Shown piece after piece: positions 1-61,773 of a DNA stretch of 61,773 bases. A program made the position numbers and the translations under genes. The stretch covers positions 1 to 61,773 of the forward strand of contig CAZZBF010000007.1 of the NCBI GenBank assembly GCA_964652795.1, given 5' to 3'. How positions within the stretch are numbered: the first letter of the stretch is position 1; each line of letters opens with the position of its first letter. The notes beneath the pieces are model-generated. The model was given only the letters and a program-made list of their open reading frames with translations. It did no database searches and had not been told where the DNA came from. This stretch comes from an uncultured Syntrophales bacterium. Lineage in GTDB: Bacteria > Desulfobacterota > Syntrophia > Syntrophales > JADFWA01.

Positions 1-2
1 AA

Positions 3-977
3 AAACGTTTTTTTAGAAAGCTACCTCAACCTTCAATATTAGAGATCGGGTGTAATGATGGTGTCTTACTCAAGCCATTAGCGGAAATGGGTGTTCGCTG
101 TGTCGGCGTAGATCCTGCGACAAATGTGGTAAAATCATTAATTCACGCAGAAGATTTTATTGTTATCAACGATTTTTTCAGCGAACAATTAGCATATCAG
201 ATAAGGGAAAAATACGATCTATTTGATGCTGTCCTCTCAAGTTATTCTTTTGCCCATATCAACGACATGGTTGATATTATGAAAGGAGTAAAATGCTTAC
301 TCAAAGATGACGGGGTGTTCATATTTGAAATTTATTATCTGGGCACCTTAATTGATGAGATGCAGTACGACATGATTTATCATGAACATATGAGCTATTA
401 TTCCCTGACTGCATTAATATATTTCTTAAAACAGTTTAATATGGAGATATTTGATGTTAAGTATATCCCGGGTGTCAGATCCGGATCTGTACGTTTCTAC
501 GCGAAAAATATCGGTCAACGAACTGAAACAATTTCATCTGCTGTTACAGATATGATACAGCATGAAAAAGATAAAGGGTTTGAGAAGATAGAAACATACT
601 CTGCGTACACTGCAAAGGTAAATGCAACAAGGGATCAGCTTTTAAATCTCCTTGATCGCCTGAAAAATGAAGGCAAGACAATTATCGGATATGGTGCATC
701 CGGTAGAGGAACAATTGTCATGAATTACTGCGGTATTGATGGAAGATATCTGGATTATGTTGTTGATGATGCACCTGCAAAACATGGCTTTTTCACACCT
801 GGAACCCATGTACCCATTAAGCCATGGGAATTTACGGCCGAATCCGAATTTCCTGATTACATTGTGCTGTTTGCTTGGGCTTTTACCGATGAAGTCATCA
901 AAAAGAGACAGGATTATCTTAAAAAGGGTGGGAATTTTATCATCCCGCTTCCGGAAGTCAGAATCGTGTCGAAATAA
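3..977 (+). CDS. NDP-hexose C-methyltransferase (TylCIII/EryBIII-like; Methyltransf_14 C-terminal domain), 5' partial
   Basis: The frame is open from base 3 and contains motif I (ILEIGCNDG) upstream of the tracked ATG at 87. It also has IYHEHMSYYS, GYGASGRG and GFFTPGTHVPI motifs typical of sugar C-methyltransferases. Confidence 0.9.
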   Translation, partial: KRFFRKLPQPSILEIGCNDGVLLKPLAEMGVRCVGVDPATNVVKSLIHAEDFIVINDFFSEQLAYQIREKYDLFDAVLSSYSFAHINDMVDIMKGVKCLLKDDGVFIFEIYYLGTLIDEMQYDMIYHEHMSYYSLTALIYFLKQFNMEIFDVKYIPGVRSGSVRFYAKNIGQRTETISSAVTDMIQHEKDKGFEKIETYSAYTAKVNATRDQLLNLLDRLKNEGKTIIGYGASGRGTIVMNYCGIDGRYLDYVVDDAPAKHGFFTPGTHVPIKPWEFTAESEFPDYIVLFAWAFTDEVIKKRQDYLKKGGNFIIPLPEVRIVSK

Positions 978-1002
978 ATTTTTTTAATAGCGGAAAAATA
1001 AA

Positions 1003-2085
1003 ATGAAAGTAATGACAATAATGGGCACCCGACCAGAAATGATCAAAATGTGGTCGGTATTAAAAAAGTTGGATGATTTGAACTTTGATCATATTATGGT
1101 TCATACGAGCCAGAATTTTACAAAAGAATTGAAGGATTTCTTCTTTGAGGATTTGGAGCTGAGAGCGCCGGATTATGATCTTCAAATTGATACTAGTTCA
1201 TATGGCAGAGAAGTTGCCGATGTTGTACGAAAAAGTGATGAATTGTTTGAAAAAACTAAACCTGATGCATTAATCGTTTTAGGAGACACTTATAGCGGAC
1301 TATCAGTATTGCCAGCTGCTAATCGTGGGATAAAAATATTTCACATGGAGGCCGGGTTAAGGGCATGGGATAAGCGGATGCCGGAGCAGAAGAATCGTAT
1401 TTTAATTGATCATATATCGGATATATTGCTTCCGTTTAACCAGTATCACAGGGAAAACCTTATCAGGGAAGATATTCACCCGTCAAAAATATTTGTCTCC
1501 GGTAATCCAACTTTTGAAGTCATGCGGGCATTTCAGGATAAAATTAAGAATAGCAATATACTGAACACTTTGGATTTAAGCCCAAAAGAGTATGTTTCGG
1601 TGACCGCGCATAGAAAAGAAAATGTCGATGATATGGAGTCTCTTCAAGCAATTCTGAAAGGTCTCGGCTTGGTTTATGAAAAGTTCAAAAAAGAAGTTAT
1701 TTATCCTATGCATCCTAGGACAAAAAGCAAAATAAAAGGCATCTCGATTCCCAAAGGGATAAGAATTATTGATCCATTGGGATTTTATGATTTTAATCAT
1801 CTCAGCATGAATGCATTCTGTCTGCTTGGGGATTCCGGCACTACGCCCGAAGAAAGCTTGTTCTATAAGGTACCGTGCGTCAGCCTGCGAAAGAGTACTG
1901 AACGACCTGAAACCGTTGAGGCTGGAGCGCATATCGTTGCAGGGATTGAACCTGTTAACATCGTGGAAGCGGTTGAAACCGCTGTCAGCATGGAATGGAG
2001 TGCAAGATATGATCTGTATGAGGATTTCAGCCCGTCTTCAGTTGTGATCAATGTCCTGAGAAGTCAGATAACCAATTATTTTTAG
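1003..2085 (+). CDS. wecB: UDP-N-acetylglucosamine 2-epimerase family (non-hydrolysing; FnlC/WbjD-like)
   Basis: GTRPE, HMEAGLR, DSG and TERPE motifs; followed by a WbuB-like GT4. Confidence 0.9.
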   Translation: MKVMTIMGTRPEMIKMWSVLKKLDDLNFDHIMVHTSQNFTKELKDFFFEDLELRAPDYDLQIDTSSYGREVADVVRKSDELFEKTKPDALIVLGDTYSGLSVLPAANRGIKIFHMEAGLRAWDKRMPEQKNRILIDHISDILLPFNQYHRENLIREDIHPSKIFVSGNPTFEVMRAFQDKIKNSNILNTLDLSPKEYVSVTAHRKENVDDMESLQAILKGLGLVYEKFKKEVIYPMHPRTKSKIKGISIPKGIRIIDPLGFYDFNHLSMNAFCLLGDSGTTPEESLFYKVPCVSLRKSTERPETVEAGAHIVAGIEPVNIVEAVETAVSMEWSARYDLYEDFSPSSVVINVLRSQITNYF

Positions 2086-2119
2086 ATCTGAAAAGATTAA
2101 ATATGCTAATAGATTATCA

Positions 2120-3343
2120 ATGAACATCCTTTTAATTACAATTTATTACCCTCCGGTAATCAGTTCGCTGTCTACCATGATGCAGGAATTGGCAGAAGAA
2201 TTAACTCTAATGGGGCATCAGGTTACAGTTGCAACGGCTAAGCCTCAGGACGACTTGAATTTGAGTCTTGAAGCAAGACAAAAAACCTTCGACACGTTTT
2301 CAATAGAAAAAGATGTTCGTGTGATCAGGGTCAGTACACCTCCTCTGAAAAATAAAAAGTATTTTTTAAGAGGTCTGATCCAGTTAATGCTGCCTTACTT
2401 TTTCTTGAAACAGATAAAGAAATTTGTAGACGAAAAAATCGATGCTGTAATTGTTTCATCCCCCCCTTTATCACTGGCAACATTGGGAAGTAAGATTAAA
2501 AAAAGGTATGGGAGTAAATACATTTTATGTGTTCAGGATATTTTCCCTCAAAATGCCATAGATCTCGGGGTTATGAAAAACAAACTGGTAATCAAATTCT
2601 TTGAGCATGTAGCGAAAAGTGCTTATCTGTCTTCCGATATAATGACATCCCATACGCAAAGCAGCAGAAAATTCTTAATCGAGAAAAAAAATGTTCCGCC
2701 AGATAAGATATGCTATGTTCCCAATTGGATAGATGGAACTTCGTATATAAATGCAAGAAAAACCGGTTTATACAGGAAGCAATACGGGCTTGAAGATAAA
2801 TTTATTTTTCTATTCGCGGGTGTTATCGGCCCTTCTCAAGGACTTGATGTGCTTATTAAAGCAGTCGCCGAAGCCAAAAATATTCCTGATGATATATGCA
2901 TTCTTATCGTGGGGGAAGGGGCAGAGAAAGACAGGCTAATGAAGTTGAAAGCGGAATACTCTCTTAGTAATATAGTATTTGAACCTTTTGTTTCTCTGGA
3001 AGAATATCCCAAGTTGGTAAAAGACGTTGATGCGGGAATCGTATGTTTAAGTAGTCTAAATAAAACACCTGTTGTGCCAGGAAAAGTATTGGGATACATG
3101 GCATCGTCTGTTCCTGTTGTTGCATTGCTAAACAAAGAAAGTGACGGACATATGATAATAGAAGAAGCTGAATGCGGTTATTCAATTGCTTCCGATGCCT
3201 CTACCGAAGAAATTTCAAATTTAATTTTGCAAATATATAATGAAAAAGACAAATTGAAGCAGTATGGCGAAAATGGTCACAGGTATGTTTTGAAATATTT
3301 CACAAAAAGTAGCTGTATTGATAATCTGATAAAACTAATATGA
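2120..3343 (+). CDS. GT4 glycosyltransferase (WbuB/Cap5L-like)
   Basis: YYPP N-terminus, VQDIFP, FAGVIGPSQGL and PGKVLGYMAS motifs; adjacent to an fnlC-like gene. Confidence 0.85.
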   Translation: MNILLITIYYPPVISSLSTMMQELAEELTLMGHQVTVATAKPQDDLNLSLEARQKTFDTFSIEKDVRVIRVSTPPLKNKKYFLRGLIQLMLPYFFLKQIKKFVDEKIDAVIVSSPPLSLATLGSKIKKRYGSKYILCVQDIFPQNAIDLGVMKNKLVIKFFEHVAKSAYLSSDIMTSHTQSSRKFLIEKKNVPPDKICYVPNWIDGTSYINARKTGLYRKQYGLEDKFIFLFAGVIGPSQGLDVLIKAVAEAKNIPDDICILIVGEGAEKDRLMKLKAEYSLSNIVFEPFVSLEEYPKLVKDVDAGIVCLSSLNKTPVVPGKVLGYMASSVPVVALLNKESDGHMIIEEAECGYSIASDASTEEISNLILQIYNEKDKLKQYGENGHRYVLKYFTKSSCIDNLIKLI

Positions 3344-3485
3344 CGCTTGTCAAAGCTTAATGGGCTCCTGTCCCGGTCCCCGTAATGAAAATGTTATTTC
3401 ATCCCTTTTGTGGCAACAAAATCCTATAACCTTAAAACTTTCATGACTAAGTACATTGTTTAATAAATACGATGACGTATTAATG

Positions 3486-3514
3486 TTGACATAATGGGTT
3501 TATAATGGTATTAT
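3486..3514 (+). promoter_or_regulatory. sigma70-type promoter of the IS630 transposase
   Basis: TTGACA-17 bp-TATTAT with an extended -10 TG; GGAGG RBS before the ATG at 3538. Confidence 0.7.
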
Positions 3515-3537
3515 ACCATTCCGAAGGAGGCAATATT

Positions 3538-3915
3538 ATGCCGAGGAAGAGCCCATATAGCATTACCCTCAACGAAAGTGAACGAAAATATTTAGAAAAA
3601 CTCTCAAAGAAATATACGTCACCATATAGAGACGTTATCCGTGCAAAAATAGTTTTATTGGCAGCACAAGGTCTATCAAATGACATTATCGCTTCACGAT
3701 TGGATACACCACGACAGATTGTCAGCAAGTGGCGAAAACGATTCTTCCAGATGCGCTTTGACGGGTTACTTGAACAACCGCGTAAAGGGCGCTCATCCAC
3801 TTTTTCCTCCTCAGGTAGTAGTAGCAGTAAAAGCACTGGCATGTGAACTTCCTTACTAGCACGGAATACCTTTATCCCGATTTAGCATTGATGAGATCCA
3901 TCGAAAAGTTATTAC
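3538..3915 (+). pseudogene. IS630 transposase N-terminal part (HTH ORF1 plus +1-frame ORF2 start), truncated
   Basis: IRAKIVLLAAQG...IVSKWRKRF HTH. The +1 frame continues PQVVVAVKALACELP, then has an in-frame TAG, then switches to istB sequence. Confidence 0.8.
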
Positions 3916-4520
3916 GACAGGTCAAGGTATTACAGGACGGTTCATTCCTGAATCGTAAGGAAAACATATTGGCATTTGGCAATCCCGGCAGCGGGAAGAC
4001 ACATTTATTATGTACTCTCGGACAGGAACTGATTTGGTAGGATTACCGGGTATATTTTTCTCGGTGTAGTTTTCTGGTAGAGGAATTGCTTCGTGATAAA
4101 AGGGAACTGAAGCTTGACAGGAAGCTTAAGAAACTTGCAAAATATGACGCACTGATCCTCGATGACATTGGGTATGTTAAGCAGGACCGGGAAGAAATGG
4201 AGGTGCTTTTTACACTTTTGGCTCAACGTTATGAACGGGGAAGCGTGATGCTTACCAGCAATCTTCCTTTCTCGAAATAGGAAAGTATTTTCAAGGATCC
4301 GATGACAACTGCGGCAGCGATTGATCGATTGGTTCATCACAGTGTCATTCTTGAGCTGAACGTACCAAGTTATAGAATGGAACAGGCCATACAACGTAAA
4401 CAATGACGCGTTTGGAATACAGGAAACACTATATCTTGCATGACATTTATAATCTATTTTAACAAGAACTGACGGGAATAATAATTGTCGTTAGAGGGAA
4501 ATAATAGTTGACGTTAATCA
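3916..4520 (+). mobile_element. istB: IS21-family remnant: 3' part of istB (in-frame TAGs ending at 4040 and 4280) plus right end
   Basis: Walker A GNPGSGKTH, Walker B LILDDIGY, TSNLPF and AIDRLVHH. Tandem repeated units (GGGAATAATAATTGTCGTTAG / GGGAAATAATAGTTGACGTTAA) end in CA at 4520. Confidence 0.85.
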
Positions 4521-5057
4521 CTTTTTTTCTCTTTGAATAAATCAAAATGTCCAAGAGCCTTTTCCCTTGAAGGAGCATAGAAGATAGAACGTAAATCATC
4601 AGCTACATCTTTTTTCAGTTTCTTCGGAACCTTGGTCAGGACGTTCCTGTCAATATGTGCCGTGCAGCGCTGTAACTTGGTCTGTGAGAACTCTTCTTTG
4701 AATACTGTCTCCAACCCCTTTCAAAGTAAAGTTACGACCATAGGAACCATTACGATGATTGATATCTCCTTCCCCGCGTACATAGGGTTCTCTCCCGAGA
4801 AAACAGGTGAGTTCTGCACCCATCATCGCTGTCATATAGCCTCCGATAATTTCTCTAACATCCTTTCGAATCATTTCAAAGATCTGTTCCTGTTGCTTTT
4901 GAATCTCCTTGAATACTTCTACAAGTTCAGGTACACTCACTTCCAGTTTCATGGCGCTTTCTCCTTTTTATTTAGGTTTTGGGATAAACCCTTTTTTAAA
5001 GGAAAAGCGCCTTTTTTCTACACCTTTAAAAATTTACACAAGATATCTTACACTACC
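4521..5057 (-). mobile_element. IS256-family remnant: left end plus internally deleted transposase
   Basis: Minus strand begins GGTAGTGTAAGATATCTTGTGTAAA (IS256-like end). AELTCFLGREPY...RNGSY is joined to KLQRCTAHIDRNV with the middle of the transposase missing. Confidence 0.8.
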
Positions 5058-5677
5058 GGATTCTGGAACGGGAAACCTTCGGGGCAAGCGGATTATGTTT
5101 TATCTGCTGATGAGAAAACCAGTATCCAGGCCAGAATCCGTAAACACAAAACATTGAGACCATTACCAGACAGCCCGATGAAAGTAGAGCATGAGTATCA
5201 GCGCGGTGGTTCTCTAAACTATATGGCAACCTGGGATGTCCACCGGGGAAAAATATTCGGCAATGTAGAACCTCAAACCGGCATAAAGCCATTTGGACGT
5301 CTTGTAGATCATGTGATGAGTCAAGAACCTTATCGGTCAGCCTCACGAGTCTTCTGGGTTGTTGACAACGATTCGTCCCACCGTGGAGAGTCTGCCATTA
5401 CAAGACTTCAAAAGGCATGGCCGCCATAATGATTCACCTCCCAATTCATGCAAGTTGTTTAAATCAAACAGAAATATATTTTTCAGTGGTTCAACGTAAA
5501 GTTCTAACACCCAACGATTTCGAATCACTGACGGATATTGAAGATCGCTTGCTAAGATTCCAAGATCATCATGAGAAAGTTGCCAAGCCATTTGAATGGA
5601 AATTCACGCGAGGAGATTTAGCAAATCTCTTGAGAAAACTTTCTAATCATCCTGAACTGACAGAAATAGCTGCATGA
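5058..5677 (+). pseudogene. IS630 transposase C-terminal DDE part, frameshifted near 5420
   Basis: SADEKTSIQAR, EHEYQRGG, VVDNDSSH; second frame HLPIHASCLNQTEIYFSVVQRKVL. Confidence 0.85.
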
Positions 5678-5794
5678 TTTCCTGGAACATAAAATACGTC
5701 ACCGTAATTACGGGGTAGAGCACTTAGCAAAATAAACATCAAATCAATTAATGCCATACCTTTTGAGCGAGAGGGTTGCATAGCTGGTTTTCTG

Positions 5795-5903
5795 GTAATT
5801 GCGGGAAGCGAGGTGACGCAGCAATCTATTCTAATTACAAGGAGTTAGCAATTTCTTCACGTTCCCCTTCGTTGCACTCAGGGGTTCGGTTCACCGCAAT
5901 GAC
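5795..5903. repeat. REP/MITE-like palindromic element (GTAATTGCGG...CCGCAATGAC)
   Basis: Imperfect terminal inverted repeat with an internal GCAATCT. 5866-5900 matches 29556-29590 at 28 of 35 positions. Confidence 0.6.
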
Positions 5904-5969
5904 ATAGTGGGTATTATGCAAACCTCTCAAATAACCGGGGTTGATATACATAAATACCGGAGAAGAAAA

Positions 5970-6707
5970 ATGATAGGGAGAAAGAAAGCCTGGAAATTAG
6001 GAATTGTGATCTGTGGTTTCATCGCCTTATTTCTATTACTCAATGTAGAAACATCTACACGACAAAGCATAAATTATCAAAATCGAGTTTTCAAGATTCC
6101 ACTTTATCTTAAGATATCAAATTTTTTAGACCGGCATTATAATTATAAATGGTTAGTTGACAAGATTCTGCATGATCAGAAGGAGGAAAGCGAAAAAGCA
6201 AAGGCAATATTTCATTGGACAGTATCCCACATAAAAAGTCAGCCGCCTGAGCTCGATATTGTAGATGATCACGTATGGCATATTATCGTCCGTGGTTACG
6301 GTGTTGCTGATCAGGCAGCAGATGTTTATGCCACTTTGTCTAATTATGCGGGTCTGAAGGCCTTTATTCTATCGCTAAAAGGTTCCAGTGGATCTATTTC
6401 TATTCCTAATCATATTCCCCTATCGGCTGTATATTTTGATGGCGCATGGCATCTCAGTGATCCCTATAACCATGTCCAGTTCGAAAATGGGGAGGGTAGA
6501 TGGGCTACAATTAAAGAAATTATATCTGGTGATTGGAGAGCAAATACTCAGGAAAAGGCCCCGAAAAGAAAGGATTCATTTAACTACCAGGATTACTTCC
6601 AATCTCTGGGAACAATTGACTTCAATGCTCTTTACCGGGGCAGCAGGTCAAGCATTCAGGATCCTTTTAACAGGTTATTGAATTTCTTTGGTGTGGGTCG
6701 GAAATAG
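5970..6707 (+). CDS. Membrane-anchored transglutaminase-like fold protein lacking the catalytic Cys
   Basis: N-terminal hydrophobic segment; AIFHWTVSHI...GYGVADQAADVYATL...H...WHLSDP resembles the transglutaminase core. Start at ATG 5970 is preferred over the tracked 5907. Confidence 0.55.
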   Translation: MIGRKKAWKLGIVICGFIALFLLLNVETSTRQSINYQNRVFKIPLYLKISNFLDRHYNYKWLVDKILHDQKEESEKAKAIFHWTVSHIKSQPPELDIVDDHVWHIIVRGYGVADQAADVYATLSNYAGLKAFILSLKGSSGSISIPNHIPLSAVYFDGAWHLSDPYNHVQFENGEGRWATIKEIISGDWRANTQEKAPKRKDSFNYQDYFQSLGTIDFNALYRGSRSSIQDPFNRLLNFFGVGRK

Positions 6708-6737
6708 TATGAAAAGAAAATTACCAGGATTTGATGA

Positions 6738-8213
6738 ATGGCTTTGAACAAGGTTGATCTTTTGAAAATATGGATTCAGAAGTGGTGGGTTCTATGGATT
6801 GTCTTTTTTGTTTTCACAGCCGCCATGGCATTATTCATCCAGTTGATCATTTTGCCTTATTTTCTTCCCCATGTCCATTATGGACATGGTCTGTTCGTGC
6901 CCGATTCAACAGGATTTCATCAAATTGCTCAAAACGTTGCCGGAAAGATGGCAAATAATGGTTGGGAAGCATGGGAATTAAAACCTGAAGGTTTATACCC
7001 TGCCGGAATAGCTTCTCTTTTTTATTATTTATGGACACCGGAACCATACTCGGTCATTCCCTTTAATGCTGCTGTACATGCCACTGCCGGGTGCCTGGTT
7101 TTTTTCTTGCTGACTTTTTTTATCAAAAATCGTTTTGTGGCTGTGGCGGGGGCTACTCTTTTTATTATAAATCCTGCATCATTCGAGTGGACAGCGCAAA
7201 TTCATAGAGATGGTACTTTTATACTCGGAAATCTTCTGGTTCTTTCCGCCTGGCTTGCTTTGATAAAAGCATCCAAGTCTCGTGAATGGCAGAGTTTTAT
7301 TTATGCCCCCGTTTTAACTTTGCTGGGTGTTTTTCTAATTTTGGTTTCACGACCATACTGGAATCAGGTTGCATTGGTTGCTTGTTGTTGTATATTTACT
7401 TTGATGTTGTTTGTTTGGGTGCGTGCTCTGTTTAGGAATATTTCATCGGGTGTTCAATATATTAGGGTGATAATACTTGGTTGCATCATTATTGCCATTC
7501 AAATTCCTTTTATTGATAAATATCATTCTTTTGGACAAAAAATTAAATCAGAACAACTGCAGCAAGAACACTCCTTCAATAAATCGTTGTTATCCGAGGA
7601 GCTGTCACCTTATCACTTATCCATAGATGAATGGCGGCCTGGTTCAGTTTGGCACGATCAACAATTGCGTGATTCAGGTCGATCAGAAAAGTCATTTAAA
7701 CAGGAAGACAAATGGATTTATAATCGTTATATTCCCGATTTTATCCAGAGTAAAATGTATGGTTTGTCGATTTGTCGGAAAGGTACAGCATCCTCAGGCG
7801 GAAAAACCTCAATAGACCAAAGTTTTAAGCTGAATTCTGTAAGTGCCTATATTTCATATCTGCCTCGCGCACTACAAATCGGTTTTCTCAGTCCCTTCCC
7901 GTCGCTCTGGATTGGAACCGGTAGCACACCGGCCAGTACAATCGGAAGGTTAGTAATGGGTTTTGTAACCCTATTTTTTTATGTACTTCTAATTTTTTTC
8001 ATCTGGGGTCTCTGGGTAAATAGGAAGAGTATAGAATTATGGATTATTTTTCTATACAGCACCTTCGGTTTACTTATATTTACTTATGCATACGCTAATG
8101 TGGGAACACTTATGCGTTTGCGATACGGCTTCTACATGGTTATTGTGGGAGCTGGTTTTGCCTTCACCATTCAAAAAATCCTTGAATACAAGGAATCATC
8201 TTCCAATAAATAA
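6738..8213 (+). CDS. Polytopic membrane protein, putative Wzy-like polymerase or GT-C glycosyltransferase
   Basis: Many hydrophobic segments, a PDS motif after the first TM, a large loop, C-terminal NVGTLMRLRY; directly upstream of wzx. Confidence 0.5.
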   Translation: MALNKVDLLKIWIQKWWVLWIVFFVFTAAMALFIQLIILPYFLPHVHYGHGLFVPDSTGFHQIAQNVAGKMANNGWEAWELKPEGLYPAGIASLFYYLWTPEPYSVIPFNAAVHATAGCLVFFLLTFFIKNRFVAVAGATLFIINPASFEWTAQIHRDGTFILGNLLVLSAWLALIKASKSREWQSFIYAPVLTLLGVFLILVSRPYWNQVALVACCCIFTLMLFVWVRALFRNISSGVQYIRVIILGCIIIAIQIPFIDKYHSFGQKIKSEQLQQEHSFNKSLLSEELSPYHLSIDEWRPGSVWHDQQLRDSGRSEKSFKQEDKWIYNRYIPDFIQSKMYGLSICRKGTASSGGKTSIDQSFKLNSVSAYISYLPRALQIGFLSPFPSLWIGTGSTPASTIGRLVMGFVTLFFYVLLIFFIWGLWVNRKSIELWIIFLYSTFGLLIFTYAYANVGTLMRLRYGFYMVIVGAGFAFTIQKILEYKESSSNK

Positions 8214-8222
8214 TCTTATAGA

Positions 8223-9737
8223 ATGACCCTACTCCAACGCAACATTATTGCCAACCTCACTGGTAACGTTTGGACAGCTGTTTTGTCGATTGCAACCATT
8301 CCGATCTATATCTATTTTATGGGTATTGAATCCTATGGTCTTATCGGGTTTTCCATTACACTTATGGCAATTTTTGCAATTCTAGACTTGGGCATTACGG
8401 AAACGATCAGTCGTGAAATGGCAAGATTAACCGCAGTTCCGGAAAAAGCACAAGAAATGCGAAATCTTGTCCGTACTCTAGAGATACTTAACTGGATAAT
8501 CGCCATATTTATCGGTATATTAATGTTCTGCCTTGCTAAACCTATTGCACTTTACTGGATACAACCGGACAAACTTGATCACCGAACCATTTATTATGCC
8601 GTACTCTTAATGGGCTTATCTATGATGTTTCGATGGCCTTCCAGTTTTTATTCCGGTGCCTTGATAGGTTTACAGAAGCAGGTTTTGCTTAATGTAATTT
8701 TAGCCAGTATGACAACGTTACGATGTGTCGGTGCTATCCTGATTCTCTGGATGGTTTCTCCCACTATCAAGGCCTTTCTTATGTGGCAATCTATTATTTA
8801 TGCCTTTCAGACAATGACTATGGCCTTTTTCCTCTGGTCTAATCTTCCTAAAACCGGAATGGAAACCGTCTTCCAGCTGTCTCTTTTAAGTGGTGTTTGG
8901 CGTTTCGCTGCGGGAATGAGCGGGATTACAATAATAAGCTTGGTTATGTCTCAGGCAGACAAGTTTATTTTGAGTAAACTGCTGACCTTAGAAGCATTCG
9001 GATATTACTCCCTTGCGGTGGTGGTAGCAACAAGTTTTAGTCGTCTGATGGGTCCCCTGGTCACCGCTCTATACCCGCGACTTACCCAGCTTGTAGCTAC
9101 GAAAGATACAGAAACGCTGAAACATACTTATCATGGTGGTTGTCAATTGATGTCTGTACTTATCATACCTGTTGCCTTTTTCATGGCTTTTTTTGCTAAA
9201 GAGATCATTCTTCTCTGGACTCAGAACCCGACAACTGCCGAAAACATACATCTTTTAGTTACGTTTTTGGCAATAAGCACTATGTTCAACGGACTGGCAC
9301 ATATCCCATTGAGTTTGCAATACGCTTCTGGTAGAATACGTATGATTTTTTATATAAGTATGGGAATGATGATTATTCTGATTCCTGGAATATTTCTGAT
9401 GACACACTATTTCGGAGCGGTAGGTGCAACCGTAATCATGATGGTAATCAACCTATTATACATGGTAATAATCACGCAACTCATTCACAGACATCTCTTT
9501 CCTGAAGAAAATCGGCATTGGTATATCAGTGATGTCGGATTACCGTTGATAGTGGCGTTGATTGCAGTCGGAATTGGACGAGTATTCATTCATGGGACTA
9601 TTCTAATTGTACCACTCGTTCTGGAACTCGCGGCAGTTGCTTTTGTTACTTTAAGTGTGACGGCTTTGGCAGCGCCCATCGTCCGGAATTGGCTGTTGAA
9701 CCGCATTACATATTTTTCCCCACTACTGTCCGGTTAA
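8223..9737 (+). CDS. wzx: Wzx-type oligosaccharide flippase
   Basis: 504 aa with many TM segments; YGLIG...DLGI, DKFILSKLL and FGYYSLA polysaccharide-biosynthesis motifs. Confidence 0.9.
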   Translation: MTLLQRNIIANLTGNVWTAVLSIATIPIYIYFMGIESYGLIGFSITLMAIFAILDLGITETISREMARLTAVPEKAQEMRNLVRTLEILNWIIAIFIGILMFCLAKPIALYWIQPDKLDHRTIYYAVLLMGLSMMFRWPSSFYSGALIGLQKQVLLNVILASMTTLRCVGAILILWMVSPTIKAFLMWQSIIYAFQTMTMAFFLWSNLPKTGMETVFQLSLLSGVWRFAAGMSGITIISLVMSQADKFILSKLLTLEAFGYYSLAVVVATSFSRLMGPLVTALYPRLTQLVATKDTETLKHTYHGGCQLMSVLIIPVAFFMAFFAKEIILLWTQNPTTAENIHLLVTFLAISTMFNGLAHIPLSLQYASGRIRMIFYISMGMMIILIPGIFLMTHYFGAVGATVIMMVINLLYMVIITQLIHRHLFPEENRHWYISDVGLPLIVALIAVGIGRVFIHGTILIVPLVLELAAVAFVTLSVTALAAPIVRNWLLNRITYFSPLLSG

Positions 9738-10022
9738 AAGTTTAGCAACATGACATAACATTTTGATATTAAATAGATAATTAACCATTTTTATTTTTTT
9801 CGATTTGAAAATTTACACGATTGATCCTGAGTTATAAGCTTCCCCCTAATTTTAGAGGAGGCACACTCATGAATTCAGGAAAAACCGTATTTGCTCAGAT
9901 ACTTCAGCACTTATTATGCTACGAGTTCAATAAATTTGTTACAAAATACAATGGCAATTACAAAATCAGAAAATTTCCCTGTTACGATCAGTTTCTGTGT
10001 CTGGCTTTTGCCCAGTTAACGT
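9721..10022 (+). mobile_element. IS4-family (DUF4372-type) remnant: left end plus first ~50 codons (ATG 9869)
   Basis: MNSGKTVFAQIL...DQFLCLAFAQLT is a typical DUF4372 N-terminus, with a GGAGG RBS. The putative left end is CACTACTGTCCGGTTAA. Confidence 0.7.
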
Positions 10023-10480
10023 GAGACCTTTGCACAACTCGTCAAGTGTCATCCTTTGATCACCAATTTGTCGCCGAAAAAGTGGTTATTGAGAGCTAAG
10101 TCCCTGATTATACTTGACATTTAATAAATATTGTGCCATATTTCCGTTAAATTCATCACTCTGGAAGACATATGGGCTTCAAGAAAATGAAAACCAATCT
10201 AACCTTTACCGATCTCTCTCTTTTTGCTTCCATCGAAAAAAACCGGGCCATAAAAAGAATGGAACAAATCAACACTATCGTGAATTGGTCCAGAATCGAT
10301 AATTTGCTCATGAAAAACTATCCCGTCGGCAGGAGTGCCGAGGACAATGAAGCCTATCCGCCACTGATACTTATGAAATGTCTCCTGCTTCAATAATGGT
10401 TTAAGATCGATTCCGACCCCGAATTGGAAACTCAGATTAATGACAGAATCTCCTTCAAGAAGTTTCTGGGTCTTGCTTTC
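10023..10480 (+). mobile_element. IS5-family remnant (IS1106-like end; DUF772 transposase N-terminus with TAA at 10394-10396)
   Basis: Begins GAGACCTTTGCAC. Translation AYPPLILMKCLLLQ*WF...SDPELETQINDRISFKKFLGL, then homology is lost. Confidence 0.75.
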
Positions 10481-10600
10481 GCAGATTGTGCATACTTTTC
10501 TTCCCATGTGGCTGAATCTATGAGAGTGAGATTATTTCTATATGAAATATTTATTTATAAAAGATTTCTTTTGTAAGGAGTTGTAATAAAGGTTAATAAA

Positions 10601-11707
10601 TTGATTTTATGCAGTAACCCGATAGCCCAGTATCGTTCATATAAAAGTGAAATAGATTCCGTAATTTCCAGAGTACTCGATAGCGGACGGTATATCTTGG
10701 GAAATGAGGTTCAGTTGTTTGAAGAGGAGTTTGCGAACTATATCGGTGTGGCACATGGAATCGGGGTAGGTAGTGGGACAGAGGCTATCCATTTAGCTCT
10801 TGCTTCCTGCGGGATAGGGCCGGGTGATGAAGTAATAACGGTTTCTCATACTGCGGTGGCAACTGTGGCAGCAATTGAACTGGCTGGCGCAATCCCTGTA
10901 CTGGTGGATATTGATCCCAACTTTTACACAATAGATCCGAAGAAAATAGAATCAGCTATTACCTCGCACACAAAGGCAATCATTCCTGTCCATATTTACG
11001 GACACCCTGCAGATATGGATCCCATAGTAGAAATCGCAGGAAAATATAACTTAAAGGTAATAGAGGATTGTGCTCAGGCGCATGGAGCGACGTATCAGGG
11101 GAAGCGTGTGGGTTCAATAGGCGATATCGGGTGTTTTAGTTTTTATCCGACCAAAAACCTCGGGGCCTTGGGTGATGGGGGAATGGTTGTAACCAACAAT
11201 GAAAAACTTGCAGAAAAAGCCAAGCTGCTGCGGGAATATGGTTGGGCTGAGCGTTATGTGAGTCATTTTGCCGGATGGAATACTCGCTTGGATGAAATAC
11301 AGGCAGCCATATTACGCGTCAAGCTAAAGCATTTGGATGAAGATAATTCGAAGAGGAGGCGTATTACAGAATTGTACAGTAAAGAATTGGAGGCGTGCGA
11401 TATAATTCTACCGAAGCAAAGGAAAGATTCTGCACATGTATATCATTTATATGTAATCCGTTCAGAAAAACGCGATATGTTGCTGACTTTTTTGAAAGGA
11501 AAGGGCATTGGCGCTCTGATACATTATAACGTGCCTGTACACCTTCAACCGGCATACAGAAGTTTACATGGTTGTGATAAATTGCCGGAAACGGAAAAGA
11601 TTACTAAGGAAATAATTTCATTGCCCATTTATCCTGAGTTAAATGAATCGGATATTCAGACAACAATTAAAACTATAAGAGATTTTGCAGGAGCAGCAAA
11701 TGATTGA
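10601..11707 (+). CDS. DegT/DnrJ/EryC1/StrS PLP-dependent sugar aminotransferase
   Basis: [24 protein letters not shown] (catalytic Lys), [10 protein letters not shown]; TTG start. Confidence 0.95.
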
Positions 11708-12143
11708 TGGTATTGTTATAAAAGCCTTGAAAACCCACGAAGATGACCGTGGCTTTTTTCGAGAAATATTTCGCTTCTCAGAAGAATTCAATGATGCTTT
11801 TGTTGGCCAGTTGAGTCATTCCCTTGTGAAAGAAGGCGTTATCAAGGGATGGCATGGGCACAAAGTACAATCACAATGGAACTATGTGGTAACGGGTCTG
11901 ATAAAAGTTGCTCTATATGATGATCGAGCCAAATCTCCGACCAACAAAAAAAAGATGGAGTGTTTTGTTGGAGACGACCATGAGCCTCGCGCATACTTTT
12001 TCCCTCCGGGCGTTCTGCACGGCTATAAGTGCCTGAAAGACCCTATGCATATAATTTATGTCACATCAGGCGTATATGATTTATCTGATGAGGTTAGAAT
12101 AGCTCTTGATGATCCTGAAATAGGATTTAACTGGAAGAAATGA
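11700..12143 (+). CDS. RmlC-like cupin (dTDP-4-dehydrorhamnose 3,5-epimerase family)
   Basis: [27 protein letters not shown]; ATG at 11700 overlaps the upstream gene end. Confidence 0.8.
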
Positions 12144-13135
12144 ATAAAGATATTTTAACATTTTATAATAATAAAAGAATTCTGATTACTGGCGGTCGGG
12201 GATATCTTGGCTCTATTTTGACCAATATGTTGAGTCATGTCGGCTGTAAAATCATCCGATTAGGGCGATCAGAAGTTGACCAAAGCACAAAAGGATTTAA
12301 AGTGGATTTGACTGATATAAAAGGTGACATACGCGACAAAAAGACTTGGGTTGATAATCTTGAACACATTGATTATGTTTTCCATTTTGCCGCACAAACA
12401 AGTGTCTACAAAGCAGAGCAGGATGCTTTTGAGGATTTCCGATCAAATGTCTTGCCAATGCTTCATTTGCTTGAGGTGTGCAAAAAAAATCAATGGCAGC
12501 CAAGTGTATTGTTTGCGGGGACAGTGACAGAAGCAGGCATTCCTACCGCAATTCCTGTGGATGAGTCATGTCCAGATCAACCTGTAACCGTATATGATCT
12601 ACACAAACTCATGGCGGAGAAGTATCTGCGATATTATACGAATCAAGAGTTTGTGCGTGGTGTAGTTTTACGGCTGGCTAACGTTTATGGACCGGGGGCA
12701 AAGAGCAGCAGTGCTGACCGGGGAATATTAAATATGATGATGCGCAAAGCTCTGGCGGGTGAACCATTGACGGTTTATGGAAAAGGTGATTATCTGCGGG
12801 ATTATATTTATGTTGAGGATGTGATCTCCGCATTTTTGAGTGCAGCTATATACATAAGGCAGTTAAATGGAAAACATTTCATCCTTGGAAGCGGAAAAGG
12901 CCATACAATTGCTCAGGCAATTAATCTTGTTGCAGACCGGGTTGCCTTAAAGACGGGAAAACGTGTTCCTGTGAAACACGTTGATCCTCCTTCAGCTCAA
13001 TCTTCGATTGAAGCGCGTAATTTTGTTGCTGATACACAGCAGTTTTTCCTGGCAACAGGTTGGAGAGCCCACTATTCATTAACAAACGGAATAGATCAAA
13101 CCTTAGAAATTCTATCCAAACAGGTCTATGCCTGA
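12140..13135 (+). CDS. NAD-dependent epimerase/dehydratase (extended SDR)
   Basis: TGGRGYLG, YDLHK (YxxxK), RLANVYGPG, RDYIYVED. Confidence 0.9.
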   Translation: MNKDILTFYNNKRILITGGRGYLGSILTNMLSHVGCKIIRLGRSEVDQSTKGFKVDLTDIKGDIRDKKTWVDNLEHIDYVFHFAAQTSVYKAEQDAFEDFRSNVLPMLHLLEVCKKNQWQPSVLFAGTVTEAGIPTAIPVDESCPDQPVTVYDLHKLMAEKYLRYYTNQEFVRGVVLRLANVYGPGAKSSSADRGILNMMMRKALAGEPLTVYGKGDYLRDYIYVEDVISAFLSAAIYIRQLNGKHFILGSGKGHTIAQAINLVADRVALKTGKRVPVKHVDPPSAQSSIEARNFVADTQQFFLATGWRAHYSLTNGIDQTLEILSKQVYA

Positions 13136-13168
13136 TATTTCAATGTTTATAGCTGGTTGAGAAGGTGA

Positions 13169-13810
13169 ATGATGAATGAGGAGAATATCAACACAGATAT
13201 TATTAAATTGAATATAGGTTGCGGCGGACGTCCTTTACCGGAGTATATCAATATAGATTCTGATGATCTGCAAACATTGAAGCGCCGTTATCCACAACAA
13301 CATTTTCCCGAGGATATTGAGATTTATAACTATGATATTTTCAATCTTCCTTTCCCTGATGGTAGTGTTTCCGAAGTTAAAGCGGCTTCCTTAATTGAGC
13401 ATCTACCTTTTATCGAAGAGCCCAAGTTTTTTTATGAAGTGAAACGGGTATTACGTCCAGGAGGAATTTTCCAGTTTTCAACGACGGATTTTGAAGAAAT
13501 AGTAAAATTATGGCTGGCCGCTGAAGATGATTGGCAGGATTTTTATCGCAACGATGACGAGGCTATTGCGCAGCAGCATTGGTTTGGTCAATATTCATAC
13601 TCCACTGCTAACCGATGGGGATACCTGTGCGCTATGATTTTTGGTAGTCAAAATGGGGAAGGTCAGTTCCATAAAAATTGCTATACTGTTTCTAAAATTA
13701 GAGGCATATTGAAGCATTTGGGATTTCAGGAGTTAGAAATATCATACTATCAGTGGAAGGGAAACCGTGATCCCATGATTGATGTGCGGGCAATGAAACC
13801 TATCAAATAA
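13169..13810 (+). CDS. Class I SAM-dependent methyltransferase-like protein
   Basis: KLNIGCGG, LPFPDGSV, IEHL and RVLRPGG motifs. Confidence 0.75.
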   Translation: MMNEENINTDIIKLNIGCGGRPLPEYINIDSDDLQTLKRRYPQQHFPEDIEIYNYDIFNLPFPDGSVSEVKAASLIEHLPFIEEPKFFYEVKRVLRPGGIFQFSTTDFEEIVKLWLAAEDDWQDFYRNDDEAIAQQHWFGQYSYSTANRWGYLCAMIFGSQNGEGQFHKNCYTVSKIRGILKHLGFQELEISYYQWKGNRDPMIDVRAMKPIK

Positions 13811-13912
13811 ATTAGTGTCAAATTGATCAAAGATATAAAGACAAGTACACTTTCCATTGATAATTTTTTACTAAGGATGTCTTCCTGTTACTTCTATATA
13901 TGTTGAAATGGA

Positions 13913-14926
13913 GTGAAATTTATGGATGTAAATTACAAGCTACCGGACTTTACCGGTCAAAAGATACTGATCACCGGCGGGCTGGGATTTATAGGAAGCA
14001 ATCTTGCCCATAAATGTCTTGAACTGGGGGCCAAAGTAACTGTTTTCGATTGTCTGGATCCGAGATCAGGGGGCAATCTATATAATATTAATGACATACG
14101 GGATTATATTGAAATATGTTTTCATGATATTTTAAACTTTGATCAAATCAGTGAACATATTGTTGACAAAGATATCATCTTTAACTGCGCGGCATCCACT
14201 TCGCATTCCTTCTCAATGCGGGAACCGTGGCTTGACCAGGATGTAAACAGTAAAGGAATGATCAATTTATTGGAAGCTATTCGTCGTTTCAATCCAGATA
14301 TTAAGTTCGTGCATATCGGCACATCAACTCAATTAGGAAAATTGCACTATCAGCCAGCGGATGAATTCCATCCGGAGTTTCCAACTGACATATATTCAGC
14401 TAACAAAAGCGTTTCGGAAAAATATGCTTTGATATACGCAACCGCATACAACTTGAATCTTTGTGTAATCAGGCTTGCTAATGTGTTTGGGCCTCGTGCA
14501 AGTATTCACAGCCCAGAATTCACTTTCAATAATTATTTTATTGGCCTTGCGTTGCAAAATAAAACGATCACAGTTTTTGGTGACGGAAAACAATTAAGAA
14601 ATGTTTTATTTGTTGATGATGCTGTAAACGCTCTCATCTTAGCCTCACAAAGTAATAAAATGAAAGGGGAAACCTTTTTCGCGGTTAGTGATAACCATTA
14701 CAGTGTTATCCAGATAGCTGAAAAAACTGTAGAATATATCGGGACAGGCAATGTCAACCATGTTGACTGGCCGGCAGAAAAAAAAGCTATAGATATAGGT
14801 GATGCAGTAATAACCAATAAGAAAATAAAGGGATTTATTAATTGGCTTCCTCAGTGTGATTTGGAGTCAGGTCTTGTTAAGACTAAGGACTATTACGCAG
14901 CTTGTCTGGATAAATATTTAAAGTGA
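13913..14926 (+). CDS. NAD-dependent epimerase/dehydratase (extended SDR)
   Basis: TGGLGFIG, YSANK, RLANVFGP, GDGKQLRN. Confidence 0.9.
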   Translation: MKFMDVNYKLPDFTGQKILITGGLGFIGSNLAHKCLELGAKVTVFDCLDPRSGGNLYNINDIRDYIEICFHDILNFDQISEHIVDKDIIFNCAASTSHSFSMREPWLDQDVNSKGMINLLEAIRRFNPDIKFVHIGTSTQLGKLHYQPADEFHPEFPTDIYSANKSVSEKYALIYATAYNLNLCVIRLANVFGPRASIHSPEFTFNNYFIGLALQNKTITVFGDGKQLRNVLFVDDAVNALILASQSNKMKGETFFAVSDNHYSVIQIAEKTVEYIGTGNVNHVDWPAEKKAIDIGDAVITNKKIKGFINWLPQCDLESGLVKTKDYYAACLDKYLK

Positions 14927-14940
14927 TAAAAGGTGTTAAA

Positions 14941-15915
14941 ATGAAAATCGTTATTACGGGTGCCCTTGGGCACATTGGTTCAAAAATAATCCACGAAATT
15001 CCGATCTCTGTTCCCGATGCTGAGATTGTTATGATAGACAATCTCATGAGCCAGCGTTATTGTTCCCTTTTTAAATTGCCCCAAGAAACAAACTATCACT
15101 TTATCGAGGCGGATGTCACAGAAACAGATTTACATCCTTTGATTGAAGGTTCAGATGTCGTAATTCATCTGGCAGCAATAACGGATGCGGCAGGTAGTTT
15201 TAAAAATAAAGAGCATCTCGAGCATGTCAATTATAATGGAACTGTCAAGGTTGCCAAGGCCTGCATGGATGAAGGATGCCCAATGATACATATTTCGTCG
15301 ACAAGTGTCTATGGGACTCAAAAAGAAATCGTCGATGAAGATTGTTCCATCGAAGAACTGCAACCCCAAAGTCCCTATGCTGAAACGAAATTAAAAGAGG
15401 AAAAATTCCTTCAAGATTCAGGTGCTTCAGGAAAATTAAGATTTACAATTTGTCGTTTTGGAACGATAACGGGTGTTTCCCCCGGAATGCGATTTCATAC
15501 TGCAGTTAACAAGTTTTGCTGGCAAGCAGTCATGGGACAAACCCTGACCGTCTGGCGGACCGCCTTACATCAGAAACGGCCGTATCTGGCGTTAAGTGAT
15601 GCGGTGGCCGCTCTTGAATTTATCATTAAAAATGACCTGTTTGACCGGAAGATATATAATGTGCTCACCGAAAATCTGACCGTTGAATCCATTATCAAAA
15701 ATATCGAGGAGCACATACCAAAACTGCTTGTAAAGTATGTTGACTCTGAGATTATGAATCAACTCTCCTACGAAGTTTCTAGTCGACGTATTAAAGAACG
15801 GGGATTTGAGTTTAAAGGAAATATTCGGGGAAACATCGCTGAAACAATCGCACTGCTCAGGCAAGCTGGAGGACACCTTGACAAACAAAAAAATGTTCAC
15901 CCGCTTAGAATTTGA
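14941..15915 (+). CDS. NAD-dependent epimerase/reductase (extended SDR)
   Basis: TGALGHIG, HLAAITD, STSVYG, SPYAETK. Confidence 0.9.
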   Translation: MKIVITGALGHIGSKIIHEIPISVPDAEIVMIDNLMSQRYCSLFKLPQETNYHFIEADVTETDLHPLIEGSDVVIHLAAITDAAGSFKNKEHLEHVNYNGTVKVAKACMDEGCPMIHISSTSVYGTQKEIVDEDCSIEELQPQSPYAETKLKEEKFLQDSGASGKLRFTICRFGTITGVSPGMRFHTAVNKFCWQAVMGQTLTVWRTALHQKRPYLALSDAVAALEFIIKNDLFDRKIYNVLTENLTVESIIKNIEEHIPKLLVKYVDSEIMNQLSYEVSSRRIKERGFEFKGNIRGNIAETIALLRQAGGHLDKQKNVHPLRI

Positions 15916-16638
15916 AAAATTGCTTCAGGAATCTGCCAAGGAGATGGCGGTGGATCAACAACTTCGCCAGGATGCTCTCTAGGTTTTAGTGCAGGTCGAC
16001 CATTATAGATGAATACATCAAACCAACTGGTTTGGCAAACCAATCCTCAATCTTCCTCAAGACCTTTTCGCACTTCAGGAAATCATTTATAAGACCAGGC
16101 CAAAATATATCATCGAAGTGGACGTTGCTTGGGGAGGATCGTTGCTTTTTTATTCAACCCTTATGGAAGTTCTCGGCGGAGAACGAATTATTGGAGTGGA
16201 TACTTACATTCCCGATGATCTGAGGAAGCACCTCGCTTCACATGGGAAACTCTCTGAAAAGCTGACGTTCATCAATGGTTCATCCATTGAACAAGATACT
16301 CTAAGTCAGATCACATTATAGGGGATTGTCGTGAAGTCATGATTTTTCTGGATTCTCATCATACTCATGATCATGTACTAAAAGAATTACGATTATATTC
16401 CAAGCTAATCGGTAAAGGGCATTATCTTATTTGTGGTGATACTGTTGTAGCGGATATGCCGGAACAAGAACATCGTGATCGACCCCGAGGGCCTGAAAAC
16501 AATCCGAAAACAGCACTTGATCAATTTCTCAAGGAAAATGATAGGTTCGAAGTAGATAAGATTATTGAGAATAAATTTTTGCCTACATGCAATCCCTGTG
16601 GATATTTATTATGTATTAGCGATATTGACCATTCATGA
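15878..16638 (+). pseudogene. CmcI-like (cephalosporin hydroxylase family) methyltransferase pseudogene
   Basis: GGAGG then TTG 15878. In-frame TAG 15980-15982 and TGA 16010-16012 and a frameshift near 16315. Motifs LPQDLFALQEII, AWGGSL, LDSHHTHDHVLKEL, GDTVV. Confidence 0.85.
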
Positions 16639-16696
16639 TAAGTTTCCTGTCGGGTATGCTATACAGGAAAAATCAAAGGTTGTCGAATGAGGTCAT

Positions 16697-17767
16697 ATGG
16701 CAAGCACTGAAAAATTACCTCTTGTAAGCATTGGTCTTCCCGTTTATAACGGCGGTAAGGTTATTAAAAGGGCTGTGGATTCCCTTTTAGCTCAAGATTA
16801 TCCTAATTTTGAACTTATCATCTCTGATGATGCTTCAAGTGATGAGACTCCTGAAATTTGCAGAGAATATGCTCAGAGGGACAAACGTGTCGTATTCTAT
16901 AAGGCAGACTGCAACCGGGGTGCTGTATGGAATTATAATCGCGTTTGTGAACTTGCTAAGGGCAAGTATTTTATGTGGATTGACCAGGATGATCTACGTG
17001 CACCCCAGTTTATTTCAAAATGCGTGGAATGCTTGGAGGATAATGAAAATGCTGTCCTCTGTCACACTCACACAGCCACCTTTCTTGGCGAACCAGATAA
17101 CATCACGGTACTTATTGTTAATGACACAATGGAGGGACTTCATAATCCAGAGGAGCGGTTTGTCGAGGCTTTAAAAACGCTTCCCGCTACAGCGCTCGAA
17201 GGGGTTATAAGAACCGATATACTCCGGACAAAGACGAACCTCTTTGAGAATTACATAAATTCTGACATCATCTTGACACATGAACTTACACTTTACGGAG
17301 AATTCCTACAGGTTCCAGAGGTGCTTTCTTGGAGGTCCGGGCGGTATATGCGTCCATCGCCTCAAGAAGATTACGCGAATCTTACAAGGGAAAAGACCAT
17401 GCCGCGGACTCACTTCCCTTTTATAGTGGAATTGCGGATGCATGCTCGTTCCATCCAGAGGTCACCTTTGCCACTTTCTTCAAAGGTCTTCCTTTGGAAT
17501 GCACTTCTTTATCATACATTAAGAATAGTATTTGTAAAGTCCATGTTCCGATCAGTGTTGACATTAATGGGATCACGTTGTCCAATAGGAATCATTCGAT
17601 ATGCTGCGCGAATTATAGACAATCCTAACATCCGACCAGTGAAATCCATCGAAGAGTTGCCTCCCCAGCTCCAGCCCGCTTGGCTTCTCCTGAATCATAG
17701 AAACCTTGAAAAAGCAGAGCGGCTCCAGAAAGAGATATTATTTAAGTTGCTTAGGAGGGGAAGATGA
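16697..17767 (+). CDS. GT2 glycosyltransferase
   Basis: VSIGLPVYNG, ISDDASSDET, YFMWIDQDD. Confidence 0.9.
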   Translation: MASTEKLPLVSIGLPVYNGGKVIKRAVDSLLAQDYPNFELIISDDASSDETPEICREYAQRDKRVVFYKADCNRGAVWNYNRVCELAKGKYFMWIDQDDLRAPQFISKCVECLEDNENAVLCHTHTATFLGEPDNITVLIVNDTMEGLHNPEERFVEALKTLPATALEGVIRTDILRTKTNLFENYINSDIILTHELTLYGEFLQVPEVLSWRSGRYMRPSPQEDYANLTREKTMPRTHFPFIVELRMHARSIQRSPLPLSSKVFLWNALLYHTLRIVFVKSMFRSVLTLMGSRCPIGIIRYAARIIDNPNIRPVKSIEELPPQLQPAWLLLNHRNLEKAERLQKEILFKLLRRGR

Positions 17768-17815
17768 TAAAAGTAAGGCTTAATGTTACCTGTGAAAAAT
17801 GATACCAAGGAGTAT

Positions 17816-19036
17816 ATGATGGCACAGTGTAGGATTTGCGGTAACGTTTACTCTGAATTCATTGACTTCGGTATGATGCCTATTGCTAATGGCTTCTTGG
17901 TGCCGGAGATGTTCAACAAAGAGTTTTTTTACCCCCTCAAGGTTGGTTTCTGCGACAAATGTACAATGGTTCAGCTCATTGAGCAACCAGATAGAGACAT
18001 GATGTTTCATGATAATTACGCTTATTTCTCTTCGACTTCAGCACGAATGATGACCCACTTTCGGTCTTTTGCAGAAAGTGTCATGGGTATGCTTGGTATG
18101 GAAGACCCCTTCGTAGTAGAGCTTGGGAGCAACGATGGAATTATGTTACAGAATTTCTCTGCCGCTGGTATCCGACATCTCGGCGTCGAACCTTCTGCAA
18201 ATGTGGCACAATCGGCTAGGGAAAAGGGTATCGAGACTACCTGCTGCTTTTTCGACCAAGAACTTGCCGAAAAAATCCTCAAGGAGAGAGGGTCGGCGAA
18301 CGCTATCATAGCAGCTAATCTCATGTGTCATGTCCCCTATCTCCACTCCATAGTAGAAGGCGTCCGGCGGCTACTCAGTCCTGGTGGAGTCATGATATTT
18401 GAAGATCCTTATCTTGGGGACATTATTGATAAGACCTCTTACGATCAGATCTACGATGAACATGTCTTTTTCTTTTCTGTTTCGTCCATCCAATACCTTT
18501 TTAACATGCACGGTATGGAGATCATCGATGTCATTCCACAAGATGTTCACGGAGGCTCCATGCGCTACGTTATTTCCCATAAAGGGAATCGGGAGGTTTC
18601 CCCCCGGGTGGCGATTTTGATAAAAAAAGAACAATCGCGGGGCCTGAACAAAAGGGAAAGCTTCGAGTGTTTCCGTAGGAAGGTTGAGCTGTCGCGAGAA
18701 AAGCTCCTTGCCCTCTTGCATAAGGTTCGTAAAGAGGGAAAGCGAGTTGTGGGTTACGGTGCCACATCAAAAAGCACCACCGTCAACGTGTACTGTGGTA
18801 TTACGCCGGATTTAGTGGAGTTTATCAGCGATACGACGCCAATAAAGCAGAGTAAATACAGCCCGGGAGCCCATATTCCGGTACGGCCTTATGGGGATTT
18901 TAAGGCACGTTATCCTGACTATGCACTCCTTTTCGCATGGAACCACGCAAGCGAAATCATGGCCAAAGAGAGACTCTTCAGGAAAGCTGGAGGCAAGTGG
19001 ATCGTCTATGTTCCCGAGGTCAAGGTTTTAGAATGA
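17816..19036 (+). CDS. NDP-hexose C-methyltransferase with N-terminal Zn-binding domain
   Basis: CRIC...CDKC Zn motif, ELGSNDG, YDEHVFFFS, GYGATSKS, SPGAHIPV; AAGGAG RBS before ATG 17816. Confidence 0.9.
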   Translation: MMAQCRICGNVYSEFIDFGMMPIANGFLVPEMFNKEFFYPLKVGFCDKCTMVQLIEQPDRDMMFHDNYAYFSSTSARMMTHFRSFAESVMGMLGMEDPFVVELGSNDGIMLQNFSAAGIRHLGVEPSANVAQSAREKGIETTCCFFDQELAEKILKERGSANAIIAANLMCHVPYLHSIVEGVRRLLSPGGVMIFEDPYLGDIIDKTSYDQIYDEHVFFFSVSSIQYLFNMHGMEIIDVIPQDVHGGSMRYVISHKGNREVSPRVAILIKKEQSRGLNKRESFECFRRKVELSREKLLALLHKVRKEGKRVVGYGATSKSTTVNVYCGITPDLVEFISDTTPIKQSKYSPGAHIPVRPYGDFKARYPDYALLFAWNHASEIMAKERLFRKAGGKWIVYVPEVKVLE

Positions 19037-19128
19037 TTCCTTTTGCAAATCCGAGGGCACAGTACTCGGCACGACGGGCAGAGATTGATTGTGCCCGACA
19101 ACGAGTTTTAAAGGGTTGTTTATACATT
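19033..19128 (+). pseudogene. N-terminal stub of a second DegT-family aminotransferase
   Basis: MIPFANPRAQYSARRAEIDCARQRVLKGCLYI is identical at 15 of 32 positions to the N-terminus of the intact DegT at 10601. ATGA overlap with the C-methyltransferase stop. Confidence 0.7.
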
Positions 19129-19193
19129 ACAAATTATATACTGGAGTTTCTCAGGAGAAGGAATAGTAACACAATACACTTGCAGAGGGTAGA

Positions 19194-20078
19194 ATGAATG
19201 AAGTTAGTAAAACACTAAGGCCGAAGGATACATCTTTTGAGTACGGAGTTGATTATCAAATAACTCAGGCAAATAAATATAGAAACAGAAATGACAATCA
19301 TTGGAAAATCAGAATAGAATTAGCTCGACATCTTGTTGAGAAATATGTGCTTCCAAAATATCAAAGAGAATCTAACAAGGATATTGTTGTTGTAGATGTT
19401 GGTTGCTCAATTGGCACATTTGCAATTGAGTTCGCAAAACTTGGATATAATAGTTACGGTATTGATTTCGATAGCTCAGCTATAGATATTGCAAAACAAT
19501 TAGCCACTGAAGAAAATGTAACACCCGAATTTGTGTGTGGCGATGTTTCAGACTGGAGCAAATGCTTTCCTCCTATTGACACTGCGATTTGTTTCGACAT
19601 ATTTGAACATTTGCACGATGATGAATTAGGCTCGTTTCTTTCATCTATCCGGAAAAGTTTTTCTGACAAAGGAACCCTTATTTTTCATACATTCCCCACA
19701 CAATATGATCACATCTTTTATGGAAGATACGATATCACTTATCCCCTTATCCCCTTTAAAAATATTTCTCAATCCAGATTCAATAAAATAGTAAAAGCGT
19801 ATTCTTGCCTTTTTGATGTTTTTTTCTTAATCATAACAGGAAAAACTTATAAAGAGAAAATTAAATATTCAGGACATTGTAATCCCACAACCAGTGAAAG
19901 GCTCACAGATATCCTGAACAGAGCTGGTTATGAAGTAGTTATTATGGAGTCATCTAATCTTTATAAGGAGCTATCTAATTTTTATAATCTCCGATCATCA
20001 GTTCAGAAACGATTTGATAAACAACCTATCACATTTAGAAATTTATATGGAATAGCTATACCAAAACCAAAAATATAG
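19194..20078 (+). CDS. Class I SAM-dependent methyltransferase
   Basis: VVDVGCSIG, YGID, DIFEHL. Confidence 0.85.
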   Translation: MNEVSKTLRPKDTSFEYGVDYQITQANKYRNRNDNHWKIRIELARHLVEKYVLPKYQRESNKDIVVVDVGCSIGTFAIEFAKLGYNSYGIDFDSSAIDIAKQLATEENVTPEFVCGDVSDWSKCFPPIDTAICFDIFEHLHDDELGSFLSSIRKSFSDKGTLIFHTFPTQYDHIFYGRYDITYPLIPFKNISQSRFNKIVKAYSCLFDVFFLIITGKTYKEKIKYSGHCNPTTSERLTDILNRAGYEVVIMESSNLYKELSNFYNLRSSVQKRFDKQPITFRNLYGIAIPKPKI

Positions 20079-20107
20079 GGAAAGGTTGCTTATCATACTT
20101 CGAAAAC

Positions 20108-21493
20108 ATGAAACAAAACTATCAGTTTATGCCTGTATATCTATTTTTAAGATTTGTTGATATAATATTGGGAGTTGTTACCGGATTGCCACTAATTATG
20201 TACATGCTTGTCAATTCAGTAGTTGGGAAAAAATCTCGTTTACTACGAAAGAACATGTTGGTTCTTGACATGGCTTACACGCTTGAAATGGTTAAGAAAA
20301 GACAACTTCACCAGGCCGTCATAACCAGAGATTTAAATGGGTATTTTGAACATGTTTGGTCCGTGCATCTTTGCGCAACTGTTATACCACAGGAAAATAT
20401 AGAAGAAACCTTCGGTAAAATAACGATAACATCTTTTTCCCCAAAACATACGATTATCGAAGGAAAAATAGGCCGATTCCGTGTGCTAAAAAAAATCCCA
20501 TTAACGAATTTTCTTTTAGCTCAGTGGAATATCTGCTTATATCTCTATAGGTTGATAAAAAGTCAAGGTATTTCCGTCATCCGTGCTGGCGAACCATATT
20601 ATCAGGGTTTAATTGGACTGGCTTTGGCAAGAGGAAATGGAATCCCTTGTGCGTTCAGAATACCCATAAATTATGACTTATTTCATCAGGTATCAGGTGA
20701 CGTGGCATGGCCCAGGTTATTTCGAAAGCGATGGATTGAGAAATTAATAGATCATTATACGCTAAAAAGGGCTGATCTCGTTGCTGGAGCAAATCAGGAT
20801 TGCCTTAATTTTGCGCTTAATAACGGCGCCAGAAAGGAATATTCTACCGTATTTAGATATGGAAACTTGATCCATAATGCTCATTTTCAGCCACCTGACG
20901 AAAGACCGCAGGCCGAAGATGTGTTACAGAAATTGGGGCTTTCTAACAAGAATTTTTCAATAACAATTTCCCGGCTTGAAAAACTTAAGCAAATCGATGA
21001 TGTATTACGCGTTTTGGCCGAGGTTAGACAGCGGGGAATAAATCTTTCAGCTTTGGTAGTCGGTGATGGAAGGATGAAAAATGATCTTGTTAAAATGGCT
21101 GAATCGCTGGAAATTGCCGATAATGTTATTTTTGCAGGTAACCGAAGTCAGGAATGGATAGCCTCTGTTTTGCCCTATGCAAGTGTTGTTATTTCACCAT
21201 TCATGGGTCGGGCATTAACAGAAGCCTCTCTTAGTGGAGTCCCGGTTGCAGCCTATGATATTGAATGGCAATCGGAAGTGATAAAGACAGGTGAGACAGG
21301 CGAGTTGGTTAAATATCGTGATTGGAAAGCAATGGCAGATTCCGTGGCCAAATTTTTGAAAGATTCGAAGTATGCAAAACGTATGGGCACAAATGCTCGA
21401 AACACCGTACTTGAGATGATGGATCCCGCAAAACTTAATCAATACGAAAGAAATGAATATGACAAGCTTTTTGAGAGATATTTCTCGAATTAA
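20108..21493 (+). CDS. GT4 glycosyltransferase
   Basis: SRLEKLK, VVGDG, ALTEASLSGVPV, GETGELV. Confidence 0.85.
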   Translation: MKQNYQFMPVYLFLRFVDIILGVVTGLPLIMYMLVNSVVGKKSRLLRKNMLVLDMAYTLEMVKKRQLHQAVITRDLNGYFEHVWSVHLCATVIPQENIEETFGKITITSFSPKHTIIEGKIGRFRVLKKIPLTNFLLAQWNICLYLYRLIKSQGISVIRAGEPYYQGLIGLALARGNGIPCAFRIPINYDLFHQVSGDVAWPRLFRKRWIEKLIDHYTLKRADLVAGANQDCLNFALNNGARKEYSTVFRYGNLIHNAHFQPPDERPQAEDVLQKLGLSNKNFSITISRLEKLKQIDDVLRVLAEVRQRGINLSALVVGDGRMKNDLVKMAESLEIADNVIFAGNRSQEWIASVLPYASVVISPFMGRALTEASLSGVPVAAYDIEWQSEVIKTGETGELVKYRDWKAMADSVAKFLKDSKYAKRMGTNARNTVLEMMDPAKLNQYERNEYDKLFERYFSN

Positions 21494-21523
21494 GAATTAA
21501 GCAGATTTAACCTGGGGAAAATA

Positions 21524-22270
21524 ATGAGAAATAGAATAACTGGTTTTTTCGATAACATGGCAAGAGACAGAAATAGATCTATTGCTGAAAATCTTGTTGT
21601 GGAATATGAGCAGAAAAAACGATCTCAAATGGTTATCTCTCTCATAGATCCTCAGCCAGGAGAATTGATACTTGATATCGGGTGTGGCAACGCCAGAGAT
21701 CTTATCCCCATTTTAATGAAAGGAAGCAAGGTAACAGGCGTAGACATATCTCCGAGTATGATTGAGGAAGCACGGCGTGAATTGAAAAACTACGACGGTT
21801 TCAAACTGGAAGTTGGAGATGCAACTAACCTCAGATTTTCCAATTCATACTTTGATAAAGTATTGGCCAGTGAAATTATTGAGCATATACCCGACTGGGG
21901 AAAAGCTATAAGTGAAATGATGAGGGTTTTGAAACCAGGGGGATATTTGGTGGTGTCTACACCGAACAGAAAAAGCTGGTATGGATTTGACAGATTTATT
22001 TATGAGAACATTCTGCTACAACAATGGGAACATCCATATGATCAATGGAAAACATACAATGAGCTTGAAAAAGCCTTAATTGAATGTGGATTTAAAATTA
22101 CCTCATATTATGGTGTGTGCTATATACCTGGTTTTATTATTCCCTATTTCGTACTGCCCCGTTGTTTGAAAAGAGCACTTATTTATTGTGTAGAAAAAGT
22201 TGAAGAGAAATTTAGTGCTCTTTTCCCGACTCACGGCTATTTACTTTGTGTAAAAGCGATAAAGAAATAA
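21524..22270 (+). CDS. Class I SAM-dependent methyltransferase (Methyltransf_11)
   Basis: ILDIGCGNA, GVDIS, IIEHIPD, RVLKPGG. Confidence 0.9.
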   Translation: MRNRITGFFDNMARDRNRSIAENLVVEYEQKKRSQMVISLIDPQPGELILDIGCGNARDLIPILMKGSKVTGVDISPSMIEEARRELKNYDGFKLEVGDATNLRFSNSYFDKVLASEIIEHIPDWGKAISEMMRVLKPGGYLVVSTPNRKSWYGFDRFIYENILLQQWEHPYDQWKTYNELEKALIECGFKITSYYGVCYIPGFIIPYFVLPRCLKRALIYCVEKVEEKFSALFPTHGYLLCVKAIKK

Positions 22271-22393
22271 ATTTTTCAAAGTTGCTTTGAAGTTGCCGCG
22301 ATATTATACCCGCTATACAATAATTTTCCTTGCCTAATGATAACAAGCATTCTTTAACGTGACGTTTGAGACTTTTCATATAGAGGTTTATCC

Positions 22394-23518
22394 GTGAATA
22401 TTTTATATATTACTAATACCCTCCATAAAGGTGGAACAGAAGAGCATTTGTTTATTTTGACAAAGGGGTTGCAAGCATACGGAGTGAAAAGTGAGGTTGC
22501 TTTTTTACGTTCTAAGGTTTCCGGTGGTAGTATTGATCTCAGAAATGACTTTGAAAAGGCCGGTGTACAAACACATTGCTTAGGTAGCGAACATTCCTGT
22601 GATCCAAGAATAGGCATACGTTTACATAGACTGCTTGGCCAAAATAAGTGGCATTTGTTACACTCTCATCTTCCGAGGGCAGATGCGGCTGCGGCATGGT
22701 GCAAGTTGTTCGGTCTGAAAATACCATGGATTTCCACACTTCATCATCCTTACGACAATGCATACTCGGCAGCACCATTGATTCCCCTTTTAGCGCCAAT
22801 ATGGAGAAATGCAGATGGTATCATTGCTGTATCAGAACCTGTAAGAAATTGGTCTATCAAACGTCTTGGAGTTCACCCGGATATAGCACATACGATTGTA
22901 CACGGTGTTGATCTCCCCAATATCAGGAATTCCAGACAAAAGACAGGGCGGGATATCGGAAGACAAAAGTTGTGTATTGGTTCAATTGGCCGTTATGAAG
23001 AACGCAAGGGGCATCAAATATTGATCCGTGCCATGCCGCATATTATGGAAGTGTTTCCTAATGTTCAATTAAAAATTGCAGGACATGACCCTTGGGGATA
23101 CGGGAAAACCCTGAAAAAGTTGGTTTCTGAATTAGGATTGGAAAAACATGTTCATTTAGTTGGTTATATTACGGACAAGAACAAGTTTTTTTCTGAACTG
23201 GATATCTTTGCTTTTGCTTCGCTTAAAGAAGGTTTCGGTATAGTAGTATTGGAAGCTATGGCGGAAGCTAAACCAGTAGTAGTATCAAATATCTCGCCTC
23301 TCAAAGAAATTATTTGTCCCGGCGTAAGCGGTTTGGTAGCAGAAAGTCAGAACCCTGAAGATTTCGCGAACGCGATTATTTCCTTGTTCAAAAACCCGAG
23401 CTATATGTACAGAATTGGGGCTGAGGGGGCAAAGCGGGTGGAAGCCGAGTTTTCAACAACAAAAATGCTTCAAAGAACCCTCCAGTATTATAATAGATTT
23501 CTTAAAAAAAATAAGTAA
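22394..23518 (+). CDS. GT4 glycosyltransferase
   Basis: GGTE, GRYEERKG, EGFGIVVLEAMA; GTG start. Confidence 0.9.
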   Translation: MNILYITNTLHKGGTEEHLFILTKGLQAYGVKSEVAFLRSKVSGGSIDLRNDFEKAGVQTHCLGSEHSCDPRIGIRLHRLLGQNKWHLLHSHLPRADAAAAWCKLFGLKIPWISTLHHPYDNAYSAAPLIPLLAPIWRNADGIIAVSEPVRNWSIKRLGVHPDIAHTIVHGVDLPNIRNSRQKTGRDIGRQKLCIGSIGRYEERKGHQILIRAMPHIMEVFPNVQLKIAGHDPWGYGKTLKKLVSELGLEKHVHLVGYITDKNKFFSELDIFAFASLKEGFGIVVLEAMAEAKPVVVSNISPLKEIICPGVSGLVAESQNPEDFANAIISLFKNPSYMYRIGAEGAKRVEAEFSTTKMLQRTLQYYNRFLKKNK

Positions 23519-23521
23519 AAG

Positions 23522-24391
23522 ATGCCAGATTTTAATAAAGTCAACATAGATGTGAAAGTTGTTGAGTCATTTGGCGATGAATGGAGTCGCTTTGACCAAA
23601 GCCAATTATGCGATAAAGATTTTACTGAGATTTTCGCAAATTATTTTGCGATTTTTCCATGGGATACGTTACCTCAAAATGCCGTAGGGCTTGACCTCGG
23701 ATGCGGGAGTGGCAGATGGGCAAGAGCCGTATCCCCTAAAGTGGGCATACTTCATTGCATAGATCCTTCTTCCGCGCTGGAAATCGCTAAAGCCAATTTA
23801 TCAGACTATAACAATTGTTTTTTTCATCACGCCGGTGTGGATAATATCCCCTTGCCTGAAAATTCGGCCGATTTCGGTTATTCATTAGGGGTTTTACATC
23901 ACATACCCGATACCGCCGGGGGAATTAAATCATGTGTACGCAAATTGAAACGTGGTGCTCCACTCTTACTTTATCTATACTACGCTTTTGATAATCGTCC
24001 TGTGTGGTTCCGGTTTCTCTGGAAAATCAGTAATTGTGGAAGAATCTTATTGAGTCGCACTCCGCATCGAGTGAAAAGCTTTTGCTGTGATATAATTGCT
24101 TTTTTTATTTATTGGCCTTTAGCCCGTATTTCATGGATATTGGGAAAGATGAATTTGGATATAGGATCGTTTCCTTTAAGCTATTACCGCAACCGCAGCT
24201 TTTACGTCATGCGAACGGATGCTCTTGATCGCTTTGGCACACGATTGGAAAAACGATTCACAAAGCAGCAAATTCAAAACATGATGGAAGATGCCGGATT
24301 AGAAAATATTCAATTTAGCGAAAAACCACCACATTGGGTGGCCGTTGGTGTAAGAAGCACAAAATTGGAAAAAACCTCAGACGAGAATTAA
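23522..24391 (+). CDS. Class I SAM-dependent methyltransferase
   Basis: DLGCGSGRW, YSLGVLHHIPD, LYLYY, DRFGT. Confidence 0.9.
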   Translation: MPDFNKVNIDVKVVESFGDEWSRFDQSQLCDKDFTEIFANYFAIFPWDTLPQNAVGLDLGCGSGRWARAVSPKVGILHCIDPSSALEIAKANLSDYNNCFFHHAGVDNIPLPENSADFGYSLGVLHHIPDTAGGIKSCVRKLKRGAPLLLYLYYAFDNRPVWFRFLWKISNCGRILLSRTPHRVKSFCCDIIAFFIYWPLARISWILGKMNLDIGSFPLSYYRNRSFYVMRTDALDRFGTRLEKRFTKQQIQNMMEDAGLENIQFSEKPPHWVAVGVRSTKLEKTSDEN

Positions 24392-24754
24392 ACCAGAGGT
24401 AGATTGCCCGTACTGCGGCATTTATCAAGAACAATCAAGGTCTTATTCACGATCCTGAGGTTGCCGACCTTGATAGTAGCAATATCTGTCGTTTTCAGGG
24501 CCAAAAAGAAACCCATTTAACCTTCTTGTTTTGGCGTAGGTCGCTCTGGCTGCACATGTTCCCATGCTTTTTTTTTGAAACACAATTTCGATACGCAATG
24601 CTTGCATGGGATCTTTGCGCAATAGTTACCATTGCTGTGATTGCACAACATGTTTCAATAAGTGTTCTGTCATCTTATATTCCATTTATCAAATCATTGA
24701 TGAAACGTACCTCGCTTTCTTGATAAAGTGTATGAAAGGAAGGACTTTTAATTA

Positions 24755-26728
24755 ATGTGTGGTTTTGCCGGATTTATTGACATAGCCAAATCATCTTCAA
24801 ACGAAGTATTGAAACAAACGGTCGAACGAATGGCAGAAACCATGCGCCACCGGGGGCCGGATGATGGAGGGACGTGGGTTGACGCATCCAGCGGGGTTGT
24901 CTTGGGATTCAGGAGGCTTTCTATAATTGATCTGTCATCGGCTGGCCATCAGCCCATGATCTCGCACAACGGAAGATATATCATAATATTTAATGGTGAA
25001 ATATATAATTACCAAGATATAAGAAAAGAACTGGAGATCGCCTGGCGAGGTAATTCGGATACTGAAACGATTCTGGAAGCGATCAGTGCCTGGGGTGTAG
25101 AAATCGCACTGAAGAAATTCATCGGTATGTTTGCCTTAACTCTCTGGGGACAGTAAAGAAAGGAAATTGGTTCTGGCGCGTGACCGGATGAGAGAGAAGC
25201 CTCTTTACTATGGATGGTTGGGAAATACATTCATTTTCGGTTCTGAACTCAAAGCGTTGAGAGCCTTTCCGGCGTCAATACTCTCTGGCCAACCGCCATG
25301 GGAGATAGACCGGAATGCTCTGTGCCTATATCTGAGATATAATTATGTTCCTGCCCCCTATTCCATTTACAAAGGTATCTGGAAGCTTCCCCAGGGGAGC
25401 TATGTCAAACTCGGATCAAAAGAGATAGGGGAGAAAAATTATAAAGTTAAAAAATACTGGGATATTCTGGAGATTGCCGAGAAAGGCATAGCAAACCCCT
25501 TCGGTGGAACGGATACGGAGGCGATCAATGGACTCGACACCTTACTACGTAAAACCGTTAGAGAGCAGATGGTGTCCGACGTTCCTCTTGAGGCGTTTCT
25601 CTCCGGTGGCGTCGACTCTTCAACTATCGTTGCCCTCATGCAGGCGCAGAGCACCCGACCAATTAAAACCTTCACTATAGGTTTTTACGAAAAAGGTTAT
25701 AATGAAGCCGTAAACGCTAAAGCTGTGGCACAACATCTGGGGACAGATCACGCGGAACTCTATGTCACGGAAGAAGCAGCCCTGTCCATAATTCCTAAAC
25801 TTCCACAAATCTATGACGAACCTTTTTCCGATTCTTCCCAGATACCAACTTTCCTTGTATCCGAAATGACGCGCAGGCATGTTACCGTCAGCCTTTCCGG
25901 TAACGGTGGCGATGAACTTTTCGGTAGCTACACCAGGTATTTCTGGGGTCCTGATATCTGGCGGCGGATTGGATGGATACCGGAAGCAATGAGGAAAATA
26001 ACGGCAAAGACTCTGACGTCCCTTTCTCCAGATATCTAGGACGATATCTTTCAATCACTGGATTTTCTGATTCCAAGACCTCTTACACAGAGGATGCCCG
26101 GATCCAAGATATATACAAGCTCGCCGAAATCCTGTCTGTCAGGAGTCCAGAAAAGCTCTACAAGCACCTTGTATCCACATGGCAGGATCCAGCATCGGTT
26201 GTAATCAACGGTCAGGGAGAATATCCCCTCCCTTTCGATAATATTCAGTGGCCATTATTGTCTTCCTTTGTGAATCGTATGATGTTCCTGGATGCCGTCA
26301 CCTATCTGCCGGATGACATTCTTGTAAAAGTGGATCGGGCAAGTATGAACGTGAGCCTTGAATCGCGCACCCCTTTCCTCAATCATCATGTCGTGGAGTT
26401 TGCTTGGCAGCTTCCCCATGTCATGAAGGTTCGCAACATAACGGGAAAATTGCTTCTGCGAGAAATTCTTTGCAAATACGTTCCTAAAGAATTAATTGAA
26501 AGGCCAAAAATGGGCTTTGGAATCCCCATGGGAACTTTTCTAAGAGGTTCACTGCGGCCCTGGGCCGAGGAACTACTTGATGAGAAACGATTAAAAAATG
26601 AAGGGGTTTTCCGTCACGAGGTGGTCAGGGGAAAATGGCAGGAACACCTCTCCAATCGTAGAAACTGGCAGTATGACCTCTGGACGGTCTTGATGTTTCA
26701 ATCTTGGCTGGAGACGGAGAGGGCATGA
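24755..26728 (+). pseudogene. asnB: Asparagine synthase (glutamine-hydrolysing)-like glycan amidotransferase pseudogene
   Basis: MCGFAG, HRGPD, FNGEIYN, FLSGGVDSS, KVDRASM, SLESRTPFL. Lesions: +1 in the G-run 25146-25149, TAG 26037-26039, +2 in the AT run 26109-26115. Confidence 0.9.
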
Positions 26729-27876
26729 TGAGAAACAGGCCGAAAATACTGTTTCTTGTTACGGAGGATTGGTATTTCTGGTCCCATCGTCTTCCTATTG
26801 CACGGGGTATAAGGAATGAAGGCATTGAAGTTTTGGTCGCCACAAGAATCAATCAATATAATGACCACATCGCAAACGAGGGATTCAGGGTAATCCCGAT
26901 AAGTTTGAAAAGAAAGAGTAAAAATATAATAAGGGAAATTTATAGTATTCTAGAAATAATTCGAATTTATCGCAAGGAAAAACCTGATATAGTTCACCAT
27001 ATAGCCATAAAGCCTATTTCGTATGGATCATTTGCGGCATGGATTGCCGGCGTTCCTCATGTGGTAAATGCTTTTACAGGTCTGGGTTTTATATTTATAA
27101 AGAAGGGACGTTTAGCATCAGCCATCAGGAAATTGATTATTTTTATTTATCGACTTGCATTTTCATCTAAAAATATCTTCGCAATATTTCAAAACCCCGA
27201 TGATTTAAAACTATTTGTTGATTTGCATATTGTCAAGAATGATAAGGCCGTTTTGATACGCGGGTCTGGCGTTGACATTGCTCATTTTCTTAATCTTCCC
27301 GAGCCGGCAGGAATCCCGGTTATAACATTAGCGTCACGCATGATCTGGGATAAGGGGATTGGGGAATTAGTGGATGCGACAAGACAACTCCACAATAGCG
27401 GTGTGAAGTGTCGGACTATCCTTGTGGGTGCTCCAGATTCTGATAATCCTGCTTCTATTCCGGAATATGTGCTTCGTAACTGGCATGCTGAGGGTGTTAT
27501 TGAATGGTGGGGGCACAGAAGTGATATCGCGGAGATATTTGCAAAATCTAACATTGTGGTATTGACTTCTTATAGAGAAGGACTTCCAAAAGTGTTGCTT
27601 GAAGCGGCTTCCTGTGGCCGTTCTATTGTTGCTACTGATGTACCAGGATGCAGGGAAATCGTTCGCAATAATGAAAACGGTTTTTTAGTTCCTCCATATG
27701 ACTCAAAATCTCTTGCCGTCGCACTTAAGACTCTGATAAAAAATCCAAAACTTAGGGCAAGAATGGGGGCAAGTAGTCGTGAAATTGTTATGGCTGAATT
27801 CTCGGAGGAGATTGTAGTTAAACAGACAATGGAACTATATGAAAATATATTTTTAAAAAAGAGAGCTTTCTTGTGA
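26725..27876 (+). CDS. GT4 glycosyltransferase (Cap1E/WbpT-like)
   Basis: TEDWYFWSHRL, RGSGVD, WDKGIGE, SYREGLPKVLLEA. Confidence 0.9.
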   Translation: MMRNRPKILFLVTEDWYFWSHRLPIARGIRNEGIEVLVATRINQYNDHIANEGFRVIPISLKRKSKNIIREIYSILEIIRIYRKEKPDIVHHIAIKPISYGSFAAWIAGVPHVVNAFTGLGFIFIKKGRLASAIRKLIIFIYRLAFSSKNIFAIFQNPDDLKLFVDLHIVKNDKAVLIRGSGVDIAHFLNLPEPAGIPVITLASRMIWDKGIGELVDATRQLHNSGVKCRTILVGAPDSDNPASIPEYVLRNWHAEGVIEWWGHRSDIAEIFAKSNIVVLTSYREGLPKVLLEAASCGRSIVATDVPGCREIVRNNENGFLVPPYDSKSLAVALKTLIKNPKLRARMGASSREIVMAEFSEEIVVKQTMELYENIFLKKRAFL

Positions 27877-27911
27877 TTAGTATAGGTTCCCAACTTTTTT
27901 ATGATAAACAG

Positions 27912-28871
27912 ATGAAAAAGATTTTAATAACCGGCTCCACAGGCTTCATAGGGAGCGCCTTGTGTTATAAATTATCACTCGATAATAAAGTAATCGGGGT
28001 AGATATCGCAAAAAGTCCTGATGACCATGCCAAGATTACCTGGGAACAGGCAGACCTGACGGATTTTAATTCAGTAACTGCAATTTGCGAAAAGTATTCC
28101 CCGGATGTGGTTATTCATTGTGCTGGCATTGCGCATCAAAAGATCGGGGCAGTTAGTTACGACACCTATATGCGGGTGAACAGTGAAGCTACTGAAAATC
28201 TTGCAAAGGCCGCTACCGAAAGTAATCCTGATGTAAGTTTCATTTTTCTTTCTTCTGTATCCGTGTATGGGGAAGAAAACCTGAGCGCGCCGGTTTCTGA
28301 AGAAAGCGTTTGTTATCCTTCAAGTGATTATGCAACAAGTAAACTGGATGCTGAGGAACGGCTTATTTCTCTATCTTATAATGGCATGATTCGTAATTTA
28401 GTCATCTTACGCCTGGCTCCAGTATACGATCGTGATTGGAGTTTTAACCTTGACCGTCGTGTGCTGGCACCTTTTCGGATGGCTTACATTCGCTTTGGCA
28501 ATGGGTTACAAAAAATGTCGGCATTGGCAAGGCCAAATCTGGTTGATTTTGTTGAATTCATAATTCACAGATTACATACATTAACACAGATTAAAATATT
28601 CAATGTTTCTGACGCAGCGCCTTATGAATTCAATACTATTGTTAGAATATTTAAAAAATCGGCCATCTGTCCGAACCGGCCTGTGATTTCGGTTCCGTTG
28701 TCTTTCGTCTGGTTCGCGACACGTACTATAGATGCTTTCTTTCCGAAGAAAAGAAGATGGATTCATTCCTGCTACGATAAATTGGCGTATGATCTGGTTA
28801 TCGATAATGGGAAAATGATGGGGACGGAATTCAGGCCAATTCACACACCTGAAACAATTTTTTTATCATAG
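27912..28871 (+). CDS. NAD-dependent epimerase/reductase (extended SDR)
   Basis: TGSTGFIG, SSVSVYG, YATSK. Confidence 0.85.
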   Translation: MKKILITGSTGFIGSALCYKLSLDNKVIGVDIAKSPDDHAKITWEQADLTDFNSVTAICEKYSPDVVIHCAGIAHQKIGAVSYDTYMRVNSEATENLAKAATESNPDVSFIFLSSVSVYGEENLSAPVSEESVCYPSSDYATSKLDAEERLISLSYNGMIRNLVILRLAPVYDRDWSFNLDRRVLAPFRMAYIRFGNGLQKMSALARPNLVDFVEFIIHRLHTLTQIKIFNVSDAAPYEFNTIVRIFKKSAICPNRPVISVPLSFVWFATRTIDAFFPKKRRWIHSCYDKLAYDLVIDNGKMMGTEFRPIHTPETIFLS

Positions 28872-28887
28872 GAAGCATTATATTTAT

Positions 28888-29448
28888 ATGAAGCGTATTT
28901 TTGATCTGACTATGGCCGGTTTCTTATTCTGTTTTCTAAGTGTACCGATTCTTGTTGTCGGAGTGATAGTAAAGCTGACTTCTGAAGGACCGGTTCTGTA
29001 CTGGTCGGACAGGGTGGGAATTAATAATACGATTTTCAGGATGCCCAAGTTCCGGACTATGATCATAGATACCCCTGCCGTTGCAACCCATCTCATGAAA
29101 AATCCCGATATTTATCTTACTCTGGTTGGGTCTTTTCTGCGCAAGTTCAGTCTGGATGAATTGCCGCAGCTGTACAGTATTTTAAAAGGAGACATAAGCT
29201 TTGTCGGCCCGCGTCCGGCTTTATATAATCAGGATGATCTGGTTGAGCTTAGAACCGGGAAAGGAATTCACAAACTCACCCCCGGAATCACCGGCTGGGC
29301 ACAGGTAAATGGAAGGGATGAATTGCCGATTCCTGTGAAGGTTGAATTTGATGAGTATTATCTTAAAAACAGGTCTTTCGCCCTCGACTTTAAGATATTG
29401 TGGATGACATTGATGAAGGTTGTGAGGAGAGAGGGGGTTGTGCACTAA
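28888..29448 (+). CDS. Initiating undecaprenyl-phosphate sugar-1-phosphate transferase (small PGT)
   Basis: [44 protein letters not shown]. Confidence 0.9.
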
Positions 29449-29555
29449 GAATAGAAAAGTGGATATAAATTGTTGAGCGGGGAAAAGAGATTGCGAATTG
29501 TTCACACATTTACTATACTTCGAAAAATGAAGAAATGAGTTTGTCTTGCGTGCCA

Positions 29556-29590
29556 CCTTCGCTACGTTCGGGGCTTCGGCTCACCGCAAT
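29556..29590. repeat. Second, partial copy of the REP/MITE-like element
   Basis: CCTTCGCTACGTTCGGGGCTTCGGCTCACCGCAAT; 28 of 35 identical to 5866-5900, same orientation. Confidence 0.55.
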
Positions 29591-29626
29591 AAGACAATAT
29601 GAGTCTCTCAAGATCAGTGTAAAAAC

Positions 29627-31492
29627 ATGAAAAACATTATATGCAATAAAAACTTCTATGCGATGCTCCTTCTGGATGCGGTCCTCGTAACAACGGCCTA
29701 TCTATTTGCATACCTGCTCCGTTTTGAAGGTAACATTCCATTAAGTCACTGGGCACAATTTAAAAGCTCACTGCCATTTTTAATCCCCTTGAAGCTGATT
29801 TGCTTTTTTATTTTCGGACTCTACAGAGGAATGTGGAGATATACAAGCCTGGTGGATCTGAGAAACATTGTCATTGCCGCCAGCATATCCTCAGCGGTTA
29901 TCGTATTGTCCATTCTTTTTCTCTACCGCTTTCATGGATACTCCCGCTCCGTTTTTATCATAGACTGGGTTTTTACCCTGCTCTTTATCGGGGGAATCAG
30001 GGTAGCCATTAGAATTTTTCTAGGCGATCATTTCTTATCTTTGCGGATATTCAAGCCACCTGAAAGCTCATCAATCCCCAAAAAGAAACTGCTTATTATA
30101 GGAGCTGGCAACTCGGGTGAGAAGATCTTGAGGGAAATTCGGGAGACCTCTTCAATCAAACTTGAACCTGTGGGGCTTCTCGACGATGACCATAGAAAGC
30201 AGGGAATGACCATTCATGGAGTTCCGGTTCTCGGAACTGTGGATGATATTACTAAAATCAATAAAGATTTTGATGAAATCCTGATTGCCACCCCTTCGGT
30301 AAGAGGTGAAAAAATGCGGCGGATTGTTTCATTATGCGAAAAAACAGGCAAACAGTTCCGCACCCTGCCTGGAATCGGGGAGCTTCTCGAAGGGAAAATT
30401 TCAGTTATGGCAATCCGCAAGGTACACATGGAGGATTTGCTGGATCGCGAAGAAATACATCTCGATGAAGAAGAGATTCGTCAGTATATTAAAGATAAAC
30501 GCATTCTGGTCACGGGAGCCGGAGGTTCCATAGGAAGTGAACTGGTGAGGCAGATATGCCGTTTCTATCCCGGGGCGATAGCCTTCATGGAATTTAGCGA
30601 GGAAAAACTTTTTAAGATAGAAATAGAGTGTAAACGTCTTTTTGAATTTCTCCCGACATCGGAATTTTTGCTCGATATAAAGAACCGCACCTCTGTGGAC
30701 AGAGCATTTCGGGAATTTGCTCCCGATGTGGTTTTTCACGCCGCCGCGTACAAGCATGTGCCGTTGCAGGAGCTGAACCCGTGGGAAACAACTTTCAACA
30801 ATGTTCTCGGAACACGAAATCTGGTTGAAGCCGCTCTGGAAAATAAGGTGGAACGTTTTGTCCTTGTTTCATCCGACAAGGCGGTGCGGCCAAGCAGTGT
30901 GATGGGGGCTACAAAACGAGTGGCTGAGATGTTAGTGGAATGTGTGAATAACAACGCCACGACCCGTTTTATGGCTGTACGCTTCGGAAATGTCCTCTGG
31001 AGTTCCGGATCGGTTATTCCCACCTTCCAGAAACAGATATCCATGGGTTCCCCCGTTACCGTTACCCACCCCGAAATAACACGTTACTTCATGAGTATTT
31101 CGGAAGCCGCTCAATTAATTCTTCAGGCAGGCGCCATGGGAGAGGGAAACGAAATATTCATCCTGGACATGGGAAAACCCATGCGTATAGTTGACCTGGC
31201 GCGGGATCTGATTCGTCTCAGCGGATTTGAGCCGGATCGTGATATTCCCATCAAGTTTACCGGTCTCAGACCGGGTGAAAAGCTCTATGAAGAACTGATT
31301 ACGGAAGGTGAAGGAATCGTGGCCACAAACCATGAGAAGGTTCTTGTTCTTAGAGGAAACCGATGTAACAGGAATGCCCTCAACGCGAGAATTGATGAAC
31401 TCTTAGCTGTTGCAGAAACCTATGATGCGACGGCTATAAAGAAGAAACTCCAGGAAATCGTACCGGAGTACACACCTCAATGGCAAACCTAA
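29627..31492 (+). CDS. Membrane-bound UDP-GlcNAc 4,6-dehydratase (PglF/WbpM/CapD-like)
   Basis: N-terminal TMs, GAGNSG, TGAGGSIGSEL, HAAAYKHVP, VRFGNVL, RPGEKLYEEL. Confidence 0.92.
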   Translation: MKNIICNKNFYAMLLLDAVLVTTAYLFAYLLRFEGNIPLSHWAQFKSSLPFLIPLKLICFFIFGLYRGMWRYTSLVDLRNIVIAASISSAVIVLSILFLYRFHGYSRSVFIIDWVFTLLFIGGIRVAIRIFLGDHFLSLRIFKPPESSSIPKKKLLIIGAGNSGEKILREIRETSSIKLEPVGLLDDDHRKQGMTIHGVPVLGTVDDITKINKDFDEILIATPSVRGEKMRRIVSLCEKTGKQFRTLPGIGELLEGKISVMAIRKVHMEDLLDREEIHLDEEEIRQYIKDKRILVTGAGGSIGSELVRQICRFYPGAIAFMEFSEEKLFKIEIECKRLFEFLPTSEFLLDIKNRTSVDRAFREFAPDVVFHAAAYKHVPLQELNPWETTFNNVLGTRNLVEAALENKVERFVLVSSDKAVRPSSVMGATKRVAEMLVECVNNNATTRFMAVRFGNVLWSSGSVIPTFQKQISMGSPVTVTHPEITRYFMSISEAAQLILQAGAMGEGNEIFILDMGKPMRIVDLARDLIRLSGFEPDRDIPIKFTGLRPGEKLYEELITEGEGIVATNHEKVLVLRGNRCNRNALNARIDELLAVAETYDATAIKKKLQEIVPEYTPQWQT

Positions 31493-31517
31493 AATAAGGA
31501 AAAGAAGACAACCACAC

Positions 31518-31556
31518 AAACAGAGGCGCACCCATACTATGGGTGCGCCTCTGTTT
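31518..31556. terminator. Bidirectional intrinsic terminator between convergent operons
   Basis: Perfect 19-bp inverted repeat AAACAGAGGCGCACCCATA-C-TATGGGTGCGCCTCTGTTT. Confidence 0.75.
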
Positions 31557-31597
31557 CGATCTACCTTTCAGATCATCTTATCTTTTGTAGTACCACC

Positions 31598-32572
31598 CTA
31601 CCCTTCCGGCACTTTGATCCACTCGTTGAGCACCTGCTGCACAACGCTGTAAGGGTCCTGCTCGTGATTCATGATCGCATCTACCAATTGTTCCATCTTG
31701 CCGGTTTCAGACAAGTGCTTCCGGAGAAGACTGAAAATTTCGTAGTGAATCATCTGAAGAGTCTGTTGCTGGGTCCGCTCGCGCCGCTTTTGCATAAAGG
31801 TACCGTCCTGCTTTAGATGTTCCTGATGTGATAATACAGCATCCAGAACATTTGTAACTCCAACATCATTAACGGCCGTGGCTTGGACAACCAAAGGTGT
31901 CCACGACTGGTTCCGGGTCCTACCCTTGATCTGGTCATCCTGACTCACTCGATGGGATACCTCTACAAAAAGCTGATCGGCCCCCTGACGGTCGGATTTG
32001 TTGATGACATAAACATCTGCAATCTCCATCACCCCCGCCTTCATAGTTTGGATCGCGTCTCCCAAACCGGGAGCCAAAACCAGGCAGGTAGTATCGGCGA
32101 TACGCATGACTTCCACTTCATCCTGCCCTACTCCTACTGTCTCAATAATGATTACATCCTTGCCTGCGGCATCTAGAACATTAACCACCTTACCTGTGGA
32201 TTGAGTCAAACCTCCCAGGAAACCGCGAGTAGCCATACTCCGGATGAAGACTCCCGGATCCTGCGCAATCTCGCTCATCCGGATCCGGTCTCCAAGTACA
32301 GCACCGCCAGTAAAGGGGCTTGAGGGATCAACGGCTATGATCCCCACGGTAAGCCCCTTTTCACGTATATGCCGGGTGAGTTTATCAGTAAGTGTGCTTT
32401 TGCCGGTACCAGGAGATCCTGTAATACCAATAATGTATGCCTTTCCTGTATGTAGATACAGCCTCTCCATACAGGGACGGGCAAGCTCATTTTCATTTTC
32501 TAGCCAGCTGATCACTCGCGCAATAGCTCGCGGGGATCCCTGGAGTATTTCACCAGCATAATCAATGGTCAT
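31598..32572 (-). CDS. meaB: Methylmalonyl-CoA mutase-associated GTPase MeaB/ArgK
   Basis: GSPGTGKSTL, AVDPSSPFTGGAVLGDRIRM, IETVGVGQDE, INKSD. Confidence 0.95.
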   Translation of the reverse strand: MTIDYAGEILQGSPRAIARVISWLENENELARPCMERLYLHTGKAYIIGITGSPGTGKSTLTDKLTRHIREKGLTVGIIAVDPSSPFTGGAVLGDRIRMSEIAQDPGVFIRSMATRGFLGGLTQSTGKVVNVLDAAGKDVIIIETVGVGQDEVEVMRIADTTCLVLAPGLGDAIQTMKAGVMEIADVYVINKSDRQGADQLFVEVSHRVSQDDQIKGRTRNQSWTPLVVQATAVNDVGVTNVLDAVLSHQEHLKQDGTFMQKRRERTQQQTLQMIHYEIFSLLRKHLSETGKMEQLVDAIMNHEQDPYSVVQQVLNEWIKVPEG

Positions 32573-32593
32573 TGTTTATCTTTCCTGTTATCC

Positions 32594-32992
32594 TCAAGAA
32601 CGGACATGTGTTGTGATAAAATCAACAATCTTGGGAGTAGGTGTCCCGGGTCCGAAAATCTCTGCTATTCCTACCTTCTTCAGTTCAGGTATGTCCTCTT
32701 CGGGAATAATCCCTCCGCCTACCACCAGGACGTCATTAAGTTTCTTTTCCTTGAGAAGTTCCACAACCCTCGGAAAGAAGTGGTTGTGCACTCCGGAAAG
32801 GCTGCTGAGACCTACAACGTCAGCATCTTCCTGAAGGGCCGCTTCCACTATCATCTCCGGTGTTTGCCTCAAACCAGTGTAGACCACTTCCATGCCGGCT
32901 TCTGCAAAAATCCGGGAAAGGAGCTTCGCACCACGGTCGTGTCCGTCCAGCCCTGGTTTCGCCACAATAATCTTTATCTTTTTATCTGCCAT
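32594..32992 (-). CDS. mcmB: Methylmalonyl-CoA mutase small (cobalamin-binding) subunit
   Basis: [10 protein letters not shown] (DxHxxG), GLSSLSG, GGGIIP. Confidence 0.95.
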
Positions 32993-33011
32993 AATATATT
33001 ACCTCCACGAA

Positions 33012-34691
33012 TTAAACGAATTCCTTTGGTCGATACTCTCCAAAAAGTTCACGCCACACATCGCATACTTCGCCGACTGTGGCCTTGGCCTTCACTGCTT
33101 CTATAACCGCTGGCATGACATTCTCGTCAGTCTTAGAGACTTCACGCAGATTGTCCAGAGCCTTCTGCCACGCAGCATTGTCACGCTCGGCTCGGAGTTT
33201 CTTCAGTTTTGCGGCCTCAACTTCTCCCAGTGCCATATCAACTTTGAGAAGACCGGTTGGTGGAGGCTCTTCCATAGTGTATTTGTTGACTCCCACGTAG
33301 GCCCTCTCTCCGGATTCAATCTCCTTCTGGAACTGATAAGAGCTGTTCTGGATTTCTTTTTGAATGTATCCCTCATCTATGGCGACCAGGGTACCACCCA
33401 ATTCATCAATCTTCTTAATGTACTGATCAATTTCAGCTTCGATCTGATCTGTAAGGGCTTCCACATAATAGGAACCGGCAAACGGATCAATTGTCAGACA
33501 AGCACCGCTTTCTTCGGCCACAATCTGCTGGGTCCTTAAGGCAACTGTCACAGCTTGTTGCGTCGGGAGACACAGGGCTTCGTCATAAGAATCAGTATGG
33601 AGAGACTGACATCCTCCTACAACTGCGGCGTAAGTCTGAAGACCCACACGCACAATATTGTTCAGCGGCTGCTGTGAAGTGAGTGTGACACCACCGGTCT
33701 GGACATGGTAACGCATCATCATGGATCGGGGATTCTTGGCTCCAAAGCGTTCCTTCATTACTTTTGCCCAGTAGCGTCTGCCTGCCCTGAATTTGGCTAC
33801 TTCTTCACAAACATTGGTAAAGACGTTGTAGAAGAAGCTCAGTCTCGGAGCAAAGTCATCTATGTCAATGCCCCTGTCGACACATGCCTGTGCATAGGCG
33901 ATTCCGTCGGCGATAGTAAATGCCATTTCCTGGGCGGCTGTGGCTCCTGATTCACGAATGTGATACCCGCTGATACTGATACTATTCCACCTGGGAACAT
34001 TTTTCTGGCAGTATGTTATCAGGTCAGTAGTAAGACGCATGGTCGGTCCGGGAGGATAGATGTACTGTCCACGACAGATGATCTCCTTCAGGACGTCATT
34101 CTGAATTGTTCCGCCTATCTTTTCAAAGGGAATACCCTGTTCTTCCGCGAGACTCAAGTACATGGCAAGGAGCACTGTGGCCGCGGCATTGATGGTCATG
34201 GAGGTGGTAACCTTATCCAGGGGTATCCCATCAAAAAGAATTCTCATATCCTCAATTGAATCGATCGCCGCTCCGACTTTACCAACCTCTCCCATTGAAA
34301 GAGGATGATCGCTGTCATAGCCCGCCTGGGTGGGAAGATGAAAAGCTACGCTCAAGCCCGTCTGTCCCTGTTCCAGAAGGTAGCGGTAACGGGCATTGGT
34401 CTCTTTGGCACTACCGAAACCGGCATACTGCCGCATGGTCCAGAATCTGCCCCGGTACATGGTTGGTTGGACCCCTCGCGTGAAAGGATACTCTCCGGGG
34501 AAGGAAAGCCTTTCTGCGTAGTCCAGATCTTTTACGTCTTCGGGGGTATAAAGACGCTCGATGGGGATTCCAGAGATACTGGTGAAAACTTCTTTTCGCT
34601 CGCCTCCCTTACTTAAAGTCTTCCCGAGCGTCCCAGCTTCCCAGTTCTCTTTTCCTTTTTTAACTCGTTCTAATTCCTTCTTATCAATCAT
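33012..34691 (-). CDS. mcmA: Methylmalonyl-CoA mutase large (substrate-binding) subunit
   Basis: PGEYPFTRG, TMRQYAGFG (Tyr, as in MCM; isobutyryl-CoA mutase has Phe), QNDVLKE, SISGYHIRE. Confidence 0.93.
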   Translation of the reverse strand: MIDKKELERVKKGKENWEAGTLGKTLSKGGERKEVFTSISGIPIERLYTPEDVKDLDYAERLSFPGEYPFTRGVQPTMYRGRFWTMRQYAGFGSAKETNARYRYLLEQGQTGLSVAFHLPTQAGYDSDHPLSMGEVGKVGAAIDSIEDMRILFDGIPLDKVTTSMTINAAATVLLAMYLSLAEEQGIPFEKIGGTIQNDVLKEIICRGQYIYPPGPTMRLTTDLITYCQKNVPRWNSISISGYHIRESGATAAQEMAFTIADGIAYAQACVDRGIDIDDFAPRLSFFYNVFTNVCEEVAKFRAGRRYWAKVMKERFGAKNPRSMMMRYHVQTGGVTLTSQQPLNNIVRVGLQTYAAVVGGCQSLHTDSYDEALCLPTQQAVTVALRTQQIVAEESGACLTIDPFAGSYYVEALTDQIEAEIDQYIKKIDELGGTLVAIDEGYIQKEIQNSSYQFQKEIESGERAYVGVNKYTMEEPPPTGLLKVDMALGEVEAAKLKKLRAERDNAAWQKALDNLREVSKTDENVMPAVIEAVKAKATVGEVCDVWRELFGEYRPKEFV

Positions 34692-34717
34692 AGTCTACCT
34701 CCTTTTAAAAGTTGTTT

Positions 34718-34829
34718 CCTTGTAACAATCCCCTGCACCATTGATTATTAAAAATCCACTGACGTATAGCAAAGAGTTGATAATGTGTCAAGCATTTAGT
34801 ACTTCCAATCCGCCTTGTAACACCCCTGC
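34718..34829. repeat. Direct repeat pair flanking the mutase promoter (candidate operator)
   Basis: CCTTGTAACAATCCCCTGC at 34718-34736 and CCTTGTAACACCCCTGC at 34813-34829. Confidence 0.6.
34763..34791 (-). promoter_or_regulatory. sigma70-type promoter of the mcmA-mcmB-meaB operon
   Basis: Minus strand TTGACA-17 bp-TATACG with extended -10 TG; AGGAGG RBS downstream. Confidence 0.65.
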
Positions 34830-35033
34830 CTTAAGAGACAAAATAGACGCGTAAAATACCTCTGTTATAAAGCTGTGCAATCGATAATTTTCAAAGCATC
34901 ATTTTTTCATAAAATACCTCGTTTATCGTGGGTCAAAATTAAAAAAAATATTGACACAAAGTATGTTGTTATGTTACGCCGTTCTCTGTGGTTCTTGTTC
35001 ATACTAAAAAAGTTTTAAGGAAGGAAATCGAAT

Positions 35034-36200
35034 ATGAAGATTCATGAGTATCAAGCGAAGGAGATCCTGAAGGAATACGGAATTCCCGTCCCTGAAGGAA
35101 GGGTAGCGAGTACCCCTGAAGAGGCCAAAAAAATAGCCTCCGAAATCGGGGGCGGCAAGGTGGTTGTCAAGGCCCAGATCCATGCTGGTGGAAGAGGAAA
35201 AGGAGGAGGGATAAAACTGGTTTCCTCGCCTCAGGAAGCGGAAGAGGCAGCAAGAGAAATTATCGGTATGCAACTGGTAACACCACAGACTGGCCCTGAG
35301 GGTAAAAAAGTAAAATCCGTACTGGTAGAAAAGGCTGGAGACATCAAAAAAGAACTCTACTTGGGAATAGTAGTCGACCGGTCTCGAAGCACGGAAGAAC
35401 CAGTAGTTATGGCTTCTCAGGCAGGTGGAATGTCGATTGAAGAAGTGGCGGCAGAAAACCCCGAGATGATCATAAAGGTTGCCGCTCATCCCGCAGGAAG
35501 TTTCAGCGGATACCAGGGAAGAAAAATTGCCTACGGTCTCGGGCTGGATAAACCTCTCGTGGGACAGGCATCTAAAATCGTGCAGAATCTTTACCAACTA
35601 ATGCTTGAAAAGGATGCTTCGTTAGTAGAAATTAATCCTCTGATCATCACTGCGGATGATCAACTTGTAGCTCTGGACGCCAAGATAAATTTTGATGATG
35701 ATGGCCTTTTCCGTCATCCGGAAATCTCAGAGTTGCGCGACACTGACGAAGAAGAACCCCTTGAAGTAGAGGCAAAAAATTTAGGGGTAAACTACATAAA
35801 ACTCGACGGAAACGTGGGCTGCATGGTCAACGGCGCGGGGCTCGCCATGACCACCATGGATCTCATAAAACTGGCAGGTGGTGAGCCGGCCAACTTCCTC
35901 GATGTTGGAGGGGGAGCTTCGGCAGAACAGATTGAAAACGCATTCAAAATACTCACCTCAGACAAAAATGTTAAAGCCATACTCGTTAACATCTTCGGGG
36001 GAATCCTCAGGTGTGATCGCTTGGCAAACGGAATCGTTCAAGCGGCAAGTAATCTGGACTTAAAAATTCCGATGGTTATAAGACTTCATGGCACCAATGA
36101 AGCGGAAGGTAAAAAAATCCTAGAGGAATCATCTGTAAAATTTGAAGTTGCTGATGGTCTCTATGAAGCCGCAGAAAAAGCGGTAAATATAGCAAGGTAA
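35034..36200 (+). CDS. sucC: Succinyl-CoA synthetase (ADP-forming) beta subunit
   Basis: [38 protein letters not shown]. Confidence 0.97.
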
Positions 36201-36225
36201 TAATTTTAGAGAGAGAGGTAAGACA

Positions 36226-37113
36226 GTGAGCATTCTATTAAATGAAGATAGTCGGATAGTAATCCAGGGAATTACTGGAGGTGAAGGGAGCTTCCATACC
36301 CGTGTATCGGTGGAGTTTGGAACCAACGTAGTGGCAGGTGTGACCCCCGGTAAAGGAGGAGCAGACATGGATGGAATCCCTGTCTATAACCGGGTGAGTG
36401 AAGCAGTATCAGAACAAGGGGCTAATGTCGCGGGAATATATGTTCCGGCAGCCTTTACTCCCGATGCCGTTTTAGAAGCCGTCGAAGCGGGGATTAAATT
36501 TGTTGTAGCCCTCACCGAGGGTGTTCCCGTTCTGGAAATGGTTAAGGTAAAAAAGGTCATGAAGGACTATGACGCTTATCTTATTGGACCAAATTGTCCC
36601 GGCATTACGACGCCAGGTGTGGGAAAAATCGGCTTCATGCCTAATTTTATCCACAAAAAAGGTAATGTGGGAGTCATCTCCCGAAGCGGAACTCTGACTT
36701 ATGAGGCGATTGATCAGCTGACCGCTCTGGGAATCGGACAATCAACTTCCATCGGTATCGGTGGTGACCCAATCGTAGGTTCCGGTTTTATAGATCTTCT
36801 GGAGTTGTATGAAAAAGATCCCCAGACGGATCTTATTGTTATGATCGGTGAGATCGGTGGAACCGCAGAGGAAGAAGCCGCTCAGTACGTAAAAGACTAC
36901 TTGACCAAGCCGGTCGTTTCCTTCATAGCCGGTCAGACCGCCCCCCCAGGCAGAAGAATGGGACATGCCGGTGCGATCATCGCCGGAGGAAAAGGAACCG
37001 CCGCTGAAAAGATGGCAGCGCTGACGAAAGCAGGCATAGCGGTAGTAAAGAACCCCGCCGAAATCGGGATAACCGCGAAAAAGATACTCGAAGAACGGGG
37101 GCTGCTTAAATAA
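36226..37113 (+). CDS. sucD: Succinyl-CoA synthetase alpha subunit
   Basis: [26 protein letters not shown] (phospho-His). Confidence 0.97.
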
Positions 37114-37269
37114 ATATAAATCCTCACTCAATTGAAAAGACAGGGGATATCAGATATATTCCGACCGAACCACTGTGAATGTTAGTTAATTGGAAAGGTA
37201 GACAAGCGGAAAAAGCTTAATAAGCCCTGTTTTCAAATAGAGCAGAGGCAAAAGGAAAGGAGGTCTTTA

Positions 37270-37671
37270 ATGAAGGTATCAAAAGTTGATCATATCGGAG
37301 TGGCGGTGAAGAGTATTGAAGAGGCCCTTAAATTGTATGAGGGTATCTTGGGACTAAAATTAGATGAAGTTGAAACAGTTGAAGAGCAGAAAGTCAAAGT
37401 GGCTTTTCTTCCTGTCGGGGATACTGAAGTAGAGCTTCTCGAATCTACCTCGCCCGACGGACCAATAGCCAAGTATATTGAGAAGAAAGGTGAAGGAATG
37501 CAGCATATCGCTTTTCGGGTTGAAAATATAGAAGAGGCTTTGAAAGAGCTCAAAGAGAAAGGTGTTCGCCTCATTGATGAAACACCGAGGATGGGAGCCG
37601 GAGGCGCGAAAATCGCTTTTGTTCACCCGAAAGAGACTTTTGGGGTTATGATAGAGCTGTGCGAAAGATAA
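37270..37671 (+). CDS. mce: Methylmalonyl-CoA epimerase
   Basis: [30 protein letters not shown]. Confidence 0.95.
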
Positions 37672-37726
37672 GATATTTTTAGTTAGATAGTAAATTAACG
37701 TTTTTAACTTAAGAAAGGAGTAGAAT

Positions 37727-39184
37727 ATGAGTAAGCTAAACTTGGAATTAACCGATATCAGGAGTGCCTTTCCTGATGACTTCACGGAAGCTCAGATTGC
37801 TGCGGGACAGACCCTGTTCCTCAAAGCACTCGCCGCCGATGTACACCAATTTTACGGCGGCAAAATGGTAACCGTTCCCAAGTGCGGGTTTTACGGTTTC
37901 AACTGGTACAACGTTTACTATACACCAGGTGTATCAATAGTTTCAACCACCATCAGAGATGACAACAATACATCCTTTGATATTACTAACCGTGGAAACT
38001 ATGTCGCTGTTGTCAGTGATTCTACCAGAGTCCTGGGTGATGGGGACTGTACGCCTCCGGGCGGTCTCGGGGTCATGGAAGGAAAAGCCTTCCTGATGAA
38101 GACCTTGGCAGGTATCGATGCTACCGCGCTGTGTGTCGACAGCAAGAACGCCAAGGGTGAAAATGATCCTGACAAAATAATTGAATTCGTGAAGATGCTT
38201 ACACCCAGCTTCGGCGCAGTCAACCTCGAAGATATTTCTCAGCCGAACTGTTTTAAGGTACTTGATGACCTTCAGGATTGTGATATTCCGGTGTGGCATG
38301 ATGACGCGCAGGGAACAGCTTGTGTAACCCTTGCTGGTCTCCTCAATGCCCTGAAACTTGTTGATAAACCTATCGGCGATATTAACATGGCCTTTTTCGG
38401 CGCCGGCGCCTCAAACACCACCATCGCCCGACTGATTATGCTGGCGGGTGCGGATCCTCAAAGAATCGTCATGTGTGATTCAAAGGGCGGTCTCCATACC
38501 GGTCGCGACAATATCAAAGCCGATCCGAGATTCTATCGTAAATGGGAAATCTGCGAAGCCACCAACCCGAAGAAGGTCGACAACATTGTAGACGCGATGA
38601 AGGGCGCAGATGTGCTTATTGCCCTTTCAACACCGGGACCCGGCGTAATTAAAGGCGAGTGGGTAAAAGACATGGCCGATAAATCCATCGTCTTCGCCTG
38701 TTCCAACCCGGTACCGGAAATTTATCCCTATGAAGCCATCGAAGCAGGCGCCTACATAGTCGCCACAGGAAGAGGAGATTTCCCCAACCAGGTAAATAAC
38801 TCCCTCTGTTTCCCGGGACTCCTGAAAGGCGCTCTCCTCACCAGAGCAAAGGGCGTAACGGACAAAATGGCCGTCACAGCCGCTCGTTCAATCGCCGCGA
38901 CTGCCGAACGTAAAGGCATAACTCCGACGAAGATTTCTCCTCTGATGAACGAACTCGATGTCTTCCCGCAGGAAGCAGCCGACGTGGCCATGCAGGCAAT
39001 AAAAGACGGCGTTGCCAGGGTAAAACCTACAGCGGAAGAGGTCTACAAGAAAACAGAAGAAGACCAGAAAAGTTCAATGGCCATCTATGACAGCTTGCAG
39101 GATTCTGGACTTATTGAAAAAGTACCAATGGATATGCTGGATAAAGCATTGAAGTCAGCTATCGACGGAATACGAAACGGTTAA
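37727..39184 (+). CDS. NAD(P)-dependent malic enzyme (no PTA domain)
   Basis: YTPGV, VMEGKA, NLEDI, WHDDAQGTA, GAGAS, NPVPEI, GRGDFPNQVNN. Confidence 0.93.
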   Translation: MSKLNLELTDIRSAFPDDFTEAQIAAGQTLFLKALAADVHQFYGGKMVTVPKCGFYGFNWYNVYYTPGVSIVSTTIRDDNNTSFDITNRGNYVAVVSDSTRVLGDGDCTPPGGLGVMEGKAFLMKTLAGIDATALCVDSKNAKGENDPDKIIEFVKMLTPSFGAVNLEDISQPNCFKVLDDLQDCDIPVWHDDAQGTACVTLAGLLNALKLVDKPIGDINMAFFGAGASNTTIARLIMLAGADPQRIVMCDSKGGLHTGRDNIKADPRFYRKWEICEATNPKKVDNIVDAMKGADVLIALSTPGPGVIKGEWVKDMADKSIVFACSNPVPEIYPYEAIEAGAYIVATGRGDFPNQVNNSLCFPGLLKGALLTRAKGVTDKMAVTAARSIAATAERKGITPTKISPLMNELDVFPQEAADVAMQAIKDGVARVKPTAEEVYKKTEEDQKSSMAIYDSLQDSGLIEKVPMDMLDKALKSAIDGIRNG

Positions 39185-39202
39185 TAGTCGGTCTAAGTTT
39201 CT

Positions 39203-39232
39203 TTAGGGGATGGACTCAAGTCCATCCCCTAA
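39203..39232 (+). other. Intergenic GC-rich hairpin without a U-tract
   Basis: TTAGGGGATGGACT-CA-AGTCCATCCCCTAA, perfect 14-bp arms. Confidence 0.6.
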
Positions 39233-39265
39233 GATGAATGTCAAACTAATAAGGAGCAAGGTAAG

Positions 39266-40105
39266 ATGAGAGAAATTTCTTGCGATGAGATTATTAAAGT
39301 AATAAGAGGCCTTTGTATTGACGCCGACTGCAATCTTGGAGATGATGTCGAGGCCGCTTTTGACAGGGCAATCGAAAAAGATGAATCTCCTGTAGCCGTG
39401 GAGGTTATAAAAGAACTGAAGGAGAACTCAAAGATTGCCCGGGAAGAACTGGTCCCAATCTGTCAGGACTGCGGTCTTGCCGTTTTGTTTATTGAACTGG
39501 GGCAGGAAGTTCATATCGTCGGCGGTGACTTCAAAGAGGCCGTTAACGAAGGGGTCAGACAGGGATACGCCGATGGCTACTTAAGAAAATCGGCCTGTCA
39601 TCCCTTTACCCGAAAGAATACCGGAGACAATACCCCGGCCATTATTCACACCGAGATCGTACCGGGAGATAAAATGAAGATAACCATCGCTCCTAAAGGT
39701 GGTGGCAGTGAAAACATGAGCAGGGTAACCATGCTCACTCCCGCTATGGGTATAGAAGGAGTAAAGGATTTTGTTGTGCAAAGATTGGCAGAAGCCGGTT
39801 CCAATCCCTGTCCTCCCACAGTGGTCGGTATAGGTGTGGGTGGAACATTTGAACGCTCGGCATTTCTGGCCAAAAAGGCACTGCTCCGAAAGATAGGGGA
39901 AAGGAATCCCGATCCGGAACTGGCAAAGGTAGAAGAAGAAGTTCTCGAGAGAATCAACAAGCTCGGGATCGGTCCGATGGGATATGGAGGAAACACAACC
40001 TCCCTCGATGTATTATTTGAAATGGAACCATGCCATATTGCCAGCTTACCGTTGGCGGTTAACATTCAGTGCCATGCGGCAAGACATAAAGAGGCTGTTA
40101 TTTAA
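39266..40105 (+). CDS. fumA: Class I fumarate hydratase, alpha (Fe-S) subunit
   Basis: PICQDCG, KGGGSEN, NPCPP, QCHAARH. The TCA context favours fumarase over tartrate dehydratase. Confidence 0.88.
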   Translation: MREISCDEIIKVIRGLCIDADCNLGDDVEAAFDRAIEKDESPVAVEVIKELKENSKIAREELVPICQDCGLAVLFIELGQEVHIVGGDFKEAVNEGVRQGYADGYLRKSACHPFTRKNTGDNTPAIIHTEIVPGDKMKITIAPKGGGSENMSRVTMLTPAMGIEGVKDFVVQRLAEAGSNPCPPTVVGIGVGGTFERSAFLAKKALLRKIGERNPDPELAKVEEEVLERINKLGIGPMGYGGNTTSLDVLFEMEPCHIASLPLAVNIQCHAARHKEAVI

Positions 40106-40254
40106 CGATTACTTAATCAAACCACATATTACTCTATAATAGTGTTCTTTAGCATGATATTTTGTCACGTTGTGAGTGCAAATGATTGAGCGGTTGTACG
40201 CTAAAAATACTTCATAAGTTGTGGTTTAGGGAAGTACTAACGCTGGAGGGAAAA

Positions 40255-40812
40255 ATGTCAGAACAGATAAAATTGACTACCCCGCTTTCTGATGAAGACG
40301 TGGAAAAGTTGAATATTGGAGATAAGGTATTCTTGACTGGTACCATCTACACCGGAAGGGATGCCGCCCATAAAAGATTAGTAGATTTGCTCGATGAGGG
40401 CAAGGAACTGCCTATCGATGTCAAAGGTCAGGTAATTTACTATGTTGGGCCAGCGCCTGCCAAACCCGGACAGGCAATCGGTTCTGCCGGTCCCACAACC
40501 AGTTACCGCATGGATGCCTATGCCTATAGGCTTATGGAGTTGGGGCTGAAAGGAATGATTGGTAAGGGAAACCGTGCCCCGGAAGTTATCGAGGCCATGA
40601 AAAAACATAAAACGGTATACTTCGGTGCTACCGGAGGAGCAGGTGCCCTTATTGCTAAAAGCATAAAAAAGGCAGAAATTGTTGCCTATGAAGACCTCGG
40701 ACCCGAGGCCCTCCGGAAATTAGAGGTAGAAAATTTTCCGGTAGTGGTAGTTAACGATGTCAGGGGAGGAGATCTTTACGTTGAAGGAGCTAAAAAATAT
40801 CGGAAAGAGTAA
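40255..40812 (+). CDS. fumB: Class I fumarate hydratase, beta subunit
   Basis: GRDAAHKR, GPTTSYRM, GMIGKG, GGAGAL. Confidence 0.88.
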   Translation: MSEQIKLTTPLSDEDVEKLNIGDKVFLTGTIYTGRDAAHKRLVDLLDEGKELPIDVKGQVIYYVGPAPAKPGQAIGSAGPTTSYRMDAYAYRLMELGLKGMIGKGNRAPEVIEAMKKHKTVYFGATGGAGALIAKSIKKAEIVAYEDLGPEALRKLEVENFPVVVVNDVRGGDLYVEGAKKYRKE

Positions 40813-41082
40813 ATCAACCGACTAATAGAACGTTTCATCAATGGATCCACAACGGCATTTGCAATTACGGAGGGTTATGAAGTAGTTTTATTGCTTTATT
40901 CTGTCTTATGTGGTTTTAAGTTTTCTTCTTTTCTACACAGTATGTCCATTGCAAGCTCATAAAGGCTTACCTATGGAACGTTCCATTAGATAGATTGTTT
41001 TTCCTATTTTTTGCTCAATGCTTAACGAATAAAGAAAGATTTATTGAAAATTCTTTATAATTTTAATGAGGGGATGGAAGAT

Positions 41083-42828
41083 ATGGTAAATTTGGGATAC
41101 ACTAATAAGACAGAAGTGGTTACGCATGACGTCTTGATCTTTGGTACAGGACTGTCCGGGTTTCGGGCAGCACTGGAGATTGCCCAGAAAACTAAGGACT
41201 CGGTAAATATGGGCCTTCTCTCCAAGGTTCAGATCCAGCGTCCCCACTCGGTATGTGCCGAAGGTGGTTCGGCAGCGGTTATGCGAGAGGATCAGGGTGA
41301 CAACTTTGATATTCATGCATGGGACACCGTCAAGGGCGCAGACTTCCTGGCAGACCAGGATGTGGTATATCACTTTGTGGAAAATTCCCCCAAAGAGATC
41401 TTGCAGATGGACCACTGGGGAATGCCCTGGTCAAGAACCGAAGACGGCAGGCTCAAACAGCGCCCCTTCGGAGGACACAGTTATCCTCGAGCCACCATGG
41501 CTGCGGACAAGACTGGTTTCTTTGAAATACAGGTTCTCTATGATACCCTTTTGAAGTATAAGAATTTCTGCCGGTATGATGAATTCTTTGTCACCTCTAT
41601 CTTAACGGATAAGAAGGGTGATTTTGCCGGTGTTACGGCAATAGACATGTGTACCGGAAAATTCTACGTTATGCGTGCCAAGGCTATGCTCATTGCTACT
41701 GGTGGTATTGGAAACCTTTACAGTTTCACCACCTATTCCCAGACCGTTACAGGGGATGGCCATTTGGCAGCATACCGTGCCGGGTTGAACCTTGAGGATT
41801 CAGAGTTTCTCCAGTTTCACCCCACCGGTCTAATCCCTAGCGGTATTCTTATGACCGAAGCGTGTCGTGGTGAAGGAGGGTATCTCAGAAACTCTAATGG
41901 TGACAGATTTATGGACAAATATGCCCCGGATAGGATGGAGCTGGCACCCCGTGATCTCGTCTCTCGCTCTATGATAACCGAGATTTTAGAAGGCCGAGGT
42001 TTTAAAGGACCCGAAGGGTTGGATTATCTCCATCTGGATCTTACTCACCTGGGAGCAGACCATATCAACAGTGTCCTGCCATTAATCCGGGAGGTTTGTC
42101 TTGATTATATCGGACTTGATCCTATCGAGAAACCGATCCCGGTACGTCCTGTTGCCCATTACTCCATGGGAGGAATCGAGGCAGATATCAACGGAGCAAC
42201 TAAGATGAAAGGTGTCTGGGCAGCGGGAGAATGCGCCTGTTATTCTCTCCACGGCGCCAACCGCCTCGGTTGTAATTCCACAATGGAGTGTATTTTATGG
42301 GGAAGGTTTACCGGCGAAGAGATAGTGAAATATCTTGATACAAACCCGCCACTGGCAGATATGCCGTCAGACAAAGTTGATGCGGAATACAAGCGTCTCT
42401 ATATTGATCTCCTACAAAAGAAAGGTAAAGAAAATCTTTACGATATCAAAACGGAACTCAGGAGAACAATGGGTGAACATGTAGGGGTCTATCGTACCGG
42501 ACAAGGCCTAAGTGATGGGTTGAAAAAAATCAGGGAACTGCAGAAACGATTTAAAGACATCTATATTCAGGACAGTGGTCATGTGTACAATAACAATATG
42601 ATCAATGCCCTTGAGACTGAAAACCTCCTTGATCTGGCCGAAGGATTGGTTTCGGCGGCACTGGCCCGTGAGGAATCCCGAGGGGGACATGCCCGTACTG
42701 ATTTTCCGGTTCGTGACGATGAAAACTGGCTCAAACATACACTGATAAGCTATACTAAAGATGGGCCAAAACTTAGCTACAAACCAGTAACGATCACCAA
42801 ATGGTTACCGGTAGAACGTAAATACTGA
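41083..42828 (+). CDS. sdhA: Succinate dehydrogenase/fumarate reductase flavoprotein
   Basis: HSVCAEGG (covalent FAD His), [33 protein letters not shown]. Confidence 0.95.
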
Positions 42829-42838
42829 GGAGAAGAAA

Positions 42839-43276
42839 ATGGAAAAAAAGAGATACGATAATCACCTCGAACTTTGGGGTTGGCTAGGAGGCGGTAAATG
42901 GGGAATAGAGCGCTATCTATATACCCTTCACCGGATCACAGGAGTAGGTATCCTGCTTTTCTTCATGATCCACATATTTGAGAGTTCTACCAGAATCTTT
43001 GGCATGAAGACGTGGGACATTATTATGAAAGGTATGGAATTCCCTGTTTTTAAGATCGGTGAAGTTTTGGTCTTTACAGCATTCGCCTTTCATGCCTTGA
43101 ATGGAATCCGGCTTATTCTGATTGAACTGGGATTTATGGTAGGAAAACCAGAACAACCGGTCTATCCGTACCAATCATCACTGAATGTACAGCGCCCAAT
43201 GATGATGGTAATAATGGTAATAGTTGTCGTTCTCATATTAGCTGGAGGCGTCGACATTATCTTTCTACATAAATAG
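42839..43276 (+). CDS. sdhC: Succinate:quinone oxidoreductase cytochrome b subunit
   Basis: LHRITG, FMIHIF, AFHALNG; three TM segments. Confidence 0.85.
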   Translation: MEKKRYDNHLELWGWLGGGKWGIERYLYTLHRITGVGILLFFMIHIFESSTRIFGMKTWDIIMKGMEFPVFKIGEVLVFTAFAFHALNGIRLILIELGFMVGKPEQPVYPYQSSLNVQRPMMMVIMVIVVVLILAGGVDIIFLHK

Positions 43277-43294
43277 GAAAGGAGGATTTATCTC

Positions 43295-43672
43295 ATGAAT
43301 AAAAGTGGACCTTGGATATTGTTCATTGTTGCGGCAGTTGTAATTTTTGTCTTTCTCGGGTTGCACATGATGATTGTTCATCTGGATACCCTCCTTGGAG
43401 GAATCGGCAGTCCCGCAGGGGGTTCGGCTCTTGCCTGGGAGAATGTAATTCAGCGAAGCCAATCTAACTTTTTCACTGTTACTTACATTATTTTATTGGC
43501 AGCAGCGCTCTACCACGGATTTTACGGGCTACGTACCATCATATTTGAATTTGGCCCCAGAAAAGAGGCCGAGGGAGCTTGGACCACCTTCTTATGGATA
43601 GTAGGCATCGTTCTTTTCATCGTTGGCACCGTTGCTGCTATCGCGGTACGAACAGTACAAACAGCACTTTAG
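43295..43672 (+). CDS. sdhD: Succinate:quinone oxidoreductase hydrophobic anchor subunit
   Basis: GLHMMIVH, LYHGFYGLR; three TM segments. Confidence 0.8.
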   Translation: MNKSGPWILFIVAAVVIFVFLGLHMMIVHLDTLLGGIGSPAGGSALAWENVIQRSQSNFFTVTYIILLAAALYHGFYGLRTIIFEFGPRKEAEGAWTTFLWIVGIVLFIVGTVAAIAVRTVQTAL

Positions 43673-43685
43673 AAAGGATAAGAAA

Positions 43686-44501
43686 ATGGCAACCAATATT
43701 ACCTATAATATTAAACGTTTTGATCCTGAGAAGGATGAGGGTCCACGGTGGCAACAGTTTACCGTGCCGGTGGAACCTGGGATGACTGTGCTGGACGGTT
43801 TGCACTGGATTAGAGAAAATCAGGATGCGTCCCTTGCCTGGCGTTATTCCTGTCGGATGGGGGTATGCGGTTCCTGCGCCATGTTGATAAATGGAACACC
43901 ATGTATGGCCTGTAATACCCAGATTCTGCACGTAACTGATCGTGTGTTAACCATTGCACCTCTTCCAAACTTTAATGTAATTAAAGACCTGGTACCGGAC
44001 TTAATACCAATGTTAGAAACACACGCTTCCATCTTTCCTCAAATCGAGCGAACGGACGTCCAGGAGATGGAAAATCCCACGGCAGAATACATACAATCCG
44101 TCGAGGAGCTTGAAAGGTACCTTCAGTTCACCTATTGCATGAAGTGTGGCTGTTGTATTGCAGCCTGCCCTGGGTCGGCTACAGACCGGAATTATCTTGG
44201 ACCGATGCCTCTTACACAGGCGTACCGCTATAGTGTGGATACCCGTGATGATGGTCAGAAAAAGAGAAACGCTAAAGTGAGTGAACCTCACGGTGTTTTC
44301 AGCTGCCATTATGCAGGAGAGTGTTCCAAAGTATGCCCCAAGGGAGTTGACCCGGCACGGGCTATCCAACTGATGAAAAAAGACCTGGTTTTAGGTTATC
44401 TGAAACTTCAGGGCGCAAAAAAACCGGCAAAGTTAGTAGGTCCTCCGAGTGGTGAAACCAAACCGAAGATTGAGGCCCCCGCATTTACGGTAGAACAGTA
44501 A
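43686..44501 (+). CDS. sdhB: Succinate dehydrogenase/fumarate reductase iron-sulfur subunit
   Basis: CRMGVCGSC..C [2Fe-2S], CMKCGCC..ACP [4Fe-4S], CHYAGEC..VCP [3Fe-4S]. Confidence 0.95.
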   Translation: MATNITYNIKRFDPEKDEGPRWQQFTVPVEPGMTVLDGLHWIRENQDASLAWRYSCRMGVCGSCAMLINGTPCMACNTQILHVTDRVLTIAPLPNFNVIKDLVPDLIPMLETHASIFPQIERTDVQEMENPTAEYIQSVEELERYLQFTYCMKCGCCIAACPGSATDRNYLGPMPLTQAYRYSVDTRDDGQKKRNAKVSEPHGVFSCHYAGECSKVCPKGVDPARAIQLMKKDLVLGYLKLQGAKKPAKLVGPPSGETKPKIEAPAFTVEQ

Positions 44502-44726
44502 AAACGGATGGAAAATCCGAACAGTTTTATTTGCCCTTTTGAAGATAACCAAAATATTTGTTTAAGTATGGAAAGAGGACTCTGAGAGCGAAAAATATTT
44601 TGAGCATCGAAGAGTCCTTTTTCAAATTATTACCGAGTGAAAATTTACTCCGCTCGGTTTGTTCTAATCAGGCACATTTTCTCGAATTTACAAAAGTTGA
44701 ACCAAATACAAATAAGGAGGTGTCTT

Positions 44727-46349
44727 ATGGCTGAGGAGATGGGAGCAAAATGGACCACCACTGAAGAGTGGGCTCTTGAAAGAGAAAAGAAGTATAACGA
44801 AGTTAAGGAAAAGTATAAAGATAAAAAATGGCCTGAGCTGACCACAGAGGAGAAATATGAAATTTTTGAAGCTCGCAAGGCCGTCCTGGAACGGATGGGT
44901 GGTGTAAGGGGAATAAATCGGCAACATGACAGAGGCAAGTATACGGTAAGGGAAAGAGCAGATAAACTGTTTGACCCGGGATCATTTGTCGAAATTGGAT
45001 TGCATTGTAAATCCTCATGTCTTTCGTACGATTTGTATAAGGTTGCCTCCGAGGATATGCCCGCGGACGGTATTCTGGCAGGTTACGGACTCGTCGACGG
45101 AAGGCCGGTATATGCCTTCTTCCAGGATTTTACAACATGGGGAGGAACACTGGGAAAAACACATGCGGAAAAGATTAAAAGAGTTTCCGGTGAGGCTGTA
45201 CAGAACAATTGTCCTATCGTCTATATTGCCGACTCCGGTGGCGCCAGGATACAGGAGGGAACTGACTCCCTGGCAGGATACGGTGACCTGTTCTACGTAA
45301 ACAGCATATATTCCGGCTGTGTTCCGCAACTTTGCGGCATAATAGGACCATGTGCCGGAGGAGCCGTTTATTCTCCTGCGCTGATGGATTGTATCTTCAC
45401 GGTAGAAGGTGAAACTGAAATGTTTATCACCGGGCCCATAGTTATAAAGGCTGTTTTGGGGCAGGAAGTCGGAAAGGAAGAACTTGGCGGTGCAAGAGTA
45501 AACTGTGAGCGAAGTGGAAACGCTGCATTTTTTGCAAAGGACGAAGATGAATTTATAGCACAGCTGAAGAAACTGCTCAGCTTCCTGCCGGGTAGTGCCA
45601 AGCAGAAGCCTCCCTACGTAGAAACCGGCGATTCACCGGACAGGACTACACCGGAGTTAAGGAAAATAATACCTGACAGTCTGAATGAGCCATTTGATAT
45701 GAAGAAGATCATTGAAACAGTCGTCGACAATGGTGACTTTCTTGAATGGCAGGAACTCTTTGCGCCGAGCCTTATATGCGCCTTTGCCAGAATGAATGGA
45801 AATTCGGTAGGAATAATAGCGCAGAATCCGATGCATCTTAATGGTGATGTTACAATGGACTCCGGCGACAAGGGATCAAAATTTATGAGACTGTGTGATG
45901 CTTACAACTTACCTCTTATAAGTTTTATCGATGCGTCAGGGTACGCTGTCGGAAAGGAGCAGGAGGTAGGAGGGATAATCAGACATAACGCGAAGCTGAT
46001 CCAGGCTTACGCCGAAGCTACAGTCCCCAAAATTACTATTATTACAAGAAAGGCATTTGGAGGACCAGCTTTACTCGGTTCTAAAAATCTTGGTGCTGAT
46101 TTAGTCTTGGTATGGCCAACATGTGAGATGGCTGCTGCGAGTCCTGAGCAGGCCGTGAGTGTTATCGGTGGAGATGAGATGGATTACAGAAATCACTTCT
46201 CAGATCCGGCTGTACCGGCAACAAAGCTGCACATTGACGAAATCATAGATGCTGCTGACACCAGGCCTCTTATATGTAAGGCGCTTAATATGTTCGAGCA
46301 GAAATCTGTCGATCTGCCTTACAAGAAACATAACATCAAGCCGCATTAG
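44727..46349 (+). CDS. Acyl-CoA carboxyltransferase paralog 1 (PccB/MmdA/transcarboxylase 12S family); canonical N-domain, degenerate C-domain
   Basis: DSGGARIQEG and GPCAGGAVYSPA are intact; C-domain motifs altered (DASGYAVG, RHNAK, AFGGPALLGSK). AAGGAGG RBS before ATG 44727. Confidence 0.9.
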   Translation: MAEEMGAKWTTTEEWALEREKKYNEVKEKYKDKKWPELTTEEKYEIFEARKAVLERMGGVRGINRQHDRGKYTVRERADKLFDPGSFVEIGLHCKSSCLSYDLYKVASEDMPADGILAGYGLVDGRPVYAFFQDFTTWGGTLGKTHAEKIKRVSGEAVQNNCPIVYIADSGGARIQEGTDSLAGYGDLFYVNSIYSGCVPQLCGIIGPCAGGAVYSPALMDCIFTVEGETEMFITGPIVIKAVLGQEVGKEELGGARVNCERSGNAAFFAKDEDEFIAQLKKLLSFLPGSAKQKPPYVETGDSPDRTTPELRKIIPDSLNEPFDMKKIIETVVDNGDFLEWQELFAPSLICAFARMNGNSVGIIAQNPMHLNGDVTMDSGDKGSKFMRLCDAYNLPLISFIDASGYAVGKEQEVGGIIRHNAKLIQAYAEATVPKITIITRKAFGGPALLGSKNLGADLVLVWPTCEMAAASPEQAVSVIGGDEMDYRNHFSDPAVPATKLHIDEIIDAADTRPLICKALNMFEQKSVDLPYKKHNIKPH

Positions 46350-46381
46350 AACCTGAAAAAAGAGAAAGGAGGTTGTTCCAG

Positions 46382-47959
46382 ATGGCTAGTGAAAAAACAT
46401 TCGCAGAAATGTCAACATTAGAAAAGTCTGATTTTTTGAAAAGTGAGCAGGCAAGAATCTATGAAATGGGCGGAGCAGAGGCAGTAAAGCTCCAGCATGA
46501 CATGGGGAAATATACAGCAAGGGAACGGATAGAAAAATTGTTTGACCCCGGGTCCTTTTTCGAAATAGGGGAATTCTGCAGATCGGTAACACCGCATTAT
46601 GACATATTCAAGGAGGCACCACCTGCCGATGGCGTAGTAACAGGATACGGGACTATTAACGGAAGGGTTGTTTATGGTGCCTTCCAGGATGCTACGGTCA
46701 TGGGTGGAACACTTGGGATTATACATGCCGACAAGATAGTGAGAGTCCTTCAGGAAGCCAACAATGTCGGATGTCCGATGCTCTATCTCGTCGACTCAGA
46801 AGGATTGAGGATAAAGGAAGGGCCCGATTCCCTGGCCGGTCTCGGAGATTTGGTGTATAATATGACCCTCTATTCAGGAGCCATTCCTCAGATTTGTGCC
46901 GTTATGGGAACATGCTCGGGCGGAATGACAATTGTCCCGGGACTCGCAGACTGTGTATTCACCGTGGATAAGATAACCAAGATGTACGCCAACGCCCCGA
47001 CAACGATAGCTGCCGCTACCGGCGAAGAAGTCGGAGATGAAGATATCGGTGGAGCGGCTGTTCACTGCGGAAAAAGCGGTGTCGGCACATTCTTGACCAA
47101 GAGCGAAGATGAGTGTCTCGAACAAATAAAAAGGTTTCTCAGCTTTCTACCGGGCAGCGCCAAGGAAAAACCGCCCTATGTTGAAACGGGTGATCCTGCG
47201 GATAGGATATCAGAAGCACTGGCGACGATTGTACCCGACAAAGCAACACGTCCCTTCAATATGAAGAAAGTGATCGGTGAAGTCGTGGATAACGGAGACT
47301 TTATGGAGTGGCAGGACAGATATGCCAGAAATCTTATATGTGCTTTAGCCAGAATGGATGGAAATACGGTAGGCATACTGGCACAGAATCCTATGGTTAT
47401 GGCGGGCTGTCTCGATGTTGACTGTTCCGATAAGGGCTCCAGGTTTATCAGGTTCTGTGATGCCTATAATATACCTATACTCAATCTTGTTGATGTCCCG
47501 GGATATCTTCCGGGAACGGATCAGGAGTGGAACGGCATAATTAGACATGGCGCAAAAATGCTCTTCGCCTATTCCGAAGCGACCGTGCCTGAAATAACTG
47601 TCGTTACACGAAAGGCATACGGAGGTTCTTACCTGGGCATGTGTTCCAAAGACGTCGGTGCAGATGTAGTTATGGTATGGCCTCCATGTGAAATGGCGGT
47701 TATGGGACCATCGGGCGCAGTGGGTATCATTGAGCGTAAAGCGATAAAAGAAGCGGAAGATCCTGCCGTAAAGAAAGATGAATTAACTATAGAGTACGTA
47801 AACCGCTTCCTCGTACCTACGGCTCCGGCAGCAAATCTGAATCTGGATAAAGTTATAGATCCTGTACAAACAAGACCGTTAGTTTGCAGGGCTCTTAAAC
47901 TGTTCAAAAATAAGGACCTAAAGCTGCCGTACAAGAAGCATGAAGTTATGCCGGAATAA
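46382..47959 (+). CDS. Acyl-CoA carboxyltransferase paralog 2 (PccB/MmdA/12S family); degenerate N-domain, canonical C-domain
   Basis: DVPGYLPG, RHGAK, RKAYGGSYLGMC and MAVMGP are intact; N-domain motifs altered (DSEGLRIKEG, GTCSGGMTIVPG). Confidence 0.9.
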   Translation: MASEKTFAEMSTLEKSDFLKSEQARIYEMGGAEAVKLQHDMGKYTARERIEKLFDPGSFFEIGEFCRSVTPHYDIFKEAPPADGVVTGYGTINGRVVYGAFQDATVMGGTLGIIHADKIVRVLQEANNVGCPMLYLVDSEGLRIKEGPDSLAGLGDLVYNMTLYSGAIPQICAVMGTCSGGMTIVPGLADCVFTVDKITKMYANAPTTIAAATGEEVGDEDIGGAAVHCGKSGVGTFLTKSEDECLEQIKRFLSFLPGSAKEKPPYVETGDPADRISEALATIVPDKATRPFNMKKVIGEVVDNGDFMEWQDRYARNLICALARMDGNTVGILAQNPMVMAGCLDVDCSDKGSRFIRFCDAYNIPILNLVDVPGYLPGTDQEWNGIIRHGAKMLFAYSEATVPEITVVTRKAYGGSYLGMCSKDVGADVVMVWPPCEMAVMGPSGAVGIIERKAIKEAEDPAVKKDELTIEYVNRFLVPTAPAANLNLDKVIDPVQTRPLVCRALKLFKNKDLKLPYKKHEVMPE

Positions 47960-47976
47960 TACTGGCTGAAGCTTTT

Positions 47977-48010
47977 AAAAAGGGGCGACTGAAAAGGCGC
48001 CCCTTTTTTT
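47977..48010 (+). terminator. Intrinsic terminator
   Basis: AAAAAGGGGCG-10 nt-CGCCCCTTTTTTT. Confidence 0.75.
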
Positions 48011-48081
48011 CTAAAACGTTTTTTTCATATCTACCGAACAGAAATAACCGTGGTTCTTCTCCGCAATGCTTTTTTATTTTC

Positions 48082-48110
48082 TTGATTTCAAAATTCAGTA
48101 AAGATACTAT
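48082..48110 (+). promoter_or_regulatory. sigma70-type promoter upstream of gmd
   Basis: TTGATT-17 bp-TACTAT. Confidence 0.5.
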
Positions 48111-48217
48111 ACGCGGTATTGTGTGGCGAGATATTTCATATATCATCGCTACGGTCGGCTGTAAAACCCGATTAATTTAAAAATTGTTTCCGAGCTTAAA
48201 CAAAGAGGTATTCTTAA

Positions 48218-50214
<1,997 letters not shown>

Positions 50215-50277
50215 AAGGATCGAACTTCGAATCTCTTTAAGAAACTGGGGAAAGAGGATATGTCATGCAATGGTCTC

Positions 50278-50306
50278 TTGACTTCCGCAACACTTTGTGA
50301 TAGAAA
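50278..50306 (+). promoter_or_regulatory. sigma70-type promoter of atpZ-atpI-atpB
   Basis: TTGACT-17 bp-TAGAAA with extended -10 TG, immediately before ATG 50318. Confidence 0.45.
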
Positions 50307-50317
50307 GCCTACCTGCA

Positions 50318-50602
50318 ATGGATAAAGGAACAAGAAAATCCATGATCCAGATGGCTTATGTTAGCAGCCTCGGCTTTGCGATGGTTATCATGAGTGCCGG
50401 AGGTCTCCTTTTGGGAGCATATCTGGATGGAAAATTAGGAACAGGACATAAGCTTGCGCTGTTATTTTTTCTTACAGGAACTATTGCGGGATTCAGAAAT
50501 GTATATGTCGTAATCAAAAAGAACTTCAGGGATGAAAAGCCAATAATAAAGCTTTTAAAATATGAACCACACAGAAAAAGACCACATCCCAAAAAAGCTT
50601 GA
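50318..50602 (+). CDS. atpZ: AtpZ/AtpI family (ATPase gene 1) membrane protein
   Basis: SSLGFAMVI...GAYLDGKLGT...AGFRNVY; first gene before atpI-atpB. Confidence 0.8.
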   Translation: MDKGTRKSMIQMAYVSSLGFAMVIMSAGGLLLGAYLDGKLGTGHKLALLFFLTGTIAGFRNVYVVIKKNFRDEKPIIKLLKYEPHRKRPHPKKA

Positions 50603-50957
50603 GTTCAGAAACTGGATCGTCCTCGGAATATTTCTTACAATCAGCTTAATCTTTATGTCATATAGATTTACCCTCGGGATACTGTTTGGCGGACTTATAA
50701 GCATTATAAATTATTACTGGCTTTATCAGGGTCTTCGAAAGGCATTTCAGAGGGTTACAGATAGAACAAAGTCGGTTGTGGTATTCAAGTACTACATCAG
50801 GCTCGCCGTCACGGCGATTGTGCTTTTTTTGGTCATTACGCGAACACCTATCAACGTGATTGGTTTAATAATCGGGCTTTCCACAGTTGTAATAAGCATT
50901 ATATTTACAACGGTTCTTGAACTTTCAAAAAAAAACTGCGCTGAGGAGGTCAAATAA
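50562..50957 (+). CDS. atpI: ATP synthase I chain
   Basis: Four hydrophobic segments, GGLISIINY, YYIRL; position upstream of atpB. Confidence 0.8.
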   Translation: MNHTEKDHIPKKLEFRNWIVLGIFLTISLIFMSYRFTLGILFGGLISIINYYWLYQGLRKAFQRVTDRTKSVVVFKYYIRLAVTAIVLFLVITRTPINVIGLIIGLSTVVISIIFTTVLELSKKNCAEEVK

Positions 50958-50960
50958 GCG

Positions 50961-51614
50961 ATGCACCCTTTATTATTTCTTCAGAATGACTATTTCCCAC
51001 CACATGTCACTTATACCTGGTTTATTATGGTGCTCCTGATTCTGTTTTCTTTTCTGGCAACACGCCGATTGGATATTTATCCGGGCAGATTTCAGAATTT
51101 TATGGAAGTTGTTATTAGCGGCATAGATTCTCTGCTAATAGATGTTATGGGACCTGAAGGGAAAAAATTTTTCCCGCTTATGGCAACACTGACCCTCTTT
51201 ATTTTTACATCTAATCTATTTGGTCTCATCCCGGGATTCGATGGGCCCACAAATAACCTCAATACGACTGTCTCCATGGCACTGGTAGTTTTCGTCACAA
51301 CACATATCGTCGGCGTCAAGGTTCACGGATTTAAGTATATTAAACAATTTATGGGACCTGTATGGTGGCTGACACCGCTTATGTTTCCGATTGAGGTAAT
51401 CAGTCATCTGTCACGACCACTCTCCCTTTCAGTGCGATTGTTTGGAAATATGGAAGGTGGACATATTGTCCTTGCCGTGTTGTTTGTACTGGTTCCCCTT
51501 CTTGTGCCGCTTCCAATTCTCGTACTCAAACTTCTTATAGCGGCAATCCAGACACTGGTTTTCGTGCTGCTGTCGATGATGTATATAGCGGGGGCAATGG
51601 AAGAAGCTCACTAA
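50961..51614 (+). CDS. atpB: F0F1 ATP synthase subunit a
   Basis: [26 protein letters not shown] (essential Arg), IQTLVF. Confidence 0.95.
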
Positions 51615-51640
51615 AAAGCTTTCAGCTTTTTAGCCGACAA

Positions 51641-51675
51641 AAAAAGGGGAGTTGCTTTTCGCAACTCCCCTTTTT
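51641..51675. terminator. Bidirectional intrinsic terminator
   Basis: AAAAAGGGGAGTTGC-TTTTC-GCAACTCCCCTTTTT between convergent genes; a second hairpin lies at 51611-51633. Confidence 0.8.
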
Positions 51676-51726
51676 GCATCCATTATCGAAATCCTAACTC
51701 AGCTAGTTGGAACCGCATAATCAATA

Positions 51727-52566
51727 TCAATATTCCCTCGTAAGTTCATCAAGTTCAGCCAGCGAAAAAATGGGACCATCCTTACAGACATACTTACTGC
51801 CAACATTGCATCGTCCACATTTACCGATCCCGCACTTCATTCGCATCTCAAGAGAAGTAATTATATTTTCTCTCGAAAAACCTAACTCAAAAAAAACCGG
51901 CAGTGTGAAACGAATCATAATCGGAGGGCCAGATATCAGGGTCACGGCATTTTCAGAGCTCGGCCCGACTTCCTTGCACACTGTCGGAACAAACCCTTCC
52001 CTACCCTTCCAGGTTTCATCTCCTTTATCCACCGTAACATACATGTTAATATCTTCTCTCTTTTCCCAGAAGGAAAGTTCGTCTTTATACATCAAAAGAC
52101 CGGGAGTCCTTGCCCCATATACAACAGTAATATCCCCGAACCGCGACCTGTTAGTGTCGTGAATCATATAGTTAGTCAGAGACCTGAGAGTGGTAAAGGC
52201 AAAACCGCCGCCAACCACAACAACGTTTTTCCCCTCAAGATACTCAATAGGCCACGAATTACCCAAGGGACCTCTAAGCCCAATCCGAGTGCCCTCATCA
52301 AGATTATGGAGCGCAGTGGTGACAACACCCGCCTTCTGAACTGTAAACTCAAGATAGTCCGGCTGAGTCGGCGACGACGCAATACCGATCGGAGATTCCC
52401 CCTTGCCGAAGACAGAAAGCTCGGCAAACTGTCCCGGTAGATACTCGAAGAGTTCTTTTTCGTTTTTATTAGCGAAAACCACACGAAACGTCTTGATATC
52501 TTTCGTGTCCACCTCAGTTATGATTTTTTCCACATCAACAGGAATCGGCACATATGGATTCTGCAT
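51727..52566 (-). CDS. flxA: FAD/NAD-binding oxidoreductase, FlxA/AsrB-like
   Basis: PGQF, GLRGPLGN, GGGF, GPPIM, MKCGIGKCGRC [2Fe-2S]. Confidence 0.85.
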   Translation of the reverse strand: MQNPYVPIPVDVEKIITEVDTKDIKTFRVVFANKNEKELFEYLPGQFAELSVFGKGESPIGIASSPTQPDYLEFTVQKAGVVTTALHNLDEGTRIGLRGPLGNSWPIEYLEGKNVVVVGGGFAFTTLRSLTNYMIHDTNRSRFGDITVVYGARTPGLLMYKDELSFWEKREDINMYVTVDKGDETWKGREGFVPTVCKEVGPSSENAVTLISGPPIMIRFTLPVFFELGFSRENIITSLEMRMKCGIGKCGRCNVGSKYVCKDGPIFSLAELDELTREY

Positions 52567-52811
52567 TACTATCTCCCAAGAAAAATTTTCATAACCCCAG
52601 AAAGTTCTGATGCTATAGCACTCAAACATTTAGATTTTCTTAACGCCGGTTACTACTAGCATCTTTTTCCCAAAATACTTGAATGACTTGCGTGATTCTT
52701 CGAATGCGCTCCGAAAAGACTTTTTACAAATTTGTCAAGACATAGAATTGTGAAGCTCCGCCCTTTGGGCGGAAGCTCCCCGGTAAGGAAAATGTTTTGA
52801 GCATCGAAAAA

Positions 52812-53852
52812 TCATATTTCCAGAGCTTTCAACTCAGATATGTCTTCAATTATCTTTCTTATATCTATATTGACGGGACAGTACATCACACATCTACCGC
52901 AACCCACGCAGGAAATGGCCTTAAAATTATCCACATAATATTTAAACTTGTGCATAACCCTCTGTCTCCATCTCTCCTTTTGCGACGGCCTGGGATTATG
53001 ACCTGAGGTTTCATACGTAAACAACCAGTACATGCAGGAATCCCAGGATCTTATTCTTTTTCCATTATCCCCTTTCTCCTCATCACTGATATCGAAGCAG
53101 TGACAGGTGGGACAGAGATAAGTACAGGTACCACAGGCAATACAGCTTCTATGAATTGTATCCCAGAAGGGATGTTCGAAATTTTCATCCAGCCAAGTCT
53201 TTATTTGCATCGCAGGAACATGAGATTTAATTTCTTTCTCTGCATTGTCAGAAAGTTCTTTCTTCTTTTCCACCGCTGAATCCTCGGCCTTTGGAAGACC
53301 TTCCATCTTTTTTAGAAGCTTCTCACCTTTTGATGTTATAAATTCGGCTAAATAACTATCCCCAATATCGGTCAACATTACATCCGCGCCGTCGGAAGAC
53401 ATGGGATGTCCTCCTACCGATGTACAGAAACAGGTAGTATAGGGGGGATGAACACAGGCAAATGACACAACGGTGGTCTTTTCTCTCTTGTCAATATAAT
53501 AAGGATCTCTGTAAGTTTCTTGATCGAAAACCATATCCAGAAGAACAAAGCTGCGGGCGTCGCACGGTCGGACACCGAAGAGCACTGCCTTTCCGGCTTC
53601 GCCATTATCTTTTGAAAGTTCCGTTCCTCTTTCAGTTTTCATATATCTCATCATTGTTTCCGTCTGAGGAAATAAAAAATTCTTTGGTGAATTCTTGGCA
53701 TTGAGGTAACCCACAAGTGGTTCCACTCCATTTTCCAAAAGCTTAAAAAGAATATCATCGCCACTCCTGACCGGCGCATAAACCGGCATTTCTTCAGAAA
53801 TTTTCTTTATAATATCGGTAAGAACTTTCTTATTTATCAGTCTCTTTTCCAT
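52812..53852 (-). CDS. flxB: 4Fe-4S dicluster protein, FlxB/AsrA-like
   Basis: GVRPCD, CFCTSVG, CIACGTCTYLCPTCHCF, CVGCGRC. Confidence 0.8.
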   Translation of the reverse strand: MEKRLINKKVLTDIIKKISEEMPVYAPVRSGDDILFKLLENGVEPLVGYLNAKNSPKNFLFPQTETMMRYMKTERGTELSKDNGEAGKAVLFGVRPCDARSFVLLDMVFDQETYRDPYYIDKREKTTVVSFACVHPPYTTCFCTSVGGHPMSSDGADVMLTDIGDSYLAEFITSKGEKLLKKMEGLPKAEDSAVEKKKELSDNAEKEIKSHVPAMQIKTWLDENFEHPFWDTIHRSCIACGTCTYLCPTCHCFDISDEEKGDNGKRIRSWDSCMYWLFTYETSGHNPRPSQKERWRQRVMHKFKYYVDNFKAISCVGCGRCVMYCPVNIDIRKIIEDISELKALEI

Positions 53853-54030
53853 AACGTTCCTTAATAGTTTACTTCAAAAATACTATTGCGATGAAGAATC
53901 CATCTCCCCTTCCCTCTCCCCGAGAACTTTGAAAAATATAATTCTTCGTTGCTCAGCCTATGGTAAGTTTTGCAAAGTTTACCCCTTAAGGGAGAAATAT
54001 TTGGCTGGGGTGAATCGTTTTGAGTTTTTT

Positions 54031-54879
54031 TCACGCAAGTCCCAAAGAGTTAAGAAGAGGTCTCGGGTCAAAATTGTGCATTTTAAACCATTTATCGGTT
54101 CCTTCCAAACCCATTGCCAGAGCTATTAATTCGGTAAAATAAAACGCCGGAAGCCTCACACCCTCACTTGCCCTCATATCCAGATTTGCCATACAGATCG
54201 GACAGGCAGTAACCAGACAATTGGCACCGGCTTCTCTTGCCATCTTCATCAACTTATCCACCAGATGAACAACAACTTCAGTTTTGCCCAGGGTAAGACT
54301 TCCACCACAGCAATCCGTCTTATAGGACCAGGGGCGGTATTCAGCGCCGAGGCTTCCCATAATTTTATCCATCATATATGGATTTTCATAATCATCAAAA
54401 TCGCAGATATCCGGTGGTCTCAGCAACAGGCATCCATAATACGAAACCGGTTTCAGACCTTTTAGCTCTCTGAACACCAATTCACTCAACTTTTCAGGGC
54501 CAATATCATTATGGACAATATCTATAGGGTTTCTCACGGCAACAGTACCATTATATTTTTTACCGATAATCTCTTCCACTTCCGTCCTTAATTTCTCATC
54601 TTCTTTGAGGCGATATTGTGCCGTCTTAAATCGGTTAAAACAGGCGGCACAAGGAACCATTATATCAAAGCCTTTTGTCTCCGCAATAATGATATTTCTG
54701 ATAGGAAGGGCGATGGATAGTTTAAAATTAGTCATGTGCGCGGAAGAGGCACCACAGCATGACCAATCATCAATCTCTTGCAAATCAATCCCCAAAGCTT
54801 TACTGACAGCCCGAACCGATTGATCATATTCCTTCGCTGTAGCGTGAAGTGAACATCCCGGGTAATATGAAACTTTCAA
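54031..54879 (-). CDS. hdrB: Heterodisulfide reductase subunit B
   Basis: Two CCG domains (YYPGCSL...CCG; YYGCLL...CCG...CPIC); GAGGAG then TTG at 54879. Confidence 0.92.
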   Translation of the reverse strand: MKVSYYPGCSLHATAKEYDQSVRAVSKALGIDLQEIDDWSCCGASSAHMTNFKLSIALPIRNIIIAETKGFDIMVPCAACFNRFKTAQYRLKEDEKLRTEVEEIIGKKYNGTVAVRNPIDIVHNDIGPEKLSELVFRELKGLKPVSYYGCLLLRPPDICDFDDYENPYMMDKIMGSLGAEYRPWSYKTDCCGGSLTLGKTEVVVHLVDKLMKMAREAGANCLVTACPICMANLDMRASEGVRLPAFYFTELIALAMGLEGTDKWFKMHNFDPRPLLNSLGLA

Positions 54880-54938
54880 TATATACTCCTCGATTGCATC
54901 AGGATAGTTCTGCAATTTCTTTACTGATACACTCTAAG

Positions 54939-55463
54939 CTATCTTTTTGTTTTCTCAAATATCTTTTTTACCGATCTCATATTTTTTGTCCTGGGAGAAA
55001 ACAGGGAAAGTTTGCCTTTTATAAACATACTTATACCCATCGCTATGTCGGAAAAGTAATCACCCGATTTGAACTTATAATTGAGAATCATAAGAGGCTC
55101 ATTGATACGCCCTAATATTCTTACATTTGATAGGAAAGCCTCATGGAATCTCAGCATGCGTTTCTCCTTGACATCAACACCCGCCTCTCGTGCCACCTCT
55201 CTTAAGACATCCATCATACGGGCTATATCAACTTCATTGGGACAACGTGTTATACAGGTCTCACACGAGGCACACAACCAGATGGCAGAACTATTCAGTA
55301 CCTCATCCCTTTTATCCATCTGAATCATTTTTATGATTGTATCAGGATTGTAATCCATAGCAAATGCTACGGGACACCCAGCCGTACACTTTCCACAGTG
55401 ATAACATCTCTGTACGGGCACACCGTCTATTCTACTGTTTACTTCTCCCAGAAAAGTTTCCAT
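54939..55463 (-). CDS. hdrC: Heterodisulfide reductase subunit C
   Basis: CYHCGKCTAGCP and CASCETCITRCP. Confidence 0.9.
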   Translation of the reverse strand: METFLGEVNSRIDGVPVQRCYHCGKCTAGCPVAFAMDYNPDTIIKMIQMDKRDEVLNSSAIWLCASCETCITRCPNEVDIARMMDVLREVAREAGVDVKEKRMLRFHEAFLSNVRILGRINEPLMILNYKFKSGDYFSDIAMGISMFIKGKLSLFSPRTKNMRSVKKIFEKTKR

Positions 55464-55496
55464 ATTTAATCTATTTACACATCTTTGATCTGAGCT

Positions 55497-56516
55497 TTAT
55501 TCAGGCTCAAACACAAAATCCTGGCCATCGTCCTCTCTGAAAGTGGCAAGCGGCGCGGGTTGGTCAAGCACAACCCCCACCCTGTGATTAAACAGTTCAA
55601 ACCCATCCTTATCCAGCTTTTTCAAGAACTTCCTCAGATCCACACCCATGGGACATACCTCAGCACAGGCGCCACAATCAACACAACGTCCTGCCATGTG
55701 AAACATTCTCATGATTTGAAACACCTGTGTGTCCGCATCATCTATACCGATTCCCACCCAACCGGGTTGACTCTGTTCCACAAAACAGATTTTGCAATAA
55801 CAGGAAGGACAGGTATTTCGACAGGCATAACAGCGTATACATTTTTTCATCTCACCAACGAAATACTTCCAGCGTTCGGCCAACGACAGCTCTTCAAACT
55901 CGTCGACTCCGGTGTATTCATGATCGGCATCCATCGGCTCAGCCTCTTCACTTACCATCACATCTGAAATGACCGGATTGTTAAATCGACAGGTAAGGCA
56001 GCTATCGGAAAGAACCTCTCCCAATGAAACAACTTTATTACCGCCGTTAGTTTGAATTGACAATTTTCCCCCATCAATTGTGGCTTGCAACACTTCCTCA
56101 CCATTTACGAGCTTTGCAACCTTTCTCTTTGCCACGTAACCGGTACAGGGAACGCCCAGAATAACCACTTCATCCCTGTCATATTGCTTTTCCTGAAGGT
56201 GAATTACCAGGGATCGGGAAGTACATCCTTTCGCAACAACGCCTACAACTTTTTTTGTCCTCTCTTCCGATTTAGCCATTTTTTGCGATTCTTTATGGCG
56301 AAAAAGCAGATCGTGTACATACTTGGCCAGATTCTGCGAACAGTAAGGATTCCAGACAAGCCTTTCCGCGTCATCGGGCTCAGTTATAAAGCACGGCGCA
56401 GTGAGAAGAGGAAGTGTGCCTTTTTCATACCCCACAACTATATCCACTTTTTTTTCAGCTAACAGCCTTTTTGCCTCTTCCCTCAATCGCTTTTCTATAC
56501 TTTCCACTATCCCCAC
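55497..56516 (-). CDS. flxC: 4Fe-4S dicluster protein, FlxC-like
   Basis: CIRCYACRNTCPSCYC, HMAGRCVDCGAC..VCP; lies between mvhD-like and hdrC. Confidence 0.75.
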   Translation of the reverse strand: MGIVESIEKRLREEAKRLLAEKKVDIVVGYEKGTLPLLTAPCFITEPDDAERLVWNPYCSQNLAKYVHDLLFRHKESQKMAKSEERTKKVVGVVAKGCTSRSLVIHLQEKQYDRDEVVILGVPCTGYVAKRKVAKLVNGEEVLQATIDGGKLSIQTNGGNKVVSLGEVLSDSCLTCRFNNPVISDVMVSEEAEPMDADHEYTGVDEFEELSLAERWKYFVGEMKKCIRCYACRNTCPSCYCKICFVEQSQPGWVGIGIDDADTQVFQIMRMFHMAGRCVDCGACAEVCPMGVDLRKFLKKLDKDGFELFNHRVGVVLDQPAPLATFREDDGQDFVFEPE

Positions 56517-56587
56517 AATTTCCTTCAGAATTATATTTTCAAGATTTTCCCTGTCGCCCTCTTATCCCTGACCCCGTCAATCTGTCG

Positions 56588-57025
56588 TTATATTTTCTTT
56601 ACCAGCTTATTCGCTGGGCCAAGCGCTTTAATTCTTTGCGTCACATCCTTGATTATCCGGGCAAATCTATCCCCTTCAGATGCTGAAACCCATGTGTAAA
56701 CCGTCCTGTCCGCTTCTATACCGATGTATGAAAGAAAGTTTCTCAACATGGCAAATTTTCTTCTCGCGTATAAATTCCCGCTAATATAATGACATTCTCC
56801 GGGGTGGCAACCGGATACAAGAACCCCATCCGCTCCCTCCTGAAGAGCCTTAACAATCCAGAAGGGTTTCACCCTTCCCGAGCATGGAACTCTTATTATC
56901 CGTACATTCGGCGGGTACTGTATTCTGCTTATACCTGCCAGATCAGCCCCGGTATAGGTACACCAGTTGCAACAAAAAGCAACGATCTTTGGCTCCCAGT
57001 TTTTATCTGGTTTATCTTCAGCCAT
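56588..57025 (-). CDS. mvhD: MvhD/FlxD [2Fe-2S] subunit
   Basis: FCCNWCTY, RVPCSGR, GCHPGECHY. Confidence 0.92.
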   Translation of the reverse strand: MAEDKPDKNWEPKIVAFCCNWCTYTGADLAGISRIQYPPNVRIIRVPCSGRVKPFWIVKALQEGADGVLVSGCHPGECHYISGNLYARRKFAMLRNFLSYIGIEADRTVYTWVSASEGDRFARIIKDVTQRIKALGPANKLVKKI

Positions 57026-57070
57026 ATTTTCTTTCACCCGCACAAAAAAATGTTGTTGTATATAAAGACC

Positions 57071-60000
57071 TTAGCCTGTCAGGGCTGCTATCTGCGCCAG
57101 TATTTCTTCGTTATTAAAACCGTTTAAATCAATGGCATTCATCCTGCACGACGCCGCACACACACCACATCCTTTACATAGAATCACATTAACTACAGCG
57201 CAACCCTCTTTCTCATCTACCTCTACAGCACTGAAGGGGCAATTCGCTTCACAAAGTCCGCAGGCCATGCATCTATCTTTGTTCACATAGGCAGTTGTCC
57301 CTTCGGACTCTATAAAATCTTTGGTTAGAATGGTGCATGCCCTTGCGACAGCGGCATTGGCCTGGGTAATTGTCTCATCACTCAGTTTTGATGAATGGGC
57401 CATACCACACAGAAAAACACCATCCGTAGCAAAATCTACAGGTCTCAATTTTACATGCGCCTCAGCAAAGAAACCATCCTGGTTAACGGATAGCTTCAGC
57501 ATATTGCTTATCGCGTGGTTATCAGGATTGGCAATAACTCCAACACTCAGCGCCAGAATATCCGTTTCTATTTCCACCGATTCGTTCAAAACAGGATCAA
57601 AAACAGTTACGGAAATTTTTGACCCGGATTGCTTCACTTCCGGTTTTCTATTCTCATCATAGCATATGAACTTTACATTGGCCTCCCGGGCTCTTTGATA
57701 ATAATCCTCTTTAAATCCGTACGTTCTGATATCCCTGTAAAGAACGGTAATGTCCCTGTCCGGTTTGTCTTCTTTTAACTTCAAGGCATTCTTAATGGCT
57801 TCACTACAGCAATATCGGCTGCAGTACGGTCTCTCAGCATCCCTCGATCCGACACACTGTATCATTACCACGCTTTCGGCACCGGCAACCCTCGCATCCT
57901 TTTTAAAGATGAACTCCTCAAGCTCGCGTTGAGTCACGACATTATCATGCCGACCGTAGAGGTATTCATCCGTCTTAAATTCGTAAGCCCCGGTTGCCAC
58001 TATGGCCACACCGTGCTCAAACCGGCTTTCTTTCCCGCCGGATTCAATGGTAGTTCTATAATTCCCTATATAGCCTTCAATTTTCTTAATCGTCGCCCCC
58101 GTGTATGTATGTATCAAATTACTCTTCTCAACCCGCTCCAGTAAATCCGCAAGATGCTTCTTTGTATCAAGGCCTTCCAGGGTGTAATAAAGCTTGCGAT
58201 AATTTCCACCCAATTCATCTTCTTTTTCAACGATGTGCGATTCAAAACCCTGCTCAGCAAGAGCAAGGGCAACAGTTATCCCGGCAAGCCCGCCACCTAT
58301 TATCAATGAAACCTTATTAACTCCGAGCTGCCCCCGTTTTAACGGTTTCAAATATTCGGCTTTGGCAACAGCCATCCGAACCAGGTCCTTTGCCTTTTCC
58401 GTTGCCGCCTCGGGCTCATTCATATGTACCCACGAGTCCTGATCTCTTATATTTGCCATTTCAAAAAGGTATCTATTAAGACCCGCTTTTTCACAATTTT
58501 CCTGGAAAAGACACTCATGTGTTCGGGGGGAACAGGAGGCCACCACAACCCTGGAAAGGTTGTGTTCCTTGATCACTTCGGCCATATTTACCGCCGTGTC
58601 CTGGGAGCAGGTAAAGAGATTTTCCTCAACGTGGACCACATTCGGAAGAGTCTTCGCATATTTAACCACTGAGGGCACATCCACCACTCCACCGATATTA
58701 ATTCCGCAATGGCAAATAAAAACACCTATTCTCGGACCTATTCCTCTCAAATCTTTCTCCAGGGGAATTTCTTCTTCACTAATCAACGTTCCTCTGCTGG
58801 AAGCCAGCAAACCCTCAGCACATGCTGCGGCACCGCTCGCCTCCATAACTGTTTCGGGGATGTCCTTGGGACCTCCGAAACAACCGCAAACAAATACACC
58901 ATTACGTGAAGTCTGTACGGGATTAGTCAGAGAAGTTTTACAGAAACCATGTTTCTCTAAATCTATGCCCATACTCTCCGCCAGTTTAGAAGCATTCTTT
59001 GGCGGGGTTAGACCAACAGACAGAACCACCATGTCAAACTCTTCCTCCGCAAGGGTCCCGTCTTCCAGAACGTAGGTAACAAGGAGATTTTTCGTCTGCT
59101 GCATTTCCTTTAGCGTTGAAGGAATAGATCTTATATATCTTACACCATACTCCTTTTTTGCCCTCTCGACGAAGCGATCAAAATCCTTTCCATAGGCGCG
59201 AATATCAATATAGAATATCGCAGGATCGAGATTCTTAACGTGTTCCTTACCGACAATAGCTTCTTTCGTCGCGTACATACAGCATACGGAAGAACACCAG
59301 CTATTTCCGCATGACGTATCTCTTGAACCCACACACTGAATAAAGGCTATCTTCCTGGGTTCTTTACCATCGGAAATTCTCTTGACGTGACCGAAATAAG
59401 GACCTGACGCGGATAACATCCTTTCAAACTGTATGCTTGTCACCACATTGTCGTAAACACCAAAGCCGTATTCTCCCTTAATCCTCGCATCAAAAACTTC
59501 AAATCCGGGAGCAGCGATAACAGCGCCAACCTCAATGGTCTCTTCTTCGGTTTTCATCTCATGATCTATAGCTTCAGCTATACAGGCGTCAACGCAACGA
59601 TAACACTCAGAACAAATACCGCAGTTAAGACACCTTTTGGCCTCTTTAACCACATCTTCCTCACTCAAAATATTCACAACTTCATCAAAACCGGTTATTC
59701 TCTTTACCGGCTCGAGTTTAGATGGCCTGTATCGTTTCTTCTTCTTTATCCCTTTGGTATCAACCTTATCGGCAATACCTTCCGTCCAATTTTTCTGACG
59801 GCCTAATTTGATGTCCTCACCTTTCAGATAACGATCTATAGACCTAGCCGCCTCTTTTCCGGCGTTGATCGCTTCGACCACCGTAGCAGGTCCCGTTACA
59901 TCGTCACCACCGGCAAAAACGCCTTCAACATTCGTTGCAAGGGTTATCGGGTCTACATCAAAGGTATTCCACCTGTTAATAGAAATTCCGCTATCCTCCG

Positions 60001-61501
60001 TGATAAATAACAGGTCACTTGTCTGACCGATAGCGGGTAGAACGGCATCCACTTCAAGCGTAAACTCCGACCCTTTTATCGGAACCGGACGCCTGCGCCC
60101 GCTTGCATCGGGCTCACCAAGTTCCATACGAATACATTCAATGCCTGATATTTTCCCTTTTTCACCGAGTATTTTCACCGGTGCGACCAGATACTCTATC
60201 TTAACCCCTTCCTCTATTGCCCCTTCAATCTCTTCAGATAAGGCGGGCATCTCGGTGCGAGATCTCCTGTAGAGCACAAAGGCATTCTTGGAACCGGTTC
60301 TGAGCGCAGTACGAACGGCATCCATCGCAACATTTCCTCCACCGATAACCGCAACCCTCTCTCCCAGAAAAACCTCGTCACCCAGGTTCACTCTTCTCAG
60401 AAAATCGATCCCATGAACAACTCCTTCGAGGTCTTCCCCGGGGACATCGAGTTTACTGCTGATATGAGAACCTACAGCAATAAATACGGCGTCATACTCA
60501 CTCATTAGCGCACCCATGGAAACGTCTTTACCCACTTTCGTATTGAGTTTGATTTTTACGCCAAGATCTTCAATAATTTTTATTTCCGCGTTGAGGATAT
60601 CTTTCGGAAGACGGTATTCCGGAATACCCACTTGGAGCATTCCACCGGCAACGGGAAGGGATTCCAATACGACAATCTGATAACCTTCAATGGCGAGATA
60701 ATAGGCAGCGCTCAGGCCGGCAGGACCGGAACCGATTATAGCAACCTTTTTTCCCTTCTTATCTTTTATTTCCGGAACATATCTTGTCTCATCATTCAGA
60801 TCAAGATCGGCCACAAATCTCTTTAAATGCATAATGGCAATAGGATCTTCAACCTCTCCCCTCTTGCAGGCCGATTCACAGGGGTGATGACAAACCCTCC
60901 CGCAAACGGCCGGAAAAGGATTATCTCTCTTGATGAGCTTAAGCGCGTCTCTGTACTCCCCCTTAGCGATCAGTGCCACATAGCCCTGCACACTGATATG
61001 GGTGGGACATGCCGCTTTACATGGAGATGTCCCCAATTTGTCTATGGCAAAGGCACTCGGAATGGCCTGGGGAAAATGCCTGTAAATGGCTTTTTTGTTA
61101 TCCAGGTCTTCGTTAAAATCCGACGAAATCGATACGGGGCAAACATCGGCGCAATCACCACACCCGGTACATTTATTAATGTCAACAAACCTCGGTGCCT
61201 TCGCGAGTTTTACTTTAAAAAATCCCGGTTCCCCTTCAACGGATTCCACCGTTCTTCTCGTCATGATTTCCACATTCGGATGTCTGCCAACTTCAACCAG
61301 CTTTGGGGACAGAATACAGGTAGAACAGTCATTGGTAGGAAATGTCTTATCGAGTTGTGCCATGACACCGCCGATACTGATGTCATTTTCAACGAGGTAT
61401 ACCTTTATGCCGGAGTTGGCAAGATCAAGCGAAGCCTGAATCCCCGCTATCCCCGAACCCACGACCATAACGGCGCTAATTTTTTTACTATCTCTTAACA
61501 A
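57071..61501 (-). CDS. hdrA: HdrL-type large HdrA fusion (tandem HdrA modules plus an inserted GltD/NfnB-like NAD(P)H module), 1476 aa
   Basis: GSGIAG...DKTFPTNDCSTC; insert SPCKAACP...NPFPAVCGRVC, GSGPAG, GGGNVAMD...YRRSR; two IQCVGSRD motifs; C-terminal 2x[4Fe-4S]; GAGGTG RBS and TTG start. Confidence 0.9.
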   Translation of the reverse strand: MLRDSKKISAVMVVGSGIAGIQASLDLANSGIKVYLVENDISIGGVMAQLDKTFPTNDCSTCILSPKLVEVGRHPNVEIMTRRTVESVEGEPGFFKVKLAKAPRFVDINKCTGCGDCADVCPVSISSDFNEDLDNKKAIYRHFPQAIPSAFAIDKLGTSPCKAACPTHISVQGYVALIAKGEYRDALKLIKRDNPFPAVCGRVCHHPCESACKRGEVEDPIAIMHLKRFVADLDLNDETRYVPEIKDKKGKKVAIIGSGPAGLSAAYYLAIEGYQIVVLESLPVAGGMLQVGIPEYRLPKDILNAEIKIIEDLGVKIKLNTKVGKDVSMGALMSEYDAVFIAVGSHISSKLDVPGEDLEGVVHGIDFLRRVNLGDEVFLGERVAVIGGGNVAMDAVRTALRTGSKNAFVLYRRSRTEMPALSEEIEGAIEEGVKIEYLVAPVKILGEKGKISGIECIRMELGEPDASGRRRPVPIKGSEFTLEVDAVLPAIGQTSDLLFITEDSGISINRWNTFDVDPITLATNVEGVFAGGDDVTGPATVVEAINAGKEAARSIDRYLKGEDIKLGRQKNWTEGIADKVDTKGIKKKKRYRPSKLEPVKRITGFDEVVNILSEEDVVKEAKRCLNCGICSECYRCVDACIAEAIDHEMKTEEETIEVGAVIAAPGFEVFDARIKGEYGFGVYDNVVTSIQFERMLSASGPYFGHVKRISDGKEPRKIAFIQCVGSRDTSCGNSWCSSVCCMYATKEAIVGKEHVKNLDPAIFYIDIRAYGKDFDRFVERAKKEYGVRYIRSIPSTLKEMQQTKNLLVTYVLEDGTLAEEEFDMVVLSVGLTPPKNASKLAESMGIDLEKHGFCKTSLTNPVQTSRNGVFVCGCFGGPKDIPETVMEASGAAACAEGLLASSRGTLISEEEIPLEKDLRGIGPRIGVFICHCGINIGGVVDVPSVVKYAKTLPNVVHVEENLFTCSQDTAVNMAEVIKEHNLSRVVVASCSPRTHECLFQENCEKAGLNRYLFEMANIRDQDSWVHMNEPEAATEKAKDLVRMAVAKAEYLKPLKRGQLGVNKVSLIIGGGLAGITVALALAEQGFESHIVEKEDELGGNYRKLYYTLEGLDTKKHLADLLERVEKSNLIHTYTGATIKKIEGYIGNYRTTIESGGKESRFEHGVAIVATGAYEFKTDEYLYGRHDNVVTQRELEEFIFKKDARVAGAESVVMIQCVGSRDAERPYCSRYCCSEAIKNALKLKEDKPDRDITVLYRDIRTYGFKEDYYQRAREANVKFICYDENRKPEVKQSGSKISVTVFDPVLNESVEIETDILALSVGVIANPDNHAISNMLKLSVNQDGFFAEAHVKLRPVDFATDGVFLCGMAHSSKLSDETITQANAAVARACTILTKDFIESEGTTAYVNKDRCMACGLCEANCPFSAVEVDEKEGCAVVNVILCKGCGVCAASCRMNAIDLNGFNNEEILAQIAALTG

Positions 61502-61773
61502 ACTTTCACACCTCGGAATTAATTTTGAAAAAAAATGAAGTGACGGCTTCGTAAAAAGCCGAAATTCCTCTCTACCGGAGGATATAGGCTCTGACTTAAT
61601 TATTCGGGATTTTCACATTAATACTTACTACGGGCAGCACACAAAAACTCGTTTTTCCTTGTTTGAACACCTGATATTGTGTCTGCACATCAAAAAAGCC
61701 GCCGAAGGAAACATGACTAAAAATTTACCCAACGGTTACTTCAGCCCAGAAATCGCACGGTGAAAAAAGTCTG

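Follow-up and report, generated by a model that had tools for sequence, protein, structure and literature searches.

The DNA stretch analyzed here (61,773 nucleotides, referred to as the window) comes from a syntroph-like anaerobe and carries a single cluster that holds nearly the entire succinate/propionate (methylmalonyl-CoA) pathway, including both its soluble and its quinone-linked steps. We propose that it encodes a sodium-coupled form of the pathway connecting succinate and propionyl-CoA, in which two clustered carboxyltransferases (CT1 and CT2) and a membrane module from contig C17 act as a Na+-dependent decarboxylase, malic enzyme (ME) provides the C4/C3 link, and the flux is mainly towards propionate; we give this proposal about an even chance of being correct. 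It is a variant with precedent, a modest rewiring of known parts and not a new pathway, and Na+-type decarboxylases in candidate propionate oxidizers have already been discussed (PMC8892533, PMC13082233).

In methanogenic digesters and sediments the conversion of propionate is a bottleneck, and genome-based assignments of “propionate oxidizers” usually rest on methylmalonyl-CoA genes, while in this organism it is the carboxyl-handling step that decides the energetics. A practical annotation rule for such bins is to look for 5S/OadA, biotin carboxylase and OadB.

Gene Content of the Cluster

Gene identities in the region 31598–47959 were assigned by Pfam and NCBIfam profile searches, as follows.

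31598..32572, minus strand: meaB, G-protein chaperone of the mutase (PF03308, 296 bits; TIGR00750, 341.9 bits, cut-off 240.75)
32594..32992, minus strand: mcmS, B12-binding small subunit of methylmalonyl-CoA mutase (PF02310, 92.5 bits; TIGR00640, 164 bits)
33012..34691, minus strand: mcmL, catalytic large subunit of methylmalonyl-CoA mutase (PF01642, 736 bits; TIGR00641, 793 bits)
34692..35033, no strand: divergent intergenic region, 342 bp
35034-36200, plus strand: sucC, ADP-forming succinyl-CoA synthetase (NF001913, 566 bits, cut-off 370)
36226-37113, plus strand: sucD, ADP-forming succinyl-CoA synthetase (NF004230, 428 bits, cut-off 336)
37270..37671, plus strand: mce, methylmalonyl-CoA epimerase (TIGR03081, 171 bits, cut-off 114.95)
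37727..39184, plus strand: class II malic enzyme, 485 aa (PF03949, 94 bits, and PF00390, 64 bits, both above cut-off)
39266-40105, plus strand: fumA, alpha subunit of class I (Fe-S) fumarase of the two-subunit form (NF004885, 419 bits, cut-off 276)
40186-40812, plus strand: fumB, beta subunit of class I (Fe-S) fumarase (NF005310, 296 bits, cut-off 238)
41044..44501, plus strand: sdhA-sdhC-sdhD-sdhB (NF004724, 836.5 bits, cut-off 826; PF01127, twice; NF004616, 271 bits)
41044-42828, plus strand: SdhA
42839-43276, plus strand: SdhC
43295-43672, plus strand: SdhD
43623-44501, plus strand: SdhB
44727..46349, plus strand: CT1, carboxyltransferase paralogue 1, PccB/12S/MmdA type (PF01039, 478 bits)
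46373..47959, plus strand: CT2, carboxyltransferase paralogue 2 (PF01039, 503 bits)

The genome contains no second copy of mcmL, as determined by tblastn. The sdhACDB genes are predicted to encode a succinate:quinone oxidoreductase or fumarate reductase with a two-subunit anchor; several His residues are present in the anchor (positions taken from the translations), which may be dihaem. The start of CT1 was placed at the ATG at 44727, preceded by an AAGGAGG ribosome-binding site, the longest open reading frame beginning at 44637.

This inventory agrees with the first-pass annotation, which had described the mutase, MeaB, SucCD, epimerase, succinate:quinone oxidoreductase, fumarase, ME and carboxyltransferases around one divergent region. 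It had also reported that mdh, CoA-transferase and pyruvate:ferredoxin oxidoreductase are missing from the window; indeed, all matches to Ldh_1_C, POR_N, AcetylCoA_hyd_C, CoA_transf_3 and CoA_trans are located on other contigs.

Carboxyltransferases and the Membrane Module

CT1 and CT2 share 51% identity and show reciprocal motif degeneracy. CT1 keeps an intact N-domain motif (DSGGARIQEG) but has changes in its C-domain motifs (DASGYAVG, KAFGGPAL), while CT2 has an altered N-domain motif (DSEGLRIKEG) and intact C-domain motifs (DVPGYLPG, KAYGGSYL). A motif alignment revealed that this pattern is kept across the genus, and that single-copy homologues retain all three motifs. CT1 and CT2 are therefore most likely subunits of a heteromer in which each pair has a single functional active site; such a half-dead split pair is a candidate obligate heteromer.

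The best PDB matches of both proteins are PccB, 12S and MmdA-like proteins. Their TIGR01117 scores (595 and 645 bits for CT1 and CT2) lie under the strict cut-off of 998.8, and their PF01039 matches (478 and 503 bits) identify them as carboxyltransferases of the type that forms the alpha subunit of Na+-translocating methylmalonyl-CoA decarboxylase (Mmd). No further carboxyltransferase gene was found in the genome by tblastn with CT1 and CT2.

The remaining types of Mmd subunit, an OadB-family beta subunit, a small biotin carrier and an OAD_gamma-family anchor, are all encoded by a small operon on contig C17. This operon is conserved in the genus and contains the only OadB, the only OAD_gamma-like ORF and the only biotin carrier of the genome.

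L004:8741-8884: OAD_gamma-like anchor, 47-aa ORF upstream of oadB (PF04277, 33 bits, cut-off 27)
Contig C17, single copy: OadB (PF03977, 522 bits; TIGR01109, 503 bits, cut-off 190.6)
Directly after oadB: biotin carrier, 73 aa, with an EAMKME motif (PF00364, 74 bits), the only good Biotin_lipoyl match of the genome

Other biotin-dependent routes lack essential components. Searches for the PYC_OADA domain (5S/OadA/PycB; PF02436) gave no match in this genome, with an estimated completeness of 98.8%, or in any of its four congeners, whereas 25 of 26 genomes searched in the order's other genera have it. Consistently, tblastn with the OadA-like protein of a same-order relative, G025, matched solely the biotinyl domain on C17 and revealed no OadA or 5S gene. 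Biotin carboxylase (Biotin_carb_C, PF02785) is likewise absent from all five genomes, leaving no ATP-dependent propionyl-CoA carboxylase. For a transcarboxylase of the 12S+5S+1.3S type, a 12S-type carboxyltransferase and a small biotin carrier are present, the latter in the oadG-oadB operon and not beside any 5S gene, while a 5S subunit (HMGL-like plus PYC_OADA) is missing in the genus.

Since there is no other carboxyltransferase and no OadA, CT1 and CT2 are the only possible alpha partners of the C17 module. The absence of PYC_OADA from this genome and its congeners also means that a transcarboxylase recycling the oxaloacetate carboxyl is not usable. These data suggest that the carboxyl step is performed by a Na+-coupled methylmalonyl-CoA decarboxylase like those of Veillonella and Propionigenium, in which the CT1/CT2 heteromer would form the alpha part, and the OAD_gamma-like anchor, OadB and the 73-aa biotin carrier would form the membrane part; both assembly of the complex and its Na+ coupling are predicted from gene content. 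The earlier expectation that the carboxylation energetics must differ from those of the standard route is thus supported by the C17 operon being the only possible partner of the carboxyltransferases.

The organization departs from that of a typical Mmd, with one operon and a single complete alpha subunit: the alpha genes are two paralogues located on contig C7, whereas C17 carries the membrane module. This location on different contigs counts against the proposed complex. A role of OadB in a glutaconyl-CoA decarboxylase was considered and rejected: tblastn revealed no extra carboxyltransferase gene, and CT1 and CT2 best match PccB/12S/MmdA types and are located with the epimerase and mutase genes.

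Malic Enzyme and the Oxaloacetate Node

The clustered ME is the only malic-enzyme family gene of the genome (sole Malic_M match). It has the Malic N-terminal and NAD(P)-binding domains of class II enzymes and full-length likeness to a solved structure, PDB 3NV9, deposited as “Malic enzyme” (E 1.6e-199, residues 1–482, 485 versus 487 aa). The alignment shows conservation of the glycine motif of the dinucleotide fold and of the acidic motifs at the metal site, and the DSKG context past the glycine motif presumably resembles that of NADP-type enzymes. We take 3NV9 to be the malic enzyme of Entamoeba histolytica, a eukaryotic cytosolic protein whose origin by transfer from anaerobic bacteria has been suggested (Field et al. 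2000, cited in PMC5958461). In a quick tree of ME, G012 groups with a bin titled Syntrophus, which is the sole basis of the order-level placement as Syntrophales-like.

The class II malic-enzyme family includes soluble oxaloacetate decarboxylases (PMC5958461), and, as malate dehydrogenase (MDH) is encoded in the genome, the clustered protein could mainly act downstream of it, decarboxylating oxaloacetate as a soluble enzyme without need for NAD(P), as CitM does in lactic acid bacteria. The full-length match to 3NV9 and the conserved glycine and metal-site motifs make this highly improbable.

MDH, a TIGR01763 equivalog, is encoded on contig C62, next to an unrelated radical-SAM gene. PEP carboxykinase (PEPCK), located on another contig, citrate synthase and PPDK/PPS-type enzymes are also encoded, and their presence together with that of MDH indicates that an oxaloacetate node exists. 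The initial view that ME is used rather than malate dehydrogenase consequently fails at the genome level. The suggested variant route is supported only in part: with MDH and PEPCK encoded, the genome does not do without oxaloacetate, but the genus has neither a transcarboxylase 5S subunit nor a biotin carboxylase. The whole-genome inventory recovered mdh, OadB and the small biotin carrier, with 5S and biotin carboxylase absent, so that of the two parts of the standard pathway sought outside the window, mdh and a complete transcarboxylase, only the first is present.

The availability of MDH, PEPCK and PPDK, which could carry the C4/C3 flux in place of ME, counts against the proposed pathway. 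In that case the chemistry would be standard and its genes scattered, with MDH and PEPCK operating together with pyruvate kinase or PPDK, and ME being an anaplerotic or NADPH-supplying side enzyme that travels with fumarase. ME-fumAB adjacency does recur in many unrelated lineages without methylmalonyl-CoA genes nearby, and ME may have taken over an anaplerotic role in this genus, which has lost pyruvate carboxylase. However, every one of the five species of the genus has ME inside the operon, flanked by mce and fumA; an OadA-like gene occupies the corresponding mce-fumAB block of G025, and MDH is encoded next to the unrelated radical-SAM gene. We consider this explanation unlikely.

Energetics and Direction of the Pathway

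In the proposed sodium-coupled pathway, ME would link malate and pyruvate directly, and MDH and PEPCK would serve the oxaloacetate node for biosynthesis. Because the genus lacks 5S, OadA, pyruvate carboxylase and biotin carboxylase, the carboxyl group of methylmalonyl-CoA is not exchangeable with pyruvate/oxaloacetate. Towards propionate, pyruvate, CO2 and NAD(P)H would yield malate, which would be converted via fumarate and succinate to succinyl-CoA; the latter would be rearranged to methylmalonyl-CoA and decarboxylated to propionyl-CoA and CO2, with export of Na+. The potential of the oxaloacetate/malate couple is about -172 mV and that of pyruvate+CO2/malate about -330 mV, and decarboxylation of methylmalonyl-CoA proceeds with about -27 to -30 kJ/mol. 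Compared with wiring through transcarboxylase and MDH, about 2 Na+ would be conserved per turnover towards propionate, and the same amount would be spent towards oxidation. On energetic grounds, we expect catabolism to run mainly by forming propionate or decarboxylating succinate, the pathway being reversible in principle.

Some features of the genome fit the opposite direction. SucCD, and not a succinate:propionyl-CoA CoA-transferase, is encoded at the operon head, which suits an oxidative pathway that gains ATP, like that of syntrophic propionate oxidizers, and the Syntrophales-like order is a setting where oxidation is expected; both observations count against a propionate-forming role. It is possible, if somewhat doubtful, that propionyl-CoA derived from propionate, odd-chain or branched substrates is oxidized to pyruvate independently of transcarboxylase. 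The complex of CT1/CT2, biotin carrier and OadB, reversed on a Na+ gradient, would carboxylate propionyl-CoA; SucCD would yield ATP, Sdh would oxidize succinate, and ME would convert malate to pyruvate for 2-oxoacid:ferredoxin oxidoreductase. MeaB, mutase and epimerase genes accompany SucCD as in the mmc clusters (PMC8892533), and the syntroph-like lineage encodes Rnf and four POR_N-type oxidoreductases and lacks dsrA. For Cloacimonadota, operation of Na+-Mmd in reverse has been suggested (PMC13082233), and Na+-Mmd genes have been noted in syntrophic propionate oxidizers (PMC8892533).

On the other hand, oxidation by this route would cost about 2 Na+ more per propionate than the transcarboxylase route, which we estimate to be close to the one-third ATP gained by syntrophic propionate oxidation. 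Acetate kinase was not found in the genome. CoA-transferase candidates are encoded at six places, none of which reaches an equivalog cut-off, which weighs against the propionate-forming reading as well; no enzyme activating propionate or succinate can be named among them. Sulfate reduction was rejected, as dsrA is absent from the genome and from ten relatives.

Carboxylation by the complex may nevertheless have a physiological role, since malonyl-CoA is needed in the genus (FabD is encoded in all five genomes) and no acetyl-CoA carboxylase was found; this need is also in line with oxidative operation. The broader idea that the CT1/CT2-biotin carrier-OadGB complex, the only biotin enzyme of the genus, works as the physiological carboxylase of propionyl-CoA and the source of malonyl-CoA appears rather unlikely to us. 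If correct, carboxylation would be powered either by the Na+ gradient or by transfer of carboxyl groups from one acyl-CoA ester to another, allowing syntrophic propionate oxidation without transcarboxylase or ATP and with ME releasing CO2, while the same complex would feed fatty-acid synthesis with malonyl-CoA in place of acetyl-CoA carboxylase.

Comparison with Related Systems

Like MmdABCD(E) of Veillonella parvula and Propionigenium modestum, the putative decarboxylase combines a PccB/12S-type carboxyltransferase, an OadB-family subunit, a small biotin carrier and an OAD_gamma-family anchor, and mutase and epimerase are found alongside. Unlike in these organisms, its alpha part consists of two reciprocally degenerate paralogues encoded within a 15-gene central-metabolism cluster that also contains malic enzyme and is separate from the operon for the membrane module, and the host is Syntrophales-like, with no other biotin enzyme found.

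The mmc clusters of Pelotomaculum thermopropionicum and Syntrophobacter (PMC8892533) share with the window MeaB, split mutase, epimerase, SucCD, two-subunit fumarase, Sdh and a 12S-type carboxyltransferase. In contrast to these clusters of syntrophic propionate oxidizers, MDH, 5S, pyruvate:ferredoxin oxidoreductase and CoA-transferase do not accompany the pathway genes here; MDH, pyruvate:ferredoxin oxidoreductase and CoA-transferase candidates are located on other contigs. The literature search revealed no description of a malic enzyme within an mmc-type cluster.

The relative G025 carries a related cluster (locus L105) with the order SucCD-McmLS-Mce-CT-OadA-like-FumAB-OadB-BCCP-SdhCAB. SucCD, McmLS, Mce, the carboxyltransferase, FumAB and Sdh are 43–70% identical to those of the window, and OadB and the 73-aa biotin carrier match the C17 copies at 51–63%. 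The location of the latter two genes within this syntenic cluster ties them to the methylmalonyl-CoA pathway. G025 has a single carboxyltransferase with all motifs intact, and the OadA-like protein comprises HMGL-like, PYC_OADA and biotinyl domains. ME is absent from this cluster and was not found in G025 with the window ME as a query; the mce-fumAB block thus contains an oxaloacetate-handling gene in G025 and ME in the window.

A Bacteroidales bin (JAQVOJ010000005.1, locus L022) encodes SucCD-FumAB-SdhAB-ME-Mce-CT-BCCP-OadB in one cluster, with an ME 66% identical to that of the window, so that the combination of ME, Mce, carboxyltransferase, biotin carrier and OadB is not unique. Unlike the window, this locus has a single carboxyltransferase, Sdh/Frd of another type (26–28% identity) and an adjacent membrane module; no mutase is present within the 21 kb fetched.

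Conservation and Control Region

The four other species of the genus have the identical gene order: in three, the 15 genes are complete and bordered by the same polysaccharide genes, and in the remaining one the contig stops after sdhD. Given this conservation, the arrangement is not due to chance. A recently inserted island was rejected, since other members of the genus have the same flanks and mutase genes are widespread in the order; the GC content is 46.7% for the cluster and 43.5% genome-wide.

A scan of positions 31000–48600 for consensus promoters and terminators yielded sites no more numerous than in shuffled sequences. Alignment of the divergent region 34692–35033 from the five species revealed two conserved TTGACAC boxes, which we read as putative promoters.

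About 34786-34797, minus strand: TTGACAC box 1
About 34953-34962, plus strand: TTGACAC box 2, with an A-rich tract upstream

Organization and Conservation of the Methylmalonyl-CoA Gene Cluster

All genes named in the first-pass annotation were found within 31598–47959 by ORF listing and Pfam/NCBIfam scans:

Minus strand: meaB and both mutase subunits, B12-binding and large
34692–35033, 342-bp gap: divergent control region
Plus strand, past the gap: sucC, sucD, methylmalonyl-CoA epimerase (Mce) and a 485-aa malic enzyme (37727–39184)
Plus strand, downstream of malic enzyme: both subunits of a class I fumarase, sdhA-C-D-B and a pair of carboxyltransferase genes, CT1 (44727–46349) and CT2 (46373–47959)

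CT1 most likely starts with the ATG at 44727, which has an AAGGAGG site upstream. Alignment of the control region revealed two blocks invariant in all five species of the genus, each containing TTGACAC, one per direction; a run of eight A precedes the plus-strand block. By inference from sequence, these blocks are probably the two promoters.

The same genes occur in the same order in all four congeners (74–99% protein identity); three contain all 15 genes, and the contig of the fourth stops past sdhD. Genes for polysaccharide and sugar-nucleotide metabolism flank the cluster on both sides (27873–31492 and 48218–50214). The same Polysacc_synt_2 gene lies past meaB in three congeners, and GDP-mannose dehydratase lies past CT2 wherever the congener locus extends that far. 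The GC content of the cluster is 46.7%, versus 43.5% genome-wide and about 40–42% in the flanks; since the congeners have the same flanks, any insertion of the cluster is older than the genus.

Carboxyltransferase System and the Oxaloacetate Node

A whole-genome inventory, the check suggested with the first-pass annotation, was run on the contigs of the window's genome (2.48 Mb, 80 contigs, completeness rating 98.8%; the window is C7:1–61773). Domain searches of this genome detected neither biotin carboxylase nor the PYC_OADA domain of transcarboxylase 5S, OadA and pyruvate carboxylase B, and tblastn with the OadA-like protein of a relative matched only a biotinyl domain. The one good biotin carrier match is a 73-aa protein on contig C17, directly downstream of the single OadB/MmdB gene; a 47-aa ORF upstream of OadB passes the OAD_gamma model (33 bits, cut-off 27). 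No carboxyltransferases or mutases beyond those of the cluster were found by tblastn. Since CT1 and CT2 are the sole carboxyltransferases and the C17 operon has no other alpha partner, their products are most parsimoniously predicted to assemble with the OadG-like, OadB and carrier proteins as a Na+-translocating methylmalonyl-CoA decarboxylase (Mmd).

PYC_OADA was detected in none of the five genomes of the genus versus 25 of the 26 others searched in the order, and biotin carboxylase likewise in none of the five versus 20 of the 26; all five carry OadB. These absences are a genus trait rather than an assembly gap. With CT1/CT2 assigned to Mmd, the earlier suggestion that the carboxyl group is not recycled via oxaloacetate is right for the genus. 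Replacement of malate dehydrogenase by malic enzyme was too strong a claim, because the genome encodes an ordinary oxaloacetate node: one Ldh/Mdh-family gene on contig C62 (bacterial malate dehydrogenase equivalog, 433 bits, cut-off 351.85), a divergent-subfamily PEP carboxykinase (505 bits, cut-off 369) and citrate synthase, the latter two outside the window together with PPDK/PPS-type enzymes. The PEP carboxykinase gene adjoins an aminotransferase gene on C69:1–7647 (locus L093). Two B12-uptake genes on this contig, for a TonB-dependent receptor and for the ATPase of a corrinoid ABC transporter, fit the B12-dependent mutase.

CT1 and CT2 are 51% identical, and their best structural matches are PccB, 12S and MmdA-like proteins. 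They were aligned at the motifs with single-copy enzymes from G025, a relative in another genus of the order, and from a Bacteroidales bin; these homologues keep DSGGARIQEG, DVPG(F/Y)xPG and YGG(A/S). CT1 retains the first, N-domain motif and has altered C-domain motifs (DASGYAVG and KAFGGPAL), whereas CT2 has an altered N-domain motif (DSEGLRIKEG) and two intact C-domain motifs. The congeners show the same reciprocal degeneracy. In this family each active site lies between two chains, one contributing its N domain and the other its C domain, so the sequence pattern is what an obligate heteromer would show, in which every CT1/CT2 pair has a single live site.

Malic Enzyme and Comparison With Related Clusters

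The malic enzyme, the only one in the genome, aligns end to end (E 1.6e-199) with PDB 3NV9, the Entamoeba histolytica enzyme, whose entry is titled "Malic enzyme"; the glycine-rich dinucleotide motif and acidic metal-site motifs are kept in the alignment. A minor alternative is that this protein is a soluble oxaloacetate decarboxylase, since class II malic enzymes include such decarboxylases (PMC5958461). A quick tree built from 84 sequences places the malic enzymes of the genus together with those of two further families in the order (support 98), nested within a 485-aa clade from Bacteroidota, Spirochaetota, Fidelibacterota and Cloacimonadota; those of other Syntrophaceae belong to the clade of shorter enzymes. 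This pattern suggests, without proving, lateral acquisition of the 485-aa enzyme. The methylmalonyl-CoA pathway itself was not recently imported, because many genomes throughout the order carry mutase genes.

G025 is the most informative relative. Its cluster (L105, G025:C7:8000–27000) reads SucCD-McmL-McmS-Mce-carboxyltransferase-OadA-like-FumAB-OadB-73-aa carrier-SdhC-like-SdhA-SdhB, an arrangement that ties the OadB/carrier module to the methylmalonyl-CoA pathway. Between mce and the fumarase genes it has an oxaloacetate-handling carboxyltransferase, the OadA-like protein (691 aa; HMGL-like, PYC_OADA and biotinyl domains), where the window's genus has malic enzyme. It also differs in having a Rieske-domain protein (17907–18503) downstream of sdhB, and a single Sdh_cyt-type anchor ORF was found in it instead of the window's sdhC-sdhD pair. 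Outside the order, the Bacteroidales bin (L022) has a single cluster, SucCD-FumAB-SdhAB-malic enzyme-Mce-carboxyltransferase-carrier-OadB. A Syntrophaceae bin (L075) has McmL-Mce-malic enzyme-FumAB-SdhAB-SucC; malic enzyme within such clusters thus recurs.

All parts of the system are known, the Na+-Mmd pathway being a classical one, and the Bacteroidales bin has the same combination. Particular to this case are the loss of all other biotin enzymes throughout the genus, malic enzyme in the place where G025 has its OadA-like gene, the split and degenerate alpha subunit, and the membrane module apart from the alpha genes. A literature search found no published description of this cluster variant.

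Energetics and Direction

From textbook values, the net conversion of pyruvate, methylmalonyl-CoA and NAD(P)H to malate and propionyl-CoA releases roughly 28 kJ/mol. Transcarboxylase with malate dehydrogenase would dissipate this energy, while malic enzyme with Mmd would store it as about 2 Na+, so the latter wiring would be advantageous towards propionate. On these energetics, propionate formation or succinate decarboxylation is favoured as the main direction, with about an even chance of being right. Ranked after it, and rather unlikely, is Na+-driven oxidation. SucCD at the head of the operon and the syntroph-like setting support oxidation, but its cost would be about equal to the whole yield of syntrophic propionate oxidation, roughly one-third ATP. 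Published work proposes such oxidation in Cloacimonadota (PMC13082233) and mentions it as possible in syntrophic propionate oxidizers (PMC8892533).

Outside the window the genome encodes Rnf and four POR_N-type 2-oxoacid oxidoreductase alpha subunits; it has only four acyl-CoA dehydrogenase genes, and dsrA was not found in it. Acetate kinase was not found in the genome, so the free acids must be released from acetyl-CoA and propionyl-CoA in another way, such as by a CoA-transferase or an ADP-/AMP-forming synthetase. None of six CoA-transferase candidates, all encoded outside the window, reached an equivalog cut-off.

Malonyl-CoA Supply

FabD (malonyl-CoA:ACP transacylase) is encoded in all five genomes of the genus, in which no AccA-type carboxyltransferase, biotin carboxylase or conventional BCCP was found. 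For malonyl-CoA the genus has a single candidate source, the CT1/CT2-carrier-OadB complex, which would form it by working in reverse or by passing the carboxyl group of methylmalonyl-CoA to acetyl-CoA.

Follow-up and report, generated by a model that had tools for sequence, protein, structure and literature searches.

In textbooks, carboxyltransferases (CTs) of the PccB/12S type are homohexamers whose six shared sites are equivalent. Each site spans an inter-layer dimer and combines the acyl-CoA-binding N domain of one subunit with the biotin-binding C domain of its partner. In structures, G182-G183 of one subunit (oxyanion hole 1) and G419-A420 of a subunit of the other layer (oxyanion hole 2) share one site (bioRxiv 10.1101/2024.04.30.591959; bioRxiv 10.64898/2026.02.06.704326). 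The closest known case to the one described here is the mycobacterial AccD4/AccD5 heterohexamer of the LCC, the only heteromeric assembly of a PccB-type CT found in our literature searches, in which the hexamer is made of two paralogous beta subunits as AccD4(2)AccD5(4) (PMC13012033; bioRxiv 10.64898/2026.02.06.704326). Its inter-layer catalytic dimers are AccD4-AccD4 and AccD5-AccD5 homodimers, both oxyanion holes are present in each of the six sites, and the two paralogs differ in chain-length specificity (bioRxiv 10.64898/2026.02.06.704326). The asymmetry of the complex is set by AccE (PMC13012033; bioRxiv 10.64898/2026.02.06.704326).

We have analyzed a window of 61,773 nucleotides (the whole stretch studied, from contig CAZZBF010000007.1 of an uncultured Syntrophales bacterium) in which an initial annotation had pointed out two tandem CT genes on the + strand. 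Both are present and match Pfam PF01039 (Carboxyl_trans) over its full length (par1 E 4e-143, model positions 1-491 of 493; par2 E 1e-150, positions 2-492 of 493), and every motif that had been quoted for them was found. The pair and its segments are as follows.

44727-46349, + strand: par1, a 540-aa PccB/12S-type CT with canonical N (acyl-CoA) domain and remodelled C (biotin) domain
44727-44861, + strand: par1-specific N-terminal extension of about 45 aa (MAEE.GAKWTTTEEWA...), conserved in all full-length par1-clade sequences
45231-45260, + strand: par1 N-domain loop DSGGARIQEG, canonical
45345-45380, + strand: par1 N-domain GPCAGGAVYSPA, canonical, with the Gly-Gly of oxyanion hole 1 (PccB G182-G183)
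45420-45437, + strand: par1 N-domain MFITGP, canonical
45930-45953, + strand: par1 C-domain DASGYAVG, in place of the invariant D-V-P-G-[YF]-L-P-G loop
45981-45995, + strand: par1 C-domain RHNAK (canonical RHGAK)
46053-46079, + strand: par1 C-domain AFGGPALLG, Tyr421 gone and one residue deleted
46131-46154, + strand: par1 C-domain AAASPEQA, in place of the invariant A-V-M-G loop (PccB 443-446)
46161-46199, + strand: par1 deletion site, by alignment 15 residues shorter than par2 (par2 helix 461-476)
46350-46381, + strand: short par1-par2 spacer, with the ribosome-binding site (RBS) AAGGAGG at 46365-46371
46382-47959, + strand: par2, a 525-aa CT with remodelled N domain and canonical C domain
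46793-46822, + strand: par2 N-domain DSEGLRIKEG, with G142E, A144L and Q147K (PccB numbering), each in 8/8 of the par2 clade
46907-46942, + strand: par2 N-domain GTCSGGMTIVPG, Gly-Gly retained, invariant A181, A184, Y186, S187 and A189 substituted
46982-46999, + strand: par2 N-domain MYANAP, in place of the invariant F-I-T-G-P
47492-47515, + strand: par2 C-domain DVPGYLPG, canonical
47615-47644, + strand: par2 C-domain AYGGSYLGMC, canonical oxyanion hole 2 (G-S), with a 12S/MmdA-like Leu at PccB 422
47696-47710, + strand: par2 C-domain AVMGP, canonical

Over 525 aligned residues par1 and par2 share 51% identity. An RBS (AAGGAGGTG) is located 6 nt 5' of the par1 ATG, and the short spacer with its own RBS (23-46 nt long at the orthologous loci) implies co-transcription of the pair. 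The likely start of par2 is ATG 46382, 10 nt 3' of AAGGAGG, and not TTG 46373, which would give a protein of 528 aa. Both genes currently carry generic names, acyl-CoA carboxylase beta or carboxyltransferase subunits. The proposed affinity to the 12S/MmdA lineage holds: NCBIfam TIGR01117 (mmdA subfamily) was the top-scoring family for both proteins (par1 595.5 bits, par2 645.4 bits, both below the curated cut-off of 998.8 bits), and a 5S-biotin-carrier gene appears in the operon of relatives. Weak matches to the accD and accA models were obtained in the corresponding halves of both proteins, and the PDB sequence matches of both were PccB, 12S, 1vrg and 3n6r, with E values of 1e-127 to 1e-148. 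AF2 models had pLDDT values of 86.9 (par1) and 85.6 (par2) and a pTM of 0.88-0.89, the par1 model aligned in Foldseek to 1vrg, 1on3 and PccB (7ybu_C) with TM 0.88-0.94, and the two-domain crotonase fold is predicted to be complete in each monomer. The N-terminal extension of par1, in which the AF2 model predicts a helix at residues 13-29, has no counterpart in par2 or in the canonical sister group, and of 185,579 species genomes just 3 contain its KWTTTEEWA signature.

To describe what each protein has lost we used the 192 columns with a conservation of at least 90% among 206 canonical CTs. Deviations exclusive to the par2 clade affected 22 N-domain columns and 2 C-domain columns (Fisher p = 1e-5), and those exclusive to the par1 clade 4 and 19 respectively (Fisher p = 0.0014). 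When the columns invariant in 192 non-sister CTs were considered, the N/C deviations were 3/9 in par1, 14/2 in par2 and 1/0 in the sister group, which served as negative control, and the pattern held when the conservation threshold was varied. The mirror-image degeneracy described in the initial annotation is confirmed as real, conserved and beyond chance. In each crotonase-fold domain it is the three homologous active-site loops that are altered.

Specifically, the C-domain loops around hole 2 (DVPG.LPG, RHGAK, YGG[AS]Y and AVMG) are all canonical in par2, RHGAK included, and altered in par1. P377, P381 and G394, present in 206/206 canonical CTs, are substituted in par1 (G394 in RHNAK), and the residue census against the same CTs added Y421 and A443-G446. 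The Pro that had been noticed at the A420 position is par1 Pro447 (nt 46065-46067), as placed in oxyanion hole 2 by a HMMER alignment to S. coelicolor PccB (3ibb). It is found in 12/12 par1-clade sequences, while the 206 canonical CTs have Ala (120) or Ser (86), and among 149 library representatives a single one, a par1-family fragment, has Pro there. G419A was found in 3 of the 12 par1 sequences. A C-domain helix about 18 residues shorter had also been claimed for par1; the deletion exists, is of 15 residues and is confined to the subclade of the window, L001 and L002, the deeper subclade being short by just 3 residues there. As to the N domain, par1 is fully canonical at the hole-1 loops, and par2 has substituted 14-15 of 44 family-invariant columns, among them A144, N163, A181, Y186, S187, I205, T206 and G207, all of them 206/206 in canonical CTs. 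The par2 N domain is altered as claimed in these invariant loop residues, but oxyanion hole 1 is not itself abolished: the same alignment has G-G at G182-G183, and G-A in the deeper subclade.

The orthologs that we collected (12 par1-clade and 8 par2-clade sequences, from three MAGs and metagenome contigs) show the reciprocal pattern expected of them in the initial annotation. At loci L001-L009 par1 and par2 always lie in tandem, separated by a short spacer, and show the mirror pattern, and the two genes were never seen apart among the loci found. The par1 and par2 trees are congruent, each clade with 100% bootstrap; par1+par2 monophyly received just 48-59% NJ bootstrap, the only other support being two shared rare substitutions, Q340N and F366Y. 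The domain-wise alignment and dN/dS that had been suggested gave, for the window against L003, 78% identity for the N domain and 63% for the C domain of par1, and 57% and 81% for those of par2, so that the intact domains stand at 78-81% and the degenerate ones at 57-63% (sister-group comparison, N 87% and C 85%). Across the four domains dN/dS ranged over 0.03-0.16, the degenerate domain exceeding the intact one by a factor of about 1.5-2 (0.06-0.16), with dS saturated between the window and L003. Both ORFs are intact in all loci. Purifying selection acts on both genes, and neither is a pseudogene. The earlier idea of a snapshot on the way to an AccA/AccD-like split finds no support in these data, the degenerate domains being full-length, confidently folded and constrained, with several invariant replacements. 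Since several of the replacement residues are invariant across a dS-saturated divergence, the pair looks like a stable old state and not a transition. The clade is rare (three species-level MAGs) and its ecological weight is therefore small.

The pair is preceded in the window by the following genes.

31598-32572, - strand: MeaB (Pfam/NCBIfam)
32594-32992, - strand: methylmalonyl-CoA mutase B12-binding subunit (Pfam/NCBIfam)
33012-34691, - strand: methylmalonyl-CoA mutase catalytic subunit (Pfam/NCBIfam)
35034-36200, + strand: succinyl-CoA synthetase beta
36226-37113, + strand: succinyl-CoA synthetase alpha
37270-37671, + strand: methylmalonyl-CoA epimerase-type glyoxalase protein
37727-39184, + strand: malic enzyme (Pfam Malic_M and malic)
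39266-40105, + strand: class I fumarase alpha
40186-40812, + strand: class I fumarase beta
41044-42828, + strand: succinate dehydrogenase/fumarate reductase A
42839-43276, + strand: the same, C
43295-43672, + strand: the same, D
43623-44501, + strand: the same, B

Single-CT Syntrophaceae operons have the order sucCD-epimerase-CT-5S/BCCP-fumAB-sdh, with one canonical CT between the epimerase and the 5S-biotin-carrier gene, and in the canonical sister group the single CT gene adjoins a 5S-BCCP fusion. In the pair-bearing relatives the CT slot is empty, with no CT remnant detectable in it, and par1-par2 is located at the operon head. Because the slot is empty and the pair is present instead, the pair has taken over from the single canonical CT of the related operons. 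The 5S/BCCP of pair-bearing relatives is 88-90% identical to those of the single-CT genomes L015 and L017 and 72-82% to the rest, and in the deeper pair-bearing subclade (L004, L006) the operon encodes a 674-679-aa HMGL-like + PYC_OADA + Biotin_lipoyl protein. By synteny, the malic enzyme sits where relatives have the CT and/or the 5S-biotin-carrier gene; in the window, L001 and L002 it occupies the 5S slot and no biotinyl motif was found, and neither a biotin-carrier nor a 5S gene was found in the window and L001-L003.

The best-supported reading is that a canonical site would be formed in neither homomer, with N(par1)+C(par2) canonical and the other site non-canonical. We propose, with a probability of about 70%, that par1 and par2 form an obligate hetero-oligomer in which the N(par1)+C(par2) sites are canonical, whereas the N(par2)+C(par1) sites are remodelled and probably do not catalyse; both the obligate heteromer and the dead site are inferred. 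The canonical gene would have been duplicated in tandem, par1 retaining the canonical N domain and par2 the canonical C domain, and since each keeps that half only a par1:par2 dimer would offer an all-canonical site. The most economical assembly would be a hexamer of three heterodimers with three working sites. The complex may act as a biotin-dependent CT, presumably for methylmalonyl-CoA/propionyl-CoA, and would be the 12S-equivalent component of the methylmalonyl-CoA pathway of the operon. The N(par2)+C(par1) sites have lost residues that never vary among the canonical relatives, and with them the A420 backbone NH, and are most likely not carboxyl-transfer sites; they may be kept to preserve the fold and the assembly, and might have a secondary role in binding.

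The same heteromer might carry at N(par2)+C(par1) a site with a new function instead of a dead one, which we consider possible and rather unlikely. It could be an allosteric site for a CoA ester or other ligand, a place for docking or parking the biotin carrier, or the site for a different acyl-CoA. Clade-invariant replacement residues could reflect new function rather than loss, and 9 of the 22 par2-specific columns are invariant within the par2 clade, with E142, L144, K147, L156, M163, G189, Y204 and A205 the same in 8/8 sequences across the deep split; several par1 substitutions are likewise invariant, P420 in 12/12. The omega of the degenerate domains is merely 0.06-0.16, and the retained Gly-Gly of oxyanion hole 1 points the same way. 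The N(par2) half is not provably dead, judging by its residues, because G182-G183 are kept and the G-A state of the deeper-subclade par2 occurs also in active AccD4 (bioRxiv 10.64898/2026.02.06.704326). However, the degenerate domains are clearly less conserved than the intact ones at equal evolutionary depth, and orthologs differ from one another at 13 of the 22 par2 columns and at most of the par1 loop positions, as expected of relaxation rather than of a precise new site; the gene context suggests no candidate ligand. Equally tentative is a fuller version, an obligate alpha3-beta3 CT whose three pseudo-sites were recruited to a new role and whose par1 N-terminal helix helps to specify the hetero-assembly; that role would be, for instance, allosteric CoA-ester binding or holding the biotin-carrier domain between half-reactions.

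Paralogous CTs commonly differ in specificity, and par1 and par2 might each assemble into a homo-oligomer of its own, or join in a mixed hexamer whose sites are homodimeric, each active on a different substrate. The LCC shows that mixed hexamers with homodimeric, paralog-specific sites do exist (PMC13012033; bioRxiv 10.64898/2026.02.06.704326). Yet both LCC paralogs retain both oxyanion holes, whereas here the losses of invariant residues are complementary, one half in each protein. A par1 homodimer would have Pro at 420 and would lack P377, P381, G394, Y421 and AVMG in every site, and the constant company of the two genes also makes this arrangement improbable. That one copy is a decaying, functionless duplicate, with a canonical CT elsewhere in the genome doing the work, finds room in the incompleteness of the MAGs and is largely refuted by the dN/dS values, the intact ORFs, the retention of the pair across dS-saturated divergence and the empty CT slot of its relatives.

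If our proposal of a heteromer with N(par1)+C(par2) sites is true, the pair would be a clear case in nature of a homomer turned into an obligate heteromer by complementary degeneration, with a single gene replaced in an operon of the same pathway. If the pseudo-sites were recruited, it would be the first PccB-type CT to combine a regulatory pseudo-site with a built-in half-of-sites architecture. Such a pair could show whether a CT functions when half of its sites do not, and what the pseudo-sites do. For annotation, one would not expect a working enzyme from either gene by itself, whether in metabolic reconstructions of propionate-metabolising Syntrophales-like bacteria or after cloning it singly.

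With 12S of Propionibacterium freudenreichii subsp. shermanii (1on3) the two proteins have in common the crotonase fold in two domains, with Foldseek TM values of 0.89-0.93 and sequence E values of 1e-127 to 1e-143, and par2 also the C-domain motif GGSYL.MC of 12S/MmdA. 12S is a single-gene homohexamer with six equivalent sites, while here there are two gene products with one half-site remodelled in each. The methylmalonyl-CoA:pyruvate transcarboxylase is made of 12S, 5S and 1.3S; 5S and biotin carrier are encoded in the operons of the pair's relatives and sister group, the make-up that one would expect for this enzyme, but in that of the window lineage there is no gene for them. Compared with the LCC, the losses of the pair are complementary, which predicts heterodimeric sites plus three non-canonical ones, and no AccE-like small gene adjoins par1-par2. 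In the split enzymes AccD/AccA (also MadC/MadD and MdcD/MdcE) the acyl-CoA half and the biotin half of the site come from separate polypeptides, as we propose here. However, each of those polypeptides is single-domain and there is no pseudo-site, whereas in par1 and par2 both domains are full-length and subject to purifying selection, and our sequence and selection comparisons gave no support for an evolutionary path between the two states. In other families one live and one degenerate shared site are found in the yeast NAD-isocitrate dehydrogenase IDH1/IDH2, in heterodimeric ABC exporters (with a degenerate ATP site) and in the trypanosomatid deoxyhypusine synthase. The experimental framework for such paralog heteromers is provided in PMC10888846. 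The logic is the same, a homomer with shared sites that is duplicated and suffers complementary losses until the heteromer is the functional unit; fold and chemistry are unrelated, and the likeness to the pair is one of evolutionary logic only.

The tandem carboxyltransferase (CT) paralogs of the PccB/12S type, par1 and par2, are located as follows:

44727-46349, plus strand: par1, an open reading frame of 540 aa, with the ribosome-binding site AAGGAGGTG 6 nt 5' of the ATG at 44727
44727-44861, plus strand: N-terminal extension of par1, about 45 aa, conserved and charged, with a predicted helix at residues 13-29
46373/46382-47959, plus strand: par2, an open reading frame of 525-528 aa, with AAGGAGG at 46365-46371

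The ribosome-binding site of par1 is strong, and the position of the AAGGAGG makes ATG 46382 preferable to TTG 46373 as the start of par2, in accord with the orthologs, which begin with MAEK. The spacer of 23-32 nt between both genes implies co-transcription. The products are 51% identical across their whole length, each is a complete PF01039 carboxyl-transferase protein, and both matched the structures of PccB, transcarboxylase 12S, T. maritima 1vrg and PCC-beta with E-values from 1e-127 to 1e-148. The AlphaFold2 monomers were confident (pLDDT 86.9 and pTM 0.89 for par1, 85.6 and 0.88 for par2), and the par1 model superposed on 1vrg, human PCC-beta, 12S and PccB with TM values of 0.88-0.94. 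The N-terminal extension is missing in par2 and in the canonical sister group (the nearest single-gene CTs); it may have a role in assembly or partner docking, with a loose resemblance to the AccE/PccE helices. The 225 nt between sdhB and par1 (44502-44726) contain an inverted repeat, GGACTCT...AGAGTCC followed by TTTTT (about 44578-44622), that the terminator scan missed due to its long loop. This putative internal terminator or attenuator may allow expression of par1-par2 separately from the sdh genes.

The initial annotation had proposed an obligate heteromer of these paralogs, with one live and one dead active site, and all the motifs it quoted are indeed present. In order not to rely on hand-picked motifs, we aligned 227 sequences plus S. 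coelicolor PccB (structure 3ibb, the numbering used here) and scored departures of the clade consensus at columns at least 90% conserved among 206 canonical relatives. The losses were reciprocal between the acyl-CoA (N) and biotin (C) domains. Of the departures exclusive to par2, 22 fell in the N and 2 in the C domain (Fisher p = 1e-5), and of those exclusive to par1, 4 and 19, respectively (p = 0.0014). At the columns invariant in the 192 relatives outside the sister group, the N/C departures were 3/9 for par1, 14/2 for par2 and 1/0 for the canonical sister group. Among the positions identical in 206/206 canonical CTs, par2 has replaced A144, N163, A181, Y186, S187, I205, T206 and G207, and par1 P377, P381, G394 and A443-V444-M445-G446; Y421 (Y in 202 and F in 4 canonical CTs) is also replaced in par1. 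The altered segments of par2 correspond to the three N-domain loops and those of par1 to the three homologous C-domain loops.

The HMMER alignment to PccB places Pro447 of par1 at the A420 position, as had been claimed, with a one-residue deletion just after it in the AFGGPALLG segment. Proline is found here in 12/12 sequences of the par1 clade, the canonical residue being Ala (120) or Ser (86). Among the 149 representatives from an exhaustive, profile-free search that used this C domain as query, Pro at 420 recurred only in one par1-family fragment, and the search turned up no other family in which the C domain is degenerate as in par1. The shortened helix described for par1 is a true deletion, although of 15 residues in the alignment instead of about 18, and restricted to the window subclade. 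The N domain of par2 is altered as described, but the Gly-Gly of the first oxyanion hole is retained: G182-G183 are kept in GTCSGGMTIVPG, and the deeper subclade has G-A. The active AccD4 also has G-A at this position (bioRxiv 10.64898/2026.02.06.704326).

Both clades are small, par1 with P0001-P0008 plus the loci L001-L003 and par2 with P0121-P0124. Their nearest common canonical relatives are the 520-aa proteins of the sister group (P0009-P0021, one annotated to a Chloroflexi MAG), with 58-64% identity to either paralog and both domains intact. Neighbor-joining bootstrap was 100% for par1, par2 and sister group together, for the par1 clade and for the par2 clade, and the internal topologies of both paralogs were congruent, with ((window, L001), L002) against the L003 type. 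The monophyly of par1 plus par2 had a bootstrap of only 48-59%, and finds further support in Q340N and F366Y, two substitutions of near-invariant residues that the paralogs have in common. Another protein, P0125, a 761-aa carboxyl-transferase-domain protein from a Solirubrobacterales MAG, matches par2 as strongly as the sister group does and is about 240 residues longer than the latter. The par1-specific N-terminal peptide KWTTTEEWA was found in only 3 of 185,579 species genomes, a Syntrophales MAG (95% par1 identity), a Thermodesulfobacteriota MAG (85%) and a 'Deltaproteobacteria' MAG (66%). Wherever the sequence of a locus extends far enough, par2 directly follows par1.

Between the window and L003, from the deeper subclade, the N and C domains of par1 keep 78% and 63% identity, respectively, and those of par2 57% and 81%; the values for the sister group were 87% and 85%. 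The dN/dS across orthologs (Nei-Gojobori) was 0.03-0.16 in all four domains, indicating that both genes are maintained by selection, and the pseudogene reading was rejected on this basis. The degenerate domain had about 1.5-2 times the dN/dS of the intact domain in the same protein, and of the 22 par2-specific replacements 9 are invariant within the clade and 13 variable. The altered domains are relaxed, yet far from neutral. The mirror pattern is genuine, has statistical support and is conserved in evolution. The suggestion that it is a snapshot on the way to an AccA/AccD-like split is not supported, since dN/dS and the AlphaFold2 models indicate that the degenerate domains are retained and constrained.

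In these enzymes a CT site combines residues of two layers: one beta subunit contributes G182-G183, the first oxyanion hole, where the acyl-CoA carbonyl sits, and a beta subunit in the opposite layer contributes G419-A420, the second hole, which takes up the ureido carbonyl of biotin (bioRxiv 10.1101/2024.04.30.591959; bioRxiv 10.64898/2026.02.06.704326). In a par1:par1 dimer the biotin half would be defective in both sites, and in a par2:par2 dimer the acyl-CoA half would be remodelled in both. Only the par1:par2 dimer would contain a fully canonical site, N(par1)+C(par2), together with a doubly remodelled one. From this we infer a hetero-oligomer, in its simplest form hexameric, with three heterodimers and as many working sites, and likewise the inactivity of the homomers and the deadness of the second site. 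We assign a probability of roughly 70% to a heteromer with canonical hybrid sites, the best interpretation available. A less likely reading is that the doubly remodelled site has acquired a binding or regulatory role; the invariant fraction of the par2 replacements, the constraint on the altered domains and the Gly-Gly kept in par2 speak for it, and the 13 variable columns and the lower conservation of the altered domains fit relaxation better. It is improbable that both paralogs form homodimeric sites of unexpected tolerance; a par1 homodimer would have the proline at 420 in every site. That one copy is functionless hardly deserves consideration with both genes under selection.

The operon context of the pair is as follows:

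window, minus strand: MeaB and the small and large subunits of methylmalonyl-CoA mutase (methylmalonyl-CoA-pathway cluster)
window, plus strand: succinyl-CoA synthetase beta and alpha and methylmalonyl-CoA epimerase (methylmalonyl-CoA-pathway cluster)
37727-39184, plus strand: malic enzyme, 485 aa, after the epimerase
window, plus strand: class I fumarase alpha and beta, succinate dehydrogenase/fumarate reductase ACDB, then par1-par2

Six Syntrophaceae/Syntrophales-type MAGs (L015, L017, L019, L031, L034 and L040) have single-CT operons, ordered as sucCD, epimerase, a canonical CT with all motifs present and 5S/BCCP, followed in most by fumAB and sdhACDB. The sister group too has one CT paired with a 5S-BCCP fusion. 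In the deeper subclade (L004, L006 and L003+L018) the order is par1-par2, sucCD, epimerase, a gap of about 0.5 kb, 5S/BCCP, fumAB and sdh, and the 5S/BCCP is 88-90% identical to those of L015 and L017 and 72-82% to those of other single-CT loci. By this synteny, the most informative of the comparisons, par1-par2 stands in functionally for the single 12S-type CT that belongs to a methylmalonyl-CoA:pyruvate transcarboxylase. No significant tblastn match to a remnant of the displaced CT appeared in the gap (L004, L006) or in window 37000-37800. The gap, which is the slot of the CT gene in single-CT genomes, holds a conserved ORF of 58-79 aa (L004 7720-7896, L006 6791-7030) with the motif ...DPKIMAAITAAISAYLAEEW...CPQCGY.KRITLS and no Pfam hit on record.

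In the window subclade (window, L001 and L002) the malic enzyme takes both the CT and the 5S/BCCP slots (compared with L004 8111-10150 and L015 6107-9560), and par1-par2 is at the operon tail. This lineage may therefore bypass oxaloacetate, converting malate directly to pyruvate. A six-frame search for the biotinyl-attachment motif [AS]MK[MLVAT] in the window and L001-L003 gave one irrelevant match and no carrier protein, and a search of species genomes with exact peptide patterns of the L004 5S-BCCP did not place the L001 and L002 MAGs, which are incomplete, among the 80 loci listed, a weak sign of its absence there. Among L014-L034, tblastn matches to the 679-aa 5S-BCCP span only residues 1-540 in many Syntrophaceae loci and 1-676 in others, so that, judging by these matches, some genomes may have the biotin-carrier domain as a fusion and others may have it detached or diverged.

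Elsewhere in the window, positions 1-31500 are a large surface-polysaccharide biosynthesis region (glycosyltransferases, DegT aminotransferase, UDP-GlcNAc 2-epimerase, a flippase-like protein and a PseB/FnlA-like dehydratase) with a lower G+C (0.38-0.42) than the metabolic cluster (0.45-0.49) and three ORFs without Pfam match (4632-5429, 5907-6707 and 6738-8213). At 51727-61501, on the minus strand, an electron-transfer cluster codes for a 1476-aa HdrA-like fusion with multiple FAD/NAD and 4Fe-4S domains and for MvhD/FlpD-type, CCG-domain (HdrB-like), ferredoxin-like and NAD-binding DHODB-type Fe-S proteins. Such sets are typical of the flavin-based electron-bifurcating systems of syntrophs and sulfate reducers.

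Complementary half-site degeneration has precedents in other enzyme families. The pair described here offers a clean natural example in a well-studied family, one that lends itself readily to testing, although it is limited to a lineage that is rare and uncultured. The literature searched contained no reciprocally degenerate CT pair and, in the way of a two-paralog or half-dead CT, nothing beyond the mixed hexamer of the mycobacterial AccD4/AccD5/AccE complex (LCC). The T. fusca CT paper makes a specificity point of D422. Among known families, the 12S/MmdA branch of the PccB-type carboxyltransferases comes closest, as previously proposed and in agreement with fold, motifs and operon partners. 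However, both paralogs score far under the cut-off of TIGR01117, each departs from the active-site signature in one half, and they are a gene pair instead of a single-gene homohexamer. The LCC is a different solution: its core is AccD4(2)AccD5(4) with homodimeric catalytic dimers, both oxyanion holes are kept in all six sites, and AccE imposes the asymmetry (PMC13012033; bioRxiv 10.64898/2026.02.06.704326). Split enzymes of the AccD/AccA type share with par1 and par2 the division of labour between polypeptides, but do so without pseudo-domains.
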